DNA of 64,000 nt from Pavona decussata (taxonomy: Eukaryota), in contig CDRNST010000057.1 in NCBI GenBank assembly GCA_977016875.1, positions 2,232,001 through 2,296,000 on the forward strand. Direction: 5' to 3'. The notes under the pieces were generated by a model. The model made no database searches, was not told where the DNA came from, and saw nothing but the letters and a program-made list of their open reading frames with translations. A program made the position numbers and the translations under genes. Below are positions 1-64,000 of this stretch, piece by piece (positions within the stretch are counted from its first letter, which is position 1; each line of letters starts with the position of its first letter).

Positions 1-431
1 GTGTTTATTGATGTTGCCATGGCAACCAATTTTTGACAGGAGGTCTTTTCAGAAAACGGAAAATCCCTTTTTGAAGTGAAGAAATTTTAACTTGCTGTAA
101 CGTTAATACTTTTAGTTCATATTACTTTTCCTTTATTGGTTTTGATTACTTTTTGTTCAATTTCGGCGCTTCCCTGAAGTTTTGGAAAAATCCAGACATT
201 CAAGATGGCGGATCCAAGATGGCCGCCATTTGGCAATCATGACGTAATGATCACGTCATATGACGTCATCACTTCCCGTTGAGGACCTCAAAGGAAACAT
301 CTTTGGACGTACTATCTATCCTGCAAGCTTCATCTTCATAGCTTTTATGCTTGCTGAGTTATGTCAGGGGTGGAATCCACCCCCCACCCCCGTCCATGAA
401 GACAAAAAAAGCCCGATCTAAATAGGGTTAA
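1..431. mobile_element. Right end of a non-autonomous DNA transposon (piggyBac-like GGG|TTAA end), truncated by the window edge
   Basis: Ends in ...AATAGGG followed by TTAA (428-431). Short internal palindromes (TTGCCATGGCAA, ATGACGTCAT). No ORF. Confidence 0.4.
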
Positions 432-1105
432 AGACGGAACCTCCTCCTCCTCCTCCTCCTCCTGAAACACTGAGAGTATTTTAACGCACTTAATGTCTGC
501 AAGAAAAGCAGATTTTTGCAATGGCTATTGACCACAGACAATGACCACAAATGGTTCACAGCGGCTGCAGAGCCATGACCATTGATAGTTAACAATTAAT
601 GATAATGGCCTAAGGGAGGTGCATAGTTATGGAGGTAGATATTTACCACTATATTTACCGACACTGAGGTGAATAATAGTTTAGTATATACCAAACCCGT
701 GTACTGTGATGAAGTTAAAGTTTCCCTCTGTCGATTGCACTCCCTCGCTACTTCCGACATCTCATATCTCCGCAGCTCGCTCTTCTTAATGCCCTGACTT
801 CGATAGCTTGCTTTGATGTGATCTCCTACAGTGGTTTCCCGGGCTCTACAGTCGATTAGAATACGGCTGACGGTAAACATGATGAGAAGCTCAGGTCTGG
901 GGAAAAGAAATTCTGTCTCAAAATTATCTGATTTAAAGAGATCTTTGCGATTCCATTCATGAGCGAATATTTTGGAGCATTTGTGTGTGAATGGATGGCG
1001 AATTGTTGAAGGAATTTACGGATGATATCATATATGTGGGTCTGAATCCGTAGGGAAATTCCAAAGTGGGCAGAATGCATGGGGTGAGATCATGGGTTGC
1101 TTTAA

Positions 1106-1663
1106 AGTGACCCTGGGACGAAAATTTTATTTTCCATCTTTTTGCATTTTCGTGTAGAATATGACCTTCTTACTCATGTTACCAAATTTCAATCCTTTAC
1201 GGCGATTAGAAGTATTTTACTTAGCTTTTTATTCGAGATTTCACGGCCGCCATTACTTGGCCTTGTTCCGGAAGTTAAAACTCAAATTACAGGAAGTGAC
1301 GTCATTGGCTCAACACGGAAAATTCCACATGGCTAATTTTCATATGGATTTTACTTCATAAACTGTATTCTGCTGTTATTTAGTTCGCAACAGCAGAATA
1401 CAGTTTATGAAGTAGAATCCATATGAAAATTAGCCATCTGGAATTTTTCGTGTTGAGCCAATGACGTCACTTCCTGTATTTTGAGCCTTAACTTCCAGAA
1501 CAAGGCCAAGTAATGGTGGCCGTGAAATCTCGAATAAAAAGCTAAAAAAAAAAATACTTCCAATCGCCGTAAAGGATTGAAATTTGGTAACATGAGTAAG
1601 AAGGTCATATTCTACACGAAAATGCAAAAAGATGGAAAATGAAATTTTCGTCCCAGGGGCACT
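1106..1663. mobile_element. Almost fully palindromic (foldback) MITE, Kolobok-like (TTAA TSD, AG...CT termini)
   Basis: Arms of ~270 bp are reverse complements around a short loop at ~1376-1390. Flanked by TTAA at 1102-1105 and 1664-1667. Explains the mirror ORFs 1142/1161(+) and 1405/1430(-). Confidence 0.85.
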
Positions 1664-1667
1664 TTAA

Positions 1668-2379
1668 GGACGGTACCTTCTTTTGCTACCGCGCATACGT
1701 TCGGCGCATCTCGGCTTCTCGGGATGGTCCTGGCAGTCGGGTTTCTTTTGCCCAATGCTTTCGTGCGGAAACGACTGCTACGCAGGTTGGGTCGGTGCCT
1801 GCTAAAACTGAGATATTTTTTTCGTAGCTTATAACTATACCGGAAAAGCAAATTTTTTCAGGGGTTATTGGGATCGGAAAAGAAAATTAGGGGTAGCCAC
1901 GTCACCCATTTTTTAGAGATAATTACGGCTTCGATTTGGGGGAAAATGTCATACATTGTTTTGTATTTTGGCGCGCTTTTTAAAACTAGTAATAGTAATC
2001 ACAGATTAAAAACTGCGGTCGTACATGTCAATTTGTATGTTGAAGAGAAGGGACTTGTGTGGATGAACTCTTCACTTGAAAAAGAGGCCAGATTCTTGAA
2101 TCAAAACGACGTAAATTTGTGCGACAGAGAAACAAAATGGCCGCCAATCTCGATTTGTCCCTCATGCATTTTGCACAGGCATCCCAACGCAAACACAAAA
2201 TTAGACTTGATGTCTCCCATTGTCGACCGCGATTATTGTTGGTTAATTATCTCTCAAAAAATGCCTGGTTACTCCCAATTTTCTTTCTGATTCTAATTTT
2301 AATAGCCCTCGCTAAGATCTGCTTTTCCCGCACAGTCATAAACCGCACAGTAATACTTCTGTATTAGTGGACACCGTCC
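1668..2379. mobile_element. Kolobok-like MITE sharing the TTAA with the upstream MITE; contains a nested small MITE (~2015-2230)
   Basis: Termini TTAA|GGACGGT ... ACCGTCC|TCAA. The internal insert is bounded by GCGGTCG(T)ACA ... TGTCGACCGC. Confidence 0.65.
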
Positions 2380-2411
2380 TCAAGGGATGAATTAGTGGGA
2401 TGTGAGTGAAG

Positions 2412-2535
2412 AAACCGTTAGTATTGTGTAAATAGTGTATTTGTTAGTTACCGTAGTATAGTAAGCATATATTGTAAGTACAGTCAGGACTGTAATTATC
2501 GCAATTAGTGTTTATTTAACAATTATTCCACGAGC

Positions 2536-2593
<58 letters not shown>

Positions 2594-2829
2594 AATCATC
2601 TCATATCCAACAAGCGCAAGTGGAATAATTGTTTTATTAAAAACAACCGAGAAATATTGCTAGATCTTGCTGATTTCGCTGTGCAAGAACGACCAGAAGG
2701 CAATTTAATGGTCGCCATTTCTCGGCCATGGTATAATTGCTCATATACCATGGCCGCTAAGCCAACCAAATCCCTCGAATTGCATTATACAATGATGCAG
2801 TTTTTAATAATAACGAATATTCCACGAGC

Positions 2830-2864
<35 letters not shown>

Positions 2865-3181
2865 ACGCGTAGCACAGAGTTGGCTATAATCATCTCATAT
2901 CCAACAAGCGCGAATGGAATAGTTGTTTTATTAAAAACAATTCGGAAATATTGCTAGATCGTGCTGATTTCTCCTTGCAAAAACAATCAGAAGACAATTT
3001 AATGATCGCCTTTTCTCGGACATGGTAGAATGGCTGATATACCATGGACGCTAAACCAATCAAATCCCTGGAATTGCATTATACAATGATCCAGTTTTTA
3101 ATAATCAGTGTTAGTAGAATTTAGTATTGTATTATGAGTGTTACGTAAAGCTAATAAAAATCCTTTCTTATTAAAAAAAAA
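2412..3181 (+). mobile_element. 5'-truncated retroposon tail with poly(A) and 12-bp TSD, itself interrupted by a repeat dimer
   Basis: ATGTGAGTGAAG at 2400-2411 and 3182-3193. AATAAA at ~3153 and an A-tract at 3173-3182. Confidence 0.7.
2517..3105. repeat. Tandem dimer of a ~300-bp dispersed repeat whose first ~110 bp form a hairpin
   Basis: Units start at ~2521 and ~2817 (ATTCCACGAGCGCGCGTTGGATATGAGATGAT...ATCATCTCATATCCAACAAGCGC..GGAATA). A partial third copy lies at ~15770-15908. Confidence 0.85.
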
Positions 3182-3695
3182 ATGTGAGTGAAGTCAGAGG
3201 TGTGATTGAAGTGATAAGCGGATGGTGAGGTTATCAATCGGATTTATATCGTGGGTTCGTGTGAAATGAGTGTATTCATGAGTATGAGTGGGTGCAGGGT
3301 GGGGCGAATTCATGAGGTGAGATAAAACCCAGTAAAGGGTGGATGTGAGAGGGGAATTCGCCCACCCATCCAGAGGGTATCGGACTTATATAGGAAAACA
3401 ACAATTGAAGACTGAGACAGAGCTAATCAAAGGCTGACAACGTAATTACTCGGGGACCAATCAAAACTAAGGACGTCAGACTTCAAAAAATTTGATTTTT
3501 TTTTCTGTTCATTAAGTAAATGTATAGAACTTGACGAAATTTTCAAAATGAATCTACATCTACATCTACATTGAATAATAAATAACACTAAAAAGTAAAG
3601 GAATGAAGGCGGTCATGGCTAAGAAATCGAAAGAAAAATATTCTGATTGCGTGAATATTTTGCTGAATCTTTGAACTTCAAGTAATGTGAGGGAC

Positions 3696-4376
3696 TCAAG
3701 CAGTTTAAGGCCTGGGTTAAGGGCTTTTAAGAGGAAAAATGGTTTATTCTAGATAACTTTAACAAATTCAATGGCACTGAACTGAAATTTGGAGGATAAA
3801 AAGATCTTATCATTCTGAAAATTTCTAATCATGATAAGTAGTGCTATAGATCAAGTGACATGTCACGTGATCGTTTTTGTGAAAAAAGCAAAGATTTGAC
3901 AGGTAGGCGACGGTTTTAAGAGAAAACATCAAACAAAAACGCGTTTCTAATAAAGATTAAATATCTCCATCGCTTCACGTTTGGAATGATCGTCCATTGT
4001 TCTCCAGAAAAAAATTATCAGCACAAAGGTCATTTTTTAGTCCCCAATTCAACCTTTGATTGTTAATTTCTCCAATTTAAAAACTTAAGGACAGTCATTC
4101 CAACCGTAGAAAGTTAAATATTTCAAATCTGCTTCGGAAACACTAATTCAGTTATCTATATAAAGAAAATTCGTCGCCATATCGCCGATTCACGTAATTT
4201 TCATTTTTTGGTCACGTGATGTGTCACGTGATCAAAATTATACGTTAAGGCAAAAGAAAACATCAAGTTTAATATTCAGGGAAAATTTCATCCTGTTCTA
4301 GGCAGAGAAACCGGAGATATAGGGGATCATTCATAACTTCTGAACACCCTTGAAACCCAGGCCTTAAACTGCTTGA
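3696..4376. mobile_element. Non-autonomous TIR DNA transposon, copy 1
   Basis: TIRs TCAAGCAGTTTAAGGCCTGGGTT / AACCCAGGCCTTAAACTGCTTGA. Closely similar full copy at 46858-47516 and partial copy at ~41270-41580. Confidence 0.85.
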
Positions 4377-4829
4377 GGAATACGTATGTGTTCACAGCAG
4401 CTGAGCTTTAAAACGTTGCAGATGCAGATGGCAAGTAAGTGAGAAATATGACTGGACCCACCTCTTAGGAACAAGAACAGACAAAAAATTCTTTTACAAG
4501 ATTGAGTTATTGCCAGTTTTTGTTCTAAGTATGGCTCTCAATCCACTTTACGGAAAAGGGTGGCGAGAGTACAATACCTTCTGATACTACTACAACCAAT
4601 AGGCACACTGAAAGCCATACTTTTGCAATATTGTCATTATGCAAGATTAATGAACAACAACAACAACAATATATTTATTTGCAAAAATAAGTTACATATT
4701 ATACTTACCCGCAAATAGCAACGCTAATCGAGGTGGGCCAGTCTTGAAACTTCATAATTTATACAGTTACATTTTTATCAGGCAAGATAATGTTATCGAT
4801 TTGATGATGAAAATTACGGGTAGAATCAT

Positions 4830-5068
4830 ATTTAAGACATCGTTTCGGTGTCCTCATGACACCATCATCAGGTCAAAAGATAATATTCAACAGATAACAA
4901 GAATATTAATGTTCAAGTTCAAGTTCTCACATTCGTGAGAACAAACCGTGTCTAAATCCGTGTCTAAATATTCAAAGTGACTCGATAAAAGCAAAACTCT
5001 TCACCTAGCCTCAAAGGACTATGAACTTGAACTTGAACATTAATATTCTTATTATCTGTTGAATATTG
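4830..5068 (-). mobile_element. Penelope-like element remnant with a degenerate minimal hammerhead motif and an inverted repeat
   Basis: Minus strand 4872-4835 reads CTGATGA-T-GGTGTC-ATGAG-GACACC-GAAAC-GAT-GTC. The adjacent ~45-bp inverted repeat is at 4882-4926 vs 5023-5067. Confidence 0.55.
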
Positions 5069-5334
5069 TCTTAACATTTTTGCCCTATTTATTTGTATAT
5101 TTTTTTATTTTTATTTATTTATTTTTTATTATTTTTTCACAATGTAAAAAGAGCAAAAGGTAAATGAATAAAATAGAAAGTGAAATGAAATGTGTAGATT
5201 GTTGAAGTGAGAAAAGTGTAGAAAAGCGTATAGGAAACAGCATGTGTTAATTAGATATTGTACCACGTGCACGAGTACAGCCGTTCAAAGGGCCAATAGG
5301 CCACTTTCATGATGGCGTCATTTCACTACAATTT

Positions 5335-6135
5335 ATTTTATTTTTTTATTAGCTTTGCCTTTATGTTACCAAAAAAAATCACAACCAATATGTAGACGTT
5401 GGCAGGGACATCGCAACAGCTAAGTAGCCAATCACTGGGGGCCCAGAAATAAAACATATGTAACAGAAGGAAAGAAAGAAAAAACACATCACATGCAGCA
5501 CATTATTGGTACGTCAAGAAATCTCGTGGAGTTGCATTTCAAACAGATTGTTTTAAGCGTTCCAGGGTTGTCCGGATTGTAGTTCATTCTGACAGCACGA
5601 GAGTAGTAGTCATAGAGGAGAGATTTGAAACTAGTAAGAGTAGCATTAGCCAAGTCCATTCTGCCAGTGAGTAAGTTCCAGATTCTGGTTGTTCCAATAA
5701 CTGAAAAGATTTCTGATATGTTGTAGTTCTACATCTCTTGGGGACAAAGATAGGAAAGCTAGTAGCGGATGTTCGAGTCGTTCTAGCGCCGCTTTCGCGC
5801 ACGACGGGAACAACGGAAGGACTAAGGTGGACTAGGTTATGCGTTCATGCCAATAACGTACAGGGAGTAGATCTAGAGATATTAACCTTTCCTTGTAAGA
5901 TATTTTTGTGATAAAAGGTAAATGGAGAATAAATTTGGCTTGCACTACTTTGAATTTTTTCAAGTTTGGAAATTAATTCAATTGTCTGAGGCGCCCAGAC
6001 CTGAGTTGCGTACGCTAAGTGTGCACGCACTAGGCCAAGATACAAGATGCCCCTTGTAGAGGTACTTCGAATGTACCTGGCATACCTCCTAATGTGTCCC
6101 AACAACTTGTTAGCACGTGCGGCTTGGTGACAGAC
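5335..6135 (-). mobile_element. 3' fragment of a non-LTR retrotransposon (RT C-terminal region, CR1/L2-like), frameshifted
   Basis: ORF 5845-6105 LYLGLVRAHLAYATQVWAP...LEKIQ is typical of the LINE ORF2 C-terminus. It continues in another frame (SYKERLISLDLLP) and ends in an A-rich tail near 5335. Confidence 0.8.
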
Positions 6136-6484
6136 TTGGGCGCGCCAGGTCAGGTCACAGTCTAACTACACTCTGTATTTTTTTTCTTTTTTTTTTTTTG
6201 TTTTTTGAAAGAGTCTTTTTTCTTGGAACGTCGAGGCTGAGATTAACCAAAATTTTAAGAACATTCCTCAGGCTGAGTCGATTAACAAACTTTTTATTTT
6301 GCTAATCTGTATATAAAACCAAGGTAACAAATGTAAATTAACCAAAATACTTAGGGCATGTTTTGTATAACAAACAATGGTAACACACATCTCGGTTTGT
6401 CATAATCAGCAGTTGAGTTCTCGTTACCATATCTCAGCAGGCAATGCACTTTAACAGGTTTCCTGTTCATGTAGGCATTGATTT

Positions 6485-7073
6485 AGGCCCGGGTTAAACG
6501 CCTTATGCCCGGGTTAAACGACGTACTTCACATGAGCCGAACCTAATTACAAACGTCGAACTTAATTCAGCCAAACTTACTGTAAGATCGAATAAAAAGC
6601 AAAGCGGTCAAGAAATACCTGTGAAGGATATAATAAAACTACAGAAAAACTTGAAAATATGCGACTTTTAGCAAAAAATATAGTTATAATGAAGGCTTGT
6701 CAATTCGTCCAAATTTTCTTCAATAAATTTTGCCTGTATTATAGGTTAACGCTTTTCGTGGCTTTTTATGGCCTATTTCGATTTAGGTGAAAACCGTTGG
6801 AATTAAAAGTTGTGTCATTCTTTAGGTTTTCTGCATGACTGATTTTACGCCAAGGGTTTTCAGCCAATCACGAGCCCTGTTACATTTAGAAATACATTAC
6901 CGTAATTCATGCATTGGGTTCGGCTAATGTGAAGATCGGCGTTTGACCCAAAGTCGATCTTCAGCCGTTCTTCAGCCGATCCAAATAAAATTACCCGAAC
7001 TTAACTGGGTCAAACGCCGAACTTCATATGAACTTAACTCATGTTAATTAGTTGAATTGAGTTCGGCTCATGT
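6485..7073. mobile_element. MITE remnant with imperfect TIRs
   Basis: CATGAGCCGAACCTAATT (~6531) vs AATTGAGTTCGGCTCATG (~7055). Related internal sub-repeats. Confidence 0.55.
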
Positions 7074-7407
7074 TGTATACCATGTAATTTAATTAAGAAC
7101 ATCTTAAGAACGTTTTCAGAAGAACGTTCAGCCTCAGCTCCAAAATTGAACGTTGTTATAAAAAAAACCGGAGGGTACCAGTATTCATTTTGTTTTCCTT
7201 TTCAACTTCTAATTTTGTAATCCCAGTGGAGAGCAAAGAACAATAGCTCTAATTAGCATGAGAAAACAAAAACCAGAAGGATTCTGGTACAATAGTTGTA
7301 GTAAAATGACGCCATAGTGTAACATCGTGAAAGTGCGGTCTTATCATCAGAGCTTGAAAACACACTTCCTTCGGTAATACATTCATGGAACCGAACGTCG
7401 TGTCTGT

Positions 7408-7535
7408 NNNNNNNNNNNNNNNNNNNNNNNNNNNNNNNNNNNNNNNNNNNNNNNNNNNNNNNNNNNNNNNNNNNNNNNNNNNNNNNNNNNNNNNNNNNNN
7501 NNNNNNNNNNNNNNNNNNNNNNNNNNNNNNNNNNN
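7408..7535. other. Assembly gap (N run)
   Basis: Run of Ns. Confidence 1.
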
Positions 7536-7819
7536 GCCGCTTAATGTCAAAATACTTTAACCTTCATAAATCCAAGACATTTCGGCGGAACTTCAGGTAG
7601 TCCATAAAGAAAGATAAATACTTGTCGAGGGTGGGGAGGGCAATTAAGAGATCAATGCTTTCAGAGTCAGTGGGAGTTTTTTCACGTCTAAATGTATAGT
7701 TCCATCACATTGGACAGCAGTTTGTACTTTATTTTTCAATAAAATATTTACGGCTATATGTACAATAATTACCAAAATTATGAAAAAAATAAAATATTAC
7801 CTTGTTACTCTACCCCCCA

Positions 7820-7939
7820 TGTTACCACGTGTCGAATCATGAGTTGTTTTGGTTCCAGTTTACGGAACGGGAAGCTTTTGCGCGCGCCAGTAACATTATT
7901 TCACATTGCCATCTTCGTGCGTGGTTTTTGAAGGTAAGA
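7820..7939 (+). promoter_or_regulatory. Putative CpG-rich promoter and non-coding first exon of the small 125-aa gene
   Basis: Local CpG cluster, CGGAA/GGAAG and GCCATCTT (YY1-like) motifs, strong donor AAG|GTAAGA after 7933. Confidence 0.5.
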
Positions 7940-10740
7940 TCTAGTGTCTTTTTTGTTTATACGCTAATATACATTGTCCTTAAACTAAGACGTGCAGAAA
8001 CTCTTTAAAAAACGAAAAATCTGTTGACACAGTTGTCCGGCTTTGAATTTTGAGCTTCCTTCAAGATCGATGTGCGTTTTGTATGTTTTAACCACGAAAA
8101 GTTTCTTTACAGCAAGGACTTATATTAGTGCCACTTTGATCATAGTTTTTAAGTACTGAAGTTATTTTAATGCTAAGATACCCCAGAACGCTAATTGAAG
8201 CTGATATTTTTATTTTTGAGGGCACTGTTATGCAAGCAAATATAAACAGGCAGATAAGCTTAATGGCAGTCTCCGGCATCCGTGCCGGGCGTTTTTCCGA
8301 CATTCAGAAATTCTCACACAATTTCCACAAATATTCTTATTTAAACCTTCTGAGAGTTTTGATTTTTGTTTAGAAATACGAAACGGTACAGTGTATAAAC
8401 AAAATTTAGCTTTGTCTGTAATTACATAGCCGGTTATGCCATGAGCTGGCGGTATGGCAAACGGCAGAAATCACACAACCATCTCCCTGTTTTCAGTTAT
8501 CATCAAAAGGTAGAATTTTTCTGCCTTTTTTCAAGAAAACATAAACGCCAACTTCACGTTTGCCGTTTGCTGTAAACGCAATTCTAAATCCCTCTGATAT
8601 TATATTAAGGTTGCGTTGTAGACGAATAGCTTCGACGCAGTAAGCTTATGTAAAATCAATACGTTCTCTGGTTCTCGACAGAGAAAATTTGTGGTCCTAC
8701 TTGGCCAAAACTAGACAACCTGCATGCAGTAAAAAACTATTTCTGAATTTTGTGCAAAATTCACGTTCGTCTCCTGAGAGCACCTTATTATTATACTGAG
8801 AAAATGAACACTTGTTGTTTATTTATTTATTCATTTAGTTTTATTCATTTGTTTATTACAATTTACTGGCTGAAAAATTACTAAGCGAAGAAATGTGTTG
8901 TTCCAGAAAATATCCATGCTCCCCCACCTAATTCTACGGCTCCTCTTCCCCTTCTCGAAATCCAATTTAGCTTCATACATGAACATTTCTATTTTTTGTG
9001 GCCTTTGAGACCGCTCACCCCCTTCCTCCCCCTGCCCCCCTCCCCCACATACTGCAGTTTCCAATCCCTTGTGTGTGTTTGGGGGAGGTATCAGACCTGC
9101 CAACTCGTCCAGTTTTCCCGGGAGTCTCCAAGTTTTTCATCAAATCTCCCGGACTCCCGGTTATAGCACCATGCAAATCTCCCGGGAAATGCCTACTGTG
9201 GCCTTTTTCAAATTTTTTTCATTAATTTCATTATTTTCAAGATGTCAAAAAGGAAAATAAAACAAGAGGTGGATTTAGTGGTCTTATTTGAGCTGTTCTC
9301 AATCCGAAAATGTAAAACAGAGCAATTAAATAATGAGTATCATAATTGGTCAGAAATCAATCAATCAAATAATTATTGCACAATACATGGTAGGTAAATG
9401 GTGTTCTGACCAAGAGACGTCAGGAACATTCGTAAGGCCTTCGGGTGACATTCTTACAATGCAAAGGTTTCTAGACATCTCCAGATATTTGTACTGGGGG
9501 TTGGCAGGTATCATGGTATGAACTTTTGTGACCTTTTGAGACCCAGCTTGGAATTTCCAATCCCTTCTGTGTGTGGAGGGGGGTTGGGGTAGGGGATGGT
9601 GTGATATGGATATTTTCTGGAACTACACAATAACAAAGTTAACACAAGCAATAAGAGTGCTCCATGGATGAGAAAGTCACAGATAGAAAAAAGACCACCA
9701 AAATACAAACATACATTTAAAGAAACTGAAAGCAAAACTAAACAGGTTAAATAAAGGCCAGTTTCCACATGCAATTTTTGATGCAACTTTTGTTGCATTT
9801 CAGGGCAATTTTTCTCACCCAAGGCTGCAACTTCAAATCACAGGTGCAAACCAGCTGCAATATTGTAGTGACTAAAAACTTGCATTAGAAAGGTCCATTA
9901 AAATTGCACAAAATTGTATACATGTGTAATTTATGGGGCCTTAAAAGTATTCCATTAAAATATTTCCTTCCATCATCTTGTACTTAAAAGTTCTTACACT
10001 ATGTAGCCACTTGTGAAAGTGAATTCAACATTTCTGCAAAGTTCACAGTTTAAAACAAGTACATGTACATTTGAATTTAGTCATCCTTAGCTAGGAAAAT
10101 TCTTCCTGGAAGTGAATAATTATATAGCTTGAAATAAAGAAACTTACATGTAAATGCAAATGAGAAGGCTAAATTTCCAAACAAAAAGAAATTAAAGCCA
10201 AGTAAGGAGGTTTTTTAGTCTATCAAAATAATAATAATAATAATAAGAAGAAGAAGAAGAACATTTTGATAATAATAATTATTACGAAGTCATTAATATT
10301 ATAACCTTGAAAAAACTGAAGGAAATACTGCAGAGACAGATCAGACGATTTTTGATATGATAGCAAGAGTTAGAAAGATTGAAATATTATGCTTAACACT
10401 AGAAGGCTGCTAAGTACTGTTATGGTTTTTTTGAGTTGTCCGTACCCAATGAATTTGGATTAGAAAGAATTAACCTCCAGGAATGGGTATGGAATGCCCC
10501 ATGACTGTCACATACCAATGTTTATTATAATTTGGCTTAAATATCATGTCTCAGACATTCAAAGCCTAATGCATTCATTGGTGATTTTAAGAAGTGGCAT
10601 TGTTTCAAATCCTGTTGAAGCCTTCAAAATGGAAATTTCCGAGGTCTATTCATAAAATTGTTGTCAGTATCAAAAGAACTGTCCATTGACATTGATTTAA
10701 ATTGTGCAGGAAAATAAACTTGTTGAGCAAGAGGGTTAAG

Positions 10741-12306
10741 ATGTCACTGTTGCGAAGAGGACATCAACTGATCTTAGCACTCACAATAAGACAGTCAAGC
10801 ATCAGATGTTTTCAAACAGCACCAGTAGCTATGAATGCAGGCCGAACTCAGGATGGATTCACAGGTAAATGCAGTGTACTTAGCACCTTACAACATGTTC
10901 GGGATGATGTAGATTGTGAGTGTCTGCATGGTTGCTGAATATCCTGCACCGGTGTGCCACATTAATGAGTCAGTTTACGAGAATTTAGTCAGGACTGAGT
11001 CACGATATACACTGTACCACCCAAAGACTGTTAAGGAAATGTTGGCCACTAGACTGTAGAGTTAGCACCATAGGCACTCTACCTCTCCTTCTCTCCACCC
11101 TCTTGGTTCTGGATCCAAAAGTAGTCTGGTTTAGATAGGGTCAACTGCCACAAGTTTCTCAAAGCATTTGCTTTGTCAGGGATGTATAGTTAAGAAAAAC
11201 TCATCAGGTTCATTAATATTATTAATAAACACTGTGGGATAATTTGGACTGTGCACCTTTAAAATTAGCCTGGTGTATTATTTTGTGTTCTGTTGAAATT
11301 TCAGCCGGTGATAACATCTCTTTCAGATGGTGAAATTCACCCGTATCTGCATGGCTCTTTATAGCATCATCCCTGCTTTGTAGATGACAACTGCACAGAT
11401 ACAAATTTCTCTTGGAGCCAATTTATAACTCTTAAACTGGTTTATTTACAACATCATGCACATCAAAAGTGTTTGTACCACCTTAAGTTAATATGAATAC
11501 TTTTATGCAATGTGATGGACAATTCAATCCGAATTCTAGGATGCTGGCTAAAAGGCCTTAGACCCAGTGAGGTGACTGTCACACTCCTGCGTATCATGCC
11601 CTGCTATAACTGGACTACTGCGTAGTCATCATTTCAACTGGGCTCACACATGTACATGTAGGGGGTTGCTATAACACAAAAAGTTAATCTTTAGTTTGTT
11701 TTAATTTTTGACTAGGCTTGGAAAACTGCTTTATTTGGGATGACAAGCACGGCTTTGGTTATGACAAAAATGGACAAGTTGTCATCGTAACACCAAATAC
11801 ATCCAATGCAATGAGCCAAACGTTCAGCTCTAATATACTCAGTAATGGTAAGTTAAAACAGGTCATTGCATTAGTTAAATAATTATTATGATTCTTCTTC
11901 TACCAGTTTTAAATTGGAAAGTTGAAGACTCTGCTTTCGAAACACCCGTTTCTTTCTCAGTGATTGTGCAAAAGTCAGGTACATCTACAGGGTAACCTTG
12001 AAAATTGGCACCATTCAGCACCCCCAGTTGCAGTTCATAGATGGTTGAATTATGTCACATGCCTCTTGTTTTCTTCAAGAGAGGGTGTTGATAGTTAGTC
12101 AACAGACTTGCAGGGGAGCTGTTCTTCAATTTTTCCAAATTTAGTCATCCTGGGCAGTCAAGTAATTATTGGTTTCCCTTTCAGGACCAGGGTTGGAGAA
12201 TTTGTCAGAACTGGAGCACGAGACCCCAAAATTGGAGAAGAGACTAGAATATGAGAATGATGATGATTTTGATGATTATCCTACCTGCGCAGGAGGGAGA
12301 GCCTGA
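10741..12306 (+). CDS. Unannotated small protein (125 aa) with predicted mitochondrial presequence; coding exons 10741-10864, 11716-11847, 12185-12306
   Basis: All introns GT-AG and phase 1 (ACAG|GTAAAT, ACTAG|GC, AATG|GTAAGT, TTTCAG|GA). The joined frame is open: MSLLRRGHQLILALTIRQSSIRCFQTAPVAMNAGRTQDGFTGLENCFIWDDKHGFGYDKNGQVVIVTPNTSNAMSQTFSSNILSNGPGLENLSELEHETPKLEKRLEYENDDDFDDYPTCAGGRA*. Upstream acceptor at 10709/10710. Confidence 0.78.
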
Positions 12307-15013
12307 TTAATCAAGCCCTGAGCAATAAGATGGGCAACTGGCCTGAACATGGGCAAGGCTTTAAATTCAAATGCATTGAGTGATCTTTTCTTGGCTGCAT
12401 TTGCTAAATATAATGAAAGAAAAATGGCTGCAGATAGATCGATCACCTATTAACAATTTAGTCTTTTTATCATTAATCTCATCATCATCTTTCATTTTCA
12501 GTTTTACAAGTCTGATATCACGTCTGTATCCATTTCCATCATCTCCAGTTATCTATTGAAGATAAAGCATAATACTGCTGGCAGGATTTATGTTTTGACT
12601 TTTGGTGTTAATAAGTTAAGAATATAATTTGTCCTTATTCAAAACATGGCTGTGATTTTTAAAATTGGTTTGTTTGCCAAGAAATCATCATTCAATAGTT
12701 GTTATCGTCTGAAAAAGCTTTGTGGCACTCAAGTTGAAGTACATGTAGGAAGAACTTAAGTGTGATTACTCCATAGCGCTTTTCATTCACGCTTTTAGTC
12801 TTACAGTATTTTTTGCAAAACGAAAAACATGGGATTTTTTAATATATATTTAAGGGAAACGTTGATGAGAGTAAAGCCAGGAAGCTTACCTCATGAAATG
12901 AAGCAACTTTTACTGAATTGCATTTACAAGTAATAGTATTTTACTTAGTTTTGAATCAAGTGTGTACAGAAAACAGTAACAGTAATTGTTATCTTGTACA
13001 TTTATGAACCAGAACGCATTAGCTTTGCAATCTCCACTGCACTGACATGTTTTAGAAACATGTACATTTGATTAATGTATGTAGCATATTCTTGTAGTGT
13101 AGAAAAATTAGATTTTCTCAGAAAACATTTTTATAGATCGTGAAATTCAATTTAAGAAACTGTGCTAGTTGATCCAGAATTATTTATTGTACATATATTT
13201 CATTTCTATCCATCATTTTACTGCTAATAAAATTAGCTTTGTACAGTTTTGATGTTCAGTCAACTTGTCCTTTATTTTCTCTTGGATCTTAATTACATGT
13301 ACCTCTGGGAAAAAAACAAGTCATCCACATATCATTTCTCTGAAAAAAGTTCAGATGGCAAGATAAATACGTCGTGCATGTTGTAGAGTTTGGGAATTGA
13401 TACCCTGTGAGCAGAGTCAGTGCCAATGTGCTGCCTTCCACAAAGAATGTTCTGCTTCCTGAAGAGGGTTAGTTTCTAGAGAAACTGTGGTGCTGTATCG
13501 GTGGGGAGTAGAAACGAATGTTTGGTTTAATCAACAAAGTTGAAGGGTAATTTGGCCACTGTAAAGACATCTGAGTGCTGATGCTTGGAGCGATAGCCTT
13601 TTGTCAGAGCAAATCCAAAGGGCTAACGCTCAACTGCAGCACATGAATCTTTTTATAGTGGACAAATTACTTTTCCTTATCAACATTGTTGCTCAAACCA
13701 AACATTTAATTTTGATTTGTTTAACAATTTTTCTTTTATCCGAAGATTAATCATAAGCTTTAACTTCTAATCATAATTTTTAAAAAAATTCAGAAGACAA
13801 GACTAGGCAATGAAAGTGAGTTTTGAAACTAATTATTTTCCAAATTGGACCATACCAAAAATTTTTACATGATTGTATGTGAACTATATTATTTTGCAAA
13901 GGACTACCCTAAAGCCTTTTAATTTTGCAGGGGTTAGAATTATTTTGCAAAAATCAATTAAAATTTGATAGTTAAATCAAGTAAGATTTTTTTCAGAGTA
14001 TTTGCAGACACTCTTCCAAAAACAGTGTTACTGAGAAAAGTAAAAAAATGTCCAGTACAAAAATGTAGTAGTTTTAGTGAACACCAAACATACAGACTGA
14101 CCACAAGCACATCTTCTTTGAATATGATGTACATTCCTATCCAGCATCATTCATTTTACAGCATGCAAGAAAGTAACCCATGCAGCAGTATTGTCCATGT
14201 GTGAGTGTCAAGTTTTGGTGGTGAAGCTATGATACCAAGTGGTGTAAACTGCAAGAAAATGATTTCAAATCACCTTTTCCGGATTCCCCTCATGACTTCA
14301 CTGCTCATTCGTCCAACTTTCATCTTCGCCCAACAAACTACCAGCCATGCAAGTGAGCAAGTGAGTAATACCTTAACATCATGTCCCATTATAAACATGA
14401 ATATTCTCCCCACTCTTCACATACAGTTCTTATGGTACTACTGAAGAGAATTTCTTATTAAAACAACAAAATTATTGACAGAAATCTTTCATCACTTGTT
14501 ACCATTTTCTTCTTCTAATCATTTCGGATCCCTTCTTCTCAAGATATAATTTTATGTTTGATACTGAAAATAGAACTTAGCTGCTGATTCACATTGGGAC
14601 TAACAGGCTTAAAAAGATTGGCAGATTTTTATTTTGTGACAAAAGCAATGAAATTGAATGCCATGCAAAAATAAAGGGCTCTAGCATGCACAACTAATTA
14701 CTACATGTATGCAAACAATATTTGGGAAATCATTTGGACATTTCATGAATGGGACTGAAGTTCACTACAGCACCTAACTATAAATTAAATCAAGAAGTCA
14801 AAACATGTCTTGAGCTGCACAGTAAGAATCACCACTACAATTCGCAGTCTGTTCACTTTCAGAGACTTGACTTTTTCATCACTATGAAGTTATAAGAATT
14901 ATTAATATAAAAAGTATTTTCCTCTTGGGAACTGATTATGACCTAGCTATTAATGCCATTTCGCCTTGACCATTCCAAGCGCTGTGGCGTTGAACTCCCA
15001 CTTGTAATGTAAA

Positions 15014-18000
15014 CTATCTTTGTCCTTTTTCTGGTGTCTTGTAAACTGGCGCAGTTGATTTAGGAAGGGGAGGATTCCCTAAGATAATATCAGCTGCCTT
15101 TTCAGCGATCATAACAGTGGGTCCATTAAGATTCCCACTCACAATACTTGGCATGATTGATGCATCAACAATTCTCAGATTTTCCACTCCCATGACCTCT
15201 GTTTTATTATTGACGACAGCCATTGGATCATCTTCAGAACCCATCTTACATGTGCATGATGGATGGTAAGCAGTATCAGCATTCTGTCTAACCCAAGCAT
15301 CAATTTGTTCATCAGTTTGAACATCATCACCTTCAAAGAAAAGAATGGCAAAAAATGGGTCATTGTTGAATAACAACATTTTTACAATAACTGTCCAAAT
15401 TCCCGCGCGCTGATTGGCTCGTAGCTATTGTCTATAAGAGTACAGACAATAAAAATGACGTCAGATGTAACGCGCGCGCTTTCTCAACGAAAAAAATAGC
15501 CAATTCCGCTCGTGCTTTTTCCATGTTATTGTAAAAAACAAATCGACGGCAGTTTTCTATGGTCTATACTCTTATAGACCATAAAATGACGCCATAAAAT
15601 GTCCAAAACTTGGCAGTGAAACCACTTGCCTGCGGCTCGTGGTTCCACTTGTGTTTTGAACATTTTTTGACGTCATTTTATGGTCTATAAGAGTATAGAC
15701 CATAGAAAACTGCCGTCGATTTGTTAAGTATATCTGTAGTTCTCAAAAAATAATAATACAGTATTACAAGATGATAGATAGCCCAGCACTCCCCTGACAT
15801 GTACTGCTGCCATATTTGTGGGGTATGGTATAATGGCTCATATACCACGGCCGCTAAACCAATCAAACCTCTAGAACTGTGTTATCCAATGGGTCAGTTT
15901 TGAATAATTACATGACTCTTTTTTTTTCTGGCTTATAATAAATAAATGGGTCATCAGTCAATAGCAGACAATTTCTTTTTTCCAATACATAAATATTAAA
16001 ACAACTCATGAGTATAAACACTACAGTTGATTCCATCCTGTCGATTATTTAGTTTGCATGGATCATATTTCTATGTGATTCATGCATACATACACATAGA
16101 AATTTGTTTAAACACTCAATCAGGAAACAGGAAATCGTTATCAATGGTGCTCCATCCACTAAATACATGTAGATACACAAAAATAATATCAGAGAAGTCT
16201 TAAATGATTGTCAATCAATCTTATAAAGGTTAAATTGGGTAAAAGTAAAAAAAAAAGTAAATGCTTTGGTTATAGTGGAAATAAACTTAGCTACCCAATG
16301 CTAGTTTACAGGCATTCCACTCAGTGGAATACCTGTGGTGCTTTGCTGACGGTATTTAAAGACAGCCCCTCAGCATTTTATCAGCTTTTCTTAACAATTT
16401 GACAGCATTATACTGGCAGCCAGTCTTATGATCATGCTATTCTTATAAAAAGCATCACATGTAGATAACATGTACAGCTTCCTGGTCACATTCTCATGAA
16501 CCTTTCTCCCTCTCATGAATCCCTTAAAATCCTAACAGCATTATTTGTTACTAGATGACCCTGTTACACTATCCACCACAAGGGGAATTCTCACTTCTCA
16601 CCAACCGTTCTCCATCCCCCTTCCCCCCCTCCCCCTCCACCACTAACCTGGCTGCAGTTCTTTTCCGCGGAATGGATCAAAAGCCTTTTGACTGAATATT
16701 TCTCTTGTCAGGCGAACAGAATCCCTTAACTCCACTCGATCTTCTTCTGTGGATAAGTAGTTGGGGTTTATGATGGGATGATCATAGGGATTCACTGACT
16801 TTAGCTTTACGTATCCGCGACTTGTGGCCCGCATGGAACCAACATGTACCTTGAAAAGAAGATTGTCTTGAGTAAAAATAAAAATCATGAAGATTCAGAG
16901 ACAATATTAATTTAAACTGAGGTGGGAAAATATACAAAGTCATGTAAACTGCCTTATGAAAGACTTGCATTAGAAAGACCATCATTATTTTTTACAAAAT
17001 TAATTACCACACAATTGTCTAAATTACAGTTAAGTATCCTGTACCACATTCACTTAACAGACTCACACACTCATTGAGCTGTAAGCTGTAAACATATGGG
17101 AGAGAAAGAGGGACGATGTACCTTCTTGCAAATGTTTTCAAATTGATTCAATTTAGTTTGACATGAAATGATGCAAATGTACTTAACACCAAATCATACA
17201 ATTTGTAGAAAACAACATTACATAACCCAACCCTAAAGATGCTTTGCTCATACCTGAACCCCTGATGAGCAACTGTGGACAAGCTTGAGGAAATGTGCCA
17301 CTAAGACTTTGTAAGAAACTTTTCAGAAATACTTTCTAGACCCAACAACATTACAATGATGACCTACTTGAAAAGCTTCTTTCTCAACAGTAACTCTGCC
17401 ATGATCTTTAAAGGCTGAAGGAAGAAAGTGGTACTGGATGTTGGGATGAGAGATGCCCTCTCTGGTGCGAATGAAGCCTCCAGCCTCAAGATGTGCAGTG
17501 GCACATGGCCCGGTTCTTGTGAGGAACCACTTGACACCAATAGGAATCATGTTCCACCACTTGAGTGAACGATACAAACTTAATGGCTGGGTGCATTCCT
17601 GAAAAATGTCAAAACAGAGTTAAGCTCTGGCTACTAAATTATTTAAAGGCATTGTTGTCTTCCTTAACTTGGACCCACTCAGGTTTTAAAACCCTGTGGG
17701 GGCAAATACCATGAAAGTTACATACATACAGGTACATGTTGTCACAGTGGAAGTGCCTTGAAGATCAGAACAGACACCTTCATAGCAGGGTGTCCACAAG
17801 GAAAATGTTTACTATACTACAGGGAGATGCTCTGCTATTGAACCATTAAACCATTTACTAGGTTCAAATGACATCTGTCTCACATACTGCTACGATCTGG
17901 ATTCATTTCAATTCCAATAATTTATATTCTTTCTTTCATTTCAAATCTTTGCCTTTCGAAATCCCTTTCTCCCTTGACATTTCTAATAATTGGGGGGACC

Positions 18001-20949
18001 ACATAATAAATACAATCAACATATAATTTACCACTAAATGTAGGACCTCAAAGAAACAGAAACAAGCAAACAGATCAAGACCACAACCATCACAACCCAC
18101 AAAAAAATGTGACTTTAAACTCTCCTGAACTAATCTTCCTTGTCTACTATAAGAAATGGCGAAAGTGAAAATGTTCGTTGATATTTCAACTACAAATTCG
18201 TACAGTTTGTATACAGCTGAGAGAAAACAAAATGCACTCAGACCTGGTGAAAGTACATCTCCAAATGATCCTGTAAGTTCTGCCCTACACCTGGAAGATG
18301 AACCTTCACAGGGATTCCAAGCTTCTTCAAATCATCTGCATTTCCAATGCCAGACAAGTTCAGTAATTGTGGTGTGTTAATAGCTCCAGATGTTAAAATA
18401 ACTCCCTTTCTTGCCCTTACACGTTTAAATTGATTTTGGCAGGTGTACTCGACACCTATAGCTTTATTATTTTCAAATACTATTCTGAAAATCATTGCTT
18501 TTGTGTCTGCTCGAAGGTTACGTCGCTTGAGCGCAGGTCTAAGGTAGGCATTGGCTGTATTCCATCGTATGCCTTTGTGGATCGTCATGTCCATCCAACC
18601 TAACCCCTCTTGTTGATAGCCATTCATGTCTTCTGTGAAAGGATAACCAGCCTGGACACCGGCATCAATAAATGCTTGATACAGAGGGTTGTCTGATTTG
18701 CCCCGTGACACATGAAGGGGGCCATCGCCTCCTCTGTAATCATCTGGACCTAGTGGGATAATGACAGTAGTAATCTTAATATAAATTAAACAGAAGAAAG
18801 GTCCTCACAGTCGTTTGTACAACTTATTAAAGCAGTTGTGAAAAGAAACCTAAAAAAATTCAGGCTTGAACGGGATTCAAACCCATGACATCTGTGATGC
18901 CAACCGGGAGCTGGTCATAATTATTATGAGTTCTCAGAATATGAGCAGCTCCCAGTTGGCTTGATAGCTCAGTTGGTAGAGCACTGTACTGGCATCGCAG
19001 AGTTTTGTTTTGACGTTGTCACTCCCAGGGGTCCTTAGACCAGTATACCCATCATACAATGATGTACACCAGTGAAAAGAGAGACAACATGAAGCAAAGT
19101 TTGTGGGGCTATTTCGTTCAAAATTCTTACCCAACTCGTGCGTCTGCGATTTCCTGAAGTAAGGCAAACAATCAGCATATGACCAGCCTTTAGCTCCTTC
19201 CTTTTCCCAGCGATCATAATCATAAGCATGTCCTCTGATGTACACCATGGCATTCAAAGATGACGACCCTCCCCAAACTCTCCCTCTAGGCTGATAGATA
19301 CGCCTACAAAAGAATTTGCTAGCCATTTATATTTTGTCTGTCAGTGAGTTAAAAGCAGATTACTAACAGTCTTTTTTTTTCATGTACTCTCAAAGAACAT
19401 GTGCTACCTGGAAACGCATTTCTTGATTACTTTTTTTACAAAACTATCATTGAAACATATTAATTCTTCGTGGCACCTGCAGGAGCAACCATCAAAAGTC
19501 CATGCTCTTCACACATTGAAATCCAAGATGAGGCAACAAAAAGGTGGCACTAGAGCCTATATGTCCTGATGCAAACATGAAATCAAGGGAGTTTGAGAGA
19601 CTGTTATTATCACTTCATGTGAATCCAGAAAAAACATTAAGCATGCAATCTCTTTTGTTTTTAAAGTTTACCTATTGTCCATAAACTCTTGTGGCTCTGT
19701 TTCATAATACCAGTTGTATTTGTTATCACAAAGGTTATAAATAAGAGCTGCAGGCATATGGATTTTCCACGTCCAATCTTTAGGTCCAGCCTCCAGCAGA
19801 ATAACTTTGTTGTCAGGGTTTTCCGACAGACGATTTGCTAGAACACAACCTGCTGAGCCTGCTCCACAGATCACATAGTCATGGGTTGAAGAGAACTTCA
19901 TTGTGGATAGGAGGCATTTTTGGTGGAAATTAGGTTGATGACCTGAAGGGAAAAAAGGAACAGCTCATTACAGGGGATTAATGCATGACTTGATTGAGGA
20001 TCACTGAATATGGAGTCTTCGGATGTATTCGGAAATCTTCGGATAATTTTATAGTCGTGTCCTTTTTGGAAAATCCTGGCACTCCCAGGTTTAATATCTC
20101 ATGCCTTTGAGTCAGAAAACGTTGGCGGTATACTATCAACAAAAAGTAAATTCCTTGTTCAATTCAAAGACATTTGTCCAGAGAACACTCCCATGAATCT
20201 TGAGAGGGTATTTCTGTTCATGACAACAAAAATTAACTTAAATGTCATAAATAATAAAATTAATTTTTAACTATTGAAATAAACTAAGCAAATACAGCCA
20301 TTGTTAATGATTCTAACAGCCCATATTTAAAACAGGATTCAGCATTTGGGGTAAAAATGACAGAAATAAGTGTCCTCAAAATCAATGCCCCACTTAAGTC
20401 ACAGAAATTCTCAAACCCACCAATAATTCATGAAGAGAAAACAAAGGAAATCACTACCATGAAGGAGGTTTGGAAATGTGATCTTAATTATCATAAAATT
20501 TGGTAAACTTTTGATTTGAATTTCTCCAATGATTAAAAATGGTTTAAGAAGGCATATCAAACACTACAAAGAGCGTTTCATCTTTTTTCAAAACACCTTT
20601 TAAAAGAACTTGCATATCATTTTCCAATCCACTTCTTGGTGTTTGGAAATAAAATAAAATAAAAACTCTTCATTGTGTTTGGTATATTAAACTCCAAGTA
20701 ATAATTATTTACCATTTTTTAAATTTGTGTTAATTTCATGGAACAAATTAATTTCCTTTTAATAAAAAGCTGTTAATATAAAATTTGAAAAAGTTGAGAA
20801 ACATGTCAACAGACATGCAATGAATCAATATTGTTCCATGAAACAGCAAGTAAAGAGAAAATTCATATCATGTACTTGCCATTTATTATACGGAGTGCTG
20901 GAGGCAGACTTTTAAAGGAGCATCTTTTTATAAGCATCAAGGAAGCCAT
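15014..20949 (-). CDS. CHDH: Choline dehydrogenase, mitochondrial (GMC oxidoreductase), paralogue A, 589 aa; coding exons 20949-20880, 19942-19672, 19303-19131, 18749-18244, 17598-17368, 16849-16648, 15330-15014
   Basis: FAD-binding [35 protein letters not shown], catalytic YHPSCT and GNLN, as in BetA/CHDH. Exon phases are consistent (1770 nt). Basic Ser/Leu-rich N-terminus [20 protein letters not shown]. The first coding intron needs a GC donor. Confidence 0.95.
15537..15725. repeat. Long hairpin (foldback) repeat in the last intron of CHDH-A
   Basis: AACAAATCGACGGCAGTTTTCTATGGTCTATACTCTTATAGACCATAAAATGACG and its reverse complement ending at 15725. Confidence 0.8.
18800..19002. mobile_element. 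tRNA-derived SINE fragments in opposite orientations (CHDH-A intron)
   Basis: A-box-like TAGCTCAGTTGGTAGAGC (~18965) and reverse B-box GGGATTCAAACCC (~18872). Same family as 39990-40138. Confidence 0.7.
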
Positions 20950-22188
20950 CTGATGATGTATTGATTGCAGCTATAATAAGAAAACATGATCAGAGTCATT
21001 TGTTGTATAGTACCTTGCTAATTGTTTCTATCTTTGGAAATGTATTTTTGTTAGGGTTTTAACTAAGTTGGCTTTTGTTATATAGCAGTACATCTTGTAA
21101 CATTGACTTGTTTTCTTCACCTGATCATTAGTGTGCCATATTAAGTCCCTGGTTTTGGCATCTCATTTTAAGTAACAGTGTTGTAAATAGCTGAACAGGA
21201 GTAGTCAACGTTGCTTCAATAATAAAAAAATTGATCATAATAGTGTGCGCCGTCAATTTTCTTAGTCTGAATGGATTTTGAACTTCTGAGGGGTTCAGGG
21301 AGGAGGGTTTTAAAAACCCGGAAATTCTGGAGGTGTGGGGGGGGGGGGGGGGGGGTCATCATAAACCCTCTGGAACGGAAATTGCGAGGGGATGGGAGGT
21401 TAAAATAAAAAAACCTTCCGTTAGGGGGGGGGGGGTATGGATATTTTCTGGAACTGCACAATCAGTGTAAGTTATATTAAAGAGTTATATTAAAAGTACA
21501 GTAAAGAAGTGATTAAAACTAGAAAATCGAAGAAGACTACAAAAGGATGCACTGATGTTGTGAACAAAAAAATTATAGAAGAGTCAGCAAAAGTAGACAG
21601 TAGTTGGATTATATTTTGTTCTCACATAACAGTTAACTCTAGTACTCTCCAAAAATCAACTTATTAACTCCTGTAGGTGGGTGAGTGTGTGGAGGGGGGA
21701 GGGGGGCTGGGGTGGCGGTGGGGGAGGGTGGTTATGGATGGGGCAAAACGAAGGAGGAGTTACCTAGGTTTTTGTTCTATGTTAACAAATTCAGTATTAA
21801 AAAATAACACAAGATGAACTCGACCCTAGTATGCATGTACTAATCGATATCGACAAAGGGACTACCTGCCACTATGATGCAATATAAAATACAAGTCTTC
21901 GTAGTACAACAACATTTGCAACGATCAGAGAGTTTCAAGCATGACCCGAGATCCGCTTTCATCGCTGCCGTAACTTCACGGCTTAAAAATTAAAAACAGA
22001 AAAAATGAAGATCAAAACTTAACTTATTTTTGTGCCATAAATGAAAAGTCTGCAGTAAAACCACTGACACATGACCAGAGAGCGCCATTTGAAGGTCGAA
22101 CTCTCGCACGTTGTGTCCGTGTTGCATTAAATTAACAACGCAGACCCAAACTATTTCTAAATATAAATTCGAGGGATGAAAGATATTT

Positions 22189-22620
22189 ACCTGGGAGGTT
22201 CAAAGAGATGACATTGAACGAGGTTTAAATAAACGTACGTACTCTACTTTCAGCTAGCCCGGCACAATGGAGTTCATGGATGGATATTGCACGCGTGAAA
22301 TTTTCGGGGAAATGGAAACTAGTACCAAAGCCGCAACCGGGTTTCAGAGCGGAAAAACGTTCTGCGCAATTTTTCTGCGCATATCCGTTCGCGGGCGCAA
22401 GGGAACTGAAAAACGCTGCCGGTTCGGTTCGATTCTGTACCGTTGAGCAGTGGCTTTTGTGGTAAAAATACATTTTACCATCTACGTTTTGTCCAATTTC
22501 ATCGAATATGCTATAAAGTCGGACCGGGCATTTTACCAACACCGTGTAAGGACAAGAGCGAAAACTGGATTTGCGGTACAGGTTCCGGTACATGACTACA
22601 AACACAGCAAAGGGACACTT
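22189..22620 (-). promoter_or_regulatory. Probable CHDH-A promoter and non-coding first exon (donor after 22191)
   Basis: CpG-dense segment and CCCAG|GTAAAT donor. Matching acceptor TTATAG|CTG at 20970, 21 nt before the ATG. Confidence 0.55.
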
Positions 22621-23560
22621 CTTTTGTAACTATGCTACACGAGCTTCATCTCTATTTTTATATTCTCTATGTTTCTCATTACAAGACAATTCATATTTGG
22701 CGTCAGCACAACTGAATTCTATTTGAAAAGTTGCAGCTGGTCAACCTCTGCTCACTGGATGCATTTATTTATTTATTTTTTCGTTTCTAAAACATAATTG
22801 CGCGACGAGTGAATGATGGCAAGACTGCGACCACGGAAGGCTTTGTGAAACAAATTCAAAATCTCCGCGGCTAAGCACAGTAACAAAAGGGGTTATTTGG
22901 GAAGTTTCCGTAATTAAAGCTATTTTTCCTGCCTTCAGTTGACCTGTGCAGATAAATATTGTTACACAACAGTTGTGTAATTGACCTGAGCCTACTAGAT
23001 GGATGCACACACACCCGCGTCAAAAACAAACTTTTTTATTGTGTTTATCATGATCAACTTTTAACTAATTATACTGGACCGCAAGTAGCGAAAGTTAATC
23101 GAGGCGGGCAGTGAAAGACAAAAAGAAATATACAATATATTGAAGAGACATATACTAAACTAAAAGAAATAAAGCAGTACAATATACTAAGAGATCGGAA
23201 GTAACGCATCGCATAAAATTGCTCCCTCAAAACCGATAATTAGATCCTTGCGAAAAAAATTAAAAATCCACTCTGGCAAACAATTTTATACTCTGGCAAA
23301 CTCAGTAATTAACGATTAACTATTTTTCTACCCAGGGTTAAGCTCTCGACCTTAAATATTCAGGGGTTTGCTTATATAGTCGCTTTTTGTAAAATGGTCC
23401 ATGACAATAACAGACCCGTAGAGGCGATTTGTTTACACGCCACGGGAACAATGAAGGTTTGAAAATCTTTCTAAAAGTCTAAGAAGCCCCAAGAAAATCG
23501 AGCCACAGCAAGGTTACATCTGCAGCTATCATCTTGTGTGGGATAATTATCGCTACTTAC

Positions 23561-23620
23561 CGAGATATCTGCGGTAGCATAGTAAATTGTTGAAAATAAG
23601 ACAATTAAAATTGCCGCCAT
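23561..23620 (-). CDS. Orphan first coding exon encoding a signal peptide (MAAILIVLFSTIYYATA|DIS)
   Basis: AAAATGGCGG start context in a CpG island, hydrophobic core, A-X-A cleavage motif, phase-0 donor TCG|GTAAGT. Downstream exons uncertain. Confidence 0.6.
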
Positions 23621-24582
23621 TTTTGAAACAGTTTGGTGCCCAGCGCCCACGCAGAGTTCGCGCATGCTTTTTACGTTTTTCCGCTCTGAACAACCGGGTG
23701 CCCCCGCCAGATAAGGGTGTGATCGCGGGGTCGATCGCGGGAAAGAGGTCGGGAAAGAGAACAACCCGCCAAGACGAGAACGGAAAACGAGTTTGCTCTA
23801 GCGTGTTTTATACTCCTCGTAGGCGTAAAAATAGTCTGACTTTCAGAAATTGGCTACGCTGTCATACAATTTTGAATCTTTTTTCTCGAACAGTTAAAAA
23901 AAAAAAATTGCAAGCTACGTACCGTGACGTTTGGTGGAATTGTGTGACGGGTCATCGTTTTGCAAAGTTTTCAAACTTACCTGGAATGCTAAGTTGTTGC
24001 CTTGGATTAACTGAACGACCGTCCCGACTCGAGTAGTCGTGTGGGCATGTTGCCACCTATGCCTTCAAGTTTGGGCCCCGTTTAGATCAGAAGGGTTTTG
24101 GATTGAAAATGATACCCCGTTCCAGAAGAAGAAGGAGAAGTAGCAATAGGAAATTTTTTTAATGCACTATTCGTTTGTTATCGACGACTCAGTCTGTCGA
24201 GGCCTCTGTATGTGGTCCAGTTTGTAAGTAAAACGTACCTGTTGTATTACAATTTAGTTCATCTAGTAAGGCTAACTTGAATGCAGACAAAAGAAATTAA
24301 AATGTCAGCTCGCAGACGTTACTTTGCCTCGTCACGCTATCTTTCGTTGGGTAGCCGAAGATTGCGTGAGCCGGTGAGGAGCCAAAAGATCGTCTGCAAT
24401 TTTCAAGTACACGTTCAGGCCTAAATTTGTGCCTAAAGCGGCGCAAAACATCACAAAGCAACCATATAGGCTCGAAAACGCCAGAGTAACCAGAAACGGG
24501 CTTTATAATTTATCAGTGCGACCTCTGATCGAACTCCTCCACTGCCAGTACAGGTCCTACAGGAGTCAAAAGTGATCAAAGC

Positions 24583-27500
24583 ATGTACGGTTATGTCAAA
24601 AGGTTTGCTACTTGTGCCGCACAACTGTCTAGGAAGACACTCTCATGGAAAGCAAAAGGTAAATTTTTAAAAATGACATTCGGGCTTTGTTCCCTTTAGC
24701 CTTCCTCGCGGACGCTCTTTTGGCGCGCGACGAGCCCAAAAGAGCGCAGTACGAGAGAGGCAGCTACCGATCAGTTTGAAACTTCAACATTAATACTACC
24801 TACCCCCGGACACTAGTGCTTTTGGCTTGTAAAAATCGCCACCCCAGGTTGAAGTTTTAAATTGATTGTCACGTAAAACATTTGGAATCCATTTTTCACG
24901 CATGCTATTAAACCTATAGAGCCACGTTATGGTCCATAAAAGGCATGGTTTTAATTTTGAGCCATTTTCATCAGAAATACCCGAGTTTGTAGGGTTCAAA
25001 GAGCTGTCAGGGGCCGTCCAGACTTCCCAAAAGAGGGGATTGTCAGTCAGCATGAACTTTCATTTGTGGGGTCAGGGGTCCAAAACACACCGGAAATTGG
25101 TGAAAAGAAGGTTTGTAAAGGGGGAAATCTGGTAATTGTAACTCCTGATAGTAATTAGGGTTGCCCCCTACCTTCTCCCACCCTGTGCAATTCCCAGGGG
25201 GAGATACTCGGGTATTTTTTTTTTTTTTTTTTTTTTTTAACAGCTTTATTGACCATCACACATGTTAAATACAATAAATTAAACAACTAGAAAGAAATGA
25301 AAAATACGTGAAAAGTGATAAGGTCAAAAGGGCAGGTGCGAACGGGACGCGAGGACCCATGCGAGGCACCTCCTTACGTGACTGGGGGTCCGACGTATTT
25401 TTTGGGTCTAAAATTTTCAACTCCTGTATTTTTTGGGTTTGAATTTTGCCAGGCTTATAGTTCTTACACAATTCAAGCCAAAGTTCCCGCAAGATCCAAA
25501 AGCATGATTCAAATAATCTGCATGTAGTTCCAGTCTTGCATTTTTTAGGGCTCCGTCACCCCCTTCCCCCCCCCCCCCCGTCACATTTATACCCGAGTAC
25601 CCCCTGGGGTGCAATTTTGGTCTGGAAAGGGTAAGTGATTTTGAAGGAAACCTTTCCACTCTTGAAATAAAGTAACGTCAAATTGTTGAAAATACAAATA
25701 TTAAGGAAACCCCGGTGAATTCACCGATTTTTCTTTTCGTCCTTAACCCTACTTGGGAGCCTAAATTTTTGGTTTCAAATTTCCTGAGGGGCGCTATGTT
25801 GGATATTTTTCATGGCGTAATATATTGCTCAATTCTTTCAGCAACCATATGACATACAAAAAGTATAAATCCAAAATGGCAGTGTGCAGGGGTTTTTTGT
25901 AATAATTTGAAAACTTGCAACAATCATATCTAAGTTTTAGCACACTTGAATGTTATTTCTACTTTTCAAATGAAAATTTAAAATTTCAACGATATTTCCA
26001 ATTATTTAATGTCAATTTGTGGCTAGACTTCTAATATCCCTCACACACACAATAGCAGCCACAAAATAAGAAAAACTTACTAATATTACTTTTTTGGATT
26101 CAATCTCAACTAGCATTGAGAAAAAAATGCTTCAACTCAGTACGGTCAGCTTCATCATTTTCTTCAACCCATGATTACATCATTGTGGGAGCAGGATCAG
26201 CCGGATGTGTTCTGGCAAACCGCCTGTCAGCCAATCCAAATTCAAGAGTGCTTCTTCTTGAGGCTGGACCAAATGACAACACTTGGAAAATCCACATGCC
26301 AGCAGCTATGTCATACAACTTAGAAAATGACAACTACAACTGGTTCTATACAACAGAACCTCAGGAAAACTTGAAAAACAGGTTAAACTGGCTTTTTTTT
26401 CGTGCATTTCTAGTTATTTAGCATCCCCAAAACTGATGCACATCTCTGATTAAATTAAACAACTGCAAAGAATGTGCCTTACCATTCTCTTATGTGACAA
26501 CTATTTTTCACAACCTCTTAATATAAGTCAACCTTATTTGCAGGGTCTTTCTTTGTAATGCTGGGAACAAGTGAAGAGAGACAGGAAATGAGAGCTAGGG
26601 GAGAGTTGGGGCGGGGGGTGGGGGATGGAGGGCAAAGGGTAAAACAGCAAAATAATATCTTACAATTATTATAAAATTTTACATGACAAGAAGAAAGTGG
26701 TGTGTTAGCCAGCAAGAAATTCTGAGCTTGGAGGCATAGAAGGTTGGACACTCATATGCATTGTGCATCAATGTATCAAATGAGAGGGTCCCCAGCTTAT
26801 TTTCAAGACAAAGACACGAAGGGCTGAAAAGTTTTTAAATTCTACCTGAATATTTTCACATTGAATCTGTGGGCTCAACAATCACCATACACCCTGTCAG
26901 CTAGATAAAAAAGAAACAGTGCCAGACCTGCAAAGTCCTAAATTATCCTTGCTGCCTTCCAATACAGCCTGCCGTGACCATTTAACATTCCAGTGTCTGA
27001 TTTAGACTTGTGAAAAAAGAACATTACCATCTAAATGAAAAGGAAGGGCAGAGCTAGAGGGATAAGGTCTTAAATTAAGAATATATATTTGTGAATGTGT
27101 TTTGGTTTGAGCCTCCTCTCCTCTTTATACTTGTGTTTCAAACTCAGGTTACCCTTCCTCCCTTCGCAATTTCCAGTGCTTTTTCTTGGGCTGGGTAAAT
27201 TTTCTAAAAAGCATGCAATATTATGTTTTTGATCCACTTTTAAGATAAAGGTGGGGGGAGGGGGAGCAGAGTACCCTGGGTCTATGCCTGGACTCCCTTC
27301 CCTCCCCGCCAACCTAAGTTAAGACCTTAAACGTTTTGATCTACAAAGTTATTAAGGTTAGAAAATCCTCATGGGATAAATTATTTAAATGATATAGCCT
27401 GTGAAAAGGCTCCCAAGTGGAGTATAAAGCAAAGAGAAAAATCTAGCTTGGTCCAGACCATGCTCATCTCGTTTCACTCGCCAGTTTTTCTCTTCCCGTA

Positions 27501-30500
27501 TGCCCCACTGTTGGAGCCTGTTCACAGGCTAAAATAATATTGCCTCCATTTCAGAACTATGTACCACCCGAGAGGTCGAGTGCTAGGTGGTTCCTCATCC
27601 ATAAATGCAATGATCTATGTTCGAGGACACGCCTTGGACTATGACAGATGGGAAAAAGAAGGAGCTTCTGGATGGTCATATGCAGACTGTCTGCCATACT
27701 TTAAGAAATCTGAGACTTTTGAACTTGGTAAGTTTGTTTTGCAATGCATTTTGTCTGCCTTGGTAAATCTACACTGGTGTCAAGAAATGAGAATCATTTG
27801 AACTTGGAATCTCTTTGGTGAAAATGCTGACTTCCTGTCCCTTAGCAATCAGGCACGTGAACTTGGTATGCCTGTGGCCTTATGAAAACTATCAGTACCT
27901 TTCTTCACATAATCTGGGTAACCCTGTTGTCTTGCCTCAATCTGGTGTTTCTGTGGTCTTATGCAAACTGCCGGAAATTAATGTTATACAAACTACTTAT
28001 GTCTGTAGACCAACTATACTGTAAAGCGTGGCTTACTGGGTGAAACCAAAAACCAATAAGATTGGTCATAGTGTTTTTGCAACAGCCATATTGGAGGAGC
28101 GAAACAATAGAATGATTTTTTCTTTGGGAAATATAGTTATTTTTATGCAAATATTTTTTTTGTTTTGTATCTCTAACATGGCCATCGTAAAAATACTCTA
28201 TCGTGTGGTCTTATGAAAAAACGAAGAAGCCTGGTAAATGAACGTGTGATCCTCAGCAAGCAGCCCACTGGCTTATGGTTGGTTATAGCCACTGTAAAGA
28301 GATGCAAAGGCTGACTTTTCACGCGCCAGTCCCTTTTCTATCTCTTTCAGGGTTGGCTAATTTAGCTTATCAACTTTGTTGAACAAACCAACCATTCCTT
28401 TTTTCCCCCACCGACGCGGTACCACAGTTTGTTTATAAATACAACCCTGGCACCCAACAACTTAGTTATACCAAATTCATTAGTTTTCTGACGAGGGATT
28501 CGTGCAGAATGTCCAGCTTGTTTAATCTGGGGTCAAAGGCAAAATTAAGGACCTTACAATTAGTAGGTCTGGCGGTTGGCCCAGAAGAAAAGGATCTGAT
28601 TATGCGTAGTTTTAGCTAAGTGGAGTGCCACGTAAAATAAAGTTCCAAGTTCCAAGTGTCCGTTGGGTTTTGTCAGTACGTTTATCATCCCAATATCTGC
28701 GCGGTCCGAAAGCGAAAAACGCACCAAATGCCAACGGAAAGGCTTGTTACGCAGGCTCTCAGCCTCGCTCGTTTAACCAATCCGATGGCAGAATTCAGTT
28801 TGTATGGAATGCGCGCCGACTGATGTTGAACACCAAATGGGCGCGTGGAGAAATGCCGGTCTGTGGTACCCAGAACACATCGACTGTTGTCGCTGTTGTC
28901 TCGTTTCCTCCAGCTTTAACAATCGCACTTGCAGTGACTCCAGTGCAGTGACTCTTTCAAAATATCAACACTTGCTTCTCTCCTCAGGTGCCAGCCAATA
29001 TAGAGGCGGAAATGGCCCACTGCACGTGTCACGTAGTTCGTCTTCGCACCCTCTGCATCAGGCCTTTTTGGCCGCTGGGGTTGAAGCTGGTTATCCCTTC
29101 ACTGAAGACATGAACGGTTATCAACAGGAAGGAGTTGGCCGGCTGGACTGCACAATACATAACGGGAAAAGATGCAGTGCGGCCAGGGCTTATCTCAAAC
29201 CTGCATTTCAACGAGAAAGCTTAACCATTGAAACAAGGGCATTGGTAAACAGAGTGCTGTTTGAAAACAAGAAAGCGGTCGGCGTAGAGTATCGCATTGG
29301 AAACGCAACAAAATGCGTGAGAGCGTCTAAAGAAGTCATTATTTGCGGTGGTGTGATAAATTCTCCTCAACTGCTGATGTTGTCTGGAGTTGGAGATGCC
29401 CATGAGCTGAACAGATTGGATATACCTACAGTGGCTAACTTACCCGGAGTAGGAAAAAATCTACAAGATCATTTGCAAGTCTACATTAAATATGTAAGTA
29501 TTTTTAGTAAAGAGGCGAATAATTCACATAAAAGATGCCCCTGTCGAAATGAGCTAAGCCATGAGAAAATAAGGCGGGCGGAGAGGAAAGATAGCGCGTT
29601 GATTGGCATATGTGAATTTCACTCGAGTATATTTAGATGCTGTTTAAGACGAAAGACTATTCCCCGTGACGTGATGGCGAGGCATGGTAGGGTTGACAAT
29701 TGTCGTTCAAAGTAACTGAGTCAAATTTGACTCCTCAGCGCCCTGTGAAACCTACCAGCGGAAGCACTTGCCACGCAAACTACAGTTTGAATTTCCACTC
29801 TGATCAAGGGACTGATCACCGGATCACCCACTGATGCGTGCGGACCTTTCGTTTACAAAACTTCTAAAAGTGTAGTCAGTAGAGAAATTCACATAGTAAT
29901 AGTAAAGGCTTTATTTATAGAGGGTAACACTTGGCAGTAGTAAAATCACTGAGAAATGCGTGGCCCCCATATCCCAAGCGAGGTCTAGAATGGCGCGGGG
30001 CGACACCGTCTCCGCTGTCTCCGTCCCCGTCCCCGTCCCCGTCCCCGTCCCCTGTATTTTCTCAGGGTTCATACGGGTCATTAAAAACATGGCAAATCGT
30101 AGAATTTTATCATTTCATGGAATTTAAGTTTGAGTCATGGAAACTCATGGAAAATAATGTTACGATACAGAAAGAAAGAAAGCATTCTTTTAGGTGATGA
30201 AAAAGCACGAAGATTAAGAATAAAAAAAGAAGAGGTTTCAAGAAACAGATTTATACTCAGTAGAAATAAACAGTTCAGTTCGCATTTTGACACTGTAGAA
30301 TACGAACGCTTTGTCAAGGAAAACTTTGAAAAGGTCATAAAAAGCCATGGAATGTTAAAAGCCAACTGAAGAGTACGAACCATGTTTCCCTTGGCTAAGC
30401 TCATCACCCCATTTTTTTCCTTGTTTCTACCACAGCAATGTCTCCAACCAGTGACACTCAACAGTACATTTAAACTACACAACCAGATCATGGCAGGAAT

Positions 30501-32851
30501 GAAATGGTTTCTGTTTAAGGGAGGAGTTTGTGCGTCTAACCACCTTGAGACTGGTGGATTGATCAAAAGTGACTCAAAGATCTCGCACCCGGACATACAG
30601 ATGCAGTTCTTACCCTTGTTTATCAGTGAAGCAGGAACAACACCGGCAACCCAACACGGATATCAGGTACGCGTGCGTGACTGGCAGTGCTGATCACAAC
30701 ATTGAAAGACTATTGAACTAAAGTCGTGAAGACACGAAGGGTATGGGGAGGGGGGGGGGGGGGTTGGGGAGGGGGAGTTAATTCGTGGTGGGACTGCTGC
30801 TTGCAGAATTTCTTGGGACCATTTTTCAATTAAGACTCGCTTCCATCTCTCAAACTGATATTGGGCATTCACTTAAATTTCAAACTTAAGAGGAAAAGAG
30901 GGAAAAGTAGAATAGTGTAAGCCTCGAACCTGACTCGTTATGTCTGCTTCATTCCTTCTATCGTACGTTAACCACTACACCAACGAGGACTAGCTGACGC
31001 GATTGTAATTTTTAATATATTTATGTAGAGTTACCCATCACAATAAACGAAAGCAAACCGCTTTCGAATCAGTGCTTAACCCTAAATACTGCAAAGATCG
31101 GTGCTAAGCCCCAAAATGATGTTCCTTGTCTAGCTGGAGCTCTATTCACTCAGTTCTCTGCCTAATAAATGGGCTTGTTCTTGTGTCATCAGGTCACGAC
31201 CGTCACATTCGTGAACGGTTACCAAGCGTGGTCGAAAAGTGGTCCCAAAATATATTTTTGCCTGATGCTTGTTTCGATGTTCCGCCAATTTACAGCAGTT
31301 TTCAATAAGTGTCGTAGAAAAAAAACCAAAGTAATTACTCTGACCAATCACAGCAGACGTAAGCAACACAAAGAACCAATCAGAACTCGAAGTAAATGTG
31401 TGTACAGTAACCGGCGCCAAACGCGGAAAAATGCGCGCGAGAAAGTCACGTTTTGTTTTGGTTTTGCTTCTCTTTGGCTGAGAAGCTTTGCAAGGAGAAT
31501 TGGTAGCAAACGCGAATAGCGCACTGAAGTAATCTCAAATGGATTAAGGAGTTAGTTTCTGGGATGCTGCTGTCGGTGGGGAGTAGAAATCTCCTTCACT
31601 CTAACGCAGGGCTAACGCTTGGAACGTCAGCACTCGGATCTCTTTACGGCAGTCAATTTACCTTTAGTTATTAACTCTGTTGATAAACCAAACATTTGTA
31701 GTAATCTCACCCCGCTTATTTTTCTCCCTCCCCTATCTCTGATGTGTCCGTAGTTGGCAACGATTGTGACAAATTCTGCTTTATTCTCTGACCATTTCAG
31801 CTCTGTGTTGAGATCCTGAGACCGACCAGCCGAGGTTTCATCAAGCTGAAGTCACGTGACCCACTCACGCATCCCGTCATTCAACCAAACTATTTGTCAA
31901 CCGAGAGCGATCGCCGGCTGATGAGGGCCTGTGTCCGAGTGGCGCGTCACGTGCTCAGCCAGAAGGCCTTGGAACCTTACAGAGGAAAAGAGTTGAAGCC
32001 AGGTTTGTAGTCAGCCGTTTGTAAGCGTACAAAAACGGACGGTGAAAACAGAAGTTTTTGAATTTATTTCCTTGTCAGGACTAAACGGGGCGCAACTCAC
32101 AACTGTGAAGCAAGTCAACCGACACAAGTTGGTTTCAGTATTGTTTAATTTATTATCGGCTGGACACTTAAGGCTGCGTGTTGATTTGGCAACTTGAATA
32201 ATCCAGCATTACCCTCTGAACAGGGGTTTAACGCCCGGGGTTACCTACAATCCATGTACTGACTTCCGAGGCAGCTCAAAACTCGGTGTAGGTCACGGTT
32301 TTCAATTCCAATTTGATCTGGCTAGTGTCCTCAATTAGTGCTCTGCGCTAAATTCATTGACACTTAAAATAAAGTGATTTAATTTTATTTTTTATTTGTC
32401 TAAATGTCGTTTAAGTAATTGGCGTTAATCTTTTTCTGCGTAAAACTAGCTGATCAGAGAGAAGGCGCAAGGGTTCTGCTGACTACTTTGTTGTATATAG
32501 TAACGGATGTTTTGTAACGGAAATGTTTATTGACGTCGTTTTCGTTTAGGTGATAACATTAAAACAGAAGAAGAAATAGACGCTTTTGTCCGAGGTTACG
32601 CCAAGACAGATTACCATCCCTGTGGTACGTGCAAGATGGGAGCCGAGGATGACCCGACGGCTGTTGTCGACAGCGATACGCGAGTCTTCGGTGTGGACAA
32701 TCTTCGGGTTGTGGATGCGTCTGTCATGCCTAGTATTGTCAGCGGTAACCTTAATGCGACCACTATCATGATTGCGGAGAAGGCAGCGGATTGCATTTTA
32801 GGTGAGGCGTGTCTGCCAAAGGAACACGTGCCAGTGTACGGTCTTTCCTAG
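24583..32851 (+). CDS. CHDH: Choline dehydrogenase-like GMC oxidoreductase, paralogue B, 585 aa; coding exons 24583-24658, 26114-26381, 27555-27727, 28988-29493, 30436-30666, 31801-32002, 32550-32851
   Basis: Same motifs ([32 protein letters not shown]). Internal exon lengths 173/506/231/202 are identical to paralogue A. Frame open over 1758 nt. N-terminus [30 protein letters not shown] is presequence-like. Confidence 0.93.
25193..25608. mobile_element. CCC..GGG-ended MITE in CHDH-B intron 1, interrupted by a poly(T) retroposon tail
   Basis: CCCAGGGGGAGATACTCGGGTAT ... ATACCCGAGTACCCCCTGGG. T-run at 25215-25238. Confidence 0.55.
30006..30052. repeat. (CCGTCC)n microsatellite
   Basis: Tandem hexamer; source of the SPSPSP in ORF 29931. 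Confidence 0.9.
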
Positions 32852-34004
32852 CTTGTGAACACTTTCGGCAGTCTGGACTTCAAAAGTTTATAACAAACAT
32901 CGTAAGTCTTCTCAAAATCAGAGTTGCCAAACGCCGATGTTACACTTTTTTTGTGACCTCTCAGTGACTTATAACTGCCCACTCGCCAATAGCTTACTTT
33001 TAGTCGACATTTTGTGAATTGGTGCGGAGCAAGCCAGTCCACTTACCTTACGTCCTTAAAGCTGCTGAGTTCAAAAACCAAAAGAACTTGATATTTTCCC
33101 TTGAACGAGGCTAGTAGGGCTAATTTGTATGCAGACAAAAGAATATGAAAATATCAGCTATTTTGTATAAGGTCTACGACGTGGGAATACAAGAAACAAC
33201 ATTTTTACTCAGAGTCTGCCGGGATGCAAGCCTTCTTGTTACCGTCGGCAGTAGACAATGTTTAGATATGATTGTTGGCAAAATTGAAAACGGCTTTATA
33301 GAACGTGGTTTTGTTAAACACCGTCTAAACTGTCTTTTAATAACTGACCCATTGTTTTTGCTCATTAAACCTATTGTCCTGTGGCGTTGTCGTTGTCGTT
33401 GCCGTCGTCGTTGCTTAAGCTCCCTAATAATACATGAAGAACGAGCCGGCATTGCTGTATTTGATTTCGTTGTTCACATATCAGGATATGCTCCCAAAGG
33501 ACTCTTCTTACAAACGCTGCAAGAACAAAATTGTGTTTTATTACCGGAAACTGAATAAACCTGTTAAATTAACTTCCAAAGAACTAATTCAAAATTATAT
33601 AATAAAGAGCACGGCGTTATGCATACCACCATACAGACTTATGGAGTGTATGCACGTGTCGTCATCGCCACCATGTTGGTGTACCGTCAACAAAAGAGGT
33701 CTCATTAGCTGGGTTTGTTATGTATTTAGTTTAGTTTAAACATACCTACCCGCCTCGACTAGCTTCAGCTATTTGCGGGTAGGTATATAAACACCTTGTA
33801 ACTGTGTATTTTTTAATAAAGTGTTAAGTGTTGTTAAAGTGTAAACCAACATGGTCACCACGCCATTGTCATTGGAAGCCCTTGGGATTGGTTGTATGCC
33901 GCTCTATTTGTCCCACCCGGGTTGTGAACTGCACATCTTTGGTGTCGCACAACAGCGTCCATCGAGGAAGGCTGTCCCGTCACAAGTCATTGAAGAAACA
34001 AAAA

Positions 34005-36181
34005 GACCTACGATACAGCCTTAAGCGATCACCTGTTGATATATGGTTTGATGAAGGAGACAGTTAAGCGCTATCAGAATAAAATTATAACTTCCAGGAA
34101 CTATAAGAATTGTGATAGGGAAGTGTATGCAAATAAGCTAGCCGCAGCTCCATGGAACGTCGGAGATCTGTTTGATGACGTAGACGACCAAGTATATTCT
34201 TGGAAAACACTGATGAAGGATATAGTGGATGAATGCTTTCCCCTGAAAAAGATGCGAGTGAGATCCGTGGATGTCCCTTACATGACAACATCGTGGAAAA
34301 GTGCTATGAGGGCAAAAAGAAGAGCCACTTCAAATTATTACAAAGATAAATCTGCACACAACTGGGAGGTTAAACAAAGGTGTCGCAATGAAGCAACGAG
34401 ACAACGAAGGATTGCAATTAAACAATACTGGAAAAAGAAAGCTGAAGATCTAAAGAGAAATTCAAAAGAATTTTTCAAAACCTTTAAACCGTTTTTGGGA
34501 TCGAAGACTTGCACTAACAAACAAGCAGAAATTAACCTCAAAGTTAACGGTACTGTGGTAAGTGATCAAGCAAGAGTTGCCGAGACTCTAGCACGTCACT
34601 TTGCCACCCTTGCTGACAGTATTGGCGGAGACAGAGCTCAGCAATCAGAGAAACAACTCTGCAACCATCCAAGTCTAGCGCGGATTAGATCTCACTGTGA
34701 AAATAAACAAGCAATAACTATTGAGTCTACCAACGCAACAGAAGTACTGTGTGCACTTGAATCGCTTAAAACAAATAAGGCAACGGGACACGATGATATC
34801 CCGGCTTAAGTACTGAATCTGGGAGCAAAGGAACTAGCCATACCCCTCACTAAGCTATACAACTCTTGCATCTCCAGTGGAAAGTGGCTAAGTGAATGGA
34901 AAAGGGGAGAGTGGATACCCGCCTTCAAGAAAGACGATCCACTCGACAAAGAGAACTACGGACCGGTTACAGTCCTTTCTGCTGTGGACAAAGTCTTTGA
35001 GCAGCTGATTAGCAAACAAATCACTGCTCAATTCGAAAGCCGCCTATCAGATTCCATTACCGCCTACCGCAAATCTCATGGCTGTGAGACAACCCTTGTC
35101 TCACTGGTGGAGCAATGGAAACTTGCAAGGGACGGAGCTACTATCTACGGATATGTCAAAGGCATTTGACTCACTTCACCCACCACTCATGCTTAACAAA
35201 TTAAGAGCCTATGGTTTTGCGGAAAACACCGTAAATCTTCTACGCTCTTATCTCTCCAACCGACAAAACAGAATTAGACTGGGATCACTAGCAAGTTCTT
35301 GGCAAGTGGTAAACAGAGGATGCCCACAAGGATCTGCGTTAGGACCACTTCTTTGGAACATCTTCCAGAACGACCTGGCCTATGAAATTAATTTGAACCT
35401 TTCTATGTATGCAGATGACCATCAGATTTACGAAGCAAGAGAGGATCTCGCAAACGTAAAGTCATCACTTAGCAGGAATGCAGAAAAAGCATCTAATTGG
35501 TATGAAGACAACATGCTAAAGGGTAACTATAGTAAATATAGAACCATGACAATGCAGAACAAAAGAGAGATAACAACTCCGACCATGAGTATTCAAGGCA
35601 GCGAAATCGAGTCGACAGAGAAGTTGAATCTTTTAGGAGTGACGATAGATAGTAAACTGAACTTTAACCATCATATTAACAACGTGTGTAAAAAAGCAAG
35701 CCAAAGGATTGGGGTCCTTATGAGACTGAAAAACCTGATACCAACAGAAGCCAAGCTGCAGCTATATACTGAAAGCTGCTATCTTACCATACCTTACTTA
35801 TTGCCACCTCACCTGGCACTTCTGCAAGGCAAGCGATAGGAGAAAGCTTGAACGCATACAAGAAAGAGGACTCAGGGCAGTTTTTAAGGACAAACATTCT
35901 AGCTACGAGAAACTACTGGCAAAAGCAGACATACCATCGTTATACAACAGACAATTGCAGTTATTGCAGGACATTGCCATCTTCATCTATAAGATTAAGC
36001 ATGAATTACTGCCACAGAGACTTTGTAATCTTTTCCAATTAGACAGTGGTTCGTATTACTTAAGGAAGCGAGAATTTGTTCAACCTCGATTCTCTTCGGT
36101 GAAATATGGAAAACACTCACTTCGTTACCTAGGGCCTAAACTGTGGAATGATCTCACTCCTAGAATAAGATATCAACCCTC

Positions 36182-36248
<67 letters not shown>

Positions 36249-37021
36249 TTCACCACGACATACAAACATAGAAAGTTACAATGAATAATAGACTAGGATT
36301 ACAAGTACATAAGTTTAGAGTAAATAATAATAGTAAAAGAAGTAAGAAGTGGCGAGGAGACCTCAAGAAACCCCCGGGCTTATACTGAGAGGTCTCCTCG
36401 GAGATATGTTGGGACTTTAAGACCAGTAAAGACATTGTATTGAGATTTTTTAACATACGGTGGTGGTAAGACTATAAAGACATAACAGACTCGGACGTTT
36501 CATGCAATTAACTGAGGAAATCAAGAAGCTTTCTTTTGAAGGTGGATAGACTAGGGGAAGACGTAACTGATAATGGCAAAGCATTCCATATTTTTGGCCC
36601 TCTATAGAGTATAGTAAATTGCTTGATATTAGTTCGGCAGGTGTGAGGTCGAAAATGAGCTGAGGTTCTAGTATCATAATTATGAATTTGACCACCAGTC
36701 GGAAATAAATTTAGAAAGGGCGAAGGCAGCAAACGTTGGTGATAGCAATATAAAAGAGTCATACGTAATCAGGACCTTACTGCCCTAGCAGCAAATGTCA
36801 GTAACTGTCGAGGCTGCAACCTATGCCGAGAATGACTAGGGTTTACATGATTTTTTGCGATTGATGTATGAAAGTTTATTAATATGGTTTACGATGTAAA
36901 CGTTAATTCATTTTTTAGAATTTTCTAGAATTTAGTTAGGTGTCCACTATTAGTAGAGGGGACTTCTCCCCTCAGCTACATTTCTTGACACGTTAATAAA
37001 GTTATTATTATTATTATTATG

Positions 37022-37060
<39 letters not shown>
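34005..37060 (+). mobile_element. 5'-truncated, degenerate non-LTR retrotransposon (end of APE endonuclease plus RT; CR1/L2 group), interrupted by a second LINE
   Basis: SDH endonuclease end at ~34024. KATGHDDIP, DMSKAFDS, GCPQGSALGPLLWNIF, YADD. In-frame stop at 34807-34809 and frameshifts. The C-terminal CxxCxxC segment, AATAAA and (TTA)n tail resume at 36763-37060. Confidence 0.92.
36182..36762 (-). mobile_element. 3' fragment of an L2/Crack-like LINE inserted antisense into the first LINE
   Basis: ORF 36508-36762 HNYDTR...YRGPKIWNALP...STFKRKL. (TAAA)n tail at 36182-36250. Confidence 0.88.
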
Positions 37061-37068
37061 GTCAATAA

Positions 37069-37253
37069 TAGACTGCAAAACAGTCTCCTTTTTTTGTGAA
37101 TGCGCGAATTCTCGCGCGCAAAGCGCGAGCCTACCACGTCCACAGGGCTCTCTCCCCAGTCTCACTCTACGTTTCCACCCTCGCTCGAGACTTTTCGCTT
37201 GACGAGACCTCGCATTTCGACCAAACGCAAAAATACGGCTGTTTTGCAGTCTA
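37069..37253. mobile_element. Short MITE
   Basis: TIR TAGACTGCAAAACAG / CTGTTTTGCAGTCTA. Confidence 0.8.
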
Positions 37254-37666
37254 CAAGGCGGCGATTTTTGATCCAGCTTAGTGCAGGTTTCATCGAGGTT
37301 TACTGTAAGTAGTTGGTCTTTTATAGAGTATAGTAGTTAGGTAAGCTGTTAAATCCAACGCAATTCTATTTCTCCTTGTATGTAGGGAAACATGTAGGCT
37401 ACGGTGATCATTTTCACGTCCACCAAGTTCTGCGGGAAAGGGATAGCCGGGTTGATTTTTATGCGAATTCGGTGTCAAATGGACTAGTTTAGGTTGAAAA
37501 CATTTATTCATGCTTGCTGTAAACTTGTGCAGTAAAATTAATCTCGGTCAAATTGTAGTGTTGACTGTTCTAACAGCTCAGTCCATAACATGTCCAAAGC
37601 CGGCCATCTGAGCCTCGTCAAACAAATGCAAGCCGTCTGCTCTCTAGTCTCCTTCGCGGCTCTCCA

Positions 37667-49065: not shown

Positions 49066-50255
49066 TATCAGACATTAAAATCGCCGCGCATACATTCCGC
49101 CTTCTTCTTCTGTGCGCGCAGTCCAACTTAAAGGGGCAGTGTCACCGATTTTTTTGTGTCATTTTGAATAGCCAAAAACATATTTGAATCGATGGAATCG
49201 TCAAAATAATGTTTCAGTTTTGTTAACAATAACCCTAATAATGCACAGAAACTAGTATTAATTATCTTTTGCTGGGTATGGCTAGGATGGAAATGGATTG
49301 CAACTTGAAAAAATTGGCCAGTTTTTTCAAGTTCCTCCTGTGTATTGTAGAGAAGTCATCAAAAACTGCTCATAGTTTGTTCTTCCTCGGAAGGTGACCC
49401 GAAACGGAGAGACGAAAGACAAAGAGAGGCCTAGGAACTAGGCAAGGATTATGCAGGTATCAATGTTAAAACGAAGAGGGGGGGGGTACGGGCAAAGGAG
49501 CGGCATTTGAATTTTGTTGCAAGTTTTTGGTCAAATTCCTGACCCTTGGGACTGGAACATGAGTTTAAGACCCAGTACTCTGCACGGTTAAATTCAAATG
49601 GACCCAGCCCTCTGCACGGTCAAATTCAAATGTCCGCAGCATGGGGCAAAATTTGTGGTCAAATTCCCCAGAGAGGGGACAACAGAAGCGTTCAAATGCT
49701 GCACCTTTGCCCCCCCCCCCCCCACCCCACCCCTCTCCATCTAACCATTGATACCTGCATTAAGGCTTGCCGAAGCCAAAGGATAAGTTTGCCAAAAGTA
49801 CCACATTGGTTACCACATTGACAAGTACTGCAAAAACTTCAGCAAGGAACTACTGTACTCTTTTCATCCTTAAGTCTTAACAGTAACCGCCACATTAGCT
49901 TAATGGTTTTCAAAATATTAAACAAATGCCATAAGAAAACGGAAGAGATCATTGAGGAGAATACAACTTGGAGTTTATTGGTTTAATTAAGAAGTGCAGG
50001 GGAGAACTCTACCAACACTTACCAAGATTAGAAACTCAACTGCTTGAATACGTATGCTTTATTTTCTTTTACTACAAAACTGATCCAAAAAACTATGCAT
50101 CTACATCAAAGCACCTTGGTTCACAAACTAATGACATCAGTCCCGCATGGCAAGTACGTCAATACTTTTGTTTTACTACACCAATGAATATACAAAAACA
50201 GAACATGTTTCGCATTTATAAAGATCAGCTAGCAAGGTGCAGTCTGTTACACTGT

Positions 50256-53200
50256 TTACTTTCCCGTCAGATGAAGAGCCCCAGCACCTTGGCCAAATCC
50301 ATAACCTTTGGGACCAAACAGTTTCCCATAGCAACCCTTGCAGTACACATCTCCTGGAGACAATGCATACAAAACAAGAATTTTGTCACAATATTATAAT
50401 TATTAACATGTATAACGACCAAATTTAAAAGGGTAAGACACGATAACATTGCAAGTTACACTGAACCTACACCCCTTACATTAGTATTACATGAAATATT
50501 GCATGTAACAGTTCCGAAGTACAATGATGGAGTGGAGAAGTCAGTGGGGCAAACAAATGTTGCAACTTTGTCACACAAAACGTTGAACACAATGTTGCAC
50601 AATGTGTCTTACAAACATACATTTTTGCCACATATTTTGCCACACAAATGAAATAACTATACATTATAACATAACAAAAAAAGAAAAGTCAGTGGCGAGG
50701 GGACCTAAAGAAACTATAGAGAGCTTATAAGGGATTAGACCCCCTCAAACTACGAACTAAGAGTAAATTACAACAAATGAAACAAACGATGGCATAGAGT
50801 CAGTTCATTTTTCATAATTACTCATTGGTTTACTCAATGTAGAGTTGAGGACTTTGTTGTCAAGCGAGTTAAAAAACTTGGGTCCTTAGAAAAAAACTGA
50901 AAACTTCTTAAAGTTTGTTCAACAAAAGGGGAGACAGTAGGCATGGGGATTCTAGTATTGTAAGAGTGGAACTGATTTGTTTGGGAGAAGTTATTACAAA
51001 ACCTTGTTGGCAAGAATGAATTTTTGGCCTTGAATATAATGCCAAAATCTCAATGGAATTTTTTTCTTCAAAGAAAGGAGTGAGTGACCAGCTCCCCCCC
51101 CCCCACCCCCCCGACCCCAAGCCCTCATCTTTAATTCAACATCCCTTATTGAATCAAACACTCAGCAGCCACTATTTCCCTCGTATAACGCTATGATAAT
51201 GAATAATACATATAGTACCATATAACTAGCTGCTCTGCCATAGCACTTTACAATTAAAATTGTCTTAAAAGATTGACATGCAATTTGAAAAAAAAACTAT
51301 TTACAAATTCATCCAACTTAGTTGCAACACATTTCATATCCAAGTGCCACATTTACTTGCACAAACATGTCTTCCACTTCCCCCACCCCCCCCCCCCCCA
51401 CACACACACACCTCTCAGCCCCCTTTTCCACCAGGGTACTCAATTATTTCTCATTTCCTCTTTTCTGAACTTGGTAAAAACCCCATAGCTTTTATATCCA
51501 CCCCTACCAGCGCAGCAGCAAATGAAAAAGGTGTATTGAATTAGCAACATAACGCTCAATAGCAAAAGCTAATTCCAGCCACTGTGACACTTTTAATACT
51601 TGCAGCATTAACAAGCTGAGCCCCTCTTTTTACGATAAACATAGTTTACAAGTTACTTTAACTTGTTTTTGAACTGTTTTAGCATGCATCAGTAGAAATT
51701 ACATTAGTTAATTAGCAGCTACACCCAACACGAATAGTTAAGAAAAAAAACTTCAATTTACAACAAAGTTTGCAGGCCTTTATATAAGGGATATTTGTGT
51801 ATGCTGTCATCTGTTCAATTCTTTTTTAAGCTCAGTTGTTAAGTTAAAAAAAAAATTAGCAAACTGATCCCTTTACGAGTTGCTGTAGGCTTTCCTAAAA
51901 TCCAACCTGGTCTTTTTTTCACTCACCCTTTAAGCTTTAACAGTGATCAGCATCAAATTTCTCCTTGTAATATGAATGCTTACTCAACCACTGAGGTCAT
52001 GAGAATTAAGGATATGATCACCAAGGTGAATTTTCTTGACATTTTAAATAATATTACTTCTCCTGGCCAGTACTTTTATAAGAAAAGTATGGGGACAAGA
52101 TAGGAGAATTTGCTCTTTGATATTGCAGGTTAAACAGTTAAGGACATTTTTCACCCTAATGCCAAAAACAACACAAAAATCATCTCAATTAAATCTTAAT
52201 TTTTGAGGTTACTTTGGCCGTCAATTAGGACAGATATTCACTGCACCAATGAAACCTTGAGTGCCTTGGATTTATGCTACAGCTTGTAAGCTAAAAGTCT
52301 CAAAGTTTTACTGGACTGACAACAGTACATCATTCAGTGAAGGCAGGCACGTACCGTTATGGTCGTTATAGGATCCAGAATCCAAAGACTTGTTGCAAGA
52401 AGGTTTGTTATTACAGGTGAAACAGCGCTTGTGGTACTTCAAAGAACCAGCTTTTACTTCCTCAGCCATATAGACCCTATCTTTACAGCGTGGACACCTG
52501 TCTGTGAGAGCAAAACCTTGGTGGTTACTGGGCTAAGTTACTGCACAGACCCAGTCAACTCTTGCTCTATTATATAGCACACACCTTTGGGACCATAATT
52601 TGGTCTCCATAATACAAAACATATGCACTATCAGGGGTCCTTTTTACTGATTATTTCTTGTTCACCGGGATCTTTAAATAAATCTGCCCATAATATCAGG
52701 GTGTCATTAATAGCACGATGGTCACAAGATTTCTTCGGTTTGGACTCCAAATCCCTCTGGAATTCCAATTATTATTTAGCTCCTTACTTTGCTCAAAAAA
52801 TGTTAGCATTTACAGTCAACCTAGGTTATCCATGACCAGTATTTCCGATAATGAAATGAACATTCAATTCCGAATTCCTCTTTGTAATGTCCGGCATTTG
52901 GAAAAATACACAACTGAAAAAATAATTCAAAATACTTGGGAAACAATTGTAATTTTGCGTTGGGTTGTGGATATTTTGTGGAACTGCAGATTGACAGAGT
53001 TTGGTTGGATGAAAGCATGAAATTTAGAGTGATTGTTTTCAACTAACCACAGAAATGGTAACATTTATACACTGAAGGGTCATTGCTAAGCTATATTTTT
53101 TCTTGCAATTACTAAGTTGCCTAAATAAAGCTAGTAGGAAGCTAAAGCAATGATGATGGCAATGGCTTACAACCAAAACAACAGCTCTGCAAGGAATTAA

Positions 53201-54427
53201 ACTTTTTGGTGCATTTCTTTGCTCACTCCACAACTGGGACATGAAATTTCCTGTGGGATTTTTTATGGATGACGTAAGCACATGACAATTTTTTTTCTCT
53301 ACTCTGATTTAGGTGCGGTCTCCAATAATTCAACTCCAGGAAATTCCATATACATTTGACATTTTAACGCAAGTTGGAATAATCGTGACAAGGTAGAAAA
53401 AAACACGAATTCACCGATGTTTTTGCTGCCATTACCATCTTGTTGCTATTAGCTCCTTAGAAGATGAAAACACTACCTTTAATTAGGCAAGTTATTTAAA
53501 AAATAATGGTTCGGTCAGAAATTATATACAGCTGATGTAAAATAGCAAAACAATGAACTAAACAAGGTCAAGGTTTAAATATTTAAAATTCAACAAAAGG
53601 AAAGTGTACACAGTCAGGTATCCGGATTTTAAAACAAAGAATGTAGGAAATTTTCCAGAAAGAACCATAAGAAGATGAAAGTAATTTACTCAAAACCGAA
53701 AAATATTTGTACTTTCTTTGACGTCATAGATTCTATTCAGAAACAATGTGGTGCATAATTAGTGAAAATTAAAAAGTAACTTCGGTAACAATCATGCAAT
53801 GTTGCTAATTCAAAGCTCACAAATTGAGGAACAAGCGAAAAAAAAGCAGACTCTAGCCTTGATATCACTGACATCCTTTACGATCTCGAATCATCGAAAG
53901 GAATAAAAAATTGTAACTAATTTCGCTCCGATTTTCATTTCACGCTTGCCTGGATTCGTGTCTGCATGACGCCATATATATTACTTTGAGTTCCGAGCTT
54001 TCTGATGGAAACAAATTTCTGCAGAATTTGGATTTCTTTCGTGATACGAAAACAGCCTAAAGCTCTCAACAATGATCATTATCCAATATTGTTTACTCGC
54101 AAGGTATCAACTATCGATTTCTCGAGTGTTGAAGAGAGATGCCTATAGAGAGGTAAAAGCGTAAAAGAGTGCTTACTCATTCCTGTATTTTGAGTCGTAA
54201 AAATTTACCTATAATTCGCCTTAACTCTTCAATACTTTGCCGAATCTCAACTTCAAACGAACGCGTTTCAGAGTTATTACGTAAAGAGCGCAAAACGAAC
54301 CTGGCGTTTTGCTAAGTTTCTCGGACGTTAGTTTCTTACCGAGTCAGTGGAAAGAACACGAACGAGTAAGACTACAGAAGTAAATGCCCGTTAAACATAT
54401 CAAATAGACGTTTAACTCACCAGCCAT
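50256..54427 (-). CDS. Single-LIM CRIP/CSRP-like copy 3, 83 aa; exons 54427-54421, 52501-52355, 50353-50256
   Basis: MA|[49 protein letters not shown]|[32 protein letters not shown]. Donors G|GTGAGT and G|GTACGT; phases match. Not visible in the ORF track. Confidence 0.88.
50660..50905 (-). mobile_element. Short LINE 3' remnant in a LIM-3 intron
   Basis: Minus strand GPKFFNSL motif. The 3' UTR resembles that of the 36182-36762 element (GTGGCGAGG.GACCT.AAGAAAC). Confidence 0.55.
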
Positions 54428-54905
54428 GTTGAAAGGGGTACTCAATCTTCCGATATTTTAAGAAAAAAAGCTCTCTGCGCTTATTTGGAGTTCCTTCGAC
54501 TAAAGAGAAGAGATTCCACAAATAACTCGAAGAGTCCAAAGAGTCATGGGACGTCTACCATCTTACCCTGCGAGCAGAGTCTCCTTCGATCTTCCTAGGG
54601 CGCGGCGAAGGTAAGAATTTCCTCGAAAAAGAAGTCAGAAATTCGCCCCAAGAACGTTTTGTTTTGTCCATCGCAAGTAAAATAATGGGATCAATAACGC
54701 AAACAAAGAAAAAAAATTCAACGGATCTAATGCATTTATTTTTTTTAATAAGGTTTTTTTAACAACAAGCCTGAATGGCCTGACAAAAAAAATTAGTCGT
54801 CACGCGTGACTCCCACGACCAGGTCCTCTGTTCAAAACATAAACAAAACAGCGGTTTTTAGACTTTTTAGTTTTTATTTTTTATGATCTCCACAACTCTT
54901 TTATG

Positions 54906-54943
<38 letters not shown>

Positions 54944-55026
54944 TCAGAAAACAGACAAGCATCTTAATTTTAAGTCGCTGTGATTGTAACTAAATCAGTT
55001 GAACTGAATCGAACGTAGACTTTCCG

Positions 55027-56843
55027 CTACTGTGTCCGAGTTAGAGCACCAGCCCCACCGCCAAATCCGTATCCTTTAGGGCCAAATTCTGCACCATAGC
55101 ATGACTTGCAATAGATCGCACCTAAGAAAAAAAAAAACAGAGCTCTGGGCATCATCATCGCTATCACTGCTTCGTAAACAACATTTTTTGTAAAACGATT
55201 TTTTAAATCACGATCGTACTATTCTACTCATTTGATCTATTATTCACATACTCCCTCCCTATGTTAATTTTGCGCATTTGCCCCAGGAAGAAAACTCATG
55301 CTTGTTGGTGACGGAGGTGGGAACGAGACCAAGTTATTTGAACAAAAGAAAGCCGTATCCGGCTAAACTTCCCTGATAGCCGAGAAGGTAACCCAAAAAA
55401 GTCCATTCTCCTCTGCATAAAAACCCTTGAAACTGTCCCAGACATCTTTTTCCACTTTATCAAATCCAATGCTAATTTCTACTGACCTAAAGGGGGAGTT
55501 ACACCTGAACGCCATTTCTCCGCCACTTGACATGGCTTTAATGACAATATCTCGTTCACGTTTCAAGGAATCCAAAAACCCTATCGCCATATTGCGAATC
55601 TGTGTTGTGGGGTATTTTGTGAATTTTTGGGTGATTTTGGGGTATATTTGGGAGGAGTAGTTTTTCTAGAAAGATTGGTAAAATTAAGAGAAATAAGAAG
55701 TATTGAAGAATTTAGTGAAGTATTAAAATTGGAATTTGTAGTTAATAATTAATAGACGGATGCCAGTTAGTCCACTAGCAACCTGGGGTGCTCTTGCGTC
55801 GGTATCAACTGTCTGTTAGTGTTCCAAACATTATTTTCTTTCTTCTATCCCTTCTTAAAACCTCTTCAAATTTCATTGAAATTTAGGTGTAACGCCCCCT
55901 TAATCGAAGAGGGAACCCGTTTTGGATATAACATTACAATACCCCTATTCACCCCTATCATTGACAGTTAAAAGTAGTACAGTAGGGTAGACAGTGTAGG
56001 GCAGCTAGGGTAAGTAGGAGAGGACACAGGTAAGGGCACTGCTAGGCCAGGGTAGGATACGGTAAGGTAGGGTAGGGTAAAAAAGACACATCAACGCGAG
56101 GACTGGATAGAAAATGATGAACCTCTTTTCATAGGAACTGTTGACATTCTGGGGTGGGGAGGAGGGAGGGGGGGGGATGTGTGTGCAGCAGAAGCCATAC
56201 CGACCCTCAGACTGCTAAAACTTCATCTACCCAGTGAGTTCACTCATCCTACTAATGTTCATGCAATCAGCCGTGGACGATAATTCTGCTGGTATACGTT
56301 CGATCACTGACTGGTGATCTAATCGCCGTAATATAGAAAACGAAGTACAAAAAAGCAGAGACCGCTACAATGTATAATGGTTTTAAATGATTGTGTAGTA
56401 TTTTTCAGCTGGCCAAACCAGCCTTCTTCAAGTACAATTTACAACCATTCTACCTCGTATCGGTCTCCGTCACCCTCCATACTCAATCACCCTCCCCCTC
56501 CCCCCCGCTCCCACATGTAACTACATGTAAACCTGACCTTAAACTAAAGGTAAGAGGTAAGAGGTAAGAGGTCACGCAATACTACTGAAGAGTTACTTCT
56601 GTAATAGTCAGTCACACGTTGCTTCTCCAACTCCAGCCCCAGTGAGAAGTTTTGGTTTCAGACTAGAATCCTCGTACCTTGGTGCATACAGAGATTGGTG
56701 CTGTCCAGTGATTTTTTGCACTTGCTGCAGGTGAAACATCTCTTATGCCATTTGCCACCCTCTGTATCAGATTTTTCCTCATTTGAATACACGCTTTTGC
56801 CGCATCTCTTGCAAGAAGGACCCCCGCCGTATTTGGGTGGCAT
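55027..56843 (-). CDS. Single-LIM CRIP/CSRP-like copy 4, 86 aa; exons 56843-56678, 55121-55027 (non-coding first exon ends at ~58192)
   Basis: [23 protein letters not shown]...[24 protein letters not shown]|[31 protein letters not shown]. Confidence 0.93.
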
Positions 56844-58185
56844 TTTGACTTCCTGTCAACAGATCCGCTTCTGTTTGTTCAAAGAGAAATTAGGTTATTC
56901 AGAGAATAAACCCCTTATGGTACAGCAAGTAAGTCAACACGCAAAATTCGTGTTACGCATGCGCCTATCACCAACTACACCAGATTTATAGAAATATATT
57001 CTGCGGATGACTCGCGCTAATTTTTGAGGTGGTTGGGGAAGTGAAAACCGGTCGTAGCTGGAATTCTTTCTCTTAGTGGTATCAATCCTTTGTTCTTGTA
57101 ACGAGGAGTCTATATATGGCCGGGAGCTTAACTCTCAGATTGTTCTCGAAAAAAAAATTGGGGGGCTATGCGCGGCATTTAACATTCCATCTATAACTAT
57201 AGACTGTTTAATTTCAGAGTAATTTTTAAACTGTTACACATGCACTGATTCGGTAAAATTAGGCAAACAAAAGAATATACATGAAACGAGAATATTATAT
57301 ACCCGTGAGTGTGAACATAAAAAAAGAAAGGCAAGTTTAAAAATACCAAGTCTTGTCAAAACAAATCATATTTCATGGGAGCGCACCCTAAAAGAACATT
57401 TTAGCAAATATACAAAAATGTTCTCTATATCATAAATGTGTTCTAGATGATTTTCTGCCCTTTTAAGGGCATACTGTATGTGTAAAATACATATCTCAAA
57501 AATTAGACTTGTACAGAGTTTCAGAAAACGAAATTTTATTCCCAGAAATTTAAAACTGAGCTGCTCTTGATTTCACGAAAATGCAATCTGACCGTTTTAC
57601 GCATTTTTAAATTAACGACATACAGTATTTGCCCCTTCAAAAATTACAGGAATTAATTCGCTTCCTAGTGTTTCGAACTTTCGAGCTGACATCCGAATTT
57701 CTGAAGCGATTGAGGCCTTCCAAACAGATATCCACCGAAATGAACTTTTGGATGCCCCTGATTTTTCGCATTTGTACGGTCAGTAAAAAGTGACGATATT
57801 AAACAAGCGTAATTTTTCTTAAAATCCACTAAATCTCTTGAATGGGTAAACTCTCGGGAAACGCGCGCGAGAACTGTGCAAAGGAAAATCTCAAGTTTTA
57901 TAACGTTTTATTTTAAGAGATTTGCTTCCTTGCAAACAGCCACAAAGAACTGCAAAATTACTTAGAACAACAACAGAAGAATTTGCCTAGATGAAAGTTG
58001 TCTCCGCCCCGGCTTGGTGTATGCTGATACTTGACTGATCAACTCTGATCTTCAGCATGCAAAGGTAATAATGTGCCTCGCATGCATATGACCTTTTACT
58101 AGAAAAATTTACAGCTTTTCATCATGATTATGTTTTTAGCGAGGGAACGGCGTGTATAGAAAAAAATATTTATACCGTGTCTGTT

Positions 58186-58915
58186 ACTCACCTTAACTCC
58201 CTGCACAGCAAACCTAGAACAGACGATCAAACTTCAGCCCACTTTCACTTGGCAGCTCACTGCGATGTGAACTCAAAAATAATTTGCTTAAATTGTTTAG
58301 TATCTTTGTCAGACGAAACAAGTCTACGATGCGAATCGGAGAATATAATTGTTGATCATTGATCAACCCACAGGCGCCCCAAGGTCAAGACAAGAGAATA
58401 CATTGTGCGCGAGGAACGTGACTCTTGCCTGGCAGATTTGCTGTTGTGTTACAACGGTTTAAATTATAAGGATTAGTATTGGAATGCAACACCTTCAAAT
58501 ATGCTGTCATACAAGAGTCACGTTTCTCTGACCTTGATCTTGGGTGGACTGTGATCAAGCACTCGTTGTTACACTTGCAGAGATTCTCCCTGCTACGTAA
58601 TCTTGCAAGTGATCAGATCTTTGAATAAAGAAATAACTTGGATGACTTGCGTGCCGTAAGCTATTATAGCACGTTTCACAAACAGCTATATTGAGTAGCA
58701 TACTCAGCGGGTTTATCTGTTTCTCAGAATTAAGAGAACGCTCACATAAAAGCTAATTTTGCTAACCAATTGTATAGTTTACCATAATAACTTTCAAATA
58801 GCCGCCTTCATTTCGTCTTTTGGCTTTAATCAATGGTTGAAACGAAAGACATAAGTTTTTCATGACTTTGTTTGTTCTCGAACGCCGTTGATAACTATTG
58901 GACAAATAAGGAGAT
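58186..58915 (-). promoter_or_regulatory. 5' non-coding exon and upstream region of LIM copy 4, conserved with 61478-61960 of copy 5
   Basis: Shared blocks TACTCACCTTAA (donor), GACGATCAAA, GACGAAACAAGTC, GGAGAATATAATTG.TGATCA, TTGGACAAATAAGG. Confidence 0.7.
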
Positions 58916-59327
58916 GTTCTGAAAATTTAATTATCAAACTGAAAAATGAGACAAAAGATTTATGTCCCTTCAAGTTGTCTGTCGCTTCATTCCATTATAA
59001 CTAACATCAATCATCGTAAAGAAATTCACTGGAAACGAAAAAAAAGGTGCAGGATTGGTTCGTTACATAGTACGTGTCGCCGTTAAATTTTCCGCGAGAC
59101 AAGCTGCACGGATTGTAACGCACGCGCGATAACACGCTTGATCGGATTTTGCGTTACGCCCGAGAGGTCAACACAAATGAAACTAATGCAAGTAAACTTT
59201 AAATCACGTTTACTAATAATGGTCACAATTAGCCAGAAGATAGACAATTTCTTCAGGGTGAGTCATAATCATGACTACATTTCTTGAACTGAATTACAAA
59301 CGAAAAAACAAGGACGGACCAAGTTCT

Positions 59328-60478
59328 CTACTGCGTCCGAGTGAGTGCACCAGCCCCACCGCCAAATCCATATCCTTTAGGGCCAAACAGTGCACCATAA
59401 CAGCCTTTGCAATAGATCTCCTCTGCGAAAGAAAGAGCGGTTATTAGTTTGTTGTCACCATGATTTTCATCATTATCGTGCAAAGTAACTAGGACACTCC
59501 CAAGAGATGCCAACATGAAAGGCCAACCAAAATAAACTTCAAAAATTAACAAAGAATGCCGTTTGAAGGCACTGACTGACTACATGAAGAGCTGAGCTGT
59601 TGTTTGAATCGTTTGGCTATTAAGCAATTTATAAAATTGTTACTGTTTCAAATGGTATCAAATAACTCCATCCACCCAACCAACCATGCATGCGCATGGA
59701 AAGAAGAGAAAGGCGGACAATCGCGNNNNNNNNNNNNNNNNNNNNNNNNNNNNNNNNNNNNNNNNNNNNNNNNNNNNNNNNNNNNNNNNNNNNNNNNNNN
59801 NNNNNNNNNNNNNNNNNNNNNNNNNNNNNNNNNNNNNNNNNNNNNNNNNNNNNNNNNNNNNNNNNNNNNNNNNNNNNNNNNNNNNNNNNNNNNNNNNNNN
59901 NNNNNNNNNNNNNNNNNCGCCTGTTGTGAGGCGCGCGGTTATCACCTCTGCCTTGGGGACCGAGGTTCGAGTCCTCGCCTTAGAGCCCCGAGGTGTTTGT
60001 TCCCAGCATTGCTGAGCAGCCAAACATCTGTCCGTGTAGTCACGCAATGATACCCCCAGAAAAAACTGCCATGGACTTCGAGCCGATCCGAGCGAAGCAC
60101 GCGCCGCTAACACACGCGAAAATTACCTCCTGTCAGTCCAGTTTCCTTCTGCGCGTCGCGTATCTTCGCGAGAGGCGATTCTCGCGCATGCTCGCGCGCT
60201 TTGCTCGCGTTACTATCCTCAAGAAAAATAAGGGACTTCTTGTAGTCTAAGAGTTCCATGACGAGGGAGCATGTTTCAACCTTTAATATACTCATACCTT
60301 CATGCATGTTGATGTTAGTACTATCCAGTCTAGTACTCTTGTTGTTTCTGGGGCAGTTCTTACAGGTGAAGCACTGGTTGTGCCAGTAGCCGCCTTTAGG
60401 ATCTTTCTTCTCTTCTGCCTGATACACGGTTTTTTCGCATCTCTTGCATTTATTACCCCCGCCAAATTTAGGTGGCAT
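59328..60478 (-). CDS. Single-LIM CRIP/CSRP-like copy 5, 91 aa; exons 60478-60298, 59422-59328 (non-coding first exon ends at ~61487)
   Basis: [23 protein letters not shown]...[29 protein letters not shown]|[31 protein letters not shown]. The intron contains an N gap. Confidence 0.92.
59726..59917. other. Assembly gap (N run)
   Basis: Run of Ns. Confidence 1.
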
Positions 60479-62329
60479 TTTGACTTCTTGTTAACGGCAG
60501 ATCCGCTCCTGTATATTAAAAGATGCATACAGATACTCGTACAATTTATCCACAACTTAGTCAATAAGACGCCCACTGAGCTAATCCACTCTTTGAATAA
60601 CCAGGATAAGACAAATAAAAAGAAAATTTGTATGGCGCATACACCTGCAGTTACTGGCTCTCCAAAAGTTATTAATTCCGGTAAACATCTGCAGTATATC
60701 AGTACCATCAAATTAAGCCAATTACTCCCCCCAACCCCATTGAAACACGACAGATTTTTCAATTAACCCTTACACCCTAGCTGTCTCCATTAACCTCCGC
60801 CCCCTCCCCCCCCCGCCACACCCCCAGTGCCTCCCATGTTAGGAAACACAAATAGTTCAAAAGTCACATTTCCGCGTTACCAATAGCCAAAACATCAGCC
60901 GTATCAATCAGTTTGTTCGTAAGAAAACTTGAAATCAATAAAACTATTTTTCCTTCAATCAGACTTCAATGATTACGACAACAACTTAAGGGTCAACCAA
61001 GAAAAGGCCCGAGTGTATCCGCGGGATCCCAAGATACGTGTAGTTTTCGGTCCTCTATTGTTATTAAGGAAATGTGAAATTCTAATGATTGGTGAGTTTT
61101 GCTGCTAGTTTAGCTGCTTTGTCAGTCCAAACATAAACAGTCTCGCTGCACTGACACTCAGTCCTTATATAAACAACAACAGTTTTTTTTTTGTTCTGAT
61201 TTGGCACCATAAATTACCGAGGCCTGGGATAAAAGAGTACGTCAAGTTCTAAAACGTCTTGTGGAAGGACGTTTTTTCTTGGTAATTGCTACAGGTAAGG
61301 GTAAAATTCGATGCATTCGGACAACAGCGAGTTGAGCTTAGATGAAAGTTGCCGCCCTTCCTGAGCACTGTTCGCTTCGCATAAATCATCGACTCTTTTT
61401 CTTTGGAAATGAACAGGATTTTCATTACGCCTTAAACGAACGAAAAGAGTTGGAATAGTCATTTAAACTGAACGATTGTACTCACCTTAAACCTCGCAAA
61501 GACGATCAAATAACGCCAGCGCTAGCTAAACAGCCTTCAACTCAAATGCAACCCACTTTGTGCTATCCGAACGAAGCTTATGCCACGATATTTTTGCTTG
61601 ACGAAACAAGTCCTCGATAGTGAATTGGAGAATATAATTGCTGATCAGTCACTTTGCGTTTACAATACATGGATGTGCTTTGCCAAATTCTCCCGTAATC
61701 TTTCAAGTGCAAATGACGGAGTAATGATTTGGCAGGCCAGTGAAGTGCTTAACTAACAGCAAATTTGAGTTGTCTGTTCCTCCGAATTAAGCAAAAAGTA
61801 AAGAGTAATCTCTTTTTATCAGCCAGTTGTTTTTTGTAACGTTCTATCCTTCAAACGGCTCCCTTCTCTTTCGCGTTGTTGGTTTTTTGTGAGCTGAAAT
61901 AAAAGACATGTAGCTCAAACATGTTATTTCCTCGGAAATTCTTGGACAAATAAGGGACGAATCAAATGCCACTGTCAAGTTAATGATGGCGTTTCTGGTT
62001 TCTAATCTTTCGTTTCGCGTGACTACGATAAATCTGAACTAACAACACGGTCTGCAATTCCTTTAGCCTGCAAAGCAAGTTTTTCTGTGGAGTTTTCTGT
62101 ACGCTCTTAAGTCTGGACGCGCGCGAAATGTCCCTATTTCCGCGCGGTCAGACAGCGAAAACCACACAAACGAAATGCTTGCCCTTTTAAGAGCCCTTTT
62201 TAAAATTTCCGCTGATCACCCCGTCACTTTTCTATGGGAGTACCCCCGGGGGGCCAGCAATCTCTGTTCTTCTTCCTTCTTTGGATAGGTGTGGCCATCC
62301 CAATGGAAACATAGAACAGGCGAGTCTTA

Positions 62330-62830
62330 TTCCTATGTTGCTGTTTTAAGAGTGGTTCTATCATTAGAGTCTGCGGATGCAATCCTAAAGTGTGACCATT
62401 CAAATGAATACCTTTTTATTCCAAAGACCTTTTTACTAAATGCTGTATGTGATATTGTATTCCACTGGGACCATCCACTAGATTAGCCTCTGTTATTTGG
62501 ATGATCCCAACTCACTTCCTTTGTAACTGATATTTTTTTTCGTTATTTTTGATGAATTTATTGCATATTTTAATTTCCAGTCTGTACCCTCTGTAAAGTT
62601 GAGTTGAGTAAATAAATTATCCGATATCTGAATGAAACCTACTGAGCAGTATAGTTTTCCAGTGGTGCTCTTTATTCTGCTGTACAATATGGTTCTAACT
62701 TTTGAGTCTGTGGATGGAATCCTAAAGTGTAACCATTCAAATGAAAGCTACTGAGCAGTCCTTTCCTGTGGTGCTGTTTATTATGCTGTACAAAGTGGTT
62801 CTAACTTTTCATACTGTTGATGAAATCCTG
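62330..62830 (+). repeat. Degenerate ~100-bp satellite-like repeat units
   Basis: Recurring GGTTCTAACTTTTGAGTCTGTGGATG.AATCCTAAAGTGT.ACCATTCAAATGAAAGCTACTGAGCAGT. Related units at ~46010-46280. Confidence 0.75.
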
Positions 62831-64000
62831 AACAGAGAGCCAAATAACCGCAAAATCGCGTGACTTACAAAGAACATTTTAATCATGGCACGTTCCGGAC
62901 TTCTCTATCGCCCCTTTATCGTCACATCTTAAGCTGATTTGTCTCTCGGATCGGACATTGTTAGCAGAGTTTTCTGCTTAAAAAAAAAAGCGAGGCAAAG
63001 TTGCTGCTGGTAATTTCTACATTAAATGTGTTTTAGTAAACAAAGAAAAACTAATGCCAACTCAAAATCTAGGTCCCGCGAAACAGTGGTTTAATGTAAA
63101 CTTTGGCCAAAGCCGGGTCCTCGTTATGTTTGTGAGTGCCAGATGAAATCGAGGAATAAGGGAAGTGGTCAAAACAGGACTCACCAAACCACAAAATAGA
63201 TGGTGGTGGTGGTCTCTGCCTGCCCCCCTCCCCCCCCCCCCCCCCTTCCTCAACCTCGAATGATGGTGTCTTTATTGCACAGCCACCCCTCTATCTGGCA
63301 GTAAAAAATGACAATGAAATTCAAACCACACCTTTCTCGTTTATCTAGCAATGCTGACTCTTGCTAGCTAAACCAGTTTCCGTGTCATCTCAAAATTTTA
63401 AAGCCAGATTTTGTCCGTAATGTTCATGGAATAGGTGGTGTCTTCGATAATCCCCGCTACCGCAGGCAAGGTGGGTCCTCTCTGAAAAAAATTGTTATGA
63501 CCCGTTTTCTCTAGGTTCCAACTGTTCTGGGGTGCTGTTTGTGGAGTAAAACATTAAAATTCGTTTTTTTTTCCAAGGGAGCGAGAGAAGTGAAGGCAAG
63601 CTTCCCGGGAGAAGGCCCAAAAAACCACAATTTTTTCCTCCTGTTTGTGCTCCACGCCTTCACGACCCTTCCGCGCTCTCGGAAAGGCCGGAAACGAGCG
63701 CTACGCTACCTTTTAGAGAAAGATCTCTGTTTTTAACTTTAATACGACACAGGGCTCATTTAATCCAGCCTGCTGAATTGGACTACCCTGTGCAAGTAAA
63801 TATTGGCTGGAAAAAGAAAATTAATAAAGCCCGTTTGACCAAGGCTTGTAAATTGTTAAGAGCAAATAATTTTTATTGCTATTGTTGTTGTTTTACATGT
63901 AAAACATGAAAATGTAATTAAAAAACGTGATGTACAGAACGGTTTTACCATAGTTACTTGAGGGACTGGGTAGGAAACCTTGCCATGAAAACAATAGTGC

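Follow-up and report, generated by a model that had tools for sequence, protein, structure and literature searches.

A small gene in the Pavona decussata window, the 64,000-nucleotide stretch of DNA analysed here, is real, spliced and expressed. It has four exons, three of them coding, and is an orphan gene restricted to hexacorals that has been predicted before in other species. The interpretation considered rather likely is that this nuclear gene encodes a protein with a mitochondrial presequence and a largely disordered mature part that docks by a hairpin, the adjoining choline dehydrogenase (CHDH) gene being a syntenic neighbour only.

Gene structure and expression

The transcript consists of the following parts (window positions):

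7869..7933, + strand: 5′ UTR exon; joint 7933>10710 found in runs X1, X6 and X7; the 5′ end is approximate, as the contigs start near 7869-7874
10710..10864, + strand: first coding exon; ATG at 10741, 41 codons plus 1 nt, ending in phase 1, GT at 10865
11716..11847, + strand: second coding exon; phase 1 at both ends, AG at 11714-15, GT at 11848
12185..12306, + strand: third coding exon; AG at 12183-84, stop codon TGA at 12304-6
12307..13250, + strand: 3′ UTR; joined without a break to the coding sequence until at least 12708 (X5, X7 and tiling contigs); its end is uncertain, with unstranded contigs continuing towards the convergent CHDH gene

Exon coordinates, splice sites, phase-1 junctions and the stop-free frame are all as originally predicted. 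Both coding introns are of the GT..AG type and lie in phase 1, and the frame is made up of 41 codons, a split Gly codon, 43 codons, a second split Gly codon and 39 codons, giving 125. The 5′ UTR exon has an in-frame TGA at its end (7929-31), just before the GT donor at 7934. This stop codon closes the frame upstream, and the ATG at 10741 is therefore the first usable one. The junction context of the 5′ UTR exon, ttgaag/gaaa (the slash marks the joint), is common to an orthologue transcript (L010). A candidate poly(A) signal for the small gene, AATAAA, is present at 13226-31.

The first coding exon specifies a basic, acid-free, presequence-like N-terminus with an R-C-F motif. The second encodes the conserved core of the family, C-F-I-W-D-D-K-H-G-F-G-Y-D-K-N-G ... 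V-T-P-N, and the third an acidic tail with the C-terminal end Y-P-T-C-A-G-G-R-A; the core and tail motifs quoted in the original prediction are found in these translations. Only the first exon had appeared in the list of open reading frames. Its frame of 78 aa is above the list's 60-aa default cut-off, and those of exon 2 (54 aa) and exon 3 (45 aa) are too short for it.

At the RNA level, the joints 7933>10710, 10864>11716 and 11847>12185, which had been named as the check on the gene model, are all present as GT..AG joints in spliced contigs from runs X1, X5, X6 and X7, belonging to four studies. One contig of 702 nt covers all four exons. The joint evidence is far beyond chance. Fifteen RNA-like runs contain ~0.11-0.21 of the words sampled from a 1.7-kb stretch in which the exon share is 0.24; that these runs are RNA is a tool's guess, strongly favoured by the spliced contigs. 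An apparent further joint at 13397 is merely sequence that continues beyond the end of the compared stretch.

A search of the species' own genome finds the gene as a single copy with no paralogues. Rfam and repeat scans of positions 7600-14000 gave no matches. Upstream of the 5′ UTR exon, the window has a run of N at ~7404-7550.

Orthologues and conservation

Searches were made with the exon peptides one by one and with database orthologues, in place of the joined 125-aa model. The exon-2 peptide gave 19 matches at E<=1e-3 in a representative search (best E 1.1e-12), and the convincing ones are small proteins. Members come from Pocillopora, Porites, Orbicella, Oculina, Desmophyllum, Nematostella, Exaiptasia and Actinostola; all are annotated as uncharacterized and range from about 105 to 145 aa. 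By sequence comparison, the small gene is an ortholog of the group that includes Pocillopora damicornis LOC113669251 (XP_027041052.1), Nematostella vectensis LOC5521414 and Exaiptasia diaphana LOC110242199. The orthologues resemble the window protein in size class, in the basic N-terminus with R-x-[F/L/I], in the core, in the intron positions and in the variable acidic tail.

The matches are confined to Scleractinia and Actiniaria, in keeping with the proposed lineage restriction, within the reach of searches that overlook strongly diverged relatives and unsampled ones. When the profile word search was repeated with 17 sequences, no further taxa appeared. The gene had been described as hidden. 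Strictly it is not, as orthologues are already deposited as predicted proteins in at least 8 other hexacoral species, although the Pavona decussata protein itself is missing from the word-indexed protein collection, where the exon-1 frame found no candidates. A literature search on the orthologue locus ids and the core motif found no papers. As it stands, the gene is an ordinary uncharacterised orphan and would not surprise a specialist.

The family has an acid-free, Arg/Ser-rich N-terminus, a core of ~30 residues and a variable acidic tail. The core follows the motif G-L-x-x-C/G-F-x-W/Y-D-D-K-H-G-F-G-F/Y-x-K-x-G-x-x-V-x-V-x-P, with which the exon-2 peptide agrees, and the invariant or near-invariant core columns of the alignment are Q, F, G, L, F, D, K, H, G, F, G, G, V, I, V and P. 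The positions of the two coding introns are shared by the window and the Pocillopora, Porites, Orbicella, Nematostella and Exaiptasia loci. Three coding exons are characteristic of the family, as is a first coding intron that interrupts a Gly codon just before the core; both are found here. The closest full-length relative, P0042, has ~68% identity over the aligned exon parts. Among the members, only P0042, P0045 and P0047 share the Y-P-x-C-A-G-G/S-K/R end of the window protein.

The small gene is under purifying selection. Exon by exon, dN/dS against three orthologue transcripts is 0.28, 0.29 and 0.23, and two hexacoral orders share the reading frame, the core motif and the intron phases. A conserved frame in related species is what the original prediction had required of the gene. 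The Pavona decussata genome gains a verified and expressed gene model from the analysis, which also defines a compact, hexacoral-restricted orphan family with a clear motif, a conserved gene structure and, judging from its N-termini, a likely mitochondrial address.

Structure and resemblance to known proteins

An AlphaFold2 model built from a 17-sequence alignment has a mean pLDDT of 50.7, which is too poor for a fold search. It shows no secondary structure apart from a hairpin in the core. The core of ~30 residues is predicted to be one beta-hairpin, and the variable acidic tail is predicted to be disordered, a reading of a low-confidence model on a shallow alignment.

The original statement that no family could be recognised is borne out: Pfam at E<=10 gives no family for the three exon peptides, four orthologues or any of the 17 aligned members. 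At the motif level (aromatic-D-K-D/N-G-x-V-V), the core hairpin resembles RHS/YD repeats, SdrD B-like repeats, the GLGF-loop region of PDZ domains and the SAICAR synthetase signature. All four likenesses are below significance, and the family has a single hairpin and no domain. The RHS/YD repeat (PF05593) was rejected for lack of a Pfam match at E<=10, with one motif copy and an atlas score of only 0.78. For the PDZ domain, the PDB profile match is to the ARHGEF11 PDZ (E 0.13 over ~29 residues), again with no Pfam match, and one hairpin compares poorly with a fold of 80-90 residues. The SAICAR synthetase match is to Thermotoga maritima PurC alone (E 0.04 over 39 residues), with no other PurC of the PDB matching and no Pfam match over the ATP-grasp-like domain. 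ESM Atlas look-alikes of exon 2 and P0042 have scores <=0.90 and low recognition, and yielded beta-helix and RHS leads only, which do not count as evidence. Among the matches of the representative search, the long bacterial proteins P0013, P0015, P0016 and P0017 consist of SdrD_B, Ig-like or BACON repeats and score by the sum of weak repeats, and P0006 (1497 aa) belongs to no Pfam family and is not matched over any one stretch; none of the five is counted as a relative. The likeness of the core to RHS, SdrD_B, PDZ and PurC is treated as chance or as a generic beta-hairpin resemblance.

The N-terminus and proposed mitochondrial function

A textbook presequence is devoid of acidic residues, is rich in Arg, Ser, Ala and Leu, and has an R at -3 before an aromatic or aliphatic residue. 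The window N-terminus has this Arg/Ser/Ala/Leu-rich composition, with a net charge of +5 and its first acidic residue at position 38; it is thus acid-free for 37 residues, as first noted. In each of the 15 members tested, residues 1-35 carry a net charge of +4 to +9, without any Asp and with one Glu at most. Acidic residues first occur at 32-48 in 14 members and at position 10 in P0045. The R of R-x-[F/L/I] is near-invariant: in every aligned member it falls in one and the same column (K in Porites lobata), with F, L or I two residues on. In the window the sequence is R-C-F followed by Q-T-A, which agrees, as a sequence pattern, with an R-2/R-3 processing site. The maximum helical hydrophobic moment of the N-termini is not above that of shuffled controls (p 0.04-0.5, in a crude test). 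Of the mitochondrial targeting originally proposed, the basic N-termini (15/15 net-positive) and the near-invariant R-x-[F/L/I] stand, but amphipathicity is not significant; on composition, import is plausible.

The preferred interpretation may be set out as follows. The basic, acid-free N-terminal 25-35 residues would act as a mitochondrial presequence, which the matrix processing peptidase would cut at the conserved R-x-[F/L/I] site. This would leave a mature protein of ~90-100 residues, largely disordered. The ~30-residue hairpin motif, its sole conserved element, would most likely bind a larger mitochondrial partner by strand addition, with the variable acidic tail remaining flexible. Known proteins of comparable design are small nuclear-encoded accessory subunits or assembly factors such as NDUFV3 or SDHAF4, with a cleavable presequence and a largely disordered mature part. 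The likeness is one of overall plan, in which a presequence is followed by a single short conserved motif and a charged, flexible tail; there is no sequence similarity, and membership is not claimed. By analogy, the small protein probably works like these small mitochondrial proteins. Mitochondrial microproteins restricted to particular taxa hold some interest for the study of energy metabolism and stress in corals, and this family can be approached experimentally through its members in Nematostella and Exaiptasia, in which localisation and knock-out work is standard.

A possible but less probable alternative is a conserved small protein of the cytosol or nucleus, disordered, whose basic N-terminus is kept for some other role, such as nucleic-acid or partner binding. 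The shuffled-control result is consistent with this, as is the N-terminus being fairly well conserved among stony corals, above many presequences. Against it, the textbook presequence pattern is found in every member, from corals to anemones, despite the divergence of N-termini between the two orders.

Choline dehydrogenase neighbours

The small gene is convergent with a choline-dehydrogenase-type gene, as predicted, and a second gene of this type lies further along the window:

15014..19901, − strand: convergent choline-dehydrogenase-type GMC oxidoreductase (exon ORFs only); GMC_oxred_N/C, best NCBIfam model BetA
26116..32851, + strand: second choline-dehydrogenase-type GMC gene (ORFs); GMC_oxred_N/C, best NCBIfam model choline dehydrogenase BetA

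Animal CHDH is mitochondrial. This, the fit of the neighbours to choline dehydrogenase models, and the same tail-to-tail pairing in Pocillopora damicornis, Porites lobata and Orbicella faveolata as in Pavona decussata speak for a small protein dedicated to the adjacent enzyme, as its partner or regulator, within a choline/betaine cluster. The pair, however, belongs to a wider conserved block, in which a GPCR lies upstream (Pocillopora, Porites) and a LIM gene downstream (Porites and the Pavona decussata window); the adjacency is thus explained by ordinary microsynteny. In addition, neither Nematostella nor Exaiptasia has a GMC gene within 10 kb of the orthologue. Synteny with CHDH is therefore kept in the three other stony corals but is absent in both sea anemones, and the functional cluster of the original prediction is not supported. 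A dedicated CHDH partner is very improbable, the neighbouring gene is probably a mere syntenic neighbour, and gene adjacency alone does not justify a claim of binding.

A broader form of the proposal is a hexacoral-specific mitochondrial microprotein that would act as a hairpin-docked accessory subunit, assembly factor or regulator of a mitochondrial enzyme or complex; in stony corals the enzyme might be the adjoining choline dehydrogenase. This too is improbable. If true, a CHDH-docking microprotein would be a lineage-specific control point for the production of betaine, an osmolyte and methyl donor, in reef corals.

Other readings of the small protein

It is most improbable that the protein is a secreted peptide precursor with a weak signal peptide, a bioactive core and a C-terminal amidation-type end (Gly-Lys/Arg). 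Some complex-clade tails do end in C-A-G-G/S-K/R-x, and the Pavona decussata N-terminus has a 7-residue apolar run. The apolar runs of the members are, however, of 3-7 residues and are broken by Arg in all of them, short of the signal-peptide core of ~8 or more, and anemone N-termini are plainly not signal peptides. Furthermore, the core has neither flanking dibasic sites nor repeated peptide copies, and robust-clade corals lack the C-terminal motif.

A non-coding transcript or chance frame, which the shortness of the ORF, the absence of a known domain and the low-confidence structure model might suggest, is effectively refuted by the conservation of frame, core motif and intron phases, by the dN/dS of 0.2-0.3 and by within-species variation, which is lower per length in the coding sequence (5 sites in 375 nt, 3 of them synonymous) than in the 3′ UTR (at least 35 sites listed in ~1.1 kb).

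Gene structure and transcription

The microprotein gene is a real gene, an orthologue in an already predicted, uncharacterised family restricted to hexacorals. The original prediction of a hidden gene holds as to the gene, but not as to its being hidden, as orthologues are on deposit as "uncharacterized" in other hexacorals. Its features, read from the window sequence at 10500-12500, are as follows.

10708-09, + strand: AG acceptor before the first coding exon
10741, + strand: start codon ATG
10865 and 11714-15, + strand: GT donor and AG acceptor of intron 1 of the coding part
11848 and 12183-84, + strand: GT donor and AG acceptor of intron 2 of the coding part
12304-06, + strand: stop codon TGA

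The splice sites and stop-free frame are as predicted: borders are GT..AG, the split codons G+GC and G+GA both specify Gly, and all three exon bodies translate in frame with no stops, giving 41+1+43+1+39 = 125 codons. The ATG at 10741 is the start codon because the upstream 5′UTR exon closes with an in-frame TGA at 7929-31. The ORF track displays the first exon only, as had been observed; its ORF is 78 aa (>60 aa), and those of exons 2 and 3 are 54 and 45 aa. Further 5′, a 30-codon ORF starts with the ATG at 7839 and extends to the TGA of 7929-31 (window 7839-7931). This ATG may be 5′ of the transcription start, and contigs begin at ~7869-7874. There is a run of N at ~7404-7550.

Contigs of four sequencing runs from four studies were aligned to window positions 7570-13400. 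All three predicted junctions are present, since exact GT..AG joints are found at 7933>10710 (three runs), 10864>11716 and 11847>12185 (both in four of four runs). One 702 nt contig (run X7, record 21) joins the 5′UTR exon, all three coding exons and some 3′UTR. The RNA label of the runs is a guess by the tool, and the splicing is hard to explain unless the runs are RNA. Fifteen RNA-like public runs (five studies) contain 0.11-0.21 of the sampled words of a 1.7-kb stretch whose exon share is 0.24; four other runs, from one study and of unstated kind, contain 0.75-0.88.

Two intronic regions have unusual contig coverage. A 43-nt piece of intron 1 (11284-11326) is common to high-depth contigs (depth up to 269) whose flanks differ from the window on either side in each of the four runs. 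The piece probably comes from an element located elsewhere that is repeated or highly expressed. In the large 5′ intron, contig-covered segments at 8545-9714 show odd skips (8913>9609 and others), and Gly/Pro-rich peptides with MDIFWN.T at their end are common to the ORFs at 8831-9103 and 9511-9822. These segments resemble copies of a repeat or transposable element that is transcribed; with a seed of 12, the repeat finder detected none there.

Protein family and constraint

Queries throughout were exon peptides or database proteins. Pfam gave no match to the exon peptides, and the exon-1 ORF found no candidates in a word-indexed protein collection. A genome search shows the gene to be single-copy. 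A phmmer search of 1.84 billion representatives with the exon-2 peptide gave 19 matches at E<=1e-3, the convincing ones being proteins of 63-155 aa with the same core. Members were named by cluster look-up and two profile searches: Pocillopora damicornis, P. verrucosa, Nematostella vectensis, Exaiptasia diaphana, Actinostola, Desmophyllum, Oculina, Orbicella and Porites lobata. None of these searches found a member beyond Scleractinia and Actiniaria, in keeping with the predicted lineage restriction. All named members are labelled "uncharacterized", "hypothetical" or "unnamed", none has a Pfam domain, and a literature search on orthologue locus ids and the core motif found no mention. The long matches P0013, P0015, P0016 and P0017 were rejected as relatives, being bacterial SdrD_B, Ig-like or BACON repeat proteins whose scores add up over weakly matching repeats, as was P0006, which has neither a Pfam family nor a single matched stretch.

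The family has an N-terminus of ~35 residues, with a nearly invariant R, F/L/I two residues on and a Ser/Thr/Ala-rich stretch; a core in which Q, F, G, L, F, D, G, F, G, G, V and P are invariant and K, H, V and I near-invariant; and a variable linker followed by an acidic tail. The tail encoded in the window, with Y-P-T-C-A-G-G-R-A at its end, is shared only with the database proteins P0042 and P0045 and with Porites lobata. Both coding introns are at identical protein positions in Pocillopora, Porites, Orbicella, Nematostella and Exaiptasia. Exon-wise dN/dS against three orthologue transcripts is 0.28, 0.29 and 0.23, with dS partly saturated. Family conservation, shared introns and low dN/dS, together with splicing, establish a protein-coding gene that evolves under constraint.

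Among the contigs, five of the 375 coding bases vary; by codon reading, three of these variants are synonymous (11747, 11768, 12297) and two nonsynonymous (10775 Leu>Ser, 12284 Thr>Ser). The ~1.1 kb of 3′UTR has at least 35 variant sites. An X7 contig omits 174 nt of 3′UTR (12325-12500); the ends are non-canonical (TA..TC), and two other letters, CG, lie between. This looks like an indel allele rather than an intron.

Putative mitochondrial targeting and structure

In all 15 N-termini tested, residues 1-35 have a net charge of +4 to +9 and lack Asp, and Glu occurs once at most. The first acidic residue is at position 32-48 in 14 of these (position 10 in P0045), and apolar runs do not exceed seven residues in any. 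By composition, these predicted N-termini are of the mitochondrial presequence type, not the signal peptide type. Matrix-processing-peptidase sites include an R-3 class, which the conserved R-x-[F/L/I] fits. The proposal of a mitochondrial protein is favoured by these properties, but a crude hydrophobic-moment test gave values not above shuffles; import is moderately probable.

An AlphaFold2 model from a 17-sequence alignment, with the closest full-length relative P0042 as first row, has a mean pLDDT of 50.7 and shows no structure other than a short hairpin in the core. The mature protein is therefore read as probably largely disordered with one hairpin motif; speculatively, this motif would dock onto a partner.

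Profile searching of the PDB matched Thermotoga PurC at E 0.04 and the PDZ domain of ARHGEF11 at E 0.13, and the atlas gave RHS-repeat clusters (0.78). At E<=10, none of the 17 family members matches a Pfam model of these families, consistent with the prediction of no characterised family. All three values are below significance, and a single PurC sequence was matched in PDB. These likenesses are treated as generic hairpin-motif resemblance.

Choline-dehydrogenase-type neighbours

Exons of two neighbouring genes best fit choline dehydrogenase (BetA) models.

15014-19901, - strand: GMC oxidoreductase (CHDH-A)
26116-32851, + strand: GMC oxidoreductase (CHDH-B)

The microprotein gene is convergent with CHDH-A, as originally described. 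Coverage by the unstranded contigs runs on past its CDS toward CHDH-A, and places the transcript 3′ end only approximately. Candidate poly(A) signals, AATAAA at 13226-31 (microprotein gene) and TTTATT at ~13273 (AATAAA on the - strand, CHDH-A), lie no more than ~50 nt apart, with unbroken coverage across them (window 13180-13400). The two 3′UTRs may abut or overlap.

A functional cluster with choline dehydrogenase had been proposed. The microprotein(+)/GMC(-) pair is indeed retained in Pocillopora damicornis, Porites lobata and Orbicella faveolata, but in these genomes it is part of a larger common block, with a GPCR gene upstream in Pocillopora and Porites and a LIM gene downstream in Porites and in the window (40661-40927). 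In addition, Nematostella and Exaiptasia have no GMC gene within 10 kb of the orthologue. Ordinary microsynteny among stony corals explains the adjacency, and a functional link has no specific support.

The Pocillopora damicornis locus (L002) has a second, divergent GMC gene downstream of the orthologue (13667-20933). Its annotation is a single product of 1159 aa in which two GMC_oxred_N/C sets occur, so that the model has either fused a tandem pair or captured a genuine duplication. In the window, two long + strand ORFs at 34036-35839 separate CHDH-B from the LIM array; a reverse-transcriptase domain is present in the second (RVT_1, E 7e-18), and the region is a non-LTR retrotransposon remnant.

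Follow-up and report, generated by a model that had tools for sequence, protein, structure and literature searches.

The closest described relatives of the gene studied here, which we call B, are the choline dehydrogenases (CHDH/BetA; EC 1.1.99.1; NCBIfam TIGR01810 and NF002550; structure 9lq0), the choline oxidase CodA of Arthrobacter globiformis (2JBV, 4MJW) and, at about 30% identity, HMFO (4UDP) and other GMC alcohol oxidases. In choline oxidase, the contacts to glycine betaine include H351, V464, Y465, H466 and N510, E312 stabilises the positive charge of choline, and His351 serves both substrate binding and transition-state stabilisation (PMC10980864). HMFO has the same fold as B but an unrelated substrate, being an oxidase of aromatic and furanic alcohols; Val367 and Trp369 line its active site, and Val367 sets its substrate charge preference (PMC7414962, PMC5831843). 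B resembles CHDH/BetA in fold, domain order, length, FAD motif, Tyr-His pair and Asn; it is 55-64% identical to bacterial BetA and 61% identical to its neighbour, gene A. It differs from CHDH/BetA in five motifs: QDHLE has lost its acidic residue, IQ[YF]HFLP its His, [AV]HVG both His and Gly, TREI its Glu and HPSC its Ser-Cys, residues that are conserved in 22-23 of the 23 CHDH/BetA sequences sampled. Identity to CodA is about 32%; B keeps the equivalents of Tyr465, His466 and Asn510, and differs at three significant active-site residues (Glu312 to Gln, His351 to Gln and Val464 to Asp; PMC10980864).

Genes A and B are head-to-head neighbours within the window (the whole stretch of 64,000 nucleotides analysed here, from Pavona decussata), each a GMC/choline-dehydrogenase gene of seven exons, with all six intron positions and phases in common (Table 1). 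The reading frame of B is intact in the window and its splice sites are canonical. Its exon 1 is the sole ATG-to-donor candidate with a matching phase, and the peptide and donor are kept in L001 (100%), L002 and L004; exon 2 matches positions 4-77 of the NCBIfam choline-dehydrogenase model. Scanning the B locus for Rfam families and tRNAs returned no matches. Gene A, whose protein is 86% identical to Pocillopora damicornis protein P0486, carries the canonical signature at all diagnostic sites and is, judged by these residues, a canonical choline dehydrogenase.

Table 1. Positions of genes A and B and their diagnostic residues, numbered along the window
Feature	Strand	Position	Detail
Gene B	+	24583-32851	Seven exons
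B exon 1	+	24583..24658	Start codon and basic N-terminal extension; phase 1 end, GT donor at 24659
B exon 2	+	26114..26381	FAD-binding GxGxxG, as GAGSAG at 26188-26205
B exon 3	+	27555..27727	GMC signature GGSSSINAM
B exon 4	+	28988..29493	QDHLQVY at 29464-29484; Gln CAA 29476-29478 at the Glu312 position; C-terminal letters [10 protein letters not shown]
B exon 5	+	30436..30666	Gln CAG 30604-30606 for the His351 equivalent, in [10 protein letters not shown]
B exon 6	+	31801..32002	Cys 31804-31806 and Glu 31810-31812 (invariant His, Gly elsewhere); His 31948-31950 where the family has an invariant Glu
B exon 7 and stop codon	+	32550..32851	TDYHP at 32606-32620; Asp GAT 32609-32611 just ahead of the kept Tyr-His; catalytic His 32615-32617; catalytic Asn 32747-32749
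Gene A	-	20949-15014	Seven exons
A exons	-	20949-20880, 19942-19672, 19303-19131, 18749-18244, 17598-17368, 16849-16648, 15330-15014	
A QDHLEMY	-	18273-18253	Glu codon GAG 18261-18259
A TAYHP	-	15274-15260	

B is transcribed and spliced as modelled. Four of its splice junctions were seen in RNA contigs from two runs, at a low depth of 3-7; these include 27726/28987 (exon 3-4, in a spliced contig of run X6), 29493/30436, and 32002/32550, which a spliced contig from run X5 crosses. In another species, an intronless contig of 2,286 nt holds a full-length B-type ORF of 580 aa.

The first-pass annotation of this DNA had set B apart from A by QDHLQVY for QDHLEMY, TDYHP for TAYHP and YQLCVEIL for FQVHVGSM, and all three differences lie where it placed them, the last straddling the exon 5/6 junction in both genes. 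It had also stated that BetA and CHDH keep QDHLE, and had described the catalytic His/Asn pair and the FAD motif of B as intact, as we find; the residue after QDHL is Glu or Asp in all 23 sampled CHDH/BetA sequences, from bacteria to vertebrates. In HMMER alignments of B to solved structures, its Gln corresponds to choline oxidase 312, its Asp to 464 and its Tyr-His to 465-466; the catalytic His aligns to choline oxidase 466 and HMFO 467 and the Asn to 510 and 511, respectively, both invariant in the B-type. The proposal that the substitutions sit in the pocket gains support by homology, as Gln, Gln and Asp all map to active-site positions of choline oxidase (PMC10980864).

The observation was confirmed, and proved stronger than originally reported. 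The 312 position is Gln in 7/7 B-type genes, as against the invariably acidic residue of CHDH/BetA, and on these counts the differences between A and B are not a matter of chance. The His351 equivalent is likewise Gln in 7/7 B-type genes and His in 23/23 CHDH/BetA. Further changes, at sites invariant elsewhere, had escaped the earlier list: besides His351 to Gln, a His is replaced by Cys, a Gly by Glu and a Glu by His. All of these are fixed in the B-type, as is Cys-Gly in place of Ser-Cys, and each differs from CHDH/BetA residues that are at least 90% conserved. The Cys and Glu (strand before RPTSRG), the His (TREI) and the Cys-Gly (HPSC) occur in every B-type gene covering those sites, and the Asp at 464 and the strand Glu are also fixed; CHDH/BetA mostly have Ala at 464. 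The strand bearing Cys and Glu, which is E409-416 in the model of the full-length B orthologue P0510, probably faces the pocket: by an ungapped offset extrapolated 2-4 residues past the HMMER alignment to HMFO, the two residues fall at the strand positions of Val367 and Trp369. By alignment, then, the choline-recognition residues of B are systematically replaced, and its FAD-binding and catalytic residues are kept. We rejected the replacement of Trp-Trp by Leu-His (KWWN in A, KLHN in B) as a loss of the Trp331 cage, since canonical CHDH/BetA have PHN, PWN or PFH at this site and the region contains an indel relative to choline oxidase.

How widely is this signature distributed? It is conserved across hexacoral orthologues, being fixed in the B-type genes that six further assemblies contain and in a single full-length protein derived from mRNA; the Gln is present in all B-type exon-4 ORFs and the FAD GxGxxG motif is invariant in all B-type genes. 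Among 339 full-length homologues, the combination QQCEHD was found in window B and P0510, and was absent from the other 337. The B-type forms a clade (support 100/99) placed inside animal CHDH and weakly sister to the coral A-type (63/72). With dN/dS among B orthologues of 0.09-0.21, at dS of up to about 2, the gene is under strong purifying selection. B is 64% identical to alphaproteobacterial-type BetA versus 61% to A, which prompted us to consider horizontal transfer; we rejected it because of the introns shared with A and the tree position. A search of representative sequences gave no match to B above 64% identity, as the B-type clusters with canonical CHDH at 50%. No B-type protein appeared among the annotated-protein profile matches, which came from profiles dominated by bacterial BetA or a mollusc HAD-CHDH scaffold and omitting exons 5 and 6, MAFFT having misplaced the short exon fragments. 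Some bacterial GMC proteins have single residues in common with the B-type; NCBIfam gives them no specific name.

An altered pocket is also found in a scallop protein, P0450 (Argopecten irradians, 'choline dehydrogenase, mitochondrial-like'), in which position 312 is Asn, the His of HVG is Gln and position 464 is Asp, and which likewise exceeds the betA equivalog cut-off. Unlike B, it keeps His351, the Gly, Glu468 and HPSC, and this different set of changes suggests that the pocket of P0450, which lies outside the tree sample, changed independently and that the protein is not an orthologue of the B-type.

Both GMC domains, Pfam PF00732 and PF05199, are recorded in the orthologous ORFs and in P0510. 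A structure prediction, one of the checks put forward alongside the original claim, was run on P0510 (AlphaFold2) and returned a confident GMC fold (pLDDT 93.7), with Foldseek target-normalised TM of 0.87-0.94 against the listed BetA, choline oxidase, bacterial, aryl-alcohol and HMF oxidase entries, including 0.93 for BetA 9lq0 and 0.92 for choline oxidase 4mjw. P0510 scores 749.4 on TIGR01810 (betA equivalog, cut-off 732.1) and 810.1 on NF002550 (cut-off 605); rough sums of exon scores on the two models are about 642 and 715 for window B, and 692 and 767 for A. By these scores the B-type is overall still very CHDH-like. The 45-residue N-terminal extension of B contains 10 Lys/Arg and zero Asp/Glu, and residues 1-28 of P0510 are disordered in the model; a hydrophobic-moment test for an amphipathic presequence helix was not significant.

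We favour, at a probability of roughly 0.55, a reading in which B is a functional enzyme of the hexacoral lineage, paralogous to mitochondrial choline dehydrogenase, with an altered pocket and a small non-choline alcohol as its substrate. B would have arisen when its neighbour, the canonical gene A, was duplicated, and the substrate pocket of B would have changed afterwards. It would retain the set for FAD binding and hydride abstraction (GxGxxG, the GMC signature, Tyr-His and Asn), and would have lost the residues that hold choline, namely the acidic 312 and His351, plus three more family-invariant residues. It would also have gained one His and two carboxylates, the Asp at 464 beside the catalytic His and a Glu on the strand that probably faces the pocket. 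The product would be an FAD-dependent alcohol dehydrogenase with probable import into mitochondria. We infer its pocket geometry, activity, location and substrate class from sequence: as the choline-recognition residues are replaced, B probably oxidises something else, and the net gain of acidic pocket side chains makes a cationic substrate probable. The first-pass interpretation of B as an active mitochondrial alcohol dehydrogenase with another substrate or binding mode is partly supported, in that the gene is intact, spliced, transcribed and strongly selected, with its choline-recognition residues replaced.

Could B simply be a second choline (or betaine aldehyde) dehydrogenase, its anionic anchor moved from 312 to the new Asp or Glu, with A and B differing in kinetics, regulation, tissue or electron acceptor? 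The score of P0510 above the betA equivalog cut-off, the nesting of B within CHDH, the retention of Tyr465, His466 and Asn510 and the exchange of one carboxylate for two would all fit, and we regard this as unlikely but deserving of serious thought. Against it, seven positions at which proven or presumed choline enzymes vary little or not at all, from bacteria to vertebrates, have changed jointly and then stayed frozen. Choline oxidase carrying E312Q, moreover, reportedly binds choline at least 500-fold worse. The equivalent of His351, with its dual role in choline oxidase (PMC10980864), is also gone. Rather more doubtful is a non-cationic substrate or other flavin chemistry: B might oxidise a neutral alcohol or polyol, for example, or couple the oxidation of a 2-hydroxy acid to its decarboxylation. 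The apparently more polar pocket, in which Gln, Gln, Cys, Glu, His and Asp add capacity for hydrogen bonds, the reversion of the CHDH-specific C-terminal HPSC to the general GMC form HPCG, and the very diverse substrates of GMC enzymes of the same fold point this way; yet the net gain of negative charge disfavours anionic substrates, and the signature occurs in no related characterised enzyme. We find it hardly credible that B is a duplicate that has lost its catalytic activity or is in decay, with a non-enzymatic role if kept. Key substrate-binding residues are indeed gone, and in the L005 assembly B-type exon 7 is frameshifted and a fragment close by contains a stop codon; however, the intact frame and splice sites in the window, the low dN/dS, the invariant catalytic and FAD-binding residues, the spliced transcripts and the confident P0510 model all argue otherwise.

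If B does act on a substrate other than choline, what might this be? The pools of glycine betaine, other betaines and DMSP in corals are large, and we know of no assigned enzymes for several steps of the coral betaine and DMSP pathways. The earlier suggestion that the new acidic residues serve another betaine or sulfonium precursor is speculative. As a long shot, the B-type could supply an oxidising step for which a coral osmolyte pathway still lacks an enzyme, acting on a sulfonium or other non-choline onium alcohol or hydroxy acid. Speculative examples are the oxygen-dependent conversion of dimethylsulfonio-2-hydroxybutyrate towards DMSP, or the making of another coral-abundant betaine. For the step from dimethylsulfonio-2-hydroxybutyrate to DMSP, no eukaryotic enzyme had been assigned as of 2024 (PMC11306096; PMC5557254).

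To conclude, B is best read as a neofunctionalised flavin alcohol dehydrogenase of hexacorals, and the B-type as a conserved, expressed and lineage-restricted flavoenzyme from which the choline-recognition residues are gone. Genomic surveys tally choline-oxidising genes by homology (e.g. PMC7240134), and as the B-type passes the betA equivalog threshold, annotation would count B as a choline dehydrogenase; B thus serves as a warning that CHDH copy numbers in cnidarian genomes may overstate choline-oxidising capacity. The adjacent paralogues A and B, between which about seven residues could be swapped, would also offer a handle on the evolution of substrate specificity across the GMC family.

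Gene B, a paralogue of the canonical choline dehydrogenase (CHDH) encoded by its neighbour, gene A, belongs to a group of B-type genes whose products are maintained by selection with their flavin site and catalytic His/Asn pair in place, and which have swapped, as a fixed block, residues common to all canonical choline enzymes. The first-pass annotation had described an intact FAD motif and His/Asn pair in B, both kept across the B-type proteins, together with a Glu-to-Gln exchange at the choline-anchoring site; the motifs and codons it quoted for A and B are all where it placed them, and its observation is confirmed and extended here.

The window is eukaryotic DNA of ~40% G+C that carries these two GMC/choline-dehydrogenase genes in head-to-head arrangement. 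Both were modelled by reading open frames and splice sites and by aligning them with each other; because they share the position and phase of all six introns, with 61% identity across the 558 residues that align, they are duplicates rather than independent acquisitions. A protein of Pocillopora damicornis shares 86% identity with gene A, and the exon 1 peptide of gene A agrees with how the Pocillopora A-type protein begins at its N-terminus; the first intron of gene A has an apparent GC donor (G/GCAAGT) instead of GT. Intron 4 of gene B carries a microsatellite, and directly downstream of the gene are long open frames of reverse-transcriptase character, the counterpart of this region in locus L001 carrying a called RVT_1 gene.

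Genes and other features of the window and of fetched B-type loci (window positions unless a locus is named)
Feature	Positions	Strand
Gene A, 589 aa, exons	20949-20880, 19942-19672, 19303-19131, 18749-18244, 17598-17368, 16849-16648, 15330-15014	minus
Gene B, 585 aa, exons	24583-24658, 26114-26381, 27555-27727, 28988-29493, 30436-30666, 31801-32002, 32550-32851	plus
Apparent GC donor, gene A intron 1	20878-20879	minus
(GTCCCC)n microsatellite, gene B intron 4	30019-30050	
Gene B intron pieces matched by RNA contigs	28043-28223, 31301-31843, 32206-32386	
Reverse-transcriptase-like open frames	33994-36281	plus
Called RVT_1 gene	L001:16821-17507	
A-type and B-type genes in tandem	L004:309-12907	same strand
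B-type locus with additional exon-7 fragment	L005:1951-13475	

A word search with B exon 4 returned ten exon-level ORFs, 61-95% identical, all ten of which read QDH[LVM]Q, the A-type ORFs and all other CHDH reading QDHLE. Six contigs bearing these ORFs were fetched (L001-L006) and their exons located by tblastn. Across the B-type genes compared, which share 59-97% protein identity with B, the signature substitutions are fixed: Gln at 312 and at 351 (choline oxidase numbering), Cys-x-Glu for His-x-Gly, ARH for TRE, and Asp-Tyr-His-Pro-Cys-Gly for Ala-Tyr-His-Pro-Ser-Cys. Columns were screened for three properties: invariance in B-type proteins, conservation of 90% or more among 23 CHDH/BetA spanning bacteria to vertebrates, and no residue common to the two groups. 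The changes that passed are His351 to Gln, His to Cys, Gly to Glu, Glu to His, Ser to Cys and Cys to Gly. All 23 canonical enzymes have Glu or Asp at position 312; at position 464, 19 of them have Ala and none has Asp. Of the 339 full-length homologues gathered, just two, window B and its full-length orthologue P0510, show the combined signature. The two gene types are in tandem in L004, and head to head in L001 as in the window; L005 has, upstream, a further fragment of B-type exon 7 that contains a stop codon, exon 7 of the main copy being apparently frameshifted.

Where do these residues sit? HMMER alignments of single exons to solved structures set the register. Exon 7 places Asp-Tyr-His on choline oxidase 464-465-466 and Asn on 510 at an ungapped offset, a register validated by its alignment to His467 and Asn511 of 5-hydroxymethylfurfural oxidase (HMFO); the exon 4 alignment ends at Tyr165, which equals choline oxidase 314, so that the Gln of QDHLQ falls at 312. 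DIQMQFLP of exon 5 aligns with NIQYHFLP of the bacterial BetA structure 9lq0, and a second local alignment matches exon 5 to choline oxidase RPDLMMHYGS, whose His is 351; by both, B also lacks the His351 equivalent, a loss the first-pass annotation had missed. Glycine betaine in 4MJW is contacted by W61, S101, I103, W331, H351, V464, Y465, H466 and N510, E312 stabilises the positive charge that choline carries, and H351 serves substrate binding and transition-state stabilisation (PMC10980864); three of the B changes thus sit on recognised active-site positions. Residues 6-60 of the exon 6 query align without gaps to HMFO 371-425, and by extrapolation over four residues the Cys and Glu of B would correspond to HMFO 367 and 369. 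Val367 projects into the HMFO active-site cavity and Trp369 is among its conserved active-site residues (PMC7414962); the HMFO mutation V367R improves how an acidic substrate is positioned.

For structure prediction, P0510 was folded as a natural orthologue in place of the window protein, from a 116-row alignment. The model (mean pLDDT 93.7, pTM 0.92, disorder limited to residues 1-28) matches BetA 9lq0 in Foldseek at a target-normalised TM of 0.93 and choline oxidase 2jbv and 4mjw at 0.92, with other GMC oxidases also matching. Gln391 lies on strand 388-393, and strand 409-416 carries the Cys and, two residues on, the Glu, a spacing that turns both side chains to the same side.

The B reading frame is intact with canonical splice sites, and RNA contigs from two runs of the same organism, at low depth, skip introns 3, 4, 5 and 6 exactly as modelled, with GT..AG ends; their 28 differences from the window (18 synonymous, 10 non-synonymous) spare every signature codon. 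P0510, a 580-aa protein found via cluster look-up, comes from a different run, where an assembled contig of 2,286 nt encodes it with no intron and therefore represents an mRNA; it spans every junction as in the B model. B orthologues compared in pairs give dN/dS of 0.09-0.21 (dS 0.06 to ~2), which indicates strong purifying selection. Maximum-likelihood analysis places the B-type clade (support 100/99) within animal CHDH as a weakly supported sister of the coral A-type (63/72); the B-type stem is no longer than that of the A-type (0.23 versus 0.25). As the B-type clade is about as deep in this tree as the splits between bilaterian phyla, the A/B duplication would be old. Animal CHDH of both types are 58-64% identical to alphaproteobacterial-type BetA, and the unresolved animal polytomy also takes in two bacterial lineages, Legionella among them.

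RNA runs labelled coral metagenome also match short parts of the window, the parts matched by their contigs being mostly intronic repeats. Hundreds of RNA contigs match the three B-intron pieces in the table, at a summed depth >10,000 in coral metatranscriptomes, many stopping at 31654-31699; Rfam and tRNA scans gave no match for these pieces, which are probably dispersed repeats transcribed elsewhere.

How might B work? In the putative reaction the conserved His would act as base while FAD takes up a hydride from the alcohol carbon of a substrate no longer gripped by the 312 carboxylate and His351 and held instead by a more polar pocket with carboxylates at 464 and the strand positions. Such a pocket would probably suit a different, and probably cationic, small alcohol. 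On general flavoenzyme principles, a carboxylate beside the flavin, where the oxygen site is otherwise non-polar (Val464), would make the enzyme less reactive towards O2, which fits a dehydrogenase and not an oxidase. The main rival, that B still oxidises choline and has moved its anionic site, strikes us as rather unlikely, with perhaps some appeal in the profile scores: P0510 reaches 749 on TIGR01810 (equivalog cut-off 732) and 810 on NF002550 (605), bacterial GMC proteins with other pockets scoring 535-608 on TIGR01810. B-type proteins are choline dehydrogenases by score, but non-canonical by the defining residues. The 45-residue N-terminal extension of B, with ten Lys/Arg and no acidic residue, is disordered in the model and not significant in a hydrophobic-moment test; only its basic, acid-free composition and disorder hint at possible mitochondrial import. 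The earlier proposal of an active mitochondrial enzyme with a different substrate is partly supported: the motifs are intact, selection maintains the gene and the choline-recognition residues are replaced as a fixed set, and from these we infer activity and a changed substrate.

A scallop CHDH-like protein, P0450 (Argopecten irradians), differs in its own way: position 312 is Asn, Gln replaces the His of HVG and position 464 is Asp. It still scores above the betA equivalog cut-off, and seems to be a second case of pocket remodelling among marine invertebrates, probably an independent one. Proteins of 800-900 aa named 'choline dehydrogenase, mitochondrial-like' in molluscs, hemichordates and amphioxus (P0004, P0387-P0392, P0425, P0426, P0428, P0429) join an N-terminal HAD-type hydrolase domain (PF13419, PF00702, PF13242) to CHDH, and may be phosphatase-dehydrogenase fusions. 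Our literature search found no paper describing a cnidarian CHDH paralogue, and a coral betaine survey tallies betA and codA homologues by similarity alone (PMC7240134). For the oxygen-dependent DMSHB-to-DMSP step, corals had no characterised enzyme as of 2017 (PMC5557254), a gap that persisted in 2024 (PMC11306096); the first-pass annotation had speculated on a sulfonium precursor in general, and that B serves this particular step we consider very improbable. B is a variation on a known kind of enzyme, open to direct test by expression and by residue swaps with its neighbouring paralogue A.
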